A stretch of 64,000 bases of DNA from the NCBI GenBank assembly GCA_965153355.1, contig OZ231126.1:62001-126000 (forward strand). The letters are read 5' to 3'. A model generated the notes under the pieces. That model was given only the letters and a program-made list of their open reading frames with translations, was not told where the DNA came from and did not search any database. Shown here one piece after another: positions 1 through 64,000 of this stretch. The DNA comes from Flaccisagitta enflata (Eukaryota). Both the position numbers and the translations under genes were made by a program. Positions within the stretch are counted from its first letter, which is position 1, and each line of letters starts with the position of its first letter.

Positions 1-1
1 A

Positions 2-1418
2 GTATTAGAGAGACAGCAACGTCAAGAACGTCAGAGATCCTACGATTCCATCGAGAATCAACGTCGTAACTATCGACCGGCCGTTCCAGAAACGCAGTAT
101 CGGCCATCCGGATCGCATTATCAGCCCGCTGGATCACAATATCGGCCTACAGGATCAGATTACCGGCCATCAGGGCCCGGACATCGGCCTACAGGGTCAG
201 AATATCGGCCCGCGACTGCAGAATATCAGCCAACAGGGTCAAATTACCAGCCTGCAGTAGCAGAGTACAGGCCTGGGGGCTTCCAATTGGACCCCTCCCG
301 ACGCACGGTCGACTACTCGTCTTCCTCTTCCTCCTCTTCCTCTCTCTCCTCCTCTTCCTCCTCCCATCCACGCCCCAGCAACAACAACAACTTTGTCGAC
401 TCTTTCGGTTGGCCAATCGACGACCTCCTTCGCCAAACATGCAACAACGCCGGATGTCATCAACTCTGCGATCACGACGCCGCATCTCCACACTCTCGTC
501 CGCCTCGATGTCGATGCCTCCGTGGATTCGTGCTGCAGACTGACGGACGAACTTGCGTCGATCTCGACGAATGCGGAGTTTACAAAATTCGTTGCGATCA
601 TTTTTGCCGCAATACAGTCGGTGGGTTCATGTGTGCGTGTCGGGCAGGATACAGGCTGGCTGCTAATGGAAGGACTTGCGTGCCGGAGCAGAGGATTAGG
701 ATCGGTGGGGATAGTGGCGGTAGTCGTGGTGATGATGGTGGCAGGGGTGGTAGAGGTATCGTTGGAGGTGGTGACTTTGGTGTTGGTTCTGGTGCTGGTA
801 GAGTTGGGAGTGGTATTGTAGGACAGGGAGGAGCTGTCAGAGTGATCGATGGCGGGATCAGACAACCCGATTATGGACACGCTGCAGCTTCGGCAGCAGC
901 TTCAGCATCTTCAGCATCCTCTTCCTCCTCCTCAGCCTCGTATGGTGCAGCCTACGGAGCTCCGATTGAAGCAGTTGATCGCGTCGTTGGATCGAGGAAT
1001 GAGGCCGTCGACCGCATCCTTGGAAAAGGTCTTCAAAGCGACGACGGAGATCTGGAAGGCGTCGTCGTCCACGGAGGCAGAGAGGGAGTCTTTGTCGATC
1101 GCAGACCGGAAGCAGGAGGAGGAGGAGGAAGAGGAGGAGGAAGAGGAGGAAGAGGAGGAGAAGCAGGAGCAGTAGGGGGTGATGCAGGAAGAGGGGGAGA
1201 TGCAGCACCGCCGTCTTCTCTATGTCAGGGAGTTGACTGCGGCGGTGGCTGCAATGGTGGTGGGTGTGGTGATGGATGCGGCGGAGGCGCCGCAGGATGC
1301 GGCCCAGGATGCGGTGGAATAGCTGGATGCGATGATGGATGCGGCGGAAGCGCGGGATGCGGTCAAGGCTTGGTCCTGGAATCTCAACTAGGATTTCAAC
1401 TGCCGAAACTGAATCCAG
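2..1418 (+). CDS. Multi-EGF extracellular protein, first visible exon (5' truncated)
   Basis: Frame of ORF 287..1465 is open from base 2. Contains YRPxGSx heptad repeats, an EGF (TCNNAGCHQLC...), a cbEGF (DLDECG...CRNTVGGFMCAC) and Gly/Cys-rich spacer. Donor CCAG|GTGATA at 1418/1419 is phase 1 and fits the next exon, but is weak. Confidence 0.8.
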
Positions 1419-2580
1419 GTGATAATCCAAATACCCCAACAATGTGTAAACAAGACCATTTATAGCTTGTGTCTCTTATCTTGCATCTAAAGAGGACGCA
1501 TCTATTGGGCCTTGTTAGAATAGCTTACGGTGGCTCGAAAGGCTGACAAGCTAGTGATATACTAAAAGAAATACATAAATGCATATCGATGCATAAATAT
1601 ACATAAATATACTTAAATATACATAGATGCAAAAATGCACCGATTCAAGACGCTCATGTCCTTGTACACATTCTTTTGCATTCTCAGAATCTTCTGTGAT
1701 TCTTATAACGAGACCGTCAGGACGTCATTTAAAAGTATTATTAATGACATGCTCAATAATGAATTTGGCACAGTAACTCACTAAATATCACCCAAAATAT
1801 TATTAATGACGTTTGCTTCCGGGTTAGAATTCCTTTTTTCCCTTTCCTCAAACCCGCCGATTTTTCAAAACAGGCGCTCCTAGTTTTGGATGTATGATTT
1901 TGTTGATATATGCTAGAACAAGGTCGGATGCATGGCTAATTGGCTACCCTAGTCGCGCGCGGGTGGGCAGGGGCAGTGATAGATCAGGTCACTGGGGAAT
2001 TTGGGCTGGAGCAGTGAGCTTAAAACGCTCAAAAACGCTGAGAAAGTAAAAAGGGGACCGACCAACCGACCAACCGACCGACGGACAAAGCGGGGTGTAG
2101 AGTTGAGTAGCACACGACTAAAACAAGCCCGACCGGGCAAAGATGCGTCCGGGCCGTGTCTCTGCGTGTATTGATCATGTGACATATATGGAGAGACAGA
2201 TGGACGGACATATTGGTTGGTTGATCATTTGTTTCAGTGTAGGATCTCACCGTGGCCAAAAACAGCCGAGAAACGCGGTTTTTGCACTTGCGTAACGGAC
2301 ATACGGACGGACGGACGGACGGACGGACGGACGGACCGACGGACAGACCCTCTTATAGAGATGCGTTCCTGACGGACGCATCTAAAAAGAGGAAAACCGG
2401 TCATCATCATTCACACATCTCCCCAGCCAGTGTCTATCCGTCCGTCACAGTGTCTTTACTATCTGGCGGTTCAGTAAATGGGAGGTCATATTAGATATTT
2501 ATGGATTTGCAATTAATTTGTAATAATTTTTACACCAATAGATAAACGTATGTTAGAGGTTGAAACTTTTTTTGAAGATA

Positions 2581-3068
2581 CAGTGGGACCTCGGTTTAAG
2601 GGATTTCTAGGGACTGACTATTTTTGTCTCTTAAATCCGAAATCCCTTATATTGAATTTATGTTTATCAAGGATTTTTATATTAATAACAAAGGATTACC
2701 AAATTCATAGTGTAACCACATCCTTTTGCTTTAAGTATGTTGATCAATAATGATTGATTTAGTTCATGGCCGGATATTCATAGCACAGGTAACATTTCAT
2801 TATTTTCTAACAAATTTTTCTTAAAAATTATCTCAAAATACCAATTTTTTTGTTGTCAAAATTCATCAAATTTACTTAAAATTTCCCCTGATATAAGGGA
2901 TATTTTCTAAAACTTGTCTCTTAAATCCGAATATCCCTTAAATAGAGGTTCCTTAAATAGAGTTTTTTTAACATTGGAAAAGCCTGAAAAAATTTGGGAC
3001 CAGACAGTGTTGTCTCTTAAATGCGGATATCCCTTAAACAGAGGTGCCACTAAGGTGGGATTCCACTG
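2581..3068. mobile_element. pogo/Tigger-like MITE
   Basis: TA-CAGTGGGACC ... GGATTCCACTG-TA with subterminal CCTTAAAT repeats. Confidence 0.75.
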
Positions 3069-3487
3069 TATTATGTTTGTTTGCAATAAATTTTTTCGCG
3101 CAAAAAGTGATGAGCTGATCCAGGTTGTCGCCTGTCAGTACGCCTGTCAGTCCACCTGTCAGTCCGCCTGTCAGTCCGCCTGTCAGTCCATCTGTCAATT
3201 CGCCTGTCAGTCCGCCTGTCAGTTCGCCTGTCAGTTCGCCTGTCAGTCCGCCTGTCAGTCCGTCCGTTTGTCCATCTGCATGCAATTGGGCCTAGCTCCT
3301 CCCAAAACCTGAGGCTCGCGTGTGTAGGGGGAATTGAAACAGGTGCAGGTGCCCGCCTAAAATGGATGCCCGTCTTAAAACGATGTAACAATTTTGTGAA
3401 AAGGGTTACGGGCCGATCTTTGAACTCAAGAGAGAGAAAGAGAGAAACAGTGAGAGGGGAAAATGCGAATGACAGGAAATTACGAAT

Positions 3488-3599
<112 letters not shown>

Positions 3600-4493
3600 A
3601 AAACAGAAACAGACAGACGGAAAGAATCAAACAGATAGAGAAGGAAGAAGACAATCAGACAAAGAGATGGAGAAGGAAGAAGACAATCAGACAAATTGAT
3701 GGGAAGAAACAAATCAAAGGACTGAAAACGAACTCTAGTTAAAAGTTTGGAACGCTAAGTTTTTTTTTCTTTTTTCTGGAAGTGTAAGTCTTCAAATTCA
3801 TCTTTTGAAGCGTTTAGATGCGCATTATCGATCTCAATAGTGTCGTCGTATTGCAACTTGAAGCATTTTCTTTTCTGTTTGCCAGTAAATCCGCCAGGCG
3901 ATAGATATAACAGAATTTAGCAAAATCAGCTTTCATGATCATGACTCTGTGCATAATGCAGTTTTATCAATGTACATTTTATTAAATGGCGAGAAATGAA
4001 ATTACGGTTCGTCAAAATCAGAGACATCAGACAACAATTTTTCACCATATTGATTGGGCATGAAAAAGAAATGACCGCACTTTGACAGGCATGATTGATC
4101 AAAAAGAAATAGCATTTAAATTTAATTCAATGTAATAAGAATTAAGATCAATCTGTGCGGAATATATGGTGAAACGATGTCTTAAAAGTGGAATTGACGT
4201 GATTTAAATGCTCGTAACCGGACATGTCAGATCTAGGCGCTGTTTTCGCTTTCGTGTTAAACATTGTCACTTTGACAGTTAATTGACTGGAAACAACTCT
4301 TGTCAAATCTTGTAAATGATCCATTTAATCATCTTTCTTTTATTTCGTCATTCTTCTCGTTCCCTTTCTGCCACTCTGTCTATTCCTCTTTTGTCTGTCT
4401 GTCTGTGTCTTTTTGTCTTTCTGTCCGTGTCTTTTTGTCTTTCTGTCTATCTGTCTCTCTCTCTCTCTCTCTCTCTCCCTTTCATCTCTGCAG

Positions 4494-4723
4494 GCGATAT
4501 CTTACTGTCCGTCTCTGATTGTTTGGACCAGCGGGAGACAGGAGAGTTCCCCGACAAAGTGGTCTACACTGCTTGCGCTGATTTGGCAGGAACCAATCCC
4601 GAATTCAACTCATTCGAGAACAACAATAACAACAATAACAACAACAATAATAACATCAACAACATTAACGACAATATAAACAACATCAATAACAATATAG
4701 ACAATCGCCCGGTTGAGCAATTT

Positions 4724-4821
<98 letters not shown>

Positions 4822-5106
4822 CCAACGCCGGGTCGAATTTATCGAACAGGTCGAAGATGGATACAAATTTGTCGGCAAAGAAAACAATTTTGGTCACTCG
4901 TCTTCTTCTTCTTCTTCTGCTGATTCTGCGGACGTTTTAAGTCAGGACTCTCCGTACTCATCGTCGTCGTCTTCGTCGTCATCGTCATCATCATCGTCGT
5001 CATCATCGTCATCGTCATCCTCGTTCAAAACTAAAGAGGACAGAACGATTAAACCGGAAAGTGGTCAAGGCGGAGGCAGAGGAGGAGGAGTAGGAGGAGG
5101 AGGAGT

Positions 5107-5138
<32 letters not shown>

Positions 5139-5363
5139 TAGGGGGAGGAAGAGGAGAAAAAACGGAAGGAAGAAGTGGCTTTGAAACCACGGAATGCAAC
5201 CTAAACTGCAAGAATGGCGGCAAATGCTACGCTGTTGCGGACGCGGGAGCGGCTGGGGCGGCAGGGGCGGCAGGGGCGGCGGGGGCGGCAGTGGCAGAAA
5301 AGTCATACACACCACGATTCCAATGCGTCTGTCCACCAGCGTTCCAAGGAGATCGTTGTCAAG
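4494..5363 (+). CDS. Multi-EGF protein exon (polyN/polyS/Gly spacer plus EGF)
   Basis: Acceptor tctctgcag|GC after a CT tract; ECNLNCKNGGKC...CVCPPAFQGDRCQ; donor AAG|GTAAAA, phase 1. Confidence 0.85.
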
Positions 5364-5377
5364 GTAAAACATTATGA

Positions 5378-5461
<84 letters not shown>

Positions 5462-5957
5462 GGGATGATGATGATGATGATGATGATAATGTTGACGAAG
5501 ACGACGACGACGACGACGACGATGATGATGATAAAAGCTATTGATGATAAATCATAACAATTATCCTGACGACGATGTCAAAGATCATGAAAACGACGGC
5601 AAAAAAACATGGCAATAATGCATGATGACAGACATGTTAACAATGACAAATAGATTAACAATGATGACAGTCATGCTAACAATGACGAAAATCACGTTAA
5701 TGATTTCAAGAGGGCAGAATGAAGAAGTTGCTGAACGGATTACTGAGAAGCATTTTCATCCTAATCCTCTTTTAATCTGACTTTTTTCAACTTTGGATCG
5801 GGGTTTAAAAACAGCAAACGGAGAAATAGGAAATAGGGGGAGATGGTTTTAAAGGCAAATATGCCGCAAATTCAAAGCATTTCTTCATTTGTAAATTCAG
5901 CTTGACTTATCTTTGATCTCATTTGCATATTACAATTTCGTTTATTTCTAAACACAG

Positions 5958-6030
5958 ATGATGTCGACGAATGCAATGTCATCAATCATGGTTGCAACTA
6001 TGGCTGTGAAAATCTTCATGGCTCCTACAG
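5958..6030 (+). CDS. Multi-EGF protein exon (first half of cbEGF)
   Basis: acacag|AT; translates DDVDECNVINHGCNYGCENLHGSY; donor CAG|GTAGAG, phase 2. Confidence 0.9.
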
Positions 6031-6107
6031 GTAGAGAATGATGATGATGATGATGATGATGATGATAATGATGATGATGATTTTGATCTTGATGATGATG
6101 ATTAAGC

Positions 6108-6171
<64 letters not shown>

Positions 6172-6176
6172 GATCT

Positions 6177-6228
<52 letters not shown>

Positions 6229-6327
6229 AACTATTAAGAATTCAATCTTCTTGTCCACAGAGATGCAGATGCTCATTAGGACATAAATGATGGTCATATA
6301 AATGTAAATCTTTTTTTGTCTTAACAG

Positions 6328-6523
<196 letters not shown>

Positions 6524-6615
6524 TACATGGACAAAGACAAAGATTGAAAAACAGACACATAAACAGACTTTAATTTCATTTATTGTTTAATCTTCACCCC
6601 TCCCCCCCTCCTCAG

Positions 6616-6901
6616 CTATGTCGTCCCATCTGTCAAAATGGCGGTCGATGCATCACGGGCGTCTGTCGATGTCCTTTTGGGTGGACCGGAAGTTCCTGCA
6701 CGCGAGATGTCGACGAATGTGCGGCATTTAATCACGGATGCGTCCACGAATGCCGCAACTTTAGAGGAGGATTCACGTGCGTCTGCCCAAAAGGATCCGT
6801 GCTGCAACCGGATGGAAGATCCTGCGAAGTTATTCAGAATAATCCACCAGCTGATGATGATGCGTCGTCGTCGAGTTTACAGCAACAACAGCATCGTCTT
6901 C

Positions 6902-6935
<34 letters not shown>

Positions 6936-7543
6936 GTATCAACAGCATCAACCTTATCAACTTCAGCATCAAAAGCCTCAACAGCATTATGATCCACCAC
7001 AAAGACAGTATCGAGGTCATGCTGTATCATCCAAAGCCATTGACGTAGCATCACCATCATCTTCACCGCGCTTCTCGAGCGTCTTGTCAACATCTTCGAG
7101 GGTTGACGAAACTGTGCAGCCGCTTCATCCCTCACAACTGCGCCTGATTCATAATCACGAAGACAGACGGAAAAATATCATTCATCATCAGGATAAAGAT
7201 GAACAATTTGATGACAAATGGAGAAGTGGATCAAGGAAGAATAATCCAAGAGACGATGGTGATGGTGATGTTGTTGTCGGAGGACATCACTCTCATCATC
7301 AAGGACAGCGGCATCCACAGCATCATCAACAGCATCATCAACGACATCGTCAGCGGCGTCCTTACAGTCGGCTTCAACGGGAACATCACCAACGACCTTT
7401 GCAGGAGCAGCGCCATGGCGATACACTACTTCAACAGGAACATCACCAACGACCTCAGCAGGAGCAGCGTCATCGAGATACTCTTGTTGAATCAGATACT
7501 TGCCGATTTGATTACAACTGCAGACATGGAAAAAGATGCATAG
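6616..7543 (+). CDS. Multi-EGF protein exon (EGF + cbEGF, Q/H/R-rich spacer, start of next EGF)
   Basis: cctcag|CTA; LCRPICQNGGRC...DVDECAAFNHGC; donor TAG|GTTAGT, phase 1. Confidence 0.9.
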
Positions 7544-7943
7544 GTTAGTATGCTAGCATATTCAACTGAATAGATCTAATATAAAAGGAATTGCTATGAA
7601 ATATAGTGGTATGTCTGTTGTCTTCTCTGCTGACATGTGGTACATTTTGGTTCTGTATATAATTTTTTTAATAAGTTGTCTTTTACCCAACTTTTTTGTT
7701 TGTGTCCATATGTGTGTCATCTTATCATCTGCAAACATGCAACGCTCCAAGAGGCTTTATCCATCTGTCTCTTGATCTGTCCATTGGTCCATCTGTTAAC
7801 CATGCTGAAGTTGAAACCTGCATTCCTACCCCTCCCCCCCTCTCCCCCATCCACTGTGACATTATGACCCTGGTTAACTTGTCGTTTGCAAATGGCAAAT
7901 CTTGAATCTTTCTCATCGATTCATCTTTTTTTATATTTCACAG

Positions 7944-8122
7944 ATGGTAAATGTTTGTGTCCTACCGGACGCCGAGGAGATCAATGCCAAGAAGATGAAA
8001 ATGAATGTGAAAAACTGGAAACAAATCCTTGCTCACATACTTGCCATAACACCCAAGGGTCCTTTTATTGTACTTGTCCTCCTAACATGAGACTAGGACC
8101 CAACCAACACCAATGCGTTTGA
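7944..8122 (+). CDS. Multi-EGF protein last coding exon
   Basis: ttcacag|AT; DGKCLCPTG...DENECEKLETNPCSHTCHNTQGSFYCTC...CV stop. The six exons sum to 3549 nt, divisible by 3. Confidence 0.9.
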
Positions 8123-10244
8123 GAACAGCCAAAATAATCCTTTTATTGCCCGTGCCCTCCTTATGTGACAATAGGACCCTATCAACACAGATACGTGTGA
8201 GAATTGCCATTACAATTGTGGCCTTATACAGCACTTGTCTTCCCAACTTGAGGCTAGGACCCAATTAACAAAGAAACCTTTGAGAATTGCTTTGGGGCAA
8301 ACTGATAGGTCGACCAACAGAAGACAGATTCATGTGACAATTCTATATTGTTCTACTTGGAATTGAATGCTTTTGAAACACTGATTTGTAATTGGCGGTT
8401 GGTCACTTTTTGTTAAATTTGCCACCATCCTGAAGTTTTTGTGTTATTTCAGCATTTTTGCGCTGGCTCTATTATGCGATTGTCTTGAATTTCATGTTTT
8501 TATCATTTTTTCATTTCTTTGCTATCATGCGCTTATCCATCCATTTGTACAACATCACTTTTTTGGCATTTTACCAGGAAACCATAACATTGAAATATGG
8601 ATTCCAATTCAACCTCAATAATTTACACTGGTAATCTCCTTAAAATCTGTTCATGTTATGTTTTGTCTTTAGAACTTGTCAATTTTGATAGATCCATCTT
8701 AAATCCTTTTAAATTTCTGCTATTCTGACGTCACCCGATAAGCACAGGTTACAGGAAATTGGGTTCAGAATATGACTTTCGAGCAACGTTGTACCTTTTC
8801 TGCCTCTCCATGCCCATATTTCATTTGCCAATTGTTGAGTAAAGATTTCAAATTTGCCCTCATAATTTCACACAATATGATCATTTTTCCTTTTTTTACA
8901 TTTTCCAATAGTCTATGTTTGAATTTGATATTTTTCATTGTTAGAATTCTTCTTTCATCAATCATCAAGCACACCCTATTTGCCATAAATAAAAAAACAT
9001 GACTACCTCTTGGTATGGATGATGTTCATAAGCCGAATTTTATTTGATGCAGTTTCTTTTACTGGTAAGGTTTGTCTTCAAGACCCTACTACGCTACTTT
9101 ACACTGTAATAGCATCACTGTTTTACTAGGAGTGGTGTGCGTATGAACTAGTCAGTGAGGGTTCACTAGGCCCAATTGTTCACCTTTTCATACCAGGGCA
9201 TCAGTAATCTTAGGTAGAAATGGAAACCTTTTTTGATGCGTCTGTCATATCTCCATGAGAGGGTCTGTCGGTCCATCGTTCCATCAGTCCATCCTTCAAT
9301 CGGTCCGTCCCTCCGTCCTTTAAGCTTGTGCAAAAACCGCGTTTCTCGGCTGTTTTTGGCCAGGATGAGGTCCTTTACTATTTTACTCAATAAAAAAGCC
9401 GCACTTTTAAAAAGCAAATTGTCATATTGAATTTTAACATAAGTATTCATAATCTTAGACTGTTAGAAAGCTCTTGAAAAGATCTTTCATTTGGCTCCAA
9501 TCTGGTAAATCTAGCTTTATTTGTTTAGAAATGGCATAAGAATGAGTAAAAACATTGCCATTATCAGTTTGCAATCCGATTGAAAGATGAGCATTTTTAC
9601 AAATTAGAAGATAACTTTGACAAGCTCTAGCTCCTAAATCGTTTGAGATAAAGATCTGGGATTAGTCTGGAATAGTGGAAAATTTGAAGATCTTTAAAAT
9701 CGTTGCAACAGAAAAACATTTAAATGATATCTCTTTCTCATTCATCAACTTAAAATAGGGTGCAACTTTTTTTTTTTTTTTTTTGAGTCGAGTAGTACTA
9801 AATTCAATGTGTTTTAAGAGCCTCTTTTGCTGCTCTGTTATGTAATCTGTCTGTTTGTCAACATGTCTCTCAATATGCATGCATACCATATGTAAAGCGC
9901 CAAATTCAATACACGCAAAGTCTCAGTCCGGACGCATCGTTGCCCAGTCGGGCTTGTTTGACTGTAGGGTGCACAAAATGCTGACTTGACTGAAATCCAA
10001 TGGCAAATTGGGAATGCCCGTTGAATACGCTAGTGGAATATTGATATGCACAACGGGACAAAAATAAGATTTAAAAGAACTAGTCATCCAAGGATCGCAC
10101 ATGGTCAGCGGTACCCGATGCCCTGCTGGGAGTGATCCAATGAAGAAGTGGAGCGAGAGCAGGGCAGCGGCCTCAAAGGGCCGATGTCCTGTAGAACACA
10201 GGGGGAATTTCCAGACGTCCTGTGGGGGCATATTTCAGGCCTTA

Positions 10245-11434
10245 CTACCTAGGAAAAAAGTCTACGTTCACTTGCGGGAACAGTGCATTTATGCAAAAAA
10301 TAACAACCAAGTTTGGTGCTTTTTTTTTTTAAGAACTTCATTTGATGTCCCGCCTAGACTATCAATGCTTCCATTTGACATAGTAACAATCTGACTCAAC
10401 ATGAATTCTACCGAGATATGTCACAAGAACTTTTAAGCAACTTTTTTCCACCTGTTCAGTTGATATCACTCATTCCTCTTATACCAGATGCTTTATTTTG
10501 GGCAAAAGGTCATCAACAGGAGTGACATTGGGACTTAGTGGCACCATCTAATGCCTGCGCATGAAAAAAATCAATCCTAACAAACACAATCTACGAAGAC
10601 AGTAACTTAGATACATGTTAATAACAACGCTCACCAAACCTGATTTTTTTGCATTTACCAAAAAGGTGTATCATCTAAAAATCGCTCTCAATTCTAAACG
10701 CTTTGAGCCACAGGAACGGGATAGGTCCCAAATGATAGATTTTTCGAAGTACTATCTAGGAAAAAAGTATATCTACACCTTCTACCAAGGATATCTGCGG
10801 TTCTAGAAATGCTAGATAGATTTAAAAAAAAAACAAATTAAACGTCATCAAAAAATCTTCAAAATGAGTTTAATCTGGTTGCTGTATCTTAAACCGTTTA
10901 AAAATTACAAGCGAAAATGTAAAAGACATTCATTTTCAAAATCAAAAAAATATAAAAGACAGCAGAATGCAGAAATTATAGACAGCTTTAAATCAACATA
11001 TCTCCGCTTCTAGAGCAGCTAGTACAATTTTTAAAAAAACAAAATTATCTACATCAAAAAATCTAGAAGATGAACTCATTCTGGTTTCTGTGGTTTTGTA
11101 TGTTTCGAAATGGCAGATATGAATATAAACTTCTTCCTAAATTATAAATTTGCCTAAGAGTGTTAACACCATATCCTCTATAATAAGTTAGAATGGCTTT
11201 AGATATTGCTTCCAAAAACTTTGAAAAGAATTTTTAATTAAAAAACAAGTTATTTTATATATTAGCACTTTTTGTATAATCATTAAATAAATATTAGGTC
11301 ACTAAATCATATTGTATCCCAGGTGTAGATATACTTTTTTCCTAGGTAGTAGTTTCTGAATCTCACTCTTCCTACTTATCAAAACTAGAAATATAGTTAT
11401 CATTACTTATAGGTGAACTTTTTTTCCCAGGTAG
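10245..11434. mobile_element. TIR element containing an inner copy of the same TIR pair (10752-11349)
   Basis: TA-CTACCTAGGAAAAAAG / CTTTTTTTCCCAGGTAG-TA outside; CTATCTAGGAAAAAAGTATATCTACACCT / AGGTGTAGATATACTTTTTTCCTAGGTAG inside. Confidence 0.75.
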
Positions 11435-12034
11435 TAGATGACTGATTCAGGCCACTGAAGGCATATTCGAAGGCTCGAGGGCAGAATTAAGGCTTAGCGA
11501 GCAGATTTAAGGTTTGGAGGGCAAATTTGAGGGGCAGAGGGCTGATTTGATGCTTGGAGCTGTAATTGATGGTCTGGAGGGCAGATTTGAGGTCTGGAGG
11601 GTAGAATTGAGGCAGAGGGGGCTGATTTGAAGCCTGGAGGGCTGATTTGAGGCCTGGAGGACTGAATTGAGGTCTGGGAGGGCTAATTTGAGGCATTGAT
11701 GGTCAATGGATGGGGGTGAAGGACGGATGGAAGGACGGATGAACGGAAGGAAGGATGGACATCTGGAAATTCCCCCTGTGTTCTACAGGACATCGGCCCT
11801 TTGAGCCGCTGCCCAAAAAGAATACTAAAGGGACCATAACTCGCAGCTCAGATCAGATTCAAATGCATGAAGAACCAAGCGACTGATCGACCGATGGTCG
11901 ATGGAGATGACCCTAGCTATTGGCGTCTGAGAAAATTACTTTAATTACTCAGATGTTAACCTCAAAAAAGCTTCCTAATGCAGCTTGACACATTCATTTA
12001 ATCATAACGAGAGGAGAAAACTTTATTGTCGGAC

Positions 12035-12095
<61 letters not shown>

Positions 12096-12186
12096 CTCTC
12101 TCTCTTTTACTCTCTCTCTCTCTCTTTTACTCTCAACCGTGTAACAAGGTTCTTTTATTAAGATCTCAAGTTTTTTTCATCTCTCT

Positions 12187-12245
<59 letters not shown>

Positions 12246-13151
12246 CCCCCTTCATTTTCTTATTTTCTTTTACAAAATCTATCAATACCACTAGCATACA
12301 AACTATCAACGCCACTAGCCTACAAGCTATCAACACAACTAACTTAAAAGCTTCGAATGCGAATATTGAGAAGTTCAAATCAAATTGATGTGTTTTATTC
12401 ATGATCGTTGACCGTTATTTGGGCAGGGCTGTTTCTTTGATCCACAACTTACTTAAACTTCTTAGGCAAATAGTCTAGTTTTGACTTACATGATATTAAA
12501 TAGTCTTAAAAGTGTTAGATGGTCAGCGGTTCCCGATGCACCTAGGAGGGTGTATATGGGGATAAGATAGTCAGAGGGGCAGCGGCCTCAAAGGGATTGA
12601 TGAACTATGCCAAGGTGCATGGAGAATCATGAAGCATTTTATAGCACAAGGCTGAGGTTTCGGCCCAAAATTGGATTTGAGCCCCGAGGGGCTTTGAGGC
12701 TTGGATTTGGGGCCAAAGGGCCAAGATTAAGGCCCAAAGCTGAGATCTAGGCGTTTCGGCTGGGATATGGGCCTTGGGGCTGGGATTTGGGCCTTGGGGT
12801 TGACATTTAGGGCTTGAAGCTGGGATTTGGGCCTCGAGGCTGCAATTTGGGCTGCAAGGCTTCAAGCCTAAGAGGTCAGATGGGGGTCCATTTTTGGTTT
12901 CTTTTGGTAATTGATTCTGACGACTAACAAACTCGACCAACAAACTCGCATCAGCCTCGTTGACAAATACCAAAGTGAAATTCTTTCTAAAGGCTAAATG
13001 GTTTTCTTTGAAGAAAAAAAATCCCTTGAATTTAAAGGTACTTTATCATAAGAAAGTGAATGGGGAAAGATGGTGGGGGGGGGTGACAGGATAAGTTTGT
13101 TTATAGATGAGCTACCGCTCTGTTGAAATGGTATCAAAATCCAGCACTGTA

Positions 13152-13848
13152 CAGTAGATGTCGTCTAGCCTTGGAAATAAGGGGGAATTCATATTAAGAA
13201 AACTATTGATCATGAAGGGATGATATTTGGAATGTGAACTAATAAAAGGATGCTTTATTGACGATGGGTGTCGTTTGCCATTGAAACACATTTCCATATA
13301 TTATCTTCTTCTTATTTTGAGAAATTTTTTGAGGGATTGCTTAAAATCCAATTTGCTACAACTTTCCCACAATATGTTCTGTAAGAATATCGCTCTTTAG
13401 CCATTGCTAGGGAGTAGGGAGTGTAACTATGTGTGACAGCCCTATGACGTTCCCTAGTAACAGCTAAACGCGCGATATTCTAACAGAACAAATTTTAGGA
13501 AAGTTGTTGCAAATTTGATTTTAAGCATTTTTCCCTCAAAAAACTTTTCAAAATATTTTGAAAATGGTTTTATTAGTTATGAGAAATCATGCACAAATTG
13601 ACAAGAAACTATGCCAATTTGTGCATGATTCCTCATAACTAATAAACCATTTTCAAGTTGGGCTGTCTGTATGTGCAATAACTCTCCAATCAATTCTGAA
13701 AATATTGATACTTAAGCGGGAAAACATGGAAACCAGCTCCCATTGTCAATACAGCATCTTTTTATTAGTTCATATGCCAAATATCAGTCTTTCATGTTTA
13801 TTTATATTTCCTTATATGAATTCTATGAAGTCTAGACGACATCTACTG
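13152..13848. mobile_element. Tc1/mariner-type MITE with internal hairpins
   Basis: TA-CAGTAGATGTCGTCTAG ... CTAGACGACATCTACTG-TA. Confidence 0.85.
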
Positions 13849-14614
13849 TACATGAGTGTCCCTGGAAAATCATGTCCACGAATGTAAAAAATGTTTTCAC
13901 GAGAAAAGCTTTCCATTACTGTGCGATATCAGCAATCATTTCACTTAAGATTTGCCCATCCTAAGATGAGCCAGTTGTCTGCATGCTGTCAGCATTTTGT
14001 CAGCATGTTTGGTCAGCATGTTGTCAGCATATTTTGTCTTTCGGTTCCATCAAATGAGTTGTCGGCATGTTTTGTCTTGGAGTTCCATTAAATTGATTGT
14101 CAGTTGTCAGCTTGTTTTGTCTTTTGGTTCATCAACTAAGATTTCTTGGTTTGAAGGATTAAGAGAAAGGGGCCGAGGGGGGGGGGGATGGGGGCAATGG
14201 GGGCAATGGGGGCAATGGGGGCAATGGGGGCAATGGGGGCAATTGGGGCAAATGGGGAAAATCAACAAGACAAGTCAACACTAATTAACCTCTTCATTTT
14301 CATCATCCTCTTTTTCCTCTTCATCATCATCTTTTCATTTGACTTAGTCGGCGTCCAATGAAACAAAAAAAAAAAAACAAATTCCCCTCTACCCTCTGCT
14401 CTTGTCTCTCTACTCTCCATCTTCTTCCCTCTAACCTCTGCTCTGGCCCTCTTCCCTTTACTCACTACCCTCCACCTTCTTCCCTCCATCCTCACTCCCT
14501 CAATCATTTTCCCCTTTACCTTCTGTCCTTCCTCTCCGTCTTTTCCTCTCCTTCTTCACCTATCACCCATCACCGTGTACACTACGCTGTCCCATTTACA
14601 CTCAAATGCCTTAT

Positions 14615-17600
14615 TATTCACTGTTAAGATAAAAAAGCTATTACACATCATAAGATAAACACATATTAAGTGTCTGAGGAATGATAATGAGCTACAACCT
14701 TCACTAACACCAACTACAAGGATTTGAGGGAAATGGTAAGGAGAAACCAGCCACTGGGGTGTTTCAAATTAAGGCTATGTTCTCTAACTTGGAGACTCCA
14801 AGTAGGTGGCTTGAAAAATTGTAGTAAGAGGCCACCCAGGTGCCCCTTTAAGTATCTGGTTCTCCCTATAGTTAGCAAAAACAGCAAAAATTAACAAAAA
14901 TTCCTGTAAACTTAAGAAAACGGTTGATTTATGTGTTTTAACCAAATTTTCAACTTTGCTTGTTCATTTGTAATGTATACATGCTCATTAAACTAAAAAG
15001 TTGTCAAGCGATGCCATAGAGAGTGCCTAAAAACCTAGGGATAGCAAAGAAACAAAACAAAAAATAACCTGATTCATGCATTGTTTAGAACTAATGAAAA
15101 TTGTTCTATTTTTCTATTTTCTTTTCTAAGACAGATTCATTTGAAGTACAGTTGAACCCAACAATTACAGATGTCAAGGGACCTACAAATTTTATCTGTT
15201 GTAGGCAGATTTTTGTTACTGCCAATATAAAAAATAAGAAACAAAAGAAATGAAGGGACTGAGATTATTCATCCTTCATAGGCGGACTTCCATTTCTCTT
15301 GTGGGGTGTAACTAAATAGCTTCAGTAAAATGTAAGAGATTAGGGATCACAAAAGATTTGGCATTGAATACTAAATTTGCTTAAAAACAAGCATGAGTTA
15401 TCCTTAATAAGCAAAAAATGACAATTAGCCAGCAAAATTCACAAAACTTTTTTTCAGTCCCGTGCATGCGACTCTACAACCCACTTTGTCGGTCTGTCGG
15501 TCCGTCCGTCCGTCGCTCTGTTGCTCCGTCGCTCCGTCACACTTTACTTTTTTAATCTACTCTAAGTAGAGACCGGACACGTGTAACTGTTCAAAACGCT
15601 GTGATCTATCGTTGAAAAATGTCTAATTTGTGCGTGAAAATAAGTTTGATACATGTAAGATAAATGTTGAAAACATGGTTAAAAGCTTTATATATGCTCA
15701 CATGGGCAGATATACGTCAAAACACACCTGAGACAATCAAGCAACATTGAAAAAAACGAGAAAAAACAAGAAACGGAATTCTGAGAAAATGCTGAAAAAA
15801 CTATCAACTTTGAATGAATAGAAGGGTCTCAAAATTCTTCCATACGCGCGATTCACACATTTGTGATAGAGTAGACTTCATACTGTTGAAAACTGTTTTC
15901 AAAAAATATTTTCTCCAATGCGCACTCCTTCTCCCGATCGCATCTTTCCACGGCATATTTAAATGAAAACTACTGAGCATGACAACTTTGGTTGAAGGAA
16001 GAAAGCAGAAATGAACGATTATTTTAACTCAAATTCCGCTTAGTTATTATTGTCTGGTTTGTATAAAGATTGTTTCCGGTCAATGTTTCATTGAAGATAT
16101 ACTTTTAAAAATACCTTATCAGGCTTATTTCATCAATATTATCCGAAAAAGTGAGATAGAATTTTTAGGTATCCCCTTGCTACTCTAAGTTATTTCTAGT
16201 CATTCTAAGTCATTTTAAGTCGTTCTAAGTTATTTTATGTCACTTAAGTCAAATAGGTCAAAGTAGTCATTTCAGTCATTATAGGTCTTTTTAACTCATT
16301 TAAAGTTGTCTTGAGTCATTTTAAGTCATCTTGAGTCAATAAAAGTCATCTTAAGTTATTTATGTCTCGCATGCGACTTATAGGTGTTGGCCTTGTTTCT
16401 TTTGAATCCAAACTTTCTTTGAAGTTTACTTAGTTTTAATGTTCAGATGTGATACTGAAGGAGGCCACTCCAACCAAAAGGGGACATCTAACCCCCTTAC
16501 ACACCTCAACCCTGACCCCTAACACAACCATATACAGAAAAATACTTAAAACTTTTGTTTTTTACTTTTCAACTTGGTTATCAGGGATGGATTAGGGACA
16601 GACCAATGGACGAACCAACAGACAGAATGACGGACAAAGACTTATAGAATAACATGTCTGCAACTAGAATAAGAAAAATTTCATGCATCTTCAAAAAGGC
16701 TGGATACACGGCTACCCCAGTCATGAATGAAAATAGCGAAAAAAGTAAAATGTGCAAGACCCACTCAGACAAGCAAAATGGGGTGTAGAGTTGCATTGCA
16801 AGCGACTGAAAATGAAAAGAATTGATAACATTTTTTGTATAAACAATTAGTTATTTAAAGATTTAACCCCAGTGAAGAGCAACCAACTGAAAACTGCAAA
16901 AAAAATCTATCCCATGTACAAAATTAGCATGAAAGTACACCATAGTTAGCTAACCATACAGCTTTGAAGTAAGAAGCATATTTTGTTAATTTTGGTCAAT
17001 TTTTAGCCAATTAAAGCCTCAAGCTGATTTAGTTTTCAATGTCATCCATTTTTGTGGTTTCTTGTTTCTTGTACTTCATTGAGGATACACTTTTAGTTGT
17101 AAACACACAACTCTATAAGAGGCTTTGTCTGTTCATTGGTTCATCAGTCCCTTGGTCCATGGTGATCAAGTTGAAAAGAGGAAAAACAAGCATTATAAAT
17201 ACTTTTTACGTATGTTTGTGTGCGGGGATGGGGACTTTTGGTGTTGATAGGGGTTGGATGCCCCTACCCATCAGTTCGCATAAATATTGTGATCCCGTGT
17301 CGCTTGTTAGATAAATTGATGTTGGGATAAACAAAGCCGGATACACAGTTTCATTAGTTGCTTGCGGGTGGGCAGGGGCAGTGATTGAGAGGGTCACTGG
17401 AATATTTGACCAACCAACCAACCAACTGACCAACCAACCGACTGTTTACCGACCAAAGGATGGACAAAGGGGGGTGTAGTCCCAACTAGAAAATACATTA
17501 TTTGAAATATTTTTTTTAAATTTCATGAGATGGGTCTTTTTTTAAGCCATTTGAATTCTTTTTCAAGTCCTGTTTGGCCCCCTTCAGCATGCACTGGCCA

Positions 17601-18004
17601 TTTTACAGCCTAGCCCCCATTTAATCACTACTGTTGAGTGAATCAGAACAAAAGATTTAGTTTACTCATTCAAACAAACAATTTTTATAAATTGAAGTAT
17701 TTTTTTTATTCTTTGCTATTTTTGCCATCTATATTGGGACCAAGGTACCCTTTGAGGCACCTAAGGGACCATCTATGATACCAATGGGGTTAACCCACTC
17801 ATACCCCTTCTATAACTGTTCAATTAACCTACTCAGAGACAATAACATTGATTTGAAACATCTTAATAGCTAGTTTCTCATTAACCCTTTGTACAATCCT
17901 AGTAGTTGGTGTTAGTGAAGGTTATAGCGCATTCTCAGTCCAAAGACAATTTATATGGGTCTATCTCATAATGTGTGATGGCTTTTTCATCTTAACAGTG
18001 AATA
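14615..18004. mobile_element. Diverged long-TIR DNA element with nested insertions
   Basis: TATTCACTGTTAAGAT...CCTTCACTAACACCAACTAC pairs with GTAGTTGGTGTTAGTGAAGG...ATCTTAACAGTGAATA; similarity continues for a few hundred bp. Confidence 0.65.
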
Positions 18005-20573
18005 TTAAGACACTTGAGTGTAAGTGGGACAACGTAGTGTACACTGTACATACGTGTATGACAAAAATTTAGCTATAGAACCCCTGTACATTGTCGCAAT
18101 CACCCACCCCCATTTCCTGTAATACCTCAGCGGCAAAATGCCTCCCTGTTCATTTTCTATGGGAAACATAGTCAGTGGACATAACACTTTACTCTTTAGG
18201 TATATATATCATACTGTTGACTTTGGTCCAACATATTGCTCACAAACAAAATATTGTATGCAACAATCAGTTGCTCAAATTACAGCCGGTCGTTACAAAC
18301 AAAATGTTGTACACAACAACCGGTTGTTAGAATTACAGCCGGCTGAAATGTTGCAATTTTGTAACATTACAGCAGGATAAAATTTCAACCTCTATATATA
18401 CCTATAGTGTTTTGTCCACAGACTGAATGAGTATGGTGGCGGCTATAATTCATAGAGTTCCCAGGGCTAAATTTTTGTTGTGGTTCATCGAGATGTACAC
18501 ATGAATTTGAGTCATATCTCCCTGATAGAGAACGTACCTATGACTTTACATGAACTTTTGTTAGGCCACTTTACCTCTCAACCCCCAATCCCCCTCTTCA
18601 CCCCCCCCTCTTTACCCCCCCCCTCTTCCCCCCTTTTACGCCTTCCCGTTTTACCCCCCCCCTCTTCCCCCCCCCCTTTTACGCCTCCCCCGTTTTACCC
18701 CCCTCTTCACCCCCCTGTCCAACTCTTCGGAATTCTTAGTTGGTATTCCGATGGCTCCTTGGAAGTCTTTAGTTTTTCTTCCTTCGCTTTTCTTCCTTTG
18801 GTTGTCTTTGGGGAGAAGGATTAGGAAGCAATGAAAAAACTTCTTTGGGATGTGTTTCCACTGACGACAATTGTGATCTTCCCGTTAATCTGTATGTCTC
18901 TATCTTTGTCTCATTTGCCTTTATTTCTCATGTCTCTTTCTCTATCTCTTTGAGGTGTGTTTCCACTGACGATGAGAATCTCGATTGTTTCCATCAAACG
19001 CGTTTACAGCGTGAACATGTATATTCAGAAATTTGAACCGTCCCACGAGGGAGTGAGCGAAGTGAGTGAGCGAGCCTGTGAATGGAGTGAGCGAATGAAG
19101 CGAGTGTAGCTAGCGAGCATAGTGCTGTGGAGCGAGTGGGTGGAGTGAGCGGTGCGAGCAAACAAATGTAGCGAGCGCGAGCTACGGAGTGGCCCGTTCA
19201 AAACGCGATTGTCATGAGAAGAAGCTAACCCAAGTTCTTTTCTGAGCGAGAAGAAAAGAGTTAAAAACTAAAAGACTAAAAGATGTTGTTGATTTTTCCG
19301 TTTGGACTTTTTGGAAGTCCATCTTCTTCACATAGGTCAGGAACTCATTCCGAATGAGTTCTTGAAAAAGACAAAGTTGATGGAATGGTTCCTGGATATT
19401 TCACACAAAAGCGCATGCAAGCAAGCACGCACGCAAGCAAGCGAACAAGAACGTATTCACCCAAGCACGCAACTTAGCAAGCACGCATGCACGTAAGCAC
19501 GCAAGCATGCAAGCACGCGTGCACGCAAGAATGCAAGCACGCGTGCACGCAAGCACGCATGTAAATCAGGTTGAGTCATATACTTTAAGAACCTATCTTA
19601 TTCTACCAACTGCCATCAGCTAGCATTGTCATGAAATTTTTCAGCTAACAAGTTCCACAGTAAATTACACACACATCAGCGCCAGGCCGGATACACGGCC
19701 AATAAGTAGTCGCTCGCGGATGGGCAGGGGCGGTAATGCGGGTGGGCAGGGGATGTACGGGACAAGCCAAGGACTGGAATGTGGCTGGCAGGGGCCGTAA
19801 TGCTCAGAAATCACCTTTTCAGTCGGTTCCGCGTCCTCCAAATTTTCGCAACAAAAAATATATCATCTAAATTTGTCAAACATCAAGATAAATGTATCAA
19901 AATAGACAAAATCCAAACGAGTTAGAATCATCTGGCAGCAAAGATTCACATTTCTTTTTGGTTTTTCTTCTTTTTTTTTCTTCGATTTTGAACCTTCTTT
20001 CCTTGGAAAAAAAAATGAAGGATTACATTTGGTTACAAAGACTCCCTCAGTTAGAAACAATATTGACCAGATTCATTTTTTTTTCTTGTAGAGGTGAAGG
20101 AGATGCTAAGTGTTAACTTTTTCAAGTTAGATTATTTCTTTTTAGACGCATGCTACGCGACTCTACATCCCGCTTTGTTGGTTGGTTGGTCGGTCGGTGG
20201 TCCCCTTCTTACTTTTTTGGCGTTTTAAGCTGTTGGGGCTCACAGCTCCTTCCCAAATGCCATTATAAGTCATTCTAAGTCATTCTAAGCCATTCTAAGT
20301 CATTCTAAGTCATATTAAGTCACTTTTGTCAATCAGATCAATTTAGTCATTTAAGTCATTTAGTGTCTTTTTCTGTCATCTTAAGTCATTTCAAGTCAAC
20401 TTGAGTCAATAAAAGTAAATCTAAGTCATCTTAAGTTATTTATGCCCTGCACGCGACATATAGGTGTTAGCCTTGTTTTACCAACGGGTGAAATAATCGA
20501 AGCATTTTTTTTTCAAGAGAGCTTGACCAGTGCTGGGAAGAGACGTCCGAGACACGAAGAGTTAGATGTGGTA

Positions 20574-20752
20574 CAGTAGAGCACCGCTAATGCGCACCCG
20601 CTTGTAAGGCATGCACGCTTATAAGGCACTGATTATGGTTTTCCCATTAGAAATTTTGTAGTTATTTCCATATTGGCAATAAGGCAGGCAGCTTCACTAT
20701 AAGGCATGAATTTGTTCAATCCCTTGAAATGCCTTCAAGTGAAGTCCAACTG
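20574..20752. mobile_element. Degenerate pogo/Tigger-like MITE
   Basis: TA-CAGTAGAGC ... GTCCAACTG-TA. Confidence 0.55.
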
Positions 20753-21072
20753 TATCTACTCCGCATTCTAAAATCATCAGAGCGAATGTATGTATGTGTG
20801 TATGTATGTATGTATGTATGTATGTATGTATGTATGTATGTATGTATGTATGTATGTATGTATGTATGTATGTATGTATGTATGTATATATGTATGTATG
20901 TATGTATGTATGTACCCAGATACGAGTCCTGAAGTTGTCCCAAAGTTTTTTTTCGAGGTTGTCCAAGAGATACCAGGTCAACTTGTTGTCCAAGAGATAC
21001 AAGGTCAACTTGTTGTCCTTAAGTTGCACCCAGAAAATACAACATGTATTGTTCAGACAAATACAAGAGAGA

Positions 21073-21159
<87 letters not shown>

Positions 21160-21400
21160 GAGAGCAAATAATGACATGACGTCAAAGTAAATTGAAAAGG
21201 ACAGTTTTGAGCCTTGTACAAACTAGAAAACGTTCTAAGTCGTGTGCAAACTAGTCATAGCCGTAACCAATTTCCAGATTCGTCATACGGGAGCAATTTT
21301 TACAAAGTGAGGGTGCGTCGAGACGGATGTCGAGTTGTGTGTAGGCGGACGAGGAAATGGGGGGGGGGGGGGTGGGGGGCGGGGGATGGTCTCGGGGTTG

Positions 21401-21819
21401 TTAGTCGCGTGCTACGCGACTCTACACCCGCTATGTCGTTCGGTCGGTCGTTCGGTCGTTCGGTAGTTCGGTCGGTCGGTCGGTCGGTCGGTCGGTCGGT
21501 CGGTCGGTCGGTCGGTCGGTTGGTCGGTCGGTCGGTCGGTCGGTCGGTCGGTCGGTCGGTCGGTCGGTCGGTCGGTCGGTCGGTCGGTCGGTCGGTCGGT
21601 CGGTCGGTCGGTCGGTCGGTCGGTCGGTCGGTCGGTCGGTCGGTCGGTCGGTCGGTCGGTCGGTCGGTCGGTCGGTCGGTCGGTCGGTCGGTCGGTCGGT
21701 CGGTCGGTCCCCTTTCTACTCTGAGCCTACTGCTCCGGCCCAAATGGTCTAGTGACCTTCTCCAGCACAGCTCCTGTCCACCCGCACGCGACTGGGGAAG
21801 CCGTGTATCAGGCCTTGTT
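21401..21819 (+). mobile_element. DINE-1/Helentron-associated (HINE)-like element, family A; related copies near 1917-2122(-), 17330-17490(-), 20143-20260, 25325-25486(-), 25918-26062, 37331-37490
   Basis: 5' hairpin GTCGCGTGCTACGCGAC, internal (GTCG)n, 3' ACGCGACT repeat then stem-loop GCCGTGTATC(C/A)GGC, T-rich flanks. Confidence 0.7.
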
Positions 21820-22342
21820 TTTTATACAGATAACTTTGCATCGTTGATAAGTGCATCAATGTCTTCGTTCTTCGCCCCCGTTACCCCCCTCCCCTCACCC
21901 TCCACACCTCCCTAATCTCTCTTCCCATTTCCCGCTCTCTTTCCTGCCCCCCCCCCTCTTCCTTCCCTTCCAACTCTTCCCCCCTCTTCCCCCCCCCCCC
22001 CCCCGTCTTTCCCCCTTCGTCATTCCCTCTACCAGTTCCGGGCCATTTTTTGCCCAAAGTGGATCGATCGATGTCTTGCACACTCTTACGCACGCGATCC
22101 ACTCAATCTACACCGATTCCGGTTCCTCCTCTTCCTCATCCTCCTCTTCCTCCTCTTCTTCCTCCTCTTCTTCCTCCTCTTCTTCCTCCTCTTCCTACCT
22201 AATCAACGCCCTTGTTCTTCCTGCCAAGAACAATGGACGCACAGTAGGTCACTGAAAGGATGTTGATGATGATGATGATGATGAGTTGAAGCCATACAAG
22301 CCATACTGGCTATTTGTGTGTGTGTGTGTGTGTGTGTGCGTG

Positions 22343-22494
<152 letters not shown>

Positions 22495-23094
22495 TGCGCT
22501 AGTGTGCCCTCCAACCGATCCTTCCGCGACTTTAAAGATTGTCCTAATTTCTTCTCCTTTGTTTGTACTTGTGTGTCCGACTATTGATTTTTTTTTTTCG
22601 GAAAGGGACAAAAAAGAGATATATTTGGGATGATATGACATTGTTTTTGAATCCTCATCATTGACATATTGAAATTTTACTGTATATTCAGGTCCAATCC
22701 CTGAGGAAGGCAGGAAACGGTCGAAATATAGGGTGAATAAATTCAAGCGTTTTTTTTTCAGGTGTACAGTTTACATGAGGTTGGATTGGCCTGTCTTTCG
22801 CCGTCAGTTCATCCGTCCGTCCATGCATTCGTCCGTCAGTTCATGCATGCGTCTGTCCGTGCATGCGTCCTTCCGATCATCCGTCAGTCTGTCGCGATCT
22901 AATACAAAGAACTAATGCGAACACTTGTTGACCTTTGGCTTGAAGAAGCAGGGGCGGGGGGGGGGGGATGGGGGTAAGGTAAGCTACGTAGGGAGTATGA
23001 AGTTCGTGTTTGCTTCGTTACTGTCCACCCCAATGCAGCAGGTGTTCTAGAGATGATTTCGTCGCAAGACCTTACTTCATGGTCGAACAGTTCC

Positions 23095-23253
<159 letters not shown>

Positions 23254-23271
23254 AAAGAGAGAAAGAGAGAG

Positions 23272-23372
<101 letters not shown>

Positions 23373-23684
23373 AGTGTAAGAAGAGATAGAGAGTGACGGG
23401 GACAGAGTGTTCCGGGCTGTAAGAGGGAAAAAAAATAACGACAAGCCATTTTTGGGACACGAAATTGCTAAAAGAAAAAAAAAAAGGAAAAAAAAGGAAA
23501 AAAAAAAAGGAAAGTAAAAGAAACCTTTTTCTCAATGGTTGAAAATTTTCGATGGTTTTTTTTTTGGGGTCTTTTTTCAAATTCGCATCCTTTCAGCTTT
23601 TTCAGCGAAATTTCTCTCTTTTGGCCTCAGATTTCAAACCAAATTTTGTCTCCTCGCCGAAGTCAAATAGATTTTTTGGATACT

Positions 23685-24145
23685 TACCCTCGGCTTACTC
23701 ATTTGTGTCAATTCACTTACCCCTGTGCTTACTCATTTGTGTCATTTCACTCACCCTGTGCTTACTCATTTGTGTCATTTCACTTGCCTTTGTGCTTGCT
23801 CATTTGTGCCATTTCATTTACCCCTGTGCTTACTCATTTATGTCATTTTACTTACCCCTGTGCTTACTAATTTGTGTCATTTCACCTACCCCTGTGCTTA
23901 CTCATCTATGCCCTTTTACTTACCACTTGGCCTTGTGCCATTTCATATACCCTGTTTTTACTTATTGGTGTCATTTCACTTACCCTATTCTTACTCATTT
24001 GAAAATCATTGGTGCTTACTCATTTGTGTCATGTGGCTTTCATTCGGTGCTTACTTATTTAATGCAATTTACTTACCCCTACTCATTTTTGTCATGTAAA
24101 CCTTAGCCTGTGCTGTGCTTAGTCATTTTTGTCCTATCACTCACC
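23685..24145. repeat. ~34-bp minisatellite
   Basis: TACCCCTGTGCTTACTCATTTGTGTCATTTCACT repeats. Confidence 0.85.
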
Positions 24146-24311
24146 CTAAATATGATTTATTTGTGTCATGCAACACTTGTTAGTCTGTCTGTCTGTCTCT
24201 ATCTTTTCCACCTGTCACTGCCTCTCTCTTTCTGTCTGTCTGTCTATCTGTCTGTCTGTCTGTCTGTCAGTTAGTCTGTCAGTCTGTCCGTCTGTCTATT
24301 TGGGGTTTGTA

Positions 24312-24376
<65 letters not shown>

Positions 24377-25740
24377 CTCTCTGTTGCCTTTTTTTCTTCT
24401 TCCTATGCCATAACAGAAAATGTCAACTTATGGAAGAGACACTTAGTTTTGAACTTGGTAAATTCCTTTTTGGGGCAGAAAGCTGTTTCTAACGTTGTTA
24501 CCTATTCCTGGAAAAATATTTGTCCGCTTGAAAAGAAACAAATTGTAACTTACTTTTTTGAAGAGAGGGGAAAAGAGAGGCTGACAGACAGACAGACAGA
24601 AAAAGAGAGGGAAAATGACAGACGCTGAGTAAGAAACTGAGAAAGGAACTTTCTGACTTTCCAAGTTTAACATAAACAGAACGATAGGCAGACATACAGA
24701 ATGACAGGCACATAGACTGATAGACAAACAGGCAGACAAACGGTCGGACAGACAGGAAGACAGACAGACAGACAGACTGACAAACAGTCAGACATTAAGA
24801 ATGACAGACTATTGCAGAATCACACGTCAATCGGATGATTTCCACAGTAAGTTACAAATGCCTCCCATGATTATCATGTCCCAAAGACAAATACACCAGA
24901 TTATCAAAAATACAATAATTATAGGGAAGTAAACGAAAAAAAAAATTTTCTCCTTACCCGTCATGACCGGTATGAGTCGATCCAGTATTGCAAGGGCTTT
25001 CATTTGATACCTCGTGATATATGTTTTTTTGTATCTTATGCCATTATGATCAATAAATCCTAATTTCTCCCTATCTGGCGTTTCTGTCAACTTTTTCTCT
25101 TGTACCATCTCTCTTTTATTGAGCTAGTAAATAAATCGAAATTGCTCTGAAAGACAAGAAAGTCAATATCTTATATGGTGGAAAGGTAAAAATTCAAATT
25201 TTTCACTTTTAAAATGAATTATGAGGCAAAAATACGGCACTAAAAACTAATGCAGAAACAAAGATTGGGAAAAGACCCAATCACAAAAAAGAAAACAAAA
25301 GAATATGGTTATTACAGCACCGATGCTGATACATGGCTAGCCCAGTCGAGTGCGGGTGGGCCAGGGCCATATTTGAGGTCAAAAAATGGAATTCATTAAA
25401 AAGGTAAAATGTGACCGGTAGACAGACAGACCGACTGACGGATGAACGGACAAAGCAGGGTGTAGAGTCGCGTATCACGCGACTAAAAAGAAATATGCAT
25501 CTTGAGCGCATCGAGCAAGTTGGTTCTCTCTTTGGTTCTGTCTTGCTTTCTATCTTGCTTTTTATCTATCTTGCTTTCTATCTATCTTGCTTTCTATCTT
25601 TATTGCTTTCTATCTATCTTGCTTTCTATCTTTCTTGCTTTCTATCTATCTTGCCTTCTTTCTGTTTTGCTTTCTTTTTATTTGGCTTCCTTCTTATCTT
25701 GCTCTCTTTCTATCTTGCTTTCTTTTTATCCATCTCTCTG

Positions 25741-25779
<39 letters not shown>

Positions 25780-25858
25780 AGCTTGCTTGCTTGCTCGCTA
25801 TTTTTGTTTCTGTCTTGCTTTCTATCTTTCTTGCTTGCTTGCTTGCTTGCTTGCTTGC

Positions 25859-25903
<45 letters not shown>

Positions 25904-26684
25904 CGCTCGCTCGCTTGTTAGTTGCGGACACGCAACTCTATAAGAGGCTTTGTCCGTCCGTCCGTCGGTCGGTTGGTCACGCTCGAGTTGAAAAGTGGGA
26001 AAACGCGTATTTCCCCCCCTGCCCACCCGTCCGCAACTGATGGCCGTTTATACGGCCTTGTTTTCTTTCTATCTTTCTTTTCCTTCCTGTCGCACTTTCT
26101 TTTTACCTTACTTCCTCTCTCTTTGATTCCCCATTGCTTTCCTGCCGCATCTGCCGTACCCTACTTAGCCGCGTAGCATTGCTGCTCTGCTACCATGAGT
26201 CTGCTTCTGTCCGTTGTCCACAGGCCACCTTTGTTTTCAATGCGCATGTAGAGGCTTTCCTGGCCTTATATTTCAATGTTATATGCTGTTTCTCTTTGCG
26301 ATGGCGCGTTACGGCGTGATCGCATATAAAAAATGAAAAGAGATATGAAATCAGCACATCTTAAGGATACTGCAGGCAGTCGACGTCAACTCACGGCGGC
26401 GAAGTTTGGACGCAGTAACCTTTTATTTGAAGCTTTATCATATCTTAAGTTTTTTACACTTTTGAAAATAAAAAAAAGATTACCTGGGGACTATTTAGGT
26501 AAAAACAGATGACCTGGCGCTATGCTCGGATTATATTTGACCAAGTATTACTTTTGGGACATCCTGGAATGCAGGTTCAAATTTCTGATATTGCGTTGTT
26601 GCTCGTTTCTCTCGTAACGCGAGCCATGGTTCCTTCCCTAAATAATTCAAGGACAAATGCATCAGTTGAATAGTTCCAAAGATA

Positions 26685-27110
26685 ATTGAATCAGATCATT
26701 GCCATGTCCCAGAAACAAATGAATCAGATGATTACAATGTCCCAGAGACATATACACCAGATGATTTTGAATATAACGATTTAAAGACAAATACATCAGT
26801 TAAATATCATGTTCAAAAGATTAATCATTCAGATGATTACCATGTCCTAGGCTAGAGACAAATGAATCACATAATTACCTTGTCAAAGAGACAAATCAAT
26901 CAGATGATTACCATGTCCCAGAGACAAATGGATCAGATGATTAACTTGTCCCAAAGACAAATGAATCAGATAATTACCTTGTCTCAGGAACAAATCAATC
27001 AGATGATTACCATGTCCCCGAGACAAATCAATCAGATGATTACCATGTCCCTGAGACAAATCAATCAGATGATTACCATATCCCACAGACGAGTGAAACA
27101 GATGCTTGTC
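26685..27110. repeat. 33-bp minisatellite
   Basis: CAGATGATTACCATGTCCCAGAGACAAATCAAT repeats. Confidence 0.85.
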
Positions 27111-27139
27111 TGATCCACAGAATTTCATGTGTCTCATCC

Positions 27140-27628
27140 TTTTTGGGCAGCGGCCCCAAAGGGCCGATGTCCTGTAGGACACAGGGGTGAATTTCCAGAC
27201 GTCCGTACGTCCGTCCGTCCGTCCGTCCGTCCATCCGTACGTCCCCCCCCCGAGGCTACTCAGACCCCTCTTGGACCTCAAATAAGCCCTCTCAGGCCCC
27301 AAATCAGCCCTCTCACACCTCAAATTAGCCCTCTCAGGCCCCTGATCAGCCCTCTCAGATCAAAAATTAACCCTTTCAAATCAGAAATCATCCCTCTGAG
27401 GTCCAAAATGAGCTCTCAGGCCCAAAATCAGCCCCTTTAACCCCCTGCTCCAAGGAATCAAATGCCTTCAAATGTGGCCCCTCAGGACGTCTGGAAATTC
27501 ACCCCTTTGTCCTACAGGACATCGGCCCTTTGGGGCCGCTGCCCTGCTCTCACCTCACTCTTTCAGCTGATCACTCCAAGCAGGGCATCGGGTACCGCTG
27601 ACCATGTGCGATCCTTGGATGACTAGTT
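27140..27628. mobile_element. HINE-like element, family B; an interrupted copy lies at 10079-11819
   Basis: Inverted GGGCAGCGGCCCCAAAGGGCCGATGTCCTGTAG arms, internal (GTCC)n and 21-bp repeats, one-sided tail ending GATGACTAGTT. Confidence 0.65.
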
Positions 27629-27736
27629 TAACTCGTTTTAAAATCCTTTAAAAAAAAGGAAAAAAAAGTCTTTTCTCTAAGATGACACAAGTTGTGGCTT
27701 TAAGATGCCTTTTTTTCCCAGCATTTAGCCGAGAAA

Positions 27737-29500
<1,764 letters not shown>

Positions 29501-29957
29501 CAATGACACAAGTTTTCATCGTTAAGCGGCCTTTTCGGCCCTGACCTCACTTGGCCTGTTACATCTCCATTTCCCCTTCACCATCATTAGAGTGTTTCTT
29601 AACGCAAAAAAATATTCCTAGATATTTGTTGATAATCAAAAAGAATAAAATAAACAATATTGAATAGAAAATGAAAATTTATATATTTTCAGATAAAGAA
29701 ACTCCAATTCCTGATTCCTGTTAGTTGACTGCTAATTAGAAAGGGCTTTTACCAGTAAATACTATCAAAAATTGATTGTTTTGATTAACCAATGAAAAAA
29801 TAAACTTGTCAACCAAAAAAATATTAAACTAATTAAAGTACAACATTTTGTTTGTGATATTCTATGACAATGTAAATCAAAATGTTGTGTATCAATTCTG
29901 GCAATGCGATAATTTCATATTATAGGATTTCATATTAAATGGTCCAGGATCTAAGAA

Positions 29958-31377
29958 AAAGAACTCGGCGAATCTGGAAGAAGCTGTGAAAATTTGCATA
30001 TGGGGTCAGTTTTTTGTGCTGAACAAGACTGGACGGGGTACACGTCTGATTTTTTAATGTACCCCGTTAAAAAACGCGTTTTTTCACCGAAAAACACTTT
30101 GAAGTGAAGCTGACGCCAAACTTATTGACCAATGACAACAAAATTTTAAGTGAAGAAAAATATGTTTTTTTTTCTACATGTATGCAAAATTTCAGCAAAA
30201 GCGGTTAAGTAGAAGCGGAGCTATGGCAGTTTAAAGTCTAGGTCTATTTTCAAAAAAAAGGCTATGTTTCAATTTTGGGGTAAATCTTTGTTTTTTTGAG
30301 CTGAAAGTCTGAAACTGTTTTTAGACTTTCATTTTAGTCTAATACATGCAAAAAACAAAATAAATTGAAAAGATCTGGCGTTTTTTTCATTTTTTGACCT
30401 AAAAACTAAAAAATTGAGTTTTAAAATTTAGGTTGGATTTTCAAAAAAGGCTTGTTCAAGATAGATATTGAAATCAAGGGCGCCCACTTAAGGAATCTAT
30501 TGTCATGAAGTGTACCAACTTATTCCCAAACTTTTAGAGGGGTACGCCAACCTAAAAAGACAAAAAATCATTTCAAAGTTTAAAAAAAAAAAATCCTAAA
30601 ATTTTGCATTTTTGGACCCCCTTGGACATTTGAAAAAATTCAATGTTTGATAAGGAGGCTGAAATTTTGCGTATTTATTCCCCTCACATATTGGGAGTTG
30701 CATGCAAAATTTTAGGCAAATTGGATGCGGCGTTTGGCCGTAGCATTATCAAATGTCCCAAGGAGTCTAAAAATGCATAATTTTGGGTCTTTTTTTTCTT
30801 GAACTTTGAAATGATTTTTTGTCTTTTTAGGTTGGCGTACCCCTCTGAAAGTTTGGGAATAAGTTGGTCCACTTCATGACAATAGATTCCTCAAGTAGGC
30901 GCCCTTGATTTCAATATTTTCCTTGAACAAGCCTTTTTTGAAGATCCAGCATAGATTTTGAGACTAAATTTTATGTTTTTTAGGCTAAAAAATGAAAAAA
31001 ACATCAGATTTTTTCAATTTTTTTTATTTTATGTATGTGTTAGGGTAAAATGAAAGTCCAAAAACAGTTTCAGACTTTTAGTTCAAAAAAACAAAATTTT
31101 ACTCCAAAATTGAAACAAAGCCCTTTTTTTGAAAATAGACCTAGACTTTAAACCGCCATAGCTCTGCTTTTACTGAACCGATTGTGCTGAAATTTTGCAT
31201 GCAAATAAAAAAAAAAGAAATATTTTTCTTTACCTAAAACTTTAAAGACGGAAAAACGCGTTTTTTAATGGGGTACACTAAAAAATCAGACGTGTACCCC
31301 GTCCAATCTTGTTCAGCACGAAAAACTGACCTTGTATGCAAATTTTCACGCCTTTTCCCAGATTTGCCGAGTTCTTT
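29958..31377. mobile_element. Foldback-type element / ~1.4-kb imperfect palindrome
   Basis: Left arm AAAGAACTCGGCGAATCTGG... to ~30630 is the reverse complement of ~30750 to ...CCAGATTTGCCGAGTTCTTT; no ORF. Confidence 0.85.
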
Positions 31378-31528
31378 CTTTTTCTTCCTTTTAGAGACTG
31401 GACTATAAAGGAGAAATTGATTGACAATTTCATCGCCTATCAATATCTCTTTCACTGGAAAAAATTACAATAAAATCCCAGGCTGATGAATCTTAAAGGA
31501 AAATCAAAAACAAAAGCCCTTAAAGCTA

Positions 31529-31704
31529 CAGTGGGACCCCGCCTCATCGGACCTATTGGGACTGAAGATTTTTCACCTTTATCTCAGGATAACCTTTAAA
31601 GAGAGGTGAAATCACATTAAAAACTACCATTTGGGACCTCAAAATATTGACCTTTATTGATGGGGAACCTTTAAAAGCGAAGCTGTTATTGCGGGGTTCC
31701 ACTG
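31529..31704. mobile_element. pogo/Tigger-like MITE
   Basis: TA-CAGTGGGACCCCGC ... GCGGGGTTCCACTG-TA. Confidence 0.8.
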
Positions 31705-32513
31705 TATTTTGTAAAAGGGAACACCTTATTAGTCTCACATCCTTCTCATTCCAATTCTACTCATCTCCCTTCTCTTCTTCTCAAAGTCTTTTACTTGGCT
31801 CCATACCACCGTTTCATCCTTCTCCTCTTCCTCTTCCTCCGCATACTCCTCCTCATCCACTACCGCCACAACTACCACCACCTATCCGTTCTATTCACTT
31901 CCTCGTCTTTCTTTTCCTCCTTCTCCCTCTTCTCAACCACCACCTTCTCCTCATCCACCACCACATCCACCGCCACCACCACATCCTCCTCTTACTCTTC
32001 CTCCTCCTCATCCTCCTCCTCATCCACCACCACCAAAACTACCACCACCTCTTCCTCCTCCTCCTCCACCACCACCACCACCACCACCACCACCACCACC
32101 ACCCTCTCCTCTTTCTTCTCCTCTTCCTCCTCTTCCTCCTCCTCCACGGACTGCCGGTGAATTGAACCTTGTCTTACTCCACCATCGCCACCGCTTCCTC
32201 CTCCTCTTCCTCCTCCTATTCCTCCTCCTCCTCTTCCTCCTCCTCCCTCTTCCTCCTCTTCCTCCTCCTCTTCCTCCTCTTCCTCTTCCTCCTCCTCTTC
32301 CTCCTCTTCCTCTTCCTCTTCCTCCTCTTCCTCCTCCTCTTCCTCCTCTTCCTCTTCTTCCTCTTCCTCCTCCTCTTCCTCCTCTTCCTCTTCCTCCTCT
32401 TCCTCTTCCTCCTCCTCTTCCTCCTCTTCCTCCTCTTCCTCCTCCTCTTCCCCACGGGCTGCCGGTGAATTGAACCTTGTCTTCGTCCCTTCCGTATCCA
32501 GGAATATATTTTC

Positions 32514-35059
<2,546 letters not shown>

Positions 35060-36677
35060 GTGAGGGGAGATTTATATGAACTAATAAACGAACGAAAGAA
35101 CGAATGAACGTTAATTTTCGACGATCATCGTCAAATTAGATATAGATAGTCATAGAAGTTGATTTGATTTGCGTACATAACACGGCTTACGGGCTTAGCT
35201 TAGTAAATAGTCATCGTAGTTTTTACCAAAGGTAGTTGGTCAATCTTCTTCTCAGTTTTCTCCTCTTTCTCCTTCTTAATTTCCCGCCTCTCCATCTCTT
35301 TCTTCTTCTGCCTCTATTTCTCCCCTTTTTCAGCCCTTTCCCTCCCTTTCCTTTCCTTCTCTTTCTTTCTCTTCCTCTTTTCCTGCCTCCTACTCCTCTT
35401 ATCTTATCCTTTCCTGAACCCATTCTACATGGAGAAAACAAGATTAAGTACTCGGCCACTATCAGTAGCAATACTGTGATCAACAGGTCTGAGTAGCATA
35501 GTATCTTTTTGAGTCGCTGGCTTGCGACTGAAAATCCGCTGATCTAGTCGCGAGTATGTTTATAAGAGTATCTTATAGTGTGAAAGTGCGCAGTAGCTGT
35601 AAACAATAATCCCCTTTTCTTCCCTGCCCTCTTTTTTTTTTCATTTTGCTTTCATTATTCATGCTTTACATAATATGTTTGTAAAGTACTGCCATGCCGA
35701 CTCTAAGGTTTGTAGAATCTAACAAGCATTTTATGAATAAATATGTATGGACTTCTAATAACCATGGAGGCTGATGCACTGATTCTGGAATAACGAAATC
35801 TACATCACCAACTAAAACCCAACTAAAACCTAACTAAAACCCAACTAAAACCCAACTAAAACCCAACTAATCCATCAACTAAACTGACTAATCATCAATT
35901 ACTGGTGTATTGTATTGGTGAAAACTAATTTTTTCACTAATTTTTGTAAATCACGTCAATTAAGTATTGCAACTGAAAAAGCTACTACAGAAATGGTTCC
36001 GACTCACAGGTACTAAAAACTCACGCCGATTGCGGCAGTGTAAAGAAACCGCATGATCAAGAATGTTAGTCATAGCTTTAAAGTAAGAAGTACGAAAACA
36101 ATTTTATTTTTAAAGAATAAAGCATCGTGATAGGCAATTTAGTGATTTCTTGATAGAATTTACCTAATGATGAGTAAAATCAGCATGATGATGTTTTTGA
36201 GATACGTAGGATCGAATAAATCATCTGGACGATTTGAAGCATGAGCTTGAACAATGACCATGAAGCATGAGTTTTAAGGTTGGTAGGCAAATAGTACTCC
36301 TCTGATCATGCTTTGAAAAAAAAACATGTTTCTAACTTTAAAAGTTGCTGTAAAATCCATTCTGTGACATGCGAATAAAAAAAAAACAAAAAAAAAAAAA
36401 AAAACAAATGACAAACCAAAAAAAAACAAAAAAAAATAGAGATGGCGTGTACATAGCCATGCACATTTAAGATATCTGTCCTTCCCGAAAAGATTACGAC
36501 AATCTTTATTTAAGTTTTTTTTGTTTTTTTTTCTTTTTTGTTTGTACTTTTCACCCAAATTCCCAAACGAGTTACTAGACGAATTTTCTTGGCACTTCTT
36601 TTCGGTATCTGTAAAAACCACCTTGTTAATCATCACTCATTCTTATCTAATCTATTACATTTCCATAAATCCAACAG

Positions 36678-36879
36678 CCCGACTGGTCTACCAAGCGCGT
36701 GTCAGCGCTGGATCAAATTCGGCAACCCCCCACCGACTTCGTGCACTCCCCCCTCGGACCCCCTGGGGTTGCCCCCCTCACCCCTCGAAAAATGGCTGAC
36801 GAAGGAAGTGTTCTACGACCTTTTCCCCAAAGCAAATCTCGGTCACGGACTCTCCCCCTGCGCGCCCTATTCTTACGAG
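36678..36879 (+). CDS. GH19 chitinase exon 2
   Basis: caacag|C; ...LTKEVFYDLFPKANLGHGLSPCAPYSYE, matching the GH19 N-terminal F..LF....YsYeaF pattern; donor GAG|GTGTGT. Confidence 0.88.
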
Positions 36880-36888
36880 GTGTGTATG

Positions 36889-37210
<322 letters not shown>

Positions 37211-37829
37211 TTTACAGTAATTTTAGTTATTACTTTTCCTTTAACACTGTCATCACTCATCAGTCATAACTTTTTAGTTTTTTTCAAACACCAGAAATAA
37301 CTTTGTCATCCTTCGTTCGCACTTTTATTTTTAGTCGCGGACACGCGACTCTACACCTTGCCGTGTCGGTCGGTCGGTAGGTCGGTCAGTCCGTCCGTCT
37401 GTCCGTCACATTTTTTTATTCTGAGCGGTTTTCGCATTACTGCTCCTGCCCAACCGTCCGCGACTGGATTTCCGTGTATCCGGCCTTGTTTTTTGCTCTC
37501 AAGTGACAGTTGGTCTTATTCATCCATCCATTCATTCATTCATTCATTCATTCATTCATTCATTCATTCATTCATTCATTCATTCATTTATTCATTCATT
37601 CATTCATTCATTCATTCATTCATTCATTCATTCATTCATTCATTCATTCCTAGATTCATTCATTCATTCATTTCTAGATTCATTCATCACTGATTTCTAG
37701 CATTAATCATCGCTGCTCGTTAAAGATATTTCTTTGGGTTTGAAGCAAATGATCCTGCTGAAAATCGTACATTCAGTCAGTGATTCATTCATTCATTCAT
37801 TCATTCATTCATCTACCATTCATTCACAG

Positions 37830-37976
37830 GCCTTTGTCATCGCTGCTCGCTACTTCCCTGGATTTGGCGGTCATTACGTCACAAAAGATCCGGCAGGAAA
37901 TCCTTTGCCTCAGACTTACTCCAGACAAGAAATTTGGCGCAGAGATGTGGCGGGATTCTTCGCTCACGCCATTCAA
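37830..37976 (+). CDS. GH19 chitinase exon 3
   Basis: tcacag|GCC; AFVIAARYFPGFG...RRDVAGFFAHAIQ; donor CAA|GTAAGG, phase 0. Confidence 0.9.
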
Positions 37977-38641
37977 GTAAGGCTGCTTATCATTCATTCA
38001 TATATTCTTTCATTCATTCATTCATTCATTCATTCATTCATTCTTCATTCATTCATTCATTCATCCATTCATCCATCCATTCATTCATTCATTCATTCAT
38101 TCATTCTTTCATTCATTCATGCGTTCATTCATTCATCCATCTATTCATTCATCTATTCATTCATTAACTCATTCATTCATTCATTCATTCATTCATTCAT
38201 TCATTCATTCATTCATTCATTCATTCATTCATTCATTCATTCAATCGTTCATTCACTCATTCATTCATTCATTCTTTACTCCCGTTATTCAAATAAAGCT
38301 GCATGACCTAAATTGTAAAATATATACATTATTTGTTTCTAAACTCATTCATTCATTTATCATTTCATTTAAGTATTCATCTTTTTTTATTCATTTATGT
38401 ATTATTTAATCTTTCTTTTTTTTTTGGTCTCTTAGTCATTTTTCTATCTATTCATCTATCTTTTCATTTTTATTCATTTCTTATTTATCTATTTGTTCAT
38501 TCATTCTTTCTTTTTTTCTTTCTTTCTTTTTTTCTTTCATTCTTTCTTTCTTTTTCTTTCTTTATCTTTCTTTCTTTCTTTCTTTCGTTCTCTTGTTTTC
38601 TTCCCATTCATGAAGAATCACATTCCATTAAATCCAAACAG

Positions 38642-38738
38642 GAAACTGGAGAGAACAATATCGATCTCTTAAAAACGCTTTCACCCGAAGTGGCTGAAGC
38701 TTGTTTCTATCGGGGAGGTTTCTTTAATTGGTTTGAAG
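38642..38738 (+). CDS. GH19 chitinase exon 4 (catalytic Glu)
   Basis: aaacag|GAA; splicing restores AHAIQETG (GH19 HETG/QETG motif); CFYRGGFFNWFE supplies the second Glu; donor AAG|GTTAGT. Confidence 0.9.
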
Positions 38739-38907
38739 GTTAGTGTTTATATCGGCGTGCCTGATCGCCAAATAGATGCGATTTGTACGAATGTGTGCAA
38801 TATGCAAATGAGTCAGTGTGTAGTGAGTAGTGAGTAGTGAGTGTCACTAAGTAGTGAGTACCGACCAAAAAAAAAGTTTATCATGTATAGAAAACTTAAC
38901 ATTAACA

Positions 38908-38976
<69 letters not shown>

Positions 38977-38981
38977 CTCAG

Positions 38982-39137
38982 GTGGGCCCGTATCCGCTTT
39001 CGTGGTGAACGGGGGTGCCACCCCTGAGGAAGGAGAATGGTGTATACCGGCTGGAAGATATTGTTCCACTGGAAATGTCCCCCATTTACATCCTTGCAAC
39101 GATGAAGAAATCAAACAACCCAACAACATAACCAAAG
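38982..39137 (+). CDS. GH19 chitinase exon 5
   Basis: ttctcag|GT; GGPVSAF...WCIPAGRYC...HPCNDEEIKQPNNITK; donor AAG|GTTAGT, phase 1. Confidence 0.85.
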
Positions 39138-39540
39138 GTTAGTTCCTTACCTTTGACTCAACATAACCAAGGGTAAGCAAAGTCCATCGGTAACGTTTGG
39201 AAAGAAACAAGTGGCTTTCATCTTTTGATTGAACGATTCTTTTCACACGATGGGTCACGGGTTACGGGTTACGGGTTACGGGTTACGGGTTACGGGTTAC
39301 GGGTTTCGGGTTTCGGGTTACGGGTGGGGCTCGTGTGAGAAAACACGCTAGAGCGGGGATAAAAACAAGTATAAAATGGCACTTCTTTGATGTTTAGAAC
39401 TCCTTCTATAGATATCATTTAACAGTTTAAAATCCCGAGCTCCATTTATGAGACAAGAGGGTTCGTCCAATAAATTTGTCCATCTGTCCATCAATTACAC
39501 CATTTCAAACATTAAATGACTTATCGGGAATTGTGCTTTC

Positions 39541-39646
39541 TCTCTGTTTCTCCCATCCAGGCTGTTACTTTTGTCGTGGTGCCATTCAGATATCATACAA
39601 CTACAATTACAGTCTCTCTCTCTCTCTCTGTTTCTCTCTCTCTCTC

Positions 39647-39720
<74 letters not shown>

Positions 39721-40343
39721 CCATCCAGGCTGTTACTTTGGTCGTGGTGCCATTCAGATATCATACAACTACAACTACAGTCTCTCTCTCTCTCCTTCTT
39801 CCATCCAGGCTGTTACTTTGGTCGTGGTGCCATTCAGATATCATACAACTACAACTACAGTCTCTCTCTCTCTCCTTCTTCCATCCAGGCTGTTACTTTG
39901 GACGTGGTGCCATTCAGATATCTTACAACTACAACTACAGTCTCTTTCTCTCTCTTCCTCCTTTCTAGGCTGTTACTTTGGTCGTGGTGCCATTCAGATA
40001 TCATACAAATACAACTACAATCTCTCTCTCTCTCTTCCTCCTTTCCAGGCTGTTACTTTGGTCGTGGTGCCATTCAGATATCATGCAAATACAACTGCAG
40101 TCTCTCTCTCTCTCTCTTCCTCCTTTCCAGGCTGTTACTTTGGTCGTGGTGCCATTCAGATATCATACAAATACAACTACAGTCTCTCTCTCACACTCTT
40201 TCTCCCATCCAGGCTGTTACTTCGGCCGTGGTGCCATTCAGATATCTTACAACTACAACTACAGTCTCTCTCTCACACTTTCTCCTCTCCAGGCTGTTAC
40301 TTCGGACGTGGTGCCATTCAGATATCATACAACTACAACTACG
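39541..40343 (+). repeat. Tandem array (9 copies, ~80 bp) of acceptor plus first ~51 nt of GH19 exon 6
   Basis: ag|GCTGTTACTT starts at 39561, 39729, 39809, 39889, 39969, 40049, 40131, 40213, 40293, separated by (CT)n. Confidence 0.95.
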
Positions 40344-40531
40344 GTCTTTTCGGTCGATGGCTTCAAAGTCGCGGAATCACTCACGAAGGCAAAACCATCG
40401 ATTTGCTCAAAAATCCAAATCTCATCATGACCAAGAAAGATCCTCCTTTGAGCATTTTGGCCTCTTTGTGGTTCTTTATGACTCCTCAACCGCCAAAACC
40501 CGCTATGCATGATATCCTCATTGGAAACTGG
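40293..40531 (+). CDS. GH19 chitinase exon 6
   Basis: GCYFGRGAIQISYNYNYG (GH19 YxGRGxIQLS/TxNYNY signature), LLKNPNLI, ASLWFFMTPQPPKPAMHD; donor TGG|GTGAGT. Start taken at the last of nine acceptor copies. Confidence 0.9.
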
Positions 40532-40595
40532 GTGAGTGGGGGGGGGGGGGAGGGACAATATGAAATCGTGACATTCTTGTTGATTATGTGGTAAA

Positions 40596-41612
<1,017 letters not shown>

Positions 41613-41657
41613 GTGGTAAATGGGAGGACAACATTCGTATAGCCAAAACATGACATT

Positions 41658-42633
41658 TAACTATGGCAAAATAAAAAAGCGAACGAATTTTGAGAGAGCA
41701 AAAACATAAGAAGATGTTGACCAATTTGCACAAGATTTACAGGGAATGATAACCATGATTTGGACTATGTCTGGTTAGAATTTCATCAAAATCCGTTGAA
41801 TACTTTAGTCGTTATCACGTTTTTACTGAAGTCACCTCTTTTTTTGACTGCCAGAGATGACATTTATCCTAAATCAAAATAATTCCATTTTTAGTAAAAT
41901 TAGCATTGTGCAAAAAGTTTTGGGAGTTTTGTTATGATTTTTGAACTGTATTCTGATGGTGCTATTTACTAATACTAGGCAAAATTCGCTTTCACTCAGA
42001 TAAAGTCTAGTGGGGTAGATATTGGTTGATTGTAAGCTTGCTCAGGATAAGAAATATTCAGCTACCTGTAAGAATATTTTTGCAATTTGGGAGACTAAAA
42101 ATGCTTCCATCTTCACAAAAATTTTACTGGAGATTACTCATATGTACAAAAGTTACCAGTTAAAACATTATGATAATCGGTAAAAAACTATGGCCATAGC
42201 ATTACTTTATAGTTCAGGTTTCATCTTCCTTAACTTCATTCTTAAACCCATAAAAAAAGTTTTGGAAAATTTGCTGTTTCTGCTAGAATAATCGGAGTCT
42301 CGTTATGAAATTTTTACCACAGCCTGTTAACAATGTGGTCTACTTCCACTTCAAATTTCATCAAAATCAGACTAGATTTAGTGCGGTTTTTCTAAATTTG
42401 TTTATTCATTCTTTGAAAATTCTAATGTGTGTAAGTTGAAGTTCTGATCATCGGACAAGCACTTTTTAAAAATCTATAATTCCTAAACTATTTAGAGCAG
42501 GACATCGATTTTTTCAGTGATGCTTAATAATACCAAAAAGTAACTCCAGTAAAAATTTCAGCATACTGGGTGAATTTTCAAAGGATTTATAAGCAAAAGA
42601 AGTAACTGTTCGCTTTTTTTTTTGCCATAGTTA
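41658..42633. mobile_element. Non-autonomous TIR element in GH19 intron 6
   Basis: TAACTATGGCAAAA..AAAAGCGAAC pairs with GTTCGCTTTT..TTTGCCATAGTTA. Confidence 0.75.
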
Positions 42634-42944
42634 GTTACCATTTGAGAATTTTTTGTGATGCTTTATGATTACAATATTAAAAATTCGGTCATAGAATTCA
42701 AGCTGTTTTCTGGAATAAACAATTATCTGTTAATCATTTATTAACCAGTAGCAAGACCAATGACAAGACTCGTTTTGGTGTTTTTTCCTCCATTTCTTAG
42801 ACAAGCTCTTACACTGCCTACACTTTACAACCACCACCATTAACATTACCATTAACATTACCATTACCATAACCATAAACATATTACCAATACCATCTCT
42901 TCATTAGTGAATTTTTCCTATGCATTGTGTTTAATGATATACAG

Positions 42945-43078
42945 GTGAGCCCAGACAAAGATTATGCTGGTTCCGTTTTGGGTCCAACTTCACTCGTTAT
43001 CAACAACGAATGTGGAGGAGAAGATGAAGACTTTGTTGGGGGACCTGGAGAGAGTAGAAGGATTAAGGCTTTCAAATG
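42945..43078 (+). CDS. GH19 chitinase exon 7
   Basis: atacag|GTG; VSPDKDYAGSVLGPTSLVINNECGGEDEDFVGGPGESRRIKAFKW (G.T..IN.EC motif); donor TG|GTTAGC, phase 2. Confidence 0.9.
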
Positions 43079-43099
43079 GTTAGCATGATGATTGAGATA

Positions 43100-43180
<81 letters not shown>

Positions 43181-43337
43181 TGTAGACTTTGTTGGGGGAC
43201 CTGGAGAAAGTAGAAGGATTAAAGCTTTCAAATGGTAAGTATGATGATGGTGGAGATGATGATGATGACTTTGTTGGGGGACCAGGAGAAAATAGAAGGA
43301 TTAAGGCCTTCAAATGGTAAGCATGATGATTATGATA

Positions 43338-43411
<74 letters not shown>

Positions 43412-43502
43412 GACTTCGGCGGAGATGATGATGATGAATTTGTTGGGGGACCAGGAGAAAGCAGAAGAATTAAGGCTTTTAAATGGTAAGCATGATGATT
43501 GA

Positions 43503-43563
<61 letters not shown>

Positions 43564-43727
43564 TGTAGACTTTGTTGGGGGACCTGGAGAAAGTAGAAGG
43601 ATTAAAGCTTTCAAATGGTAAGTATGATGATGGTGGAGATGATGATGATGACTTTGTTGGGGGACCAGGAGAAAGTAGAAGGATTAAGGCCTTCAAATGG
43701 TAAGCATGATGATTATGATGATGATGG

Positions 43728-43779
<52 letters not shown>

Positions 43780-43898
43780 GACTTTGTTGGAGGACCAGGA
43801 TACAGGCTTTTAGATGGTAAGCATGGTGGAGATGATGATGATGACTTTGTTGGGGGACCAGGAGAAAGTAGAAGGATAAAGGCTTTCAAATGATAAGC

Positions 43899-43932
<34 letters not shown>

Positions 43933-43986
43933 CTTTGTTGGGGGACCTGGAGAGAGTAGAAGGATAAGGGCTTTCAAATGGTAAGC

Positions 43987-44044
<58 letters not shown>

Positions 44045-44098
44045 CTTTGTTGGGGGACCAGGAGAAAGTAGAAGGATTAAGGCTTTCAAATGGTAAGC

Positions 44099-44135
<37 letters not shown>

Positions 44136-44189
44136 CTTTGTTGGGGGACCTGGAGAAAGCAGAAGGATTAAAGCTTTCAAATGATAAGC

Positions 44190-44250
<61 letters not shown>

Positions 44251-44380
44251 CTTTGTTGGGGGACCTGGAGAAAGCAGAAGGATTGAAGCTTTCAAATGGT
44301 AAGCATGATGATGATGATGATGACTTTGTTGGGGGACCTGGAGAAAGTAGAAGGATTAAAGCTTTCAAATGGTAAGAGTG
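43029..44380 (+). repeat. Tandem array (13 copies) of last ~50 nt of GH19 exon 7 plus donor
   Basis: GACTTTGTTGGGGGACC...TTCAAATG|GTAAG recurs with variable (GAT)n spacers. Confidence 0.95.
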
Positions 44381-44517
44381 ATAATGATAATGATGATGAT
44401 GATGATGTTGATTATGATGATAATGATAATGTTAATGACATTGACGGTGATGATGATGATGGTGATGTTTATGAGGATGATATTCAATGAAGATTACAAA
44501 ACGTTGCATTTTTCCAG

Positions 44518-44639
44518 GTTTTGCAATTATTTCGGGATTTCGGCGTTCAAAAGTGAAAAGGAAGAAAAAACTTTGACTTGCAAATATTTCAACGTAGATG
44601 ATTTCAGACAATTCAATGTGGATCCTGCGCTACTCGGAG
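44518..44639 (+). CDS. GH19 chitinase exon 8
   Basis: tttccag|G; WFCNYFGI...LTCKYF; donor GAG|GTTTGT phase 1 fits the last exon. Confidence 0.82.
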
Positions 44640-45366
44640 GTTTGTTAAACATGTTACATTTGTATTGTGAAATTGGGAGGTGCGTTAAACACGCGTCGTG
44701 TTACTCGGAAGTTCGTTAGACACGTATACTACGCGGATAAAAAAAAAAAGCCGCACCTTTATGTAGGTGAGTGAAAAAGGTTTTTTTGTCCAACTGATTT
44801 TGAAGATTTTTGAATTTTCTTTTATTCTAGACTAATCCCATGTCTGTATCTCAAACCGTTTAAAAGTTAGAGCTTGTCAAAGTGAACCTTTATTTTGGAA
44901 AAAAGCTCATTTTTTAATAGTAACTGAAAATGGCAATATTTTCACTCCTCTTTATGCCATTTCTAATCAAATAAAGCTAAAAATGCCATTTTTTTAAAAA
45001 TTCAATATGACAATTGATAAATTGTCATTTAAAAGTGCGGTTTTTTTTATTGATTCGCGTAGTATTGTGTGGCTTGCAAAGGCTTTATGAAAGCAGATGT
45101 GCAGTCATCAAATCTGGTTATACAGATTATTTCTACTCAAGTGTAAGCGATACCATAACCAGACATTTCGGTCTGTCGGTCAGTCTGTCTGTCAGTTGGT
45201 CTGATTTTCGGTCGATCTTTCGGTCTGCATCTTACTCTCTTGGGGCATACTGGGTCTTTGCGAGCAGTATCTTGCATCACTGCCCCTGCCCAATTACCAA
45301 ATTGGATACGTAATACACTGCCCACCTACACGCGCTTGCCTTTTTTTCTCTTTTCCGTAAACACAG

Positions 45367-45650
45367 GACGTGGTGAATACAAATCATGGGACTACGATTG
45401 GCGTTTCCCCAACGAATGTCGCTGCAACATGAAGACTTATCAAGGAGTCATTTTGGCCTTTGACCCCAAACTTCATCCTAGACTCAAAAACATCAACAAC
45501 CATCACAAAAGATGGTGTGAAAAAGCCCTACAGCAAGTTTATGTTTCCAAAGGAGAGAAATGCGGAGCGGTGCCTATTATGAAACCAGAGGACATGAAGA
45601 AAAGGACGGAAGAGGAAGGAGACGAAGAGGGGGAGGAAGAGGAGGAGTAA
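45367..45650 (+). CDS. GH19 chitinase exon 9 (C-terminal extension, acidic tail)
   Basis: acacag|GA; GRGEYKSWDYDWRFPNECRC...EEEGDEEGEEEEE stop. The nine exons total 3927 nt (1308 aa plus stop). Confidence 0.85.
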
Positions 45651-47049
45651 AAGGGAGAGGAGGAGAAGAAGGATGTGTAGATGTGTGAGGAGAAGTAAGA
45701 GAGGGAAGAAAAAGAAAAGAGGAAGAAAAAAAATAAGACCCGATGCCTACAAACAGCAACAAAACAAAACAAAACAAAACAAAACAAAACAAAACAAAAC
45801 AAAACAAAACAAAACAAAACAAAACAAAACAAAACAAAACAAAACAAAAAAACAAACATTATAGGTTGAATATAGAAGTTCCCTATAAGTCCATTGTAAC
45901 AATATTTTCCTCAATGATTCACAGGCAGTGCCTCTCTTTCCCTTAGTTTGTGCTTGCTTTTGCTGTTTGTTACATTATTCTGTTCTCTTCATTGATTTTT
46001 ACTTACTTTGCTGCGAGATAGCAAAGTAGGTTTTTGTTATATAGCTTTTAGACTGTTTAGCAATGAATTTACACATGTACTGAATAGCTTTCAATTGCTA
46101 GGCTTGTGAATGAAAAACGATAACTTAGTCATGCGAATTGCTTTAAACCAATTATTTCATCTCGTTCATTTAATGATTTGTCTTTCTCATTGTCTGTATT
46201 TTTGCTCAGCATTACGCTCAAGTTTCCTTTTGAATTAAAATCGAATATTCAAACTTTATGACTGGGGGGAAAAAGATGACATACGCCAGGTCTTAGAATT
46301 TGCAGTCAGTTTGAATTTGTTCGTGAAATTGCTAGAATCCTAACTATGGCAAACGTGTTTTTCAGTAGTTTACACCCAAGCAATGAGTAAAACAAAACAA
46401 AATCGGTGACTGTTTTGAAGCTCTGTGAAAGATCTTTCAAATGAGATCTTGCTGGTAGTTCTAGCTTTAGTCGTCTAGAAATGGCATTGGGATGAAGACA
46501 GGTTGTCAGGAATTGGAAAAGCCCGTCAAAGGATCTTCATGTTTGTAGTTTGTTGTAACATAAAAACTAAACGCTTTGAGTTAAAAATGCAATCTTGGCG
46601 CAATTTTAAAGAAAACTTGAATCTCTTTAATTTGCTCATGGATATCAATTCGCTCATGGATATCGCTCATGGATATCGCTCATGTATATCGCTCATGGAC
46701 ATCAATTCGCTCATGGATATCGCTCATGGATATCAATTCTGAGTTCCACTATGAACAAAAACGTTGAGACTAAAATTGATAGTTGGAAAAAAAGCCAAAA
46801 TTTGCATTTTTTTCAGAAAGTGATATTCTTCTTTAATATAATGCGATGCCATTTCTTAACGAAAAAAGCTACTGAGACCAGCAACGTCGCATTTGGAAGA
46901 TTTTTCGAAGATCTTTCAAATGGTCATAGATTTTCTATAGTTCAAGAAAGTCATAGTCATAGTCATAGTCATAGTCATAGTCATAGATTTTCTATAGTTC
47001 AAGAAAAACAAGTTGTTTGTTTTTTTCTTTGCCATAGTTAGACAAAATA

Positions 47050-47404
47050 TGACATTGATGGTCATGACAAATGACAAATTAAAAATGACAAATAACAAAT
47101 GACAAATGACAAATTACAAATGAGATTGATGGTCATGAAAAATGACAAAAGACAAGTGACATTGATGGTTATGCTAAATGACGAAAGACAAGTGACATTG
47201 ATGGTCATGCCAAATGACAAAAGACAAGTGACATTGATGGTCATGCCGAATGACAAATGACAAATGACAAATGACAAATGACAAATGACAAATGACAGTG
47301 ATGGTGATGCTAAATGACAAATGACAAATTAAATTGATGGTCATGCCAAATGACAAAAGACAAGTGACATTGATGGTCATGCCAAGTGACAAATGACAAA
47401 TGAC

Positions 47405-47437
<33 letters not shown>

Positions 47438-47490
47438 ACAAATGACAAATGACAAAAGACAAGTGACATTGATGGTCATGCCAAATGATC
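47050..47490. repeat. TGACAAA heptamer / ~38-bp compound repeat
   Basis: Direct reading. Confidence 0.85.
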
Positions 47491-48272
47491 CCCTCACTTT
47501 TGATCTCAATAGAACGAGGAGAAGTGGAACTGGAACGAGAGAAACAGGGAAAAGTCAAAGAGGAAGAATCAAGAGTAAGGGAGACAAGGGGAGACAAAAT
47601 ACAAAGGAAAAAAAAGATACAATTAAAGGCATAAACAGAGAAAAACTAATGCAATGAGAAGAACAATAAAATGGGGAGAAAAAAACATTTAATCAAAGGC
47701 AGAAATAAAAAAAATACCGATGTATTGAGAAGAACAATAGAATGGGAAGAAAAGAAACATTCAATAAAAAGCAGAAATAAAGAAATACTAGCGCATTGAG
47801 AAAAACAATAAAATGGGAAGAAAAAAAATACTTAAAGGCAGAAATAAAGAAATACTAATGCAATGAGAAGAACATTAGATTGGGAAGAAAACAAACATTT
47901 AATTTAAGGCAGAAACAAATAAATGATGCAATGATGCAATGATGCAAATAAATGATGCAATGATGCAATGAGCAGAACAATAAATGGGAAGAAGAGAGAC
48001 ATTTGATTAAAGGCAGAAATAAAGAATTACTCATGCAATGAGAAGAACAATAGAATGGGGAAAAAAGAAACATTTAAGGCAGAAATAAAGAAATATCAAT
48101 GCATTGAGAAGAACAAAGGGTCTCGAACAAAGACAATTGCATGTGGATGTTAAGGAATCAATACAGCACGCAAATGAAAATGAAAAATGGCAAATAGGAA
48201 GCCACTCCGCAAATTCAAGATAACTGGCCGCTCCTCAGTAGTTGATAGCAATAAGACTCGTCCGACATGAGA

Positions 48273-48391
<119 letters not shown>

Positions 48392-48524
48392 AAAGCCACA
48401 ACAATGATGAGTAGAAATGGGTATTGGTGTCACGAGATATCCATGAGTCAGGTTTCGAGTCAGGAATTGCGATGGTTCTGTTGGTTATCTCATTGCATGG
48501 TTTCCGATGCGCCGACGATGGCTA

Positions 48525-49024
48525 CAGTAGATGCCGTCTAGACTTGGAAATATGGGGGAGCTCATAACCTGAGTTTCAGTAGAGTGAGGGGACTGATATT
48601 TTGTAGGTGTAATGTGTAGACCTTAGGGGGTTAGCGATGGGGTATGGCATCCCTCTATGGATTACCTTTGGAAAAAAAACTTTTAGTTTAAAAGTAATAG
48701 GATCAAGTTTTTTTTTTGTAGAATTTTAACTTCATATATTTATTTAAATTGCAATACCAATTTGGGATTTGAACCCAGAATCTGTAAATAAGCTGCTCAT
48801 GACCAATTTGAAGTCTAGTGAGTTAACCACCTGACCAATTCCAGCAGCTGTTTAAAGTACGCAAATTATATTTAGTATATTCAAGAGAATTTTCTATCCA
48901 CAGAGCTGCCATACCCCATTGTCAACCCTACAGGCTATAGCACATGCACAGTTTTAAATCATTTGCTCAAATGGTATCAAGGATATGAGGGCCCCATATG
49001 TCCAAGTATAGACGACATGGACTG
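48525..49024. mobile_element. Tc1/mariner-type MITE, same TIR family as 13152-13848
   Basis: TA-CAGTAGATGCCGTCTAGACTTGG ... CCAAGTATAGACGACATGGACTG-TA. Confidence 0.8.
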
Positions 49025-51194
49025 TATCTCATGAGCTAGGTTGAGTCAGCCAGGATGGGCGCCCATGGATTTCTCATAGCAGATGGTCTCATTGGAGTCA
49101 TTGCATCGTTCTTCCGTTGAGTAGTTAACTCATCGTTTCCAGGAGCTTTTGCTGCTTGTAGAAGTCCTAATCTTTAGTCGCACTAGTAATACGAATTATA
49201 CAAATAAACTTTTAAATACGAATTATAAAGATTAACCTTTTAATCGTTTGACGAGAAACATAAAAGGATGAACCTATTTATTACATAACTTACAAACAAT
49301 TCTATCTCAACAACGAAAACCCCATCAAGAATAAAAAGCCCAAATCCAATCTTTTTTTTTTCCGGATATCTTTCATTTTTGCATGATTGAGCATGATTGA
49401 TAGTTGCTTGCGACATTGCATGGAAACAAAGTTATACTTGACAAACAATAACAAAATCGTAAATTGAAAAAAAAAAGAACAACAACAACGAAGAAAATTT
49501 GATTGTTTATTCCATCGCTGCTTTGAAACATTTTTGATCCTCGTGAAAAAAAGAAAGAAACAAAAAAGAGACAAAAACATAAAAAGACCAATTAATATTT
49601 AAATTACGACTTCAATGGTTACGACCTGGTTCATATTCTTCCAACATTTGAACCAGAGAGATGAATACGTAATCGAGAGCAAATCTATAACCGATCAAAA
49701 TCTTCGTTATAGAATGAATCATTAACAATTCAAACATTTATATGAATCCATCGACTCTTAATAACTAAAAAAAGGCGGCAACTAGTTTCCCACAGATTAA
49801 AAAGATAATAAAAAAAAAAGACTTAAAAAAGATACAAAAAAAAAAAGAAAGAAAAGAGCTGCAATGGCGGGAGTTTTGGTGGTGGACAATTTCAATTTGA
49901 CCGAAATTTAAGAGAAACCCGGGGAAAAAGAGCAAATAACTTCATAAATCGCGACATCAAAAATGTCAAATTGATCGGATTCAAAATGATGAGGAACATT
50001 AATGAGGGCAGAACATAAAAGATTAAAAAGGCCTTTCCATAAAAGAGAAAGGGAACGAAAACCATATCAATTCATTTCAAGAATCTAAAAAGCCAAAGGG
50101 GGAAAAAGAGATACATTTATGTGCAGAGAGATGAATTAAAAATGTGACATTTTTAGATCGGTCTCTGTCTTTATCTCTGTCTCTGTCTCTCTTTTTTTCA
50201 ATGAATATCATTTTGACAAAATTTGTGGATAAATGTCAACCCCGAAGAAAATAAAGGAAGTCTTAAATAACTTTAAAGAGAATAAAAAAAAGTCCAGAGC
50301 AGAAATAAACGATCGACAAAGGGAAAAAAAAAACGGAATTAAAAACCTTGTCACGGAATAAGTCAATATAAGATAAAGTTTTTTTTTCTTGCTCTATTCC
50401 AAATATAAAAAAAACCCGAAGAATTAAGAACGCCCCTCTTGCGCCCCCCCTGCGCCCCCTTGTGAGAAACGTAATCCTCAAATCAACGCTAACCGAAAAA
50501 GTTAGATACCCTTTTTCTTTTCCGCCTTTTGGACTTCCCATCAGGACTATCTCCCATTTGCAGAATCCCCCTTTTGATTTCTTTAAAAAAAATCCTTTTC
50601 AATTTCTGAGCTAGAGATAGAAAACCTTTTTTTTTACTCTATTACCCCTTTTCCGTTTACCACCTTGCAACATCCGTGAGCCTCTTGCACCTTCCCCCCT
50701 CCTTCTCCTTCGTCCTACTTTTGCCATTTCCCCCCCCCTCCTTCCCTCTCTTCTTACTCTTGCTCCCTCCCCCCTCCTTACCCCCTCGTCTTACTTTGCT
50801 CCTTCCTACCCGCCTCCCTCCTTCCCCCTTTATCTTCCACCTGGCAATATTTGTCAACCCCTCTGCCAACCCACCCCCCACTCCATACCCGATTAAAAGA
50901 TAGGAGCAACCCCTCTTGCCAAGAGTCTTGGCCTCATCTTCGTTTTCTAGCAAACTACCAGAACTACCAGAACATAAAGGAAACAACCATGCAAGTTCGT
51001 CCCCCTCACATTCCCTCCTTTACTGATCGTTACCCTCGTTTCTCATAAAGGAAAAAAAAAAACACTCTTAATTCAACATAGAATAGAATAGTCAAAACAT
51101 CTAATAGGATGTAGAAAGATCGACGACAGAAAAGGCTGTAATTTTGAATGATTTGAGCGTTGACCACGAAAAAAGAAACGTTGTAAGAAAATAG

Positions 51195-51645
51195 AAAAGG
51201 GCAACAAACAAACAAACAAACAAATAAACAAAAAGGACAACAAACAAACAAAAGGGGCAACAAACAAACAAAAGGGACAACAAACAAACAAAAGGGACAA
51301 CAAACAAACAAAAGGGACAACAAATAAACAAACAAAAGGGACAACAAACAAACAAACAAACAAATAAACAAAAGGGACAACAAACAAACAAAAGGGACAA
51401 CGAACAAACAAAAGGGACAACAAACAAACAAAAGGGACAACAAACAAACAAAAGGGACAACAAACAAACAAAAGGGACAACAAACAAACAAACAACAAAT
51501 AAACAAAAGGGACAACAAACAAACAATAGGGACAACGAACAAACAAAAGGGAAACAAACAAACGAAAAAAAAACAAAAGAAACAAAGAACAAACAAAAAC
51601 AACAAAAAACAAAAAACAAATAAAAAAAGGGACAACAAACAAACA
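51195..51645. repeat. ~20-bp AAAGGGACAACAAACAAACA repeat
   Basis: Direct reading. Confidence 0.85.
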
Positions 51646-52287
51646 GAGACGCTCGATCAGAAACAACGAAAGCGTGGCCTAAAACAAAAAACAAAAACAA
51701 AAAGCAATAACATAAAACGAAAACAAAACAAAACAAAACAACGGAAAACGATAACGTAAAATATGAACCGATTTGAAATAACGGAATGACATAAAATGAT
51801 TAAAAAAATGAAGAGGAGAGAAAGTGAAAATGAAATGGAAGAATAAAATGGAAGAATAAAAGGAGGAATTAAATAACCTAAAACTACAACTACAACTACA
51901 ACTTGTAGACAAACTTGGTGAGACTGTACACGTGTCTGGACAGTCGCGAGCAACAACTACATTCCCCTTTCTCATTCCCCCCCCCCAAAATAAGAAAACC
52001 CTCTCCAAAACAGATTCTTGCTGAGGAACTAAGAATGAAAGGCTTGAATTAGTGATCCCAGCATAAGTAGGAGGAAGGCAAAATTTGGTGACCCTTTTTA
52101 CAGATGGCGTTTTGCTAAAGAAAGAAAGAAAGAAAGAAAGAAAGGGGAAAAACATTGTGGTAACCACTCAAAAAGGAAGCCTTGTGTTTCTGTCTCTGTC
52201 TCTGTCTCTGTTTCTCTCTCTCTCTCTCTCTCTCGCTCTCTGATCAAGAGGCTCTATTCAAGTCGTTTTGTCACGCGCGACGGGGGC

Positions 52288-53530
52288 GGAAACAAACAGA
52301 CGCTGATTGTGGTAGTGGTCAGGATAGTGGTTGTAGTGGTTGTGACGGTGAAGGCGACGGCGGCGGAAACAAACAGACGCTGATTGTGGTAGTGGTCAGG
52401 ATAGTGGTTGTAGTGGTTGTGACGGTGAAGGCGACGGCGGCGGAAACAAACAGACGCTGATTGTGGTTGTGGTCAGGATAGTGGTTGCAGTGGTTGTGAC
52501 GGTGAAGGCGACGGCGGCGGAAACAAACAGACGCTAATTGTGGTAGTGGTCAGGATAGTGGTTGTAGTGGTTGTGACGGTGAAGGCGACGGCGGCGGAAA
52601 CAAACAGACGCTGATTGTGGTAGTGGTCAGGATAGTGGTTGTAGTGGTTGTGACGGTGAAGGCGACGGCGGCGGAAACAAACAGACGCTGATTGTGGTAG
52701 TGGTCAGGATAGTGGTTGTAGTGGTTGTGACGGTGAAGGCGACGGCGGCGGAAACAAACAGACGCTGATTGTGGTAGTGGTCAGGATAGTGGTTGTAGTG
52801 GTTGTGACGGTGAAGGCGACGGCGGCGGAAACAAACAGACGCTGATTGTGGTAGTGGTCAGGATAGTGGTTGTAGTGGTTGTGACGGTGAAGGCGACGGC
52901 GGCGGAAACAAACAGACGCTGATTGTGGTAGTGGTCAGGATAGTGGTTGTAGTGGTTGTGACGGTGAAGGCGACGGCGGCGGAAACAAACAGACGCTGAT
53001 TGTGGTAGTGGTCAGGATAGTGGTTGTAGTGGTTGTGACGGTGAAGGCGACGGCGGCGGAAACAAACAGACGCTGATTGTGGTAGTGGTCAGGATAGTGG
53101 TTGTAGTGGTTGTGACGGTGAAGGCGACGGCGGCGGAAACAAACAGACGCTGATTGTGGTAGTGGTCAGGATAGTGGTTGTAATGGTTGTGACGGTGAAT
53201 GAGACGGCGGCGGAAACAAGCAGACGCTGATTGTGGTAGTGGTCAGGATAGTGGTTGTAGTGGTTGTGACGGTGAAGGAGACAGCGGCGGAAACAAACAG
53301 ACGCTGATTGTGGTAGTGGTCAGGATAGTGGTTGTAGTGGTTGTGACGGTGAAGGAGACGGCGGCAGAAACAAATTGACGCTGATTGTGGTAGTGGTCAG
53401 GATAGTGGTTGTAGTGGTTGTGACGGTGAAGGAGACAGCGGCGGAAACAAACGTTGATTGTGGGATAGTAGAGGGAAGTGGTGGTGACGGTGACGGCGGC
53501 GGAAACAGAAGGAAGCAAACAGACGCTGAT
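52288..53530. repeat. 77-bp minisatellite, about 16 copies
   Basis: Unit GACGCTGATTGTGGTAGTGG...GGAAACAAACA at 52299, 52376 and onward; near-identical in the middle, decaying at the right end. Confidence 0.95.
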
Positions 53531-53812
53531 TTCGGTGGTAGCGGCGGAAACAGACGCTCGTTGCGGCCTTAGTGGCGGTAGCAAGAGTGGCAAGAGTGGC
53601 GGAAGTGGCAAGAGTGGTGGTAGTGGCAAGAGTGGTGGTAGTGGCGATGGCGTCGACGGCGGCAAGAATGTGATTTTAGCACGGATTAGCACGCCTGCCG
53701 CATAACCGGCCGCAGTCAACAGAATACCAGATGGAGTAAACAGCAAACGATGACAATGACAAAGGAAGCAACTTACTAGAACAACTAGAACAACAACAAC
53801 AACAGCAACAAC

Positions 53813-53846
<34 letters not shown>

Positions 53847-54643
53847 ACGATAACAACAACAACAACATCAAAGGAAGCAACATACAAGCATCTCTTCTTT
53901 TATTTTCGCCACCGTCCGTTCCCCCTAACGTAGTATTTAGGAAAAAAGTTTGGAAGCACTTTGGGTTTGTAGTATGTTTCCCCTCCTATGCACTCCAAAC
54001 ATATACACCTGATTGTTTTTGGCTATTTTTGTATTCATACTAACTAGAACAAAAGAGAGAAACAGTCCTCAATCTAATTAAGGAACCGCAAGTTTGGTTT
54101 GTTTATCACAACTAAGAGGTGGTTGTGGTAAATATGGTATATTCTGGTCATTTTGGCTGCAAAATTGGGCTACTTCGCTTTCCAAATCTGACTCGAAATC
54201 CATGAGATTATGAAACTAGAGCTCAAGAGCTAACCAGTGGTGCAATCCGCATGTTTTCATCATTTTTTGAAAAAATTTGAGAGCAATTGAAAGATTGAAG
54301 GGTAAGAGAAAAAAAAAATCCTCCTTTTTTTGCCATTTTTGAAAGTGCATGATCAACTTCAAACGGATGGCATTTCTAAACGGTTTGATGCACAGGGACG
54401 AGATTGCACTCAGATTGTAGATTTTTTGACGTTGATTAAAATGCTTATAGATTTTTCTCATTTATCCCAACGGGAAGTTGAGATATTCTTCTTTAAAGGT
54501 GCTTCCAAACATATTTCCTAGATAGTATAAATGGCAAACTTATCCCGCTCTTAGACCTTCCTTACAATAACACCAACAAACTTATCCCGCTCTTAGACCT
54601 TCCTTACAATAACACCAACAATAACAACAACAACAACGATAAT

Positions 54644-54765
<122 letters not shown>

Positions 54766-55352
54766 AAACAAGAACCACGACATCAACAACTTGGACAGTC
54801 TCAACTTTTTTGTTTTCACTGCCTCAACCCCCAGCGTTTCTAAAGGACGGTCCCTCTACTGCTCCGACTTTTCCAACCTCTCTCTCCCTCCCCCCTCTCC
54901 AATTTTCCTAACTATCCCACGAGTAGTCCGTAGCAGACTGAAACGTTCGCATCGAGTGTCCAAGAATATGTCAAAGTGGACAGATTAAGAGTGACAGGAA
55001 TTGTTGCACAGTAGTGAACACGACTAAAAGACGGCAAATGAATTGGAAACGACATCAAGCTTTAGCCGGCCAAATATTTAGTGTCACATTTGCATTGTAC
55101 GTCGGCGCAGGTTATCGCCCAGTGTCGGCAGAGCACCGACCTTACGTCGATCTAGTTCATCGGCACAGCCAAAGACTGAGTTGATGGGAGTAGATTTTTG
55201 GGCGCCTTTGAGGGTTTTTCTCTCTTTTACAACAAATCCAAAAGAAAAGAAAAGAAAAAGAGGAAATTTCCAAATGGAAAAGTTCAACAGAAAAGAAGGA
55301 GAAGAAAAAGAGTGAAGACAGTCTTGAATTAGACGGTTGCCAACGCGTGATC

Positions 55353-55411
<59 letters not shown>

Positions 55412-56389
55412 TTGTCTCAGCCATTTTCATCGTCAGCGTTCGCTTTCAAAGACGCCTTTCAACAAAACTTCTGTTTGAGATTCCCAACTCTGCGTCGATT
55501 GAAGTTTGCCACGCGCCCCCCCCCCTCGACCCCCCCTCGACCCCCAACCCCTCGGCATATTCCCACATTCAGAAATCTATCTGGCTTCTAGAGGGCCGTG
55601 TTTTCGGCATGAATTCGCTCTTTGTTCCTCCTGTCCATTTTTTCCTTACCTTTCCTCCAATCCGCTAACATCACCACATCCCAATTACGTCCATTGCCAC
55701 ACTCCGAATCCTTGTTCAATCTCGTTTCTTTACCAGTAACTACGACTGCTACATCCCAGCAACTTAATCAACCACATCCCGGTGATTTCCACTGTGTCGC
55801 ATCCCATTCCTGTAACCCTATCCCATTGCCGAAGCTGATTCGCTTTTCTATCTCCTTTTTGTCCCCCCCCCTTCCGAGGCCCTCCAAATTCTCCGTGACT
55901 GCCATCGTCCCGCTACTACACGTTACCATCCCGCCTCCACCCCCTCCCCTCCCACCCCTCCTCACTCCCATCTATTTTCGAGGCCCATAACTCTCTCTCT
56001 TTTTCGGTGGATGTGAGAAATTTCTTCTCTTTGCTGGTGGAAGAACAAATACTCTAACTTCCGTCGCTCGGGTTTTTTTTTTCTTCTTTCTTCTCTTTAT
56101 GTGTGTGTTAGAGAGAGACGTGTGTGAGTTTCAAGCAAACACTGACTTGAAAATGGCGACTTGGTTGTGGCTGAGGCTGAGGCTGAAGCTGAGGCTGAGG
56201 GCGTGACTTCACATTTAGCGGGAATAAAAAGATGCGTAGAAATTCATACAAAGATAAACAAAGTAATTCTTCTTTAAATATTCCATTCGACGCGTGACTT
56301 TACATAGAAGCCCTCCCTAAAAAAGGCTAAGACGAGCAGAAGATTACTACCAACTTACGCTTGCTGAGAAGGCCGGGCGAGGACAACTA

Positions 56390-56845
<456 letters not shown>

Positions 56846-57211
56846 ATGAAATTGCTTATCACCATAAGGGTGTCCTAAAGTGAGCTCATAGTCAAAATTC
56901 CATACTCACCTTTTTATTGGGTTTACCCGATACACTAGTGCGCTTAACTCACCTGCTCGCATCAACAAGTCCTTCCTTCGATCCATCGCTACGGTGTCCA
57001 CCTAGGCAAAGGCCAATCCTCTTGTCTTCATCAGAATCGCTATCTGTATCTGTATTTGTATCACCAAGTCGTGCATTCATCATCTTCACACATTGTGTGC
57101 GTAAAACCAAAAGCAACAAAGGTCTCAATCTTCCTTATGTAAAACACAATAAACTATTGTTTTATTCCTCCTTGCATACAAAACAAAGAAAGAAAGAAAG
57201 AAAGAAAGAAA

Positions 57212-57283
<72 letters not shown>

Positions 57284-57788
57284 CAAGTAACTAACAAACA
57301 AAACCAACCTGCTAATCTTCCATTTCAACGCACGAGAATCCACTTCTTCCCATAATCAAAAGACATCTTCATTACATGCAAAATACACCCTCCCCCTCAC
57401 CAACAAGTGACACTTCCCTCCATTACGTGCGCCATCTTTCTCTTTTTCGTCACTCTCTCAAATTCATCGACACCTGTTTTATGTTATTACCATCTGTCGG
57501 AAGGTCGAATTAAAAAAGAACAAAAAGAAAGAAAGGGAAAGCAAGAAAGTATTTCCGAAGAAGAAAGGAAACGAAAAAAAATATAAAAGGAAAAACAAAA
57601 CCTTCCTCTCTTTTTTGTGCCATTTCTTCTTCGTCTCAGCAAAAAAAGATTATCGGAAGACGTATCTTCGTCCAGAGGAAATAAGTTTTCAAAAATTGAA
57701 GAAAGAAAAGTGGAGAAAAAGCCACAGCTATATCAGAAAGAGTCTTATGCCATTATCATCTGTAGCGCCGTTTTACCTTGCGGCCAAA

Positions 57789-58310
57789 ATGGCTACATTG
57801 ATTGCACTAGCAATTTCGTTACTGCTTGTATCGGCATTGTTGTTACCATTGCCCTTAGCGTCTGTGTCGGCAACTGTGTCGGCATCAGCATCTGCGTCGA
57901 CAGCGGCATCGGCATCTGTACCGGCGTCGGCATCTGAACCGGCATCGGCGTCGGCGTCGGCATCTGTACCGGCATCGGCGTCGGCGTCGGCATCTGCACC
58001 GGCGTCGGCATCTGTACCGGCGTCGGCATCTGAACCGGCATCGGCGTCGGCGTCGGCATCTGTACCGGCGTCGGCATCTGAACCGGCATCGGCGTCGGCG
58101 TCGGCATCGGCGTCGGCGTCGGCATCTGTACCGGCGTCGGCATCTGTACCGGCGTCGGCATCTGTACCGGCGTCGGCATCTGTACCGGCGTCGGCGTCGT
58201 CTTATCCGGCGCCATTTTGGTATTCAGCTTCCAAATCAACGGCAACTCGACGACAAAATCATCTACGCGTCAAAAGGATGACAGAGTGGAGAGTTTTATC
58301 ATCGGGCACG
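57789..58310 (+). CDS. Secreted Pro/Ala/Ser-rich precursor of unknown family, exon 1
   Basis: aaaATGG context; signal peptide [36 protein letters not shown] repeats; RVKR; donor ACG|GTGAGT, phase 0. Confidence 0.75.
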
Positions 58311-58818
58311 GTGAGTGACAGGGTGGGTGACATGGTGAGTGACATGATGAGTGACATGGTAAGTGACATGGTGAGTGACATGAGGAGTGAAATGGTAAGT
58401 GACATGGTCACTTGGTGAGTGACGTGGTGAACGACATGATGAGTGACACGGTGGGTGACATGGTGACTTGGTGAGTGACATGGTGAGTGACAAGATGAGT
58501 GAGATGATGACTGACACTGTGAGTGACATGGTAAGTGACATGATGAGTGATACGGTGAGTGATATGGTGAGTGACATGAAGACTGACACAGTGACATGGT
58601 GAGTGATATGGTGAGTGACATGATGAGTGACGTGATGAGTGATATGGTGAGTGACATGATGAGTGACATGATGAGTGACATGATGAGAATTATGGTGAGT
58701 GACTTGATGAGGGATGTGGTGAATGACGTGGAGAGTGACATGAAGAGTGATGCGGTGAGTGACATGATGAGTGACACGGTGAGTGACATGATGAGTGACA
58801 CGGTGAGTGACTTGGTGG
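58311..58818 (+). repeat. 12-bp minisatellite GTGAGTGACATG starting exactly at a splice donor
   Basis: About 40 imperfect units read directly. Confidence 0.9.
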
Positions 58819-59156
58819 GCGAATTCATTTGAATTTATCAGAACCATGACGTCATTTGTTTTGGTATGATATGTCATGTCTTTCATGTCATTGTAATGTC
58901 ATTAAACTATAATTGTATTGTCATCCTGTCGTAATTATAATGTCATACTAGTGTCCAAATGATGTCGTTTTGATGTCATTTGCTGTAATGTCGTTTACAT
59001 CCAGTGTTGCACATGCCATATTGTTATCACCATGTGAGTTCTATGTAATGTCATGATACTTTAATCATAACGTCATCCTGATGTAATTATGATGTCATCC
59101 TAGTGTCCAAATGATGTCGTTTTGATGTCATTTCCTATAATGTCGTTTACATCCAG

Positions 59157-59303
59157 TGCGAAAATCTCGACTCTCCCAACGTTCGTTTGACGAAACTTCC
59201 AAATCTTCTTCCAAGCGTCAGAATCATTTCAACAAAAGTGGCTCCATCTTACAAACCAAAAAAGAGCAAAAGTGGAACCAACGAAATACATATCAAATTC
59301 GAG
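59157..59303 (+). CDS. Secreted precursor, exon 2
   Basis: catccag|TGC; 147 nt open phase 0-0 (CENLDSPNVRLTKL...EIHIKFE); donor GAG|GTATGC. Confidence 0.7.
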
Positions 59304-59329
59304 GTATGCTCGCTTGATAATCATGTGAA

Positions 59330-62300
59330 TGATTGTCAGCTTTATGAGCAAAGGACTGTAGTTAGCTGGTCGACTTTCGGATCTGTTGTTGGTGACTATC
59401 ACTGTCTATCTTTTTTCTCTTAGAAGGTGAACGCTTAATTAGACGGTTGTAAGGCGCATAATTGTAAAAGGATTTGTAATAAAATGAGATTACAATGAGA
59501 AAACGGATTTTTTCCAAAAGTAGTAGGTTTGATTGTTTAATCCAAAGAAAATAGCCCAATTCATGAGCCTTATGCGTCCTTGCTTTTACTTTAAAAAAAG
59601 AACGTCTTATTTGTAAGTCTTTCTTCTACGAAGACTAAATGTGAACTAACTAAAGGCAGAGAGTCTCGCTCTGCGCAGTTGTTTATCTCATAATTCATCT
59701 ATACATTCTCGTGACTCCCGGCTTTCTAGCCAATCATGCATGACTATTAAGAAATCATGTATCCAATAATAGCCTAACACGTCTTTAACAAAGGGTTACG
59801 CAAGTCTATGGAAAATTCCCAACTGAGGCAACTTAACACTGGCCCCAAAATTATTGTTTGCAATAATTTTCTAAATAGGTAGAAACCCACGTCAGAGTCG
59901 AAATATGAACACTATTCACAGTAAGCAGTGTTGCGTAGTCATCAGTCACAGCTCGACGTTGTATCTGGTTGTTGTCGTTGAGAATTTTAAACATTGTATC
60001 AATCTCTTGATCCAATGTGCTCGTTTTTGTCAGATGGTACCTCAAGGGGTACAATATGTTGTATCGGGCGCACAATTTCTTTTCCGTCGCAAATCACTTT
60101 CACGGTGCGAACAAGATTGTCACGTCCGACGACAGTTTCCAAAACTTTCGCAAGTGGCCAAGTGTGTCTCTTGGTATTCTCCTTCAGAAGAAGAACGATA
60201 TCTCCTTCCTTGATGTTGGGGCAGCGTGTCTGCCATTTTGTGCGAGACTGAAGCGAGGGCAGGTAGTGTTTCTGCCATTGTTTCCAAAATTGTTCCTTCG
60301 TCCTTTCCAGGTGTTGCAAGCGTCGCGTTGCGTCCAGTGGAACGTAAGGGATGTCAATTTTACCGAGCGGTCTTCCGTTGATCAGTTCGGCTGGTGTGAT
60401 TTGGCGTGTTTCGTCGCCCTTTAAGACAGTCAGGGGGCGAGAATTGATGACTCCTTCAATCTTGGTGAGGACGACTCTCAACTCCACCTCCTTCAACCTT
60501 GCTCCTCCAACAACCTTTCTCAGCGGGGCTTTGATGGAGCGAACCAAGCGTTCCCAAATGGCTCCATGCCAAGGGGCAAGTGGTGTGATGAATTCCCATT
60601 TTATGTGTGGGATTGCTTTCGATGCGGCCACAAACGATGTGCCATTATCGGAGTAGAGAACGGAAGGTGTTCCTCTCCTTGCCCTGAAGCACTCAAAGGC
60701 AAGAAGAAATTCTTTTGTATCCAGTGATTGTGTGAGTTCCAGGTGTACTGCACGTGTGACGCCGCATGTGAACAACAGAATGTATCTTTTTTGCGCGCCA
60801 GTTTTTGTGACATACAATGGACCAGCGTAGTCCATCCCGGTGTGCGTAAACGGTGGTGATGGAGTTGTTCTCCATTCTGCCAGGGGAGCCATTTGCTGCC
60901 CAGCCAATCTTGTGTTTGCTTTTTTGCAGGTGACACATGTTCTCAATTGAGACTTTACTTTGATGATCCAGTAATTTCGGCGCAATTCATTCAAAGTGTG
61001 AGATGCACCTGAGTGCAGGTTTTCATGATGGGTATGGGTGATCAAAAGTTTTGCCAAGTGTGACTCATGATGAAGAATGATCAATTCTGGTTCAGTTTGA
61101 ACTCTTCCTCTCATCATCATAATTCCATCCATCAGGATAGGGTTGAGTCCTTTCAACTTGCTGTCTTTGTGCAAAGCTCCTTGTTGCAAGTTGTGTATGT
61201 CTTTGTTGAAATGCTGTTTCTGATCCATCTTGATCAAATTTTGGAGGGCTACCTCTCTTTCATCTGCAGTGGGGGGACCTTCACTGGCCCCTGTTTTTCG
61301 GTTGATGAAGCGAAAAACATAAACCATGGTGTTCAGCAGCCGGTTGATGTTGCTGAATCTTTCCATCTTCACAATTGGTTCAACGTCATCAGTGACAGTG
61401 GGGATGATATTGACGGCGGTTTTCTTCAATTCACATTGTTCCTTTTTGTGGATTGGCTGATCTGGGTATTCACCCGACTTCAGAAACTCAGGGCCATGAA
61501 GCCAGAGTTCATTTTGTTTCTCAGACAGAGGCCAAATACCTCTTGAAGGTATGTCAGCTGGGTTTTGGGTCCCAGGTACCCACTTCCAATGATCATCACA
61601 GGTTGTGTGATTTTGTTTTGTGTTGTCTTGGATCAACTTGACCCTGTTTCCAACGAAGACTTTGTACTGTGATGCTTCAGTGTGAATCCAGTTCAAAACG
61701 ATGGTGGAATCGGTCCAGAAAGTGGTGGGCAGTGGGCCAAGGTATTTGGTTATGTATGTGTGCATGTTAGCGGCAAGGACCGCGCCTTGCAGTTCCAATC
61801 TTGGAATGGTGGTCTCTTTGATGCTTTTCACTCTTGTTTTGGCCATCATGAGGTGTACATTGACACTGGCCCCATTTTCATCTGGGCTTGTACCATAAGC
61901 TGCAGCTGCAAAACTTTCTTCACTTGCATCACAGAAGATGTCCACAGCTTTGATTTTTCCCCAAAACCTTTGGACAGTTGGGCTGATTTTGCTGGCTTCC
62001 TGCCACAAGTTGACATGTTTCATGACGTCATTTGGGATTTTGTCATCCCATCCAAGTTGCAATTGCCACAATGACTGCATGAGTATTTTTCCACGGCACG
62101 TCAACGGCGCCTTTAACCCCAATGGGTCGTAGATGCTTGCCAGCATAGCAAGAACATCTCTCTTTGTTTGACATTGTCTGTCAGTGACGGCTTTTGGAGC
62201 CAAAGTGTCATCACTGGTGTTCCATTCAATACCAAGGACTGAGGTATGGACCTTGTTTTCCAACAGTGAGGGATCCATTGCATCCAGAACGGCTTGGCAG

Positions 62301-64000
62301 TTGCTGTTGATTTTCTGTACTTTCATGCACATTCCATCGAAGAATTCAATCAATTCCTCCAGTAATTGAATGGCAACTTGTATCTCCCAGGTTCCAGTGA
62401 TGGTGTCATCAATGTAAAGCTGGTCTCTGACTGCTTTGACTGCCAGAAGGAACTTTCCCATCCTTTCCATCCTGTTTGCATGTTCAAGGATGGTTTCACC
62501 GGACAAGTAAGGTGATGATGCTTCTCCAAAGAGTAGTGTGCATTGTCTCATCAATTTTTCAAATGCAAAGAAATGATGCAAATCTTTCTGTTGATCAGGT
62601 ATGGTGATTCTAAAGAACATCTTGCTGATATCTGCAATCACAGCAATTGGGTTGTTTCTGAATTGTAACAGCAATCCAATAACCTCAGGGAGCAGGTTTG
62701 GGCCTGCATATTGGCATTTGTTTAAAGACAGGCCATTCTTGTCTTCTTTTGATGCATTCATCACATTTCTGATTGCGGTTGTAGATTGACCTTCTGTTAT
62801 GACAGAATGCCGAGGGAGGAAGTGTTTCTGTGTGTTTGGATCATCTTTCTCAGAAGTGACCTCTTCAATGATGCCTTGTCTTTCTTGATCATCAAAGACG
62901 GCTTTTACCTGCTCTTTCAGAGTAGGGTTTTTGTCCAATTTTTGCATCTGCTTTTGATGCAGGATTTTGGCGATCTTTTCATTATCACCCAGTTGTTTGA
63001 CAGTTTCCTTGTATGGAATTGTGGCTTGGTATTGTTTCTTGACATCATCATATATGATGTTCTGTTGAACTTCTTTCCTGAAGTCATTTTCTTCAACTTC
63101 ATGAACCATCGGTTCCTTGTGTGTATGTGTGCCTAAGCATTCAGCCTCATAGAACTGCTTGAGCTCTGATTCAATCCCTTTGAAGGGTCTTGTGGTGACC
63201 TTTTGGCAAGAGGTCCTTTTGCCCTCAAAGTTTGGGCAGGCTCCACACAAAATCCAACCGAAGATTGTTTGGACTCCTACAGGGGCTGTGATCTTGCCCT
63301 TTGCACGGGCTCCTGTTTTTATGGCTTCAGCATAGTCTGCGCCAATCAGTATTTCCACTTGCTCTTCTTCTCTTGGGAAGCAGTCGGCGAAGCGGATGTT
63401 TTTCAAGTGAGAAAATTCTTTTGTTGGGTCAAATGGAACGGCATCCATTTCAATACACAGTGGTCCATCCCGGACCAAAGCGTCCATGGTGAAATTGTTC
63501 CCTCTTGTGGTTTTCAAAGTGACCTTTGCCACAGAAAACTCTTTTGGGGGTTCAAGTGTTGCTGAGAAAGCCACAGCAACCGAAAATGTTTTCTTTCCAA
63601 CTATTGGAAGGTTCAATTCATCAACAACCTGTTGAGTGATCCAAGTGTTTTGTGACCCATCATCAAGCATCGCTCGGATGGGTCTTTTGGCTGTGTCTCC
63701 AACAGCAGTCGCTTTGAACGACTTCAGAATAGAGCTTCCATTGAAACCCTTCGTTGAGGCGTTGTTTGCCGTAGTTTTTGGACCGTCCTCACCTCGAGGG
63801 GTCTCTGTTTGTTTGGAAATTGGTTTTGGCTTCTCCTCATGGTGCAAAACTGTTGGGTGATCAGTGCTCTGGCACTTCCTGCAAGTTACTGATTCTTCAC
63901 ATTTTTCACCTTGATGACCCTTCCGGGCGCATTTGAAGCACAATCTGTTCTTCATCAGAAACTCAAATCTTTCTTTCTTCTGTTTCTTACCTAAGAAACT
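59330..64000 (-). mobile_element. BEL/Pao LTR retrotransposon with probable 3' LTR (59838 down to about 59330-59385)
   Basis: On the minus strand, a PPT-like TTTTGGGGCCAG is followed by TGTTAAG at 59838. The distal LTR end is uncertain because the 5' LTR is outside the window. Confidence 0.85.
59999..64000 (-). CDS. BEL/Pao gag-pol polyprotein (5' truncated by window)
   Basis: Zn knuckles (CFKC..H...C), protease LDDGS, RT ADISKMF/YIDD, RNase H FCDAS/IPRLEL/WTDS, integrase HHCC plus DYAGP/SDNG/WER; order PR-RT-RH-IN; frame stays open to the window edge. Confidence 0.97.
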   Translation of the reverse strand, partial: SFLGKKQKKERFEFLMKNRLCFKCARKGHQGEKCEESVTCRKCQSTDHPTVLHHEEKPKPISKQTETPRGEDGPKTTANNASTKGFNGSSILKSFKATAVGDTAKRPIRAMLDDGSQNTWITQQVVDELNLPIVGKKTFSVAVAFSATLEPPKEFSVAKVTLKTTRGNNFTMDALVRDGPLCIEMDAVPFDPTKEFSHLKNIRFADCFPREEEQVEILIGADYAEAIKTGARAKGKITAPVGVQTIFGWILCGACPNFEGKRTSCQKVTTRPFKGIESELKQFYEAECLGTHTHKEPMVHEVEENDFRKEVQQNIIYDDVKKQYQATIPYKETVKQLGDNEKIAKILHQKQMQKLDKNPTLKEQVKAVFDDQERQGIIEEVTSEKDDPNTQKHFLPRHSVITEGQSTTAIRNVMNASKEDKNGLSLNKCQYAGPNLLPEVIGLLLQFRNNPIAVIADISKMFFRITIPDQQKDLHHFFAFEKLMRQCTLLFGEASSPYLSGETILEHANRMERMGKFLLAVKAVRDQLYIDDTITGTWEIQVAIQLLEELIEFFDGMCMKVQKINSNCQAVLDAMDPSLLENKVHTSVLGIEWNTSDDTLAPKAVTDRQCQTKRDVLAMLASIYDPLGLKAPLTCRGKILMQSLWQLQLGWDDKIPNDVMKHVNLWQEASKISPTVQRFWGKIKAVDIFCDASEESFAAAAYGTSPDENGASVNVHLMMAKTRVKSIKETTIPRLELQGAVLAANMHTYITKYLGPLPTTFWTDSTIVLNWIHTEASQYKVFVGNRVKLIQDNTKQNHTTCDDHWKWVPGTQNPADIPSRGIWPLSEKQNELWLHGPEFLKSGEYPDQPIHKKEQCELKKTAVNIIPTVTDDVEPIVKMERFSNINRLLNTMVYVFRFINRKTGASEGPPTADEREVALQNLIKMDQKQHFNKDIHNLQQGALHKDSKLKGLNPILMDGIMMMRGRVQTEPELIILHHESHLAKLLITHTHHENLHSGASHTLNELRRNYWIIKVKSQLRTCVTCKKANTRLAGQQMAPLAEWRTTPSPPFTHTGMDYAGPLYVTKTGAQKRYILLFTCGVTRAVHLELTQSLDTKEFLLAFECFRARRGTPSVLYSDNGTSFVAASKAIPHIKWEFITPLAPWHGAIWERLVRSIKAPLRKVVGGARLKEVELRVVLTKIEGVINSRPLTVLKGDETRQITPAELINGRPLGKIDIPYVPLDATRRLQHLERTKEQFWKQWQKHYLPSLQSRTKWQTRCPNIKEGDIVLLLKENTKRHTWPLAKVLETVVGRDNLVRTVKVICDGKEIVRPIQHIVPLEVPSDKNEHIGSRD

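Follow-up and report, generated by a model that had tools for sequence, protein, structure and literature searches.

Tandem repeats that copy a splice junction have been described in lancelets and in humans. According to Ebner et al. 2010 (PMC3087553), the repeat unit of the lancelet globin gene BflGb6 joins the 3' end of an intron to the 5' part of exon 2. One haplotype carries 6 units and another 3, the units are 81-100% identical, and RT-PCR suggested that regular splicing was undisturbed. The same text describes a duplicate of an exon 3' boundary in the lancelet globin gene BflGb9, notes a lancelet mirage whose assembly in the genome draft was aberrant, and credits the Adh3 mirage to Canestro et al. 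2002 (PMC117041). In Pavelitz et al. 2013 (PMC3902484), the Adh, TnC and PGBD5 mirages are said to 'do not generate aberrant mRNAs'. For the 5' splice site, Borensztajn et al. 2006 (PMC1557585) describe a 37-bp VNTR in intron 7 of human F7 that offers 5-9 identical donors. The most upstream donor of F7 IVS7 alone is used, though the others are functional, and in the mutagenesis reported there only consensus-perfect pseudo-sites shifted splicing.

We analysed a 64-kb stretch of DNA (the window) that holds a gene for a GH19 chitinase and identified two tandem arrays that copy splice junctions of this gene. Array 1 repeats the 3' splice site of exon 6, and array 2, its mirror image, the 5' splice site of exon 7. 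The anatomy of the arrays, their reading frames, the intact colinear gene and the repeat load of the region are read directly from the DNA, and the arrays belong to a rare kind of repeat with published precedent, the junction minisatellites. We consider it probable that both are minisatellites of the 'mirage' type, in which an intron/exon boundary is duplicated in tandem, that they have no role of their own and that the exon-proximal sites are used. The host gene comprises the following parts.

32514..35059, forward strand: possible exon 1, a long low-complexity ORF with a transmembrane-like helix at its end; donor CAG/GTGAGG at 35060, in phase 2 as exon 2 needs
36678..36879, forward strand: exon 2, placed by tblastn of Hydra and Rhopilema proteins, splice sites and phase
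37830..37976, forward strand: exon 3, placed by tblastn, splice sites and phase
38642..38738, forward strand: exon 4, with the QETGEN motif and its conserved Glu; placed by tblastn and splice sites
38982..39137, forward strand: exon 5, with (TC)33 before its acceptor; donor AAAG/GTTAGT
40293..40531, forward strand: authentic exon 6, PF00182 positions 107-172, matching solved GH19 chitinases; donor GTGAGT at 40532
42945..43078, forward strand: exon 7; authentic donor AAATG/GTTAGC at 43079
44518..44639, forward strand: exon 8, placed by alignment to homologues, splice sites and phase
45367..45650, forward strand: exon 9, ending in the stop codon TAA at 45648-45650

The eight exons 2-9 were mapped by tblastn of two cnidarian proteins, and their boundaries were fixed by eye. 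When the acceptor at 40293 and the donor at 43079 are used, the exon 2-9 model is open, all phases fit and 7 of 7 introns are GT-AG; only this acceptor and this donor give an open protein colinear with the GH19 homologues. At intron 5, the last base of exon 5 (39137) opens a codon that is completed by the two bases from 40293 on. The product is 53-60% identical to seven homologues over ~425 aa and aligns without gaps at both array junctions. Colinearity with cnidarian and nematode GH19 chitinases (e.g. Hydra vulgaris LOC100214594 and that of C. elegans) extends to the C-terminal Cys-rich extension. Two glutamates, one in QETGEN and one in NWFEGG, are shared by the model and all seven homologues; by analogy with the plant enzymes they may be the catalytic acid and base. 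The model keeps 145 of the 160 columns that are invariant among the homologues, and leave-one-out values for invariant columns are 94-99% for six homologues, three named cnidarians among them, and 83% for C. elegans. By these measures the gene is apparently intact and looks alive.

Database searches place exon 6 in this family. Exon 6 alone matches PF00182 (Glyco_hydro_19) with 63.8 bits at a cut-off of 25.5, and the ORF that runs through array 1 reaches 108.5 bits; the other seven exons, taken singly, gave no PF00182 match (0 of 7) and were assigned by alignment to homologues. Exon 6 also matches 28 distinct PDB sequences at E<=0.001, such as barley 2baa (residues 111-176) and papaya 3cql. 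A search of a 5.8-billion-protein set with exon 6 returned 109 matches of 141-2000 aa, among which every named source is a cnidarian (Hydra, Clytia, Rhopilema) or a nematode. Among these 109 matches the best identity is 85% (P0003), with 74-81% for three named cnidarians; no protein of the source species itself is among them, and no lancelet is among those that are named. Among 104 matches of 209-665 aa, none covers more than 27% of the array ORF and none is from the source species, so that database proteins revealed no junction of this gene. Rfam at gathering thresholds gave 0 matches in the 64-kb window, and therefore no RNA gene explains the region.

Two further comparisons concerned the 5' end of the gene and possible relatives of array 1. 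Between 35000 and 36677, seven ATG-to-GT candidates for a signal-peptide exon lie in the right phase, and none is hydrophobic enough. The ORF at 32514..35059 may belong to the GH19 gene, which would then begin with a long N-terminal low-complexity exon whose membrane anchor replaces the signal peptide. GRGxIQxS is repeated at short spacing in none of the 110 motif-bearing database proteins (P0001 has it twice, in two whole domains), a comparison limited by the fact that intronic arrays are invisible in spliced protein models. The closest relative, P0003 (166 aa), has a translation that enters both flanking introns, and it was considered as a possible carrier of an upstream array copy; this was rejected, as the BLASTP alignment starts at PGCYFGRG and has no upstream extension. 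An 'LLR' at about the expected offset in P0003 is too weak to count.

Array 1 and the microsatellite inside it are laid out as follows, with its copies numbered c1 to c9.

39532..40343, forward strand: array 1, nine copies of ~29 nt of CT-rich intron end plus YAG, each followed by the first 51 nt of exon 6
39613..39720, forward strand: (TC)54 microsatellite between c1 and c2 of array 1, an expanded pyrimidine tract of the unit

The acceptors of c1-c9 lie at 39561, 39729, 39809, 39889, 39969, 40049, 40131, 40213 and 40293. The authentic exon 6 junction is the last of them, at the exon-side edge of the array. The 51-nt part of the unit codes GCYFGRGAIQISYNYNY, and the core GCTGTTACTT occurs nine times, always in array 1 and nowhere else in the 64-kb window. 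Tandem Repeats Finder reports a period of 80 with 8.0 copies and 92% matches over 39699-40347, so that array 1 is a head-to-tail repeat with a minisatellite-size unit of 80 bp, whose ninth copy (c1) lies beyond (TC)54. All nine units carry a pyrimidine tract (82-100% C/T at -20..-4) and a YAG (CAG in eight, TAG in c5) followed by the start of exon 6, a boundary set by colinearity with the homologues. The initial annotation had proposed nine copies of a CT tract, YAG and GCYFGRGAIQISYNYNY coding, with tract and YAG kept in every one; direct reading and the core search found them all, at the same positions. As a sequence feature, array 1 is far beyond chance because it is a tandem repeat.

The acceptors of c1-c8 lie 732, 564, 484, 404, 324, 244, 162 and 80 nt from 40293. 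Four of them are in frame and would add 244 aa (c1), 188 aa (c2), 108 aa (c5) or 54 aa (c7), while c3, c4, c6 and c8 shift the frame, with first stops at 40510, 39966, 40510 and 40428, respectively. Our recomputed distances and frames agree with the initial annotation, which lists the in-frame acceptors (39561, 39729, 39969 and 40131, with these same extensions) and takes the other four to shift the frame. The ORF it gave as 39476..40594 is indeed stop-free, but 39476 lies inside a longer frame that runs from stop to stop over 39452-40594. On the exon 6 side, its junction at 40293 fits the phase of exon 5, but the exon ends at 40531, short of the end of the ORF. The remaining two frames across array 1 are likewise open (330 aa; 150+153 aa), and the 803 nt of the array hold 1 stop triplet over all frames, against ~23 expected from base composition, because the founding 80-nt unit has none. 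We therefore rejected the stop-free ORF as a signal: array 1 is one 80-nt unit copied, and the founding unit was free of stop triplets.

GCYFGRGAIQISYNYNY is exact in five of the nine copies (c2, c3, c4, c8 and c9) and altered in the other four, by Gly>Cys in c1, by Asn>Lys in c5 and c7, and by Tyr>Cys, Asn>Lys and Tyr>Cys in c6. Half of the eight upstream copies thus carry nonsynonymous changes, which fall on homologue-invariant residues of the ISYNYNY/GRG stretch, and c4 and c8, although they shift the frame, are no less clean than the in-frame copies. Third positions account for 5 of 8 variable exonic sites, which is not significant (P=0.088). In c3-c9, 7 of 51 columns vary in the exonic half and 11 of 29 in the intronic half, a contrast confounded by the faster mutation of the CT tract through slippage. 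We therefore rejected selection on the copies of array 1, given the non-significant third-position excess and this confounding. The lower exonic variability and the share of third positions might point to a degree of constraint, or to gene conversion by the real exon. The 'few substitutions' that had been read as kept coding do not bear that reading, in view of the four nonsynonymous copies, the equally clean c4 and c8 and the P value of 0.088; the conserved coding of array 1 probably reflects the youth of copies that are ~92% alike, and not constraint.

The relationships among the units of array 1 are those of a growing minisatellite, with inner units homogenised and edges divergent. The closest units are neighbours (differences per 80 positions: c3-c4 2; c5-c7 3; c6-c7 3; c2-c3 3), and divergence is greatest at the two edges, where c1 and c9 show 8-15 differences per 80 from all other copies. 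Variants shared among neighbouring units argue for real stepwise duplication. Additionally, synonymous variants are shared as a mosaic among c4, c8 and c9, a pattern that would fit exchange with the real exon or its alleles.

Array 2 lies at the donor of exon 7.

43030..44377, forward strand: array 2, thirteen copies of the last 49 nt of exon 7, each followed by GTAAGC and (GAT)n

Its donor positions are 43079, 43235, 43317, 43486, 43618, 43700, 43817, 43893, 43981, 44093, 44184, 44299 and 44372. GT is present at 11 of the 13, with AT at 43893 and 44184, and the copy at 43817 has an internal deletion. The periods range over 73-193, with a higher-order periodicity of 383 in 2.6 copies. The authentic exon 7 donor at 43079 is GTTAGC and belongs to the first copy; the ten further GT donors read GTAAGC, GTAAGT or GTAAGA. 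GTAAG(C/T/A) is nearer to the general animal donor consensus than GTTAGC. Reading beyond 43079 meets an in-frame TGA at 43086-43088, and therefore a normal mRNA comes from the first donor only. Some splicing leakage through the extra donors of array 2 is plausible, since they are nearer to the consensus than the authentic donor and since consensus-perfect pseudo-sites shifted splicing in F7. Array 2 and the very high tandem-repeat load of the window do not appear in the initial annotation.

Human tandem arrays with a splice site in each unit, reportedly described by Zhuo et al. in PNAS in 2007, are reported to give alternatively spliced introns. Their unit-borne splice sites are like those of arrays 1 and 2, and the alternative use is reported for the human arrays. 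The lancelet mirages (Adh3, TnC, BflGb6, BflGb9 and PGBD5) resemble arrays 1 and 2 in being minisatellite duplications of a boundary including its splice signal. Array 1 has four sequence-level features of a mirage: a tandem unit, a unit that spans the boundary, an authentic junction at the edge and minisatellite-like turnover. Its geometry is exactly that described for BflGb6, and BflGb9 is also described as a 3' exon-boundary repeat. The published descriptions give lancelet units of 10-160 bp and 81-100% identity, compared with 80 bp and 73-193 bp for the two arrays here and ~92% for array 1, and inner units are homogenised and edge units divergent in the lancelet mirages and in array 1 alike. 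Judged by the same descriptions, this locus differs in having both kinds of junction array on consecutive exons of one gene, in that the intronic half of the unit is a microsatellite, and in copy number (9 and 13 here versus 3-6 in BflGb6). The lancelet mirages, moreover, have demonstrated length polymorphism and undisturbed splicing in those reports, whereas the arrays here are known from one sequence of the locus.

Array 2 is the exact counterpart of F7 IVS7, with a first element that spans the exon/intron boundary and pseudo-donors that follow. However, F7 has 5-9 identical sites at a fixed 37-bp spacing, whereas array 2 has 13 copies at a spacing of 73-193 nt. Moreover, the authentic site of array 2 differs from the other donors and two copies have lost the GT, whereas the F7 pseudo-sites are described as copies identical to the authentic donor. 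For F7, mutagenesis experiments addressed the choice of site; array 2 was studied at the level of sequence.

The unit of array 1 consists of the last ~29 nt of intron 5 (CT tract plus CAG) and the first 51 nt of exon 6, and amplification has brought it to nine copies. A microsatellite forms the intronic half of the unit in each array, (TC)n in array 1 and (GAT)n in array 2, and on the exonic side the unit ends at a short look-alike of this microsatellite, GTCTTTTC after ...NYNY and GAAGATGAAG before ...DFVGG. In array 1, seven upstream copies continue after the 51-nt part with GTCTCT and c5 with ATCTCT, and true exon 6 has GTCTTT at this place. The 12 nt that precede the array 2 units read ATGATGATGATG, compared with GAGAAGATGAAG in true exon 7, and 8 of these 12 are alike. 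The arrays were probably seeded when the microsatellite misaligned with its look-alike in the exon, by slippage or by unequal exchange, which would yield precisely such units, and local unequal exchange would have made the arrays grow afterwards. A tandem duplication of a 3' boundary always leaves the last copy joined to the exon, and one of a 5' boundary the first. With the exon-joined copy always last at a 3' boundary, the extra acceptor copies therefore lie inside the intron, and the extra copies would be spliced away with it. The arrays would then be a by-product of a genome very prone to tandem repeats. We infer all three components of this explanation, namely an origin by microsatellite-seeded misalignment, the use of exon-proximal sites and neutrality.

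In the working mRNA, the last acceptor and the exon 6 donor would define an exon of 239 nt, and the exon 7 acceptor and the first donor one of 134 nt. The sizes in the GH19 gene (exons of 97-284 nt, introns of 243-2413 nt) suit the established model of exon definition. If the nearest sites were paired across the intron, intron 5 would be 423 nt long and end at c1, intron 7 would be 146 nt long and start at 44372, and both products would be aberrant. From the intact gene and from the precedents in other species, we infer that the last acceptor and the first donor are those used in cells. The model with the 39137-40293 junction, open and colinear with seven homologues, bears out the claim of the initial annotation that a normal enzyme needs the ninth acceptor, past eight equally good-looking ones. 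Its notion of a decoy field resolved by exon definition agrees with what the reports on lancelet mirages and human F7 describe for the same architecture (PMC3087553, PMC3902484, PMC1557585). The branch-point motif YTNAY was tried as a marker of used and unused acceptors and rejected: the exon 9 acceptor has none at all and that of exon 5 only one, at -8. In array 1, YTNAY lies upstream of c1 (-38), c5 (-44), c8 (-20) and c9 (-18, -44), with none at c2, c3, c4, c6 and c7.

The repeat content of the window bears on how surprising such overlaps are. Tandem repeats make up 28.8% of the 64-kb window, and arrays with a period of at least 20 and at least 3 copies cover 10.4% of it, or 8.6% without arrays 1 and 2. 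Random placement at 8.6% coverage would put 1.2 of 14 junctions inside an array, with P(>=2) = 0.34 under this crude model, as exons usually exclude repeats. Two overlaps of an array with a junction among 14 junctions are therefore not unexpected and require no special mechanism. Arrays 1 and 2 flank consecutive exons of one GH19 gene.

An adaptive reading of the same copies would make them functional decoys, in which the extra acceptors and donors divert splicing to frame-shifted, NMD-targeted or insertion-bearing mRNAs, and copy number or splicing factors tune the amount of chitinase. Several features would speak for it: the tracts of 8 of 8 upstream acceptors are at least as pyrimidine-rich as those of the other used acceptors (82-100% versus 53-94%), the four frame-shifting acceptors yield stops upstream of later junctions, every downstream donor of array 2 includes the TGA at 43086, and the authentic donor looks weaker than the extra ones. 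Within the unit, the exonic half is also somewhat better kept than the intronic half. However, decay at the protein level is visible in four of the eight upstream copies, the pattern is in keeping with neutral turnover of a minisatellite, and the overlap with junctions is within chance for a repeat-rich locus. Moreover, the same architecture in lancelet and human genes is reported to be harmless to splicing (PMC3087553, PMC3902484, PMC1557585). On balance we regard a decoy function as unlikely, and we see no support for the isoforms or NMD-linked dosage control that the initial annotation offered as its second option.

We give an equally low probability to the broader proposal that splice junctions seed minisatellites in this genome, and that rows of decoys act as a fast-mutating dial on productive splicing in which copy number sets the loss to NMD. 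This proposal is hinted at because donor consensus occurs in 4 of the 46 arrays of the window (1.36 expected, P ~0.05), because one of these four, a 12-nt GGTGAGTGACAT x43 array, begins where an ORF ends, because the authentic donor of array 2 looks weaker than the extra ones, and because no lancelet is among the named GH19 matches. If it were true, 3' and 5' arrays in a single gene would amount to a natural experiment on exon-proximal choice in an animal outside the chordates, and these would be the first 'mirages' outside lancelets.

That the arrays mark a dying gene is less probable still. The GH19 gene would then be a recent or incipient pseudogene whose splicing the arrays wreck, and their growth would be unopposed by selection. 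Two junction arrays in a single gene could be taken in this sense, as could a signal-peptide exon not found in 35000-36677 and an own-species protein not found among proteins of 141-2000 aa. Nevertheless, each of the eight mapped exons has an open frame, the phases fit and the introns are GT-AG, the 145 of 160 invariant columns kept place the gene between the other six homologues and the nematode, and a plausible in-phase upstream exon with a membrane anchor exists.

An assembly artefact, with arrays or copy numbers created from mis-assembled repeat-rich reads or merged haplotypes, seems very improbable to us. A locus that is 28.8% tandem repeat invites such errors, and the misassembly of a lancelet mirage, as related in PMC3087553, sets a precedent. 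However, substitutions are shared and nested (AAA in c5-c7; CACAC and TTC in c8-c9; the CCTTCTTCC tract in c3-c4), and array 2 has a higher-order structure; random read errors would not give such patterns. The units also resemble their neighbours and diverge at the edges, which argues against misassembly, even if the copy number of the arrays may be wrong in the assembly.

The idea that an internal 51-nt copy is, or is turning into, an in-frame mini-exon repeating GCYFGRGAIQISYNYNY, in line with the creation of exons or introns that Ebner et al. propose for mirages, can practically be dismissed: 51 nt is divisible by three and GT follows 7 of 8 upstream copies (ACA/GTCTCT), but GTCTCT has C at +5 where 7 of 7 real donors of the gene have G, the next acceptor is only ~29 nt away, and a doubled segment of the catalytic cleft would probably ruin the fold.

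If the ordinary reading holds, namely mirage-type minisatellites with exon-proximal splicing, the locus is a clean, annotatable example of the little-known minisatellites that copy splice junctions. If the source is not a lancelet, 'mirages' extend past the group in which the literature found in a limited search reports them. The copy number of the arrays likely varies between individuals, and gene predictors and read mappers are likely to stumble on nine acceptors and thirteen donors. The GH19 locus would also be a natural substrate for studying how the spliceosome chooses one site among identical neighbours, in that one transcript needs the ninth of nine acceptors together with the first of thirteen donors, a combination predicted by exon definition and not by intron definition.

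The GH19 (glycoside hydrolase family 19) chitinase gene carries a second junction array, a tandem repeat whose unit spans an exon/intron boundary with its splice signal, at the donor of exon 7. Donor motifs also occur in further arrays of the window.

43030-44377 (+): second junction array of the GH19 gene, with a unit made up of the end of exon 7, its 5' splice site and (GAT)n, present in 13 copies
58310-58817 (+): 12-nt unit GGTGAGTGACAT, about 43 copies, the unit being a 5' splice-site consensus
23682-24001 (-): 34-nt minisatellite, 9.7 copies, two donor-like motifs per unit

Within the exon 7 array, only the first donor, GTTAGC, is predicted to be usable; the remaining GT donors read GTAAGC, GTAAGT or GTAAGA, while in two copies the GT has mutated to AT. 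The GGTGAGTGACAT array is a candidate for a further junction-derived array. It begins directly at the end (...GGGCACG/GTGAGT) of an ORF that runs from about 57789, with a signal-peptide-like start and Ser/Ala/Pro-rich repeats. The motifs of the 34-nt minisatellite are TGA/GTAAGC and GGG/GTAAGT, and no exon adjoining this minisatellite was recognised. Over the whole window, GTRAGY occurred in the consensus of 4 of 46 arrays (period at least 10, at least 3 copies) versus 1.36 expected (P about 0.05).

Tandem repeats occupy 28.8% of the 64-kb window, with periods of 1-9 contributing 16% and periods of 10-500 contributing 17%, two classes that overlap. These repeats include a minisatellite outside the GH19 gene and several microsatellites within it.

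52277-53452: 77-nt unit, 15.3 copies, 97% matches
36892-37210: (GA) run of ~160 units, intron 2
38908-38973: (TC)33, forming the tract of the exon 5 acceptor
39252-39325 (+): heptamer (GGGTTAC), 10.6 copies, inside intron 5 and upstream of the nine-copy intron 5/exon 6 junction array
39613-39720: (TC)54, intron 5
41013-41114: (AG)51, intron 6

The last two flank exon 6 and, as RNA, would be perfectly complementary; they may pair across exon 6.

Upstream of exon 2 lies a low-complexity ORF.

32514-35059 (+): long poly-Q/N ORF ending in a transmembrane-like helix

It is closed by a donor at 35060 (CAG/GTGAGG) whose phase is exactly that required by GH19 exon 2. The chitinase may possess a membrane anchor and a long N-terminal tail, instead of being secreted via a signal peptide.

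Other coding sequences lie towards the two ends of the window.

2-1462 and 6574-8119 (+): exons for calcium-binding EGF / cEGF domains
60002-64000 (-): BEL/Pao-type retrotransposon ORF with Peptidase_A17, RT, integrase and DUF5641

The EGF / cEGF exons, which precede the chitinase, probably belong to one or two genes of the extracellular-matrix type. The BEL/Pao-type ORF continues beyond the window end and shares 98% identity with one database cluster of 40 members.

Follow-up and report, generated by a model that had tools for sequence, protein, structure and literature searches.

The closest described relatives of the repeats reported here are the mirages of amphioxus, minisatellite-like tandem duplications across an exon-intron boundary that have been reported for Adh3, the globin genes BflGb6 and BflGb9, troponin C, and PGBD5 (PMC3087553, PMC3902484). 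As these reports describe them, either a 5′ or a 3′ boundary is repeated, many units keep their AG or GT, and clusters of units undergo concerted evolution; copy number differs between haplotypes, and splicing is undisturbed as judged by RT-PCR (PMC3087553, PMC3902484). Mirages have been proposed as a route to new introns, and the same work calls the mechanism by which mirages themselves arise unclear (PMC3087553). Our literature search returned mirage reports from amphioxus only and none for cnidarians. A second well-studied case is IVS7 of human F7, where the first unit of a 37-bp minisatellite spans the exon 7 donor and five to nine donors share one acceptor (PMC1557585). According to the account given there of fifty constructs, the most upstream donor alone was used, pseudo-sites failed to compete even when their consensus value was raised to 91, only a perfect consensus shifted use, and then partly, and no masking RNA structure was found (PMC1557585). 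Related to both is Rogers' model, in which an intron is created by the tandem duplication of an AGGT-containing segment and for which cases have been put forward (PMC3265369, PMC4974935).

The design that we describe below is already in print, and the two arrays that display it are members of this rare mirage or F7-type class of exon-boundary minisatellites. Each is a run of head-to-tail repeats that contain an exon edge, its splice signal, and the adjacent intron (13 units in array 1 and nine in array 2), and in each the unit at one end coincides with the authentic edge of a real exon, as placed by homology. Both were found in what we call the window, the whole stretch of 64,000 nucleotides (64 kb) that was analyzed.

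The Host Gene

The arrays belong to a family 19 chitinase (GH19) gene, and the exons that matter for the argument are as follows, with a slash marking splice junctions here and throughout.

36694..45647, + strand: GH19 gene (chitinase class I-like), eight exons supported by homology
40293..40531, + strand: exon 6, the GH19 core, with donor TGG/GTGAGT
42945-43078, + strand: exon 7, VSPDKDY...RIKAFK plus the TG of a W codon
44503..44517, + strand: acceptor and polypyrimidine tract of the intron between exons 7 and 8, gcatttttccag
44518-44639, + strand: exon 8, the G of the W codon and then FCNYFGISAFK...; 3′ end tentative

Family membership comes from exon 6 alone, which matches Pfam PF00182 over 40292-40531 with E = 2.3e-17 and 64 bits (curated cutoff, 25.5), and from 129 homologues at E ≤ 0.001. 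The best named relatives of this exon are proteins of Hydra, Rhopilema, and Clytia at 78-81% identity, followed by those of nematodes, and by the similarity of this one protein the host gene looks cnidarian-like. When Hydra and Rhopilema proteins were used in tblastn, the eight exons aligned without a stop to residues 19-434 of a homologue 441 residues long; the signal-peptide exon of the gene was not located. The boundaries on which the arrays depend agree with the homologues. Exon 6 starts as ...TKG/GCYFGRG, in agreement with the alignment. Exon 7 ends in GCT TTC AAA TG/GTTAGC and exon 8 starts with G TTT TGC AAT, which together read RIKAFKW/FCNYFG as in the homologues, and this junction, with its W split TG/G, was placed by alignment to cnidarian GH19 proteins. 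A minus-strand gene was considered and rejected, as the locus offers there only reading frames with His, Ser, and Ile runs that derive from microsatellites.

Two neighbors of the gene were recorded as well. Just upstream on the + strand, an open frame of 864 codons (32469-35063) is made up of little other than poly-Q, poly-N, and Ser-rich runs and turns hydrophobic for a stretch toward its end, and a Pfam search of this frame returned no match. Farther upstream, at 1-7545 on the + strand, lie the exons of a protein with calcium-binding EGF and cEGF repeats.

Repeated Donors behind Exon 7

The first-pass annotation had read the intron between exons 7 and 8 as holding most of a set of 13 copies of an exon end with its donor, and reexamination of the locus bears this out.

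43029..44380, + strand: array 1, exon end (51 nt) with donor and (ATG)n spacer in 13 copies; unit lengths 73-169 nt
43079..43084, + strand: productive donor GTTAGC in the context ATG/GTTAGC; the G of GT is 43079 and the last exon base is 43078
43185-43567 versus 43568-43950, + strand: higher-order duplication, three units per block, 88.8% identity over 366 columns

The first copy is the real end of exon 7, and the other 12 lie inside the intron; the GAC codons that open the copies start at 43029, 43185, 43267, 43436, 43568, 43650, 43780, 43843, 43931, 44043, 44134, 44249, and 44322. All copies are full length (12/13; 51 nt, DFVGGPGESRRIKAFKW) except that at 43780-43822, which is shortened by an internal deletion of about 14 nt, and the (ATG)n tracts that separate them all differ in length. 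The donor at 43079 is the sole one joined to the unique part of exon 7. Ten of the intronic copies carry GTAAG, at precisely the positions first assigned to them (43235, 43317, 43486, 43618, 43700, 43817, 43981, 44093, 44299, and 44372), and the two copies said to have lost their GT indeed read ATAAG, at 43893 and 44184, so that the forms found among the decoys are GTAAGC, GTAAGT, GTAAGA, and ATAAGC. On the + strand of the window, 10 of the 20 occurrences of GGTAAG fall within the 1.35 kb of this array. The estimate that the array makes up about 90% of the intron also holds (1302 of the 1439 nt in 43079-44517), and read-through from exon 7 does meet a stop as claimed (TGG TTA GCA TGA), which means that use of any distal donor leads to a premature stop.

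The history of the array was thought to include a 383-bp higher-order duplication and several rounds of expansion, and both can be recognized: TRF reports a period of 383 with 2.6 copies and a score of 1130. Beyond the 383-bp block, units 2 and 5 have identical cores and units 3 and 6 are one base apart, further signs of tandem-repeat turnover. A different gene model in which a distal donor is used productively was tried and rejected on three observations. The left edge of the unit inside exon 7 offers no GT, the only AGs that precede decoy units are the TAGs at 43184 and 43567, and every unit of the array closes with TGG-TAA or TGA-TAA.

Donor Strength and Position

The claim of the first-pass annotation that the decoys fit canonical U1 better than the productive site is upheld by two measures. 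Compared with CAG/GTAAGT, the productive donor has 5/9 matches and the decoys with GT have 6-7/9, and the productive donor pairs with the canonical U1 5′ motif at a duplex energy of -4.1 kcal/mol, the decoys at -8.0 to -8.6 kcal/mol. As ATG/GTAAGC or ATG/GTAAGT, the decoys in turn fall short of a perfect consensus. An Rfam search of the window gave 0 matches and hence no U1 gene to set beside the canonical one. Predicted local RNA accessibility lends no support to a structural masking of the decoys, with values of 0.012 for the productive donor and 0.17-0.22 for decoys 2, 5, and 13.

The other donors of the gene put the productive site in context. They read GAG/GTGTGT, CAA/GTAAGG, AAG/GTTAGT, AAG/GTTAGT, TGG/GTGAGT, and, tentatively, GAG/GTTTGT, so that GTTAG serves three of seven introns, including AAG/GTTAGT at 38739 and 39138. 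All three occurrences of GGTTAGT on the + strand of the window end coding reading frames: those at 38739 and 39138 are the homology-supported GH19 donors, and that at 7543 closes an EGF-domain frame. A T at +3 may thus be ordinary, and GTTAGT a regular donor form, in this organism. With GTTAG at three of seven introns, the productive site is perhaps less odd than it seems, and the paradox of its weakness is softened; the exon 7 donor is the poorest of the three GTTAG donors in the gene. The first-pass annotation proposed that proximity must override donor strength, which is the published rule for F7, the one system tested. By analogy with F7, we infer that position overrides donor strength here, which would carry the rule from mammalian cells over to a distant animal.

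Repeated Acceptors before Exon 6

A second array, unseen in the first-pass annotation, has the mirror-image design of the first.

39545..40292, + strand: array 2, same GH19 gene; unit of (TC)n tract, YAG acceptor, and ~50 nt from the start of exon 6 (GCYFGRGAIQISYNYNY), present nine times

Its YAG sites lie at 39558, 39726, 39806, 39886, 39966 (TAG), 40046, 40128, 40210, and 40290, with a repeat period of 80-82 nt (TRF period 80, 8 copies, score 1025). Exon 6 continues only from the last copy, and 40290 is the productive acceptor. Among the eight decoy acceptors, four keep the frame and allow an open reading across the array that would add 54-244 residues, and the other four shift the frame.

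Proposed Origin and Tolerance of the Arrays

We favor, with moderate confidence, the reading that array 1 is a mirage minisatellite that was seeded by a microsatellite and is tolerated because the exon-proximal site wins. The pure microsatellite between units hints at the mode of origin. The units of both arrays lie between two similar tracts: microsatellite on their intron side and, about 50 nt into the exon, a short stretch that resembles it. The left flank of the array 1 decoys, GATGATGAT-GAC, mirrors the exon's GAAGATGAA-GAC (GAT GAT GAT GAC in the spacers and GAA GAT GAA GAC in the exon), and the array 2 decoys end in TAC-AGTCTCTC where the exon counterpart is TAC-GGTCTTTTC. The starting point would have been an (ATG)n-like tract in the intron directly after the donor, together with its look-alike GAA GAT GAA GAC roughly 50 nt upstream in the exon, and, as the two tracts are short direct repeats of each other, slippage or unequal exchange between them would have duplicated the exon end and donor. 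Once microsatellite flanked every unit, unequal exchange could occur in any register, which would yield variable spacers and the 383-bp block. Array 2 may have originated likewise, from the acceptor's (TC)n polypyrimidine tract and the TC-rich GGTCTTTTC about 50 nt inside exon 6.

As for the effect of the arrays, the analogy suggests that productive splicing uses only the sites attached to the body of an exon, the first of the donors and the last of the acceptors. The exon-proximal site might be committed first because synthesis proceeds from 5′ to 3′ and because sites pair across the short exon. Any transcript that used a distal donor would keep the TGA three codons beyond the exon and would be lost. 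The array would then be no device but a tolerated by-product of a highly repeat-prone genome. The window has about 40% G+C and is dense in micro- and minisatellites, for which TRF returns 44 rows at a score of at least 250 in its 64 kb.

Other repetitive features of the window were recorded in their own right. A highly homogeneous minisatellite occupies 52277-53452 (77-nt unit, 15.3 copies, 97% matches, score 2240). On the minus strand, 60002-64000 is a BEL/Pao-type retrotransposon with an open frame of 1333 codons that runs past the window end (Peptidase_A17, integrase zinc domain, DUF5641), and a 1707-residue protein in the sequence collection is 97% identical to this frame. Also on the minus strand, a 34-nt minisatellite at 23682-24001 has about 10 units with two donor-like motifs per unit (ATGAGTAAGC and GGGGTAAGTGAA); it contains 12 GTAAG, including five GGTAAGT, and no adjacent exon was identified. 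On the + strand, about 43 units of the 12-mer GGTGAGTGACAT fill 58300-58817 right behind ...ATCGGGCACG/GTGAGT, with 18 occurrences of GGTRAGT. This repeat may be a third boundary repeat, of short unit, after the first exon of a signal-peptide and Ser-Ala-rich frame that starts near 57790, a candidate gene model.

Besides the distance of this host from the mammals in whose cells the F7 rule was established, two points count against tolerance of a neutral by-product as the whole account. Canonical U1 pairing is stronger for ten decoys than for the productive donor, which accessibility does not help either, and a neutral by-product gives no account of why variants avoid codon positions 1 and 2.

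A Codon-Position Pattern among Silent Copies

The second of these points deserves closer attention, as the silent copies of the exon edges have kept the appearance of coding sequence. In array 1, an identical peptide is encoded by seven of the 12 copies of full length despite their nucleotide differences. The idea that variants would respect the reading frame arose from the array 1 data, and array 2 was examined later as a replicate. Codon position 3 holds 10 of the 13 variants in array 1 (P = 0.0016) and six of the nine in array 2 (P = 0.042), or 16/22 combined (P = 1.8e-4), and the variants are synonymous in 8/13 and 5/9 cases, respectively, for a combined 13/22 where a fraction of 0.19-0.26 is expected. 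Codon positions 1 and 2 have three variants in 34 nt in array 1 and three in 32 nt in array 2, and the noncoding flanks are rich in them (four in 8 nt and seven in 12 nt, respectively). Synonymous changes outnumber nonsynonymous ones by 9:2 among variants in at least two copies, and the ratio is 4:7 among singletons (Fisher P = 0.08). A calculated model in which copies are spawned from a selected exon and then decay limits synonymous changes to about 36% of variants and position 3 to about 45% of them; the observed 59% synonymous lies weakly above this limit (P = 0.023), and the observed share at position 3 exceeds its limit as well (P = 0.008).

One explanation that would account for this pattern is that the silent copies often swap with the expressed exon end. 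Unequal crossover or conversion would put a downstream copy into the productive slot, changed copies would be purged, and the array would amount to a germline store of usable exon ends. Exchange with the expressed copy fits the pattern, because amino acid changes would be purged once a copy is promoted, and the length instability described for mirages, as reported in PMC3087553, is in keeping with it. However, only 22 variants are available for an idea that was formed after array 1 had been inspected, and some of the multicopy variants are one event duplicated by the 383-bp block. TGA/ATAAG persists in two copies, a change of N to K is common to three copies of array 2, and the T at +3 that is private to the productive donor speaks against a very recent exchange at its 3′ end. 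The same pattern could also come from conversion by unseen paralogous GH19 genes. We therefore regard frequent exchange as an unlikely explanation, and return to tolerance of a mirage minisatellite as the preferred one.

Expression and Independent Sequence

The stronger pairing of the decoys raises the question of what they might cost. A sizeable share of transcripts could use distal donors or upstream acceptors and be destroyed or yield faulty protein, which would lower the output of the gene, either as a tolerated load or as a crude form of down-regulation. The ten decoys that pair better with canonical U1, the three predicted to be more accessible, the TGA that follows three codons in from any distal donor and upstream of two more introns, and the division of the array 2 decoy acceptors into in-frame and frameshifting halves are all compatible with such a cost. 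So is the outcome of mapping four runs, out of five RNA runs with small word shares and one raw-read run, to 41300-45700, which gave zero depth on exons 7, 8, and 9 from runs that may not contain this organism. The pseudo-sites of the F7 and amphioxus precedents are silent, however, and the coding sequence of the GH19 gene is intact and conserved, so that we consider a substantial cost improbable.

Two further observations were made with transcript data. In a raw-read run, 253 reads fell on the ATG repeat only, with loose ends that run into unrelated sequence, and these ends indicate that the reads come from another transcript. Marine metatranscriptome contigs from three runs match 41600-42600 and 44700-45100, which are intronic or intergenic, at 95-99% in many short pieces, with the exons alongside free of depth, and these matches are probably dispersed repeats common to related plankton.

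The lack of RNA coverage on exons 7-9 in the four runs could equally be cited for a decaying gene, a chitinase copy that is no longer needed and in which the arrays and the weak donor reflect relaxed constraint. The productive donor with its five of nine consensus matches, the diverged C-terminal tail of low complexity, and the signal-peptide exon that was not found would all suit this view. Against it, eight exons run without stop or frameshift over residues 19-434 of the 441-residue homologue, the core exon is 70-80% identical to its homologue, and GTTAG donors serve other introns of the same gene, which together make decay very unlikely. Misassembly, whether of the copy number or of the entire array, is hardly credible: a metagenome scan with the array 1 unit gave 0 matches, but the copies are 0-4 substitutions apart with all spacer lengths different and one copy shortened, the higher-order block has diverged to 88.8% identity, and 3 kb upstream the gene has another array that is built alike but unrelated. 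A search for the orthologous intron returned 13 related metagenome loci (46-80% identity), none of them an orthologue; 11 of these loci are contigs, 1.0-1.9 kb in length, that resemble intron-less transcripts.

Implications

The arrays are a natural experiment on splice-site choice outside mammals, with one weak donor ahead of ten stronger copies in the same context and, in the same gene, one acceptor behind eight copies that are nearly identical to it. Should splicing of the gene prove correct, the exon-proximal rule of human F7 would extend to acceptors and to an animal far removed from mammals. The presence of two mirages, with a possible third, in one 64-kb window suggests that such repeats may be common in repeat-rich invertebrate genomes, where gene prediction would be misled by them. 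If the codon-position signature is valid over many arrays, it would mean that selection acts on unexpressed copies through recombination. Should the silent copies indeed exchange with the expressed exon end, selection on the protein would reach into the intron as a second-order selection on copies that are not expressed, and the persistence of the array despite up to ten stronger decoy donors would be explained.

Comparison with Known Systems

Relative to the amphioxus mirages, both boundary types occur here in one gene, and pure microsatellite, (ATG)n or (TC)n, stands between the units. The host is a GH19 gene that is nearest to cnidarian proteins, not a cephalochordate one. Correct splicing and length polymorphism have been shown for amphioxus, whereas the present arrays are known from their sequence alone. 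The bias in codon position among copies seen here is not mentioned in the accessible text of the amphioxus reports.

The resemblance to F7 lies in an authentic donor that is followed by several donor copies that share one acceptor. The pseudo-sites of F7, as the available account has it, are identical to the authentic site, whereas here 10 of the 12 copies are nearer to the consensus than the authentic GTTAGC. The units of F7 are contiguous and 37 bp long, whereas those of array 1 measure 73-169 bp with variable spacers, and the five to nine sites there compare with 13 here.

The arrays share with Rogers' model a tandemly duplicated coding sequence that gives extra splice signals, so that the duplicate can be removed as an intron. 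They differ in that no new intron is made; two existing introns are lengthened. As for how such repeats begin, Haber and Louis are said to have proposed in 1998 that minisatellites are born by slippage between short flanking direct repeats. The present arrays fit that scheme in that short direct repeats on either side of a unique segment would precede the first duplication, and they depart from it in the nature of those repeats, one an intronic microsatellite and the other a tract in the exon that resembles it.
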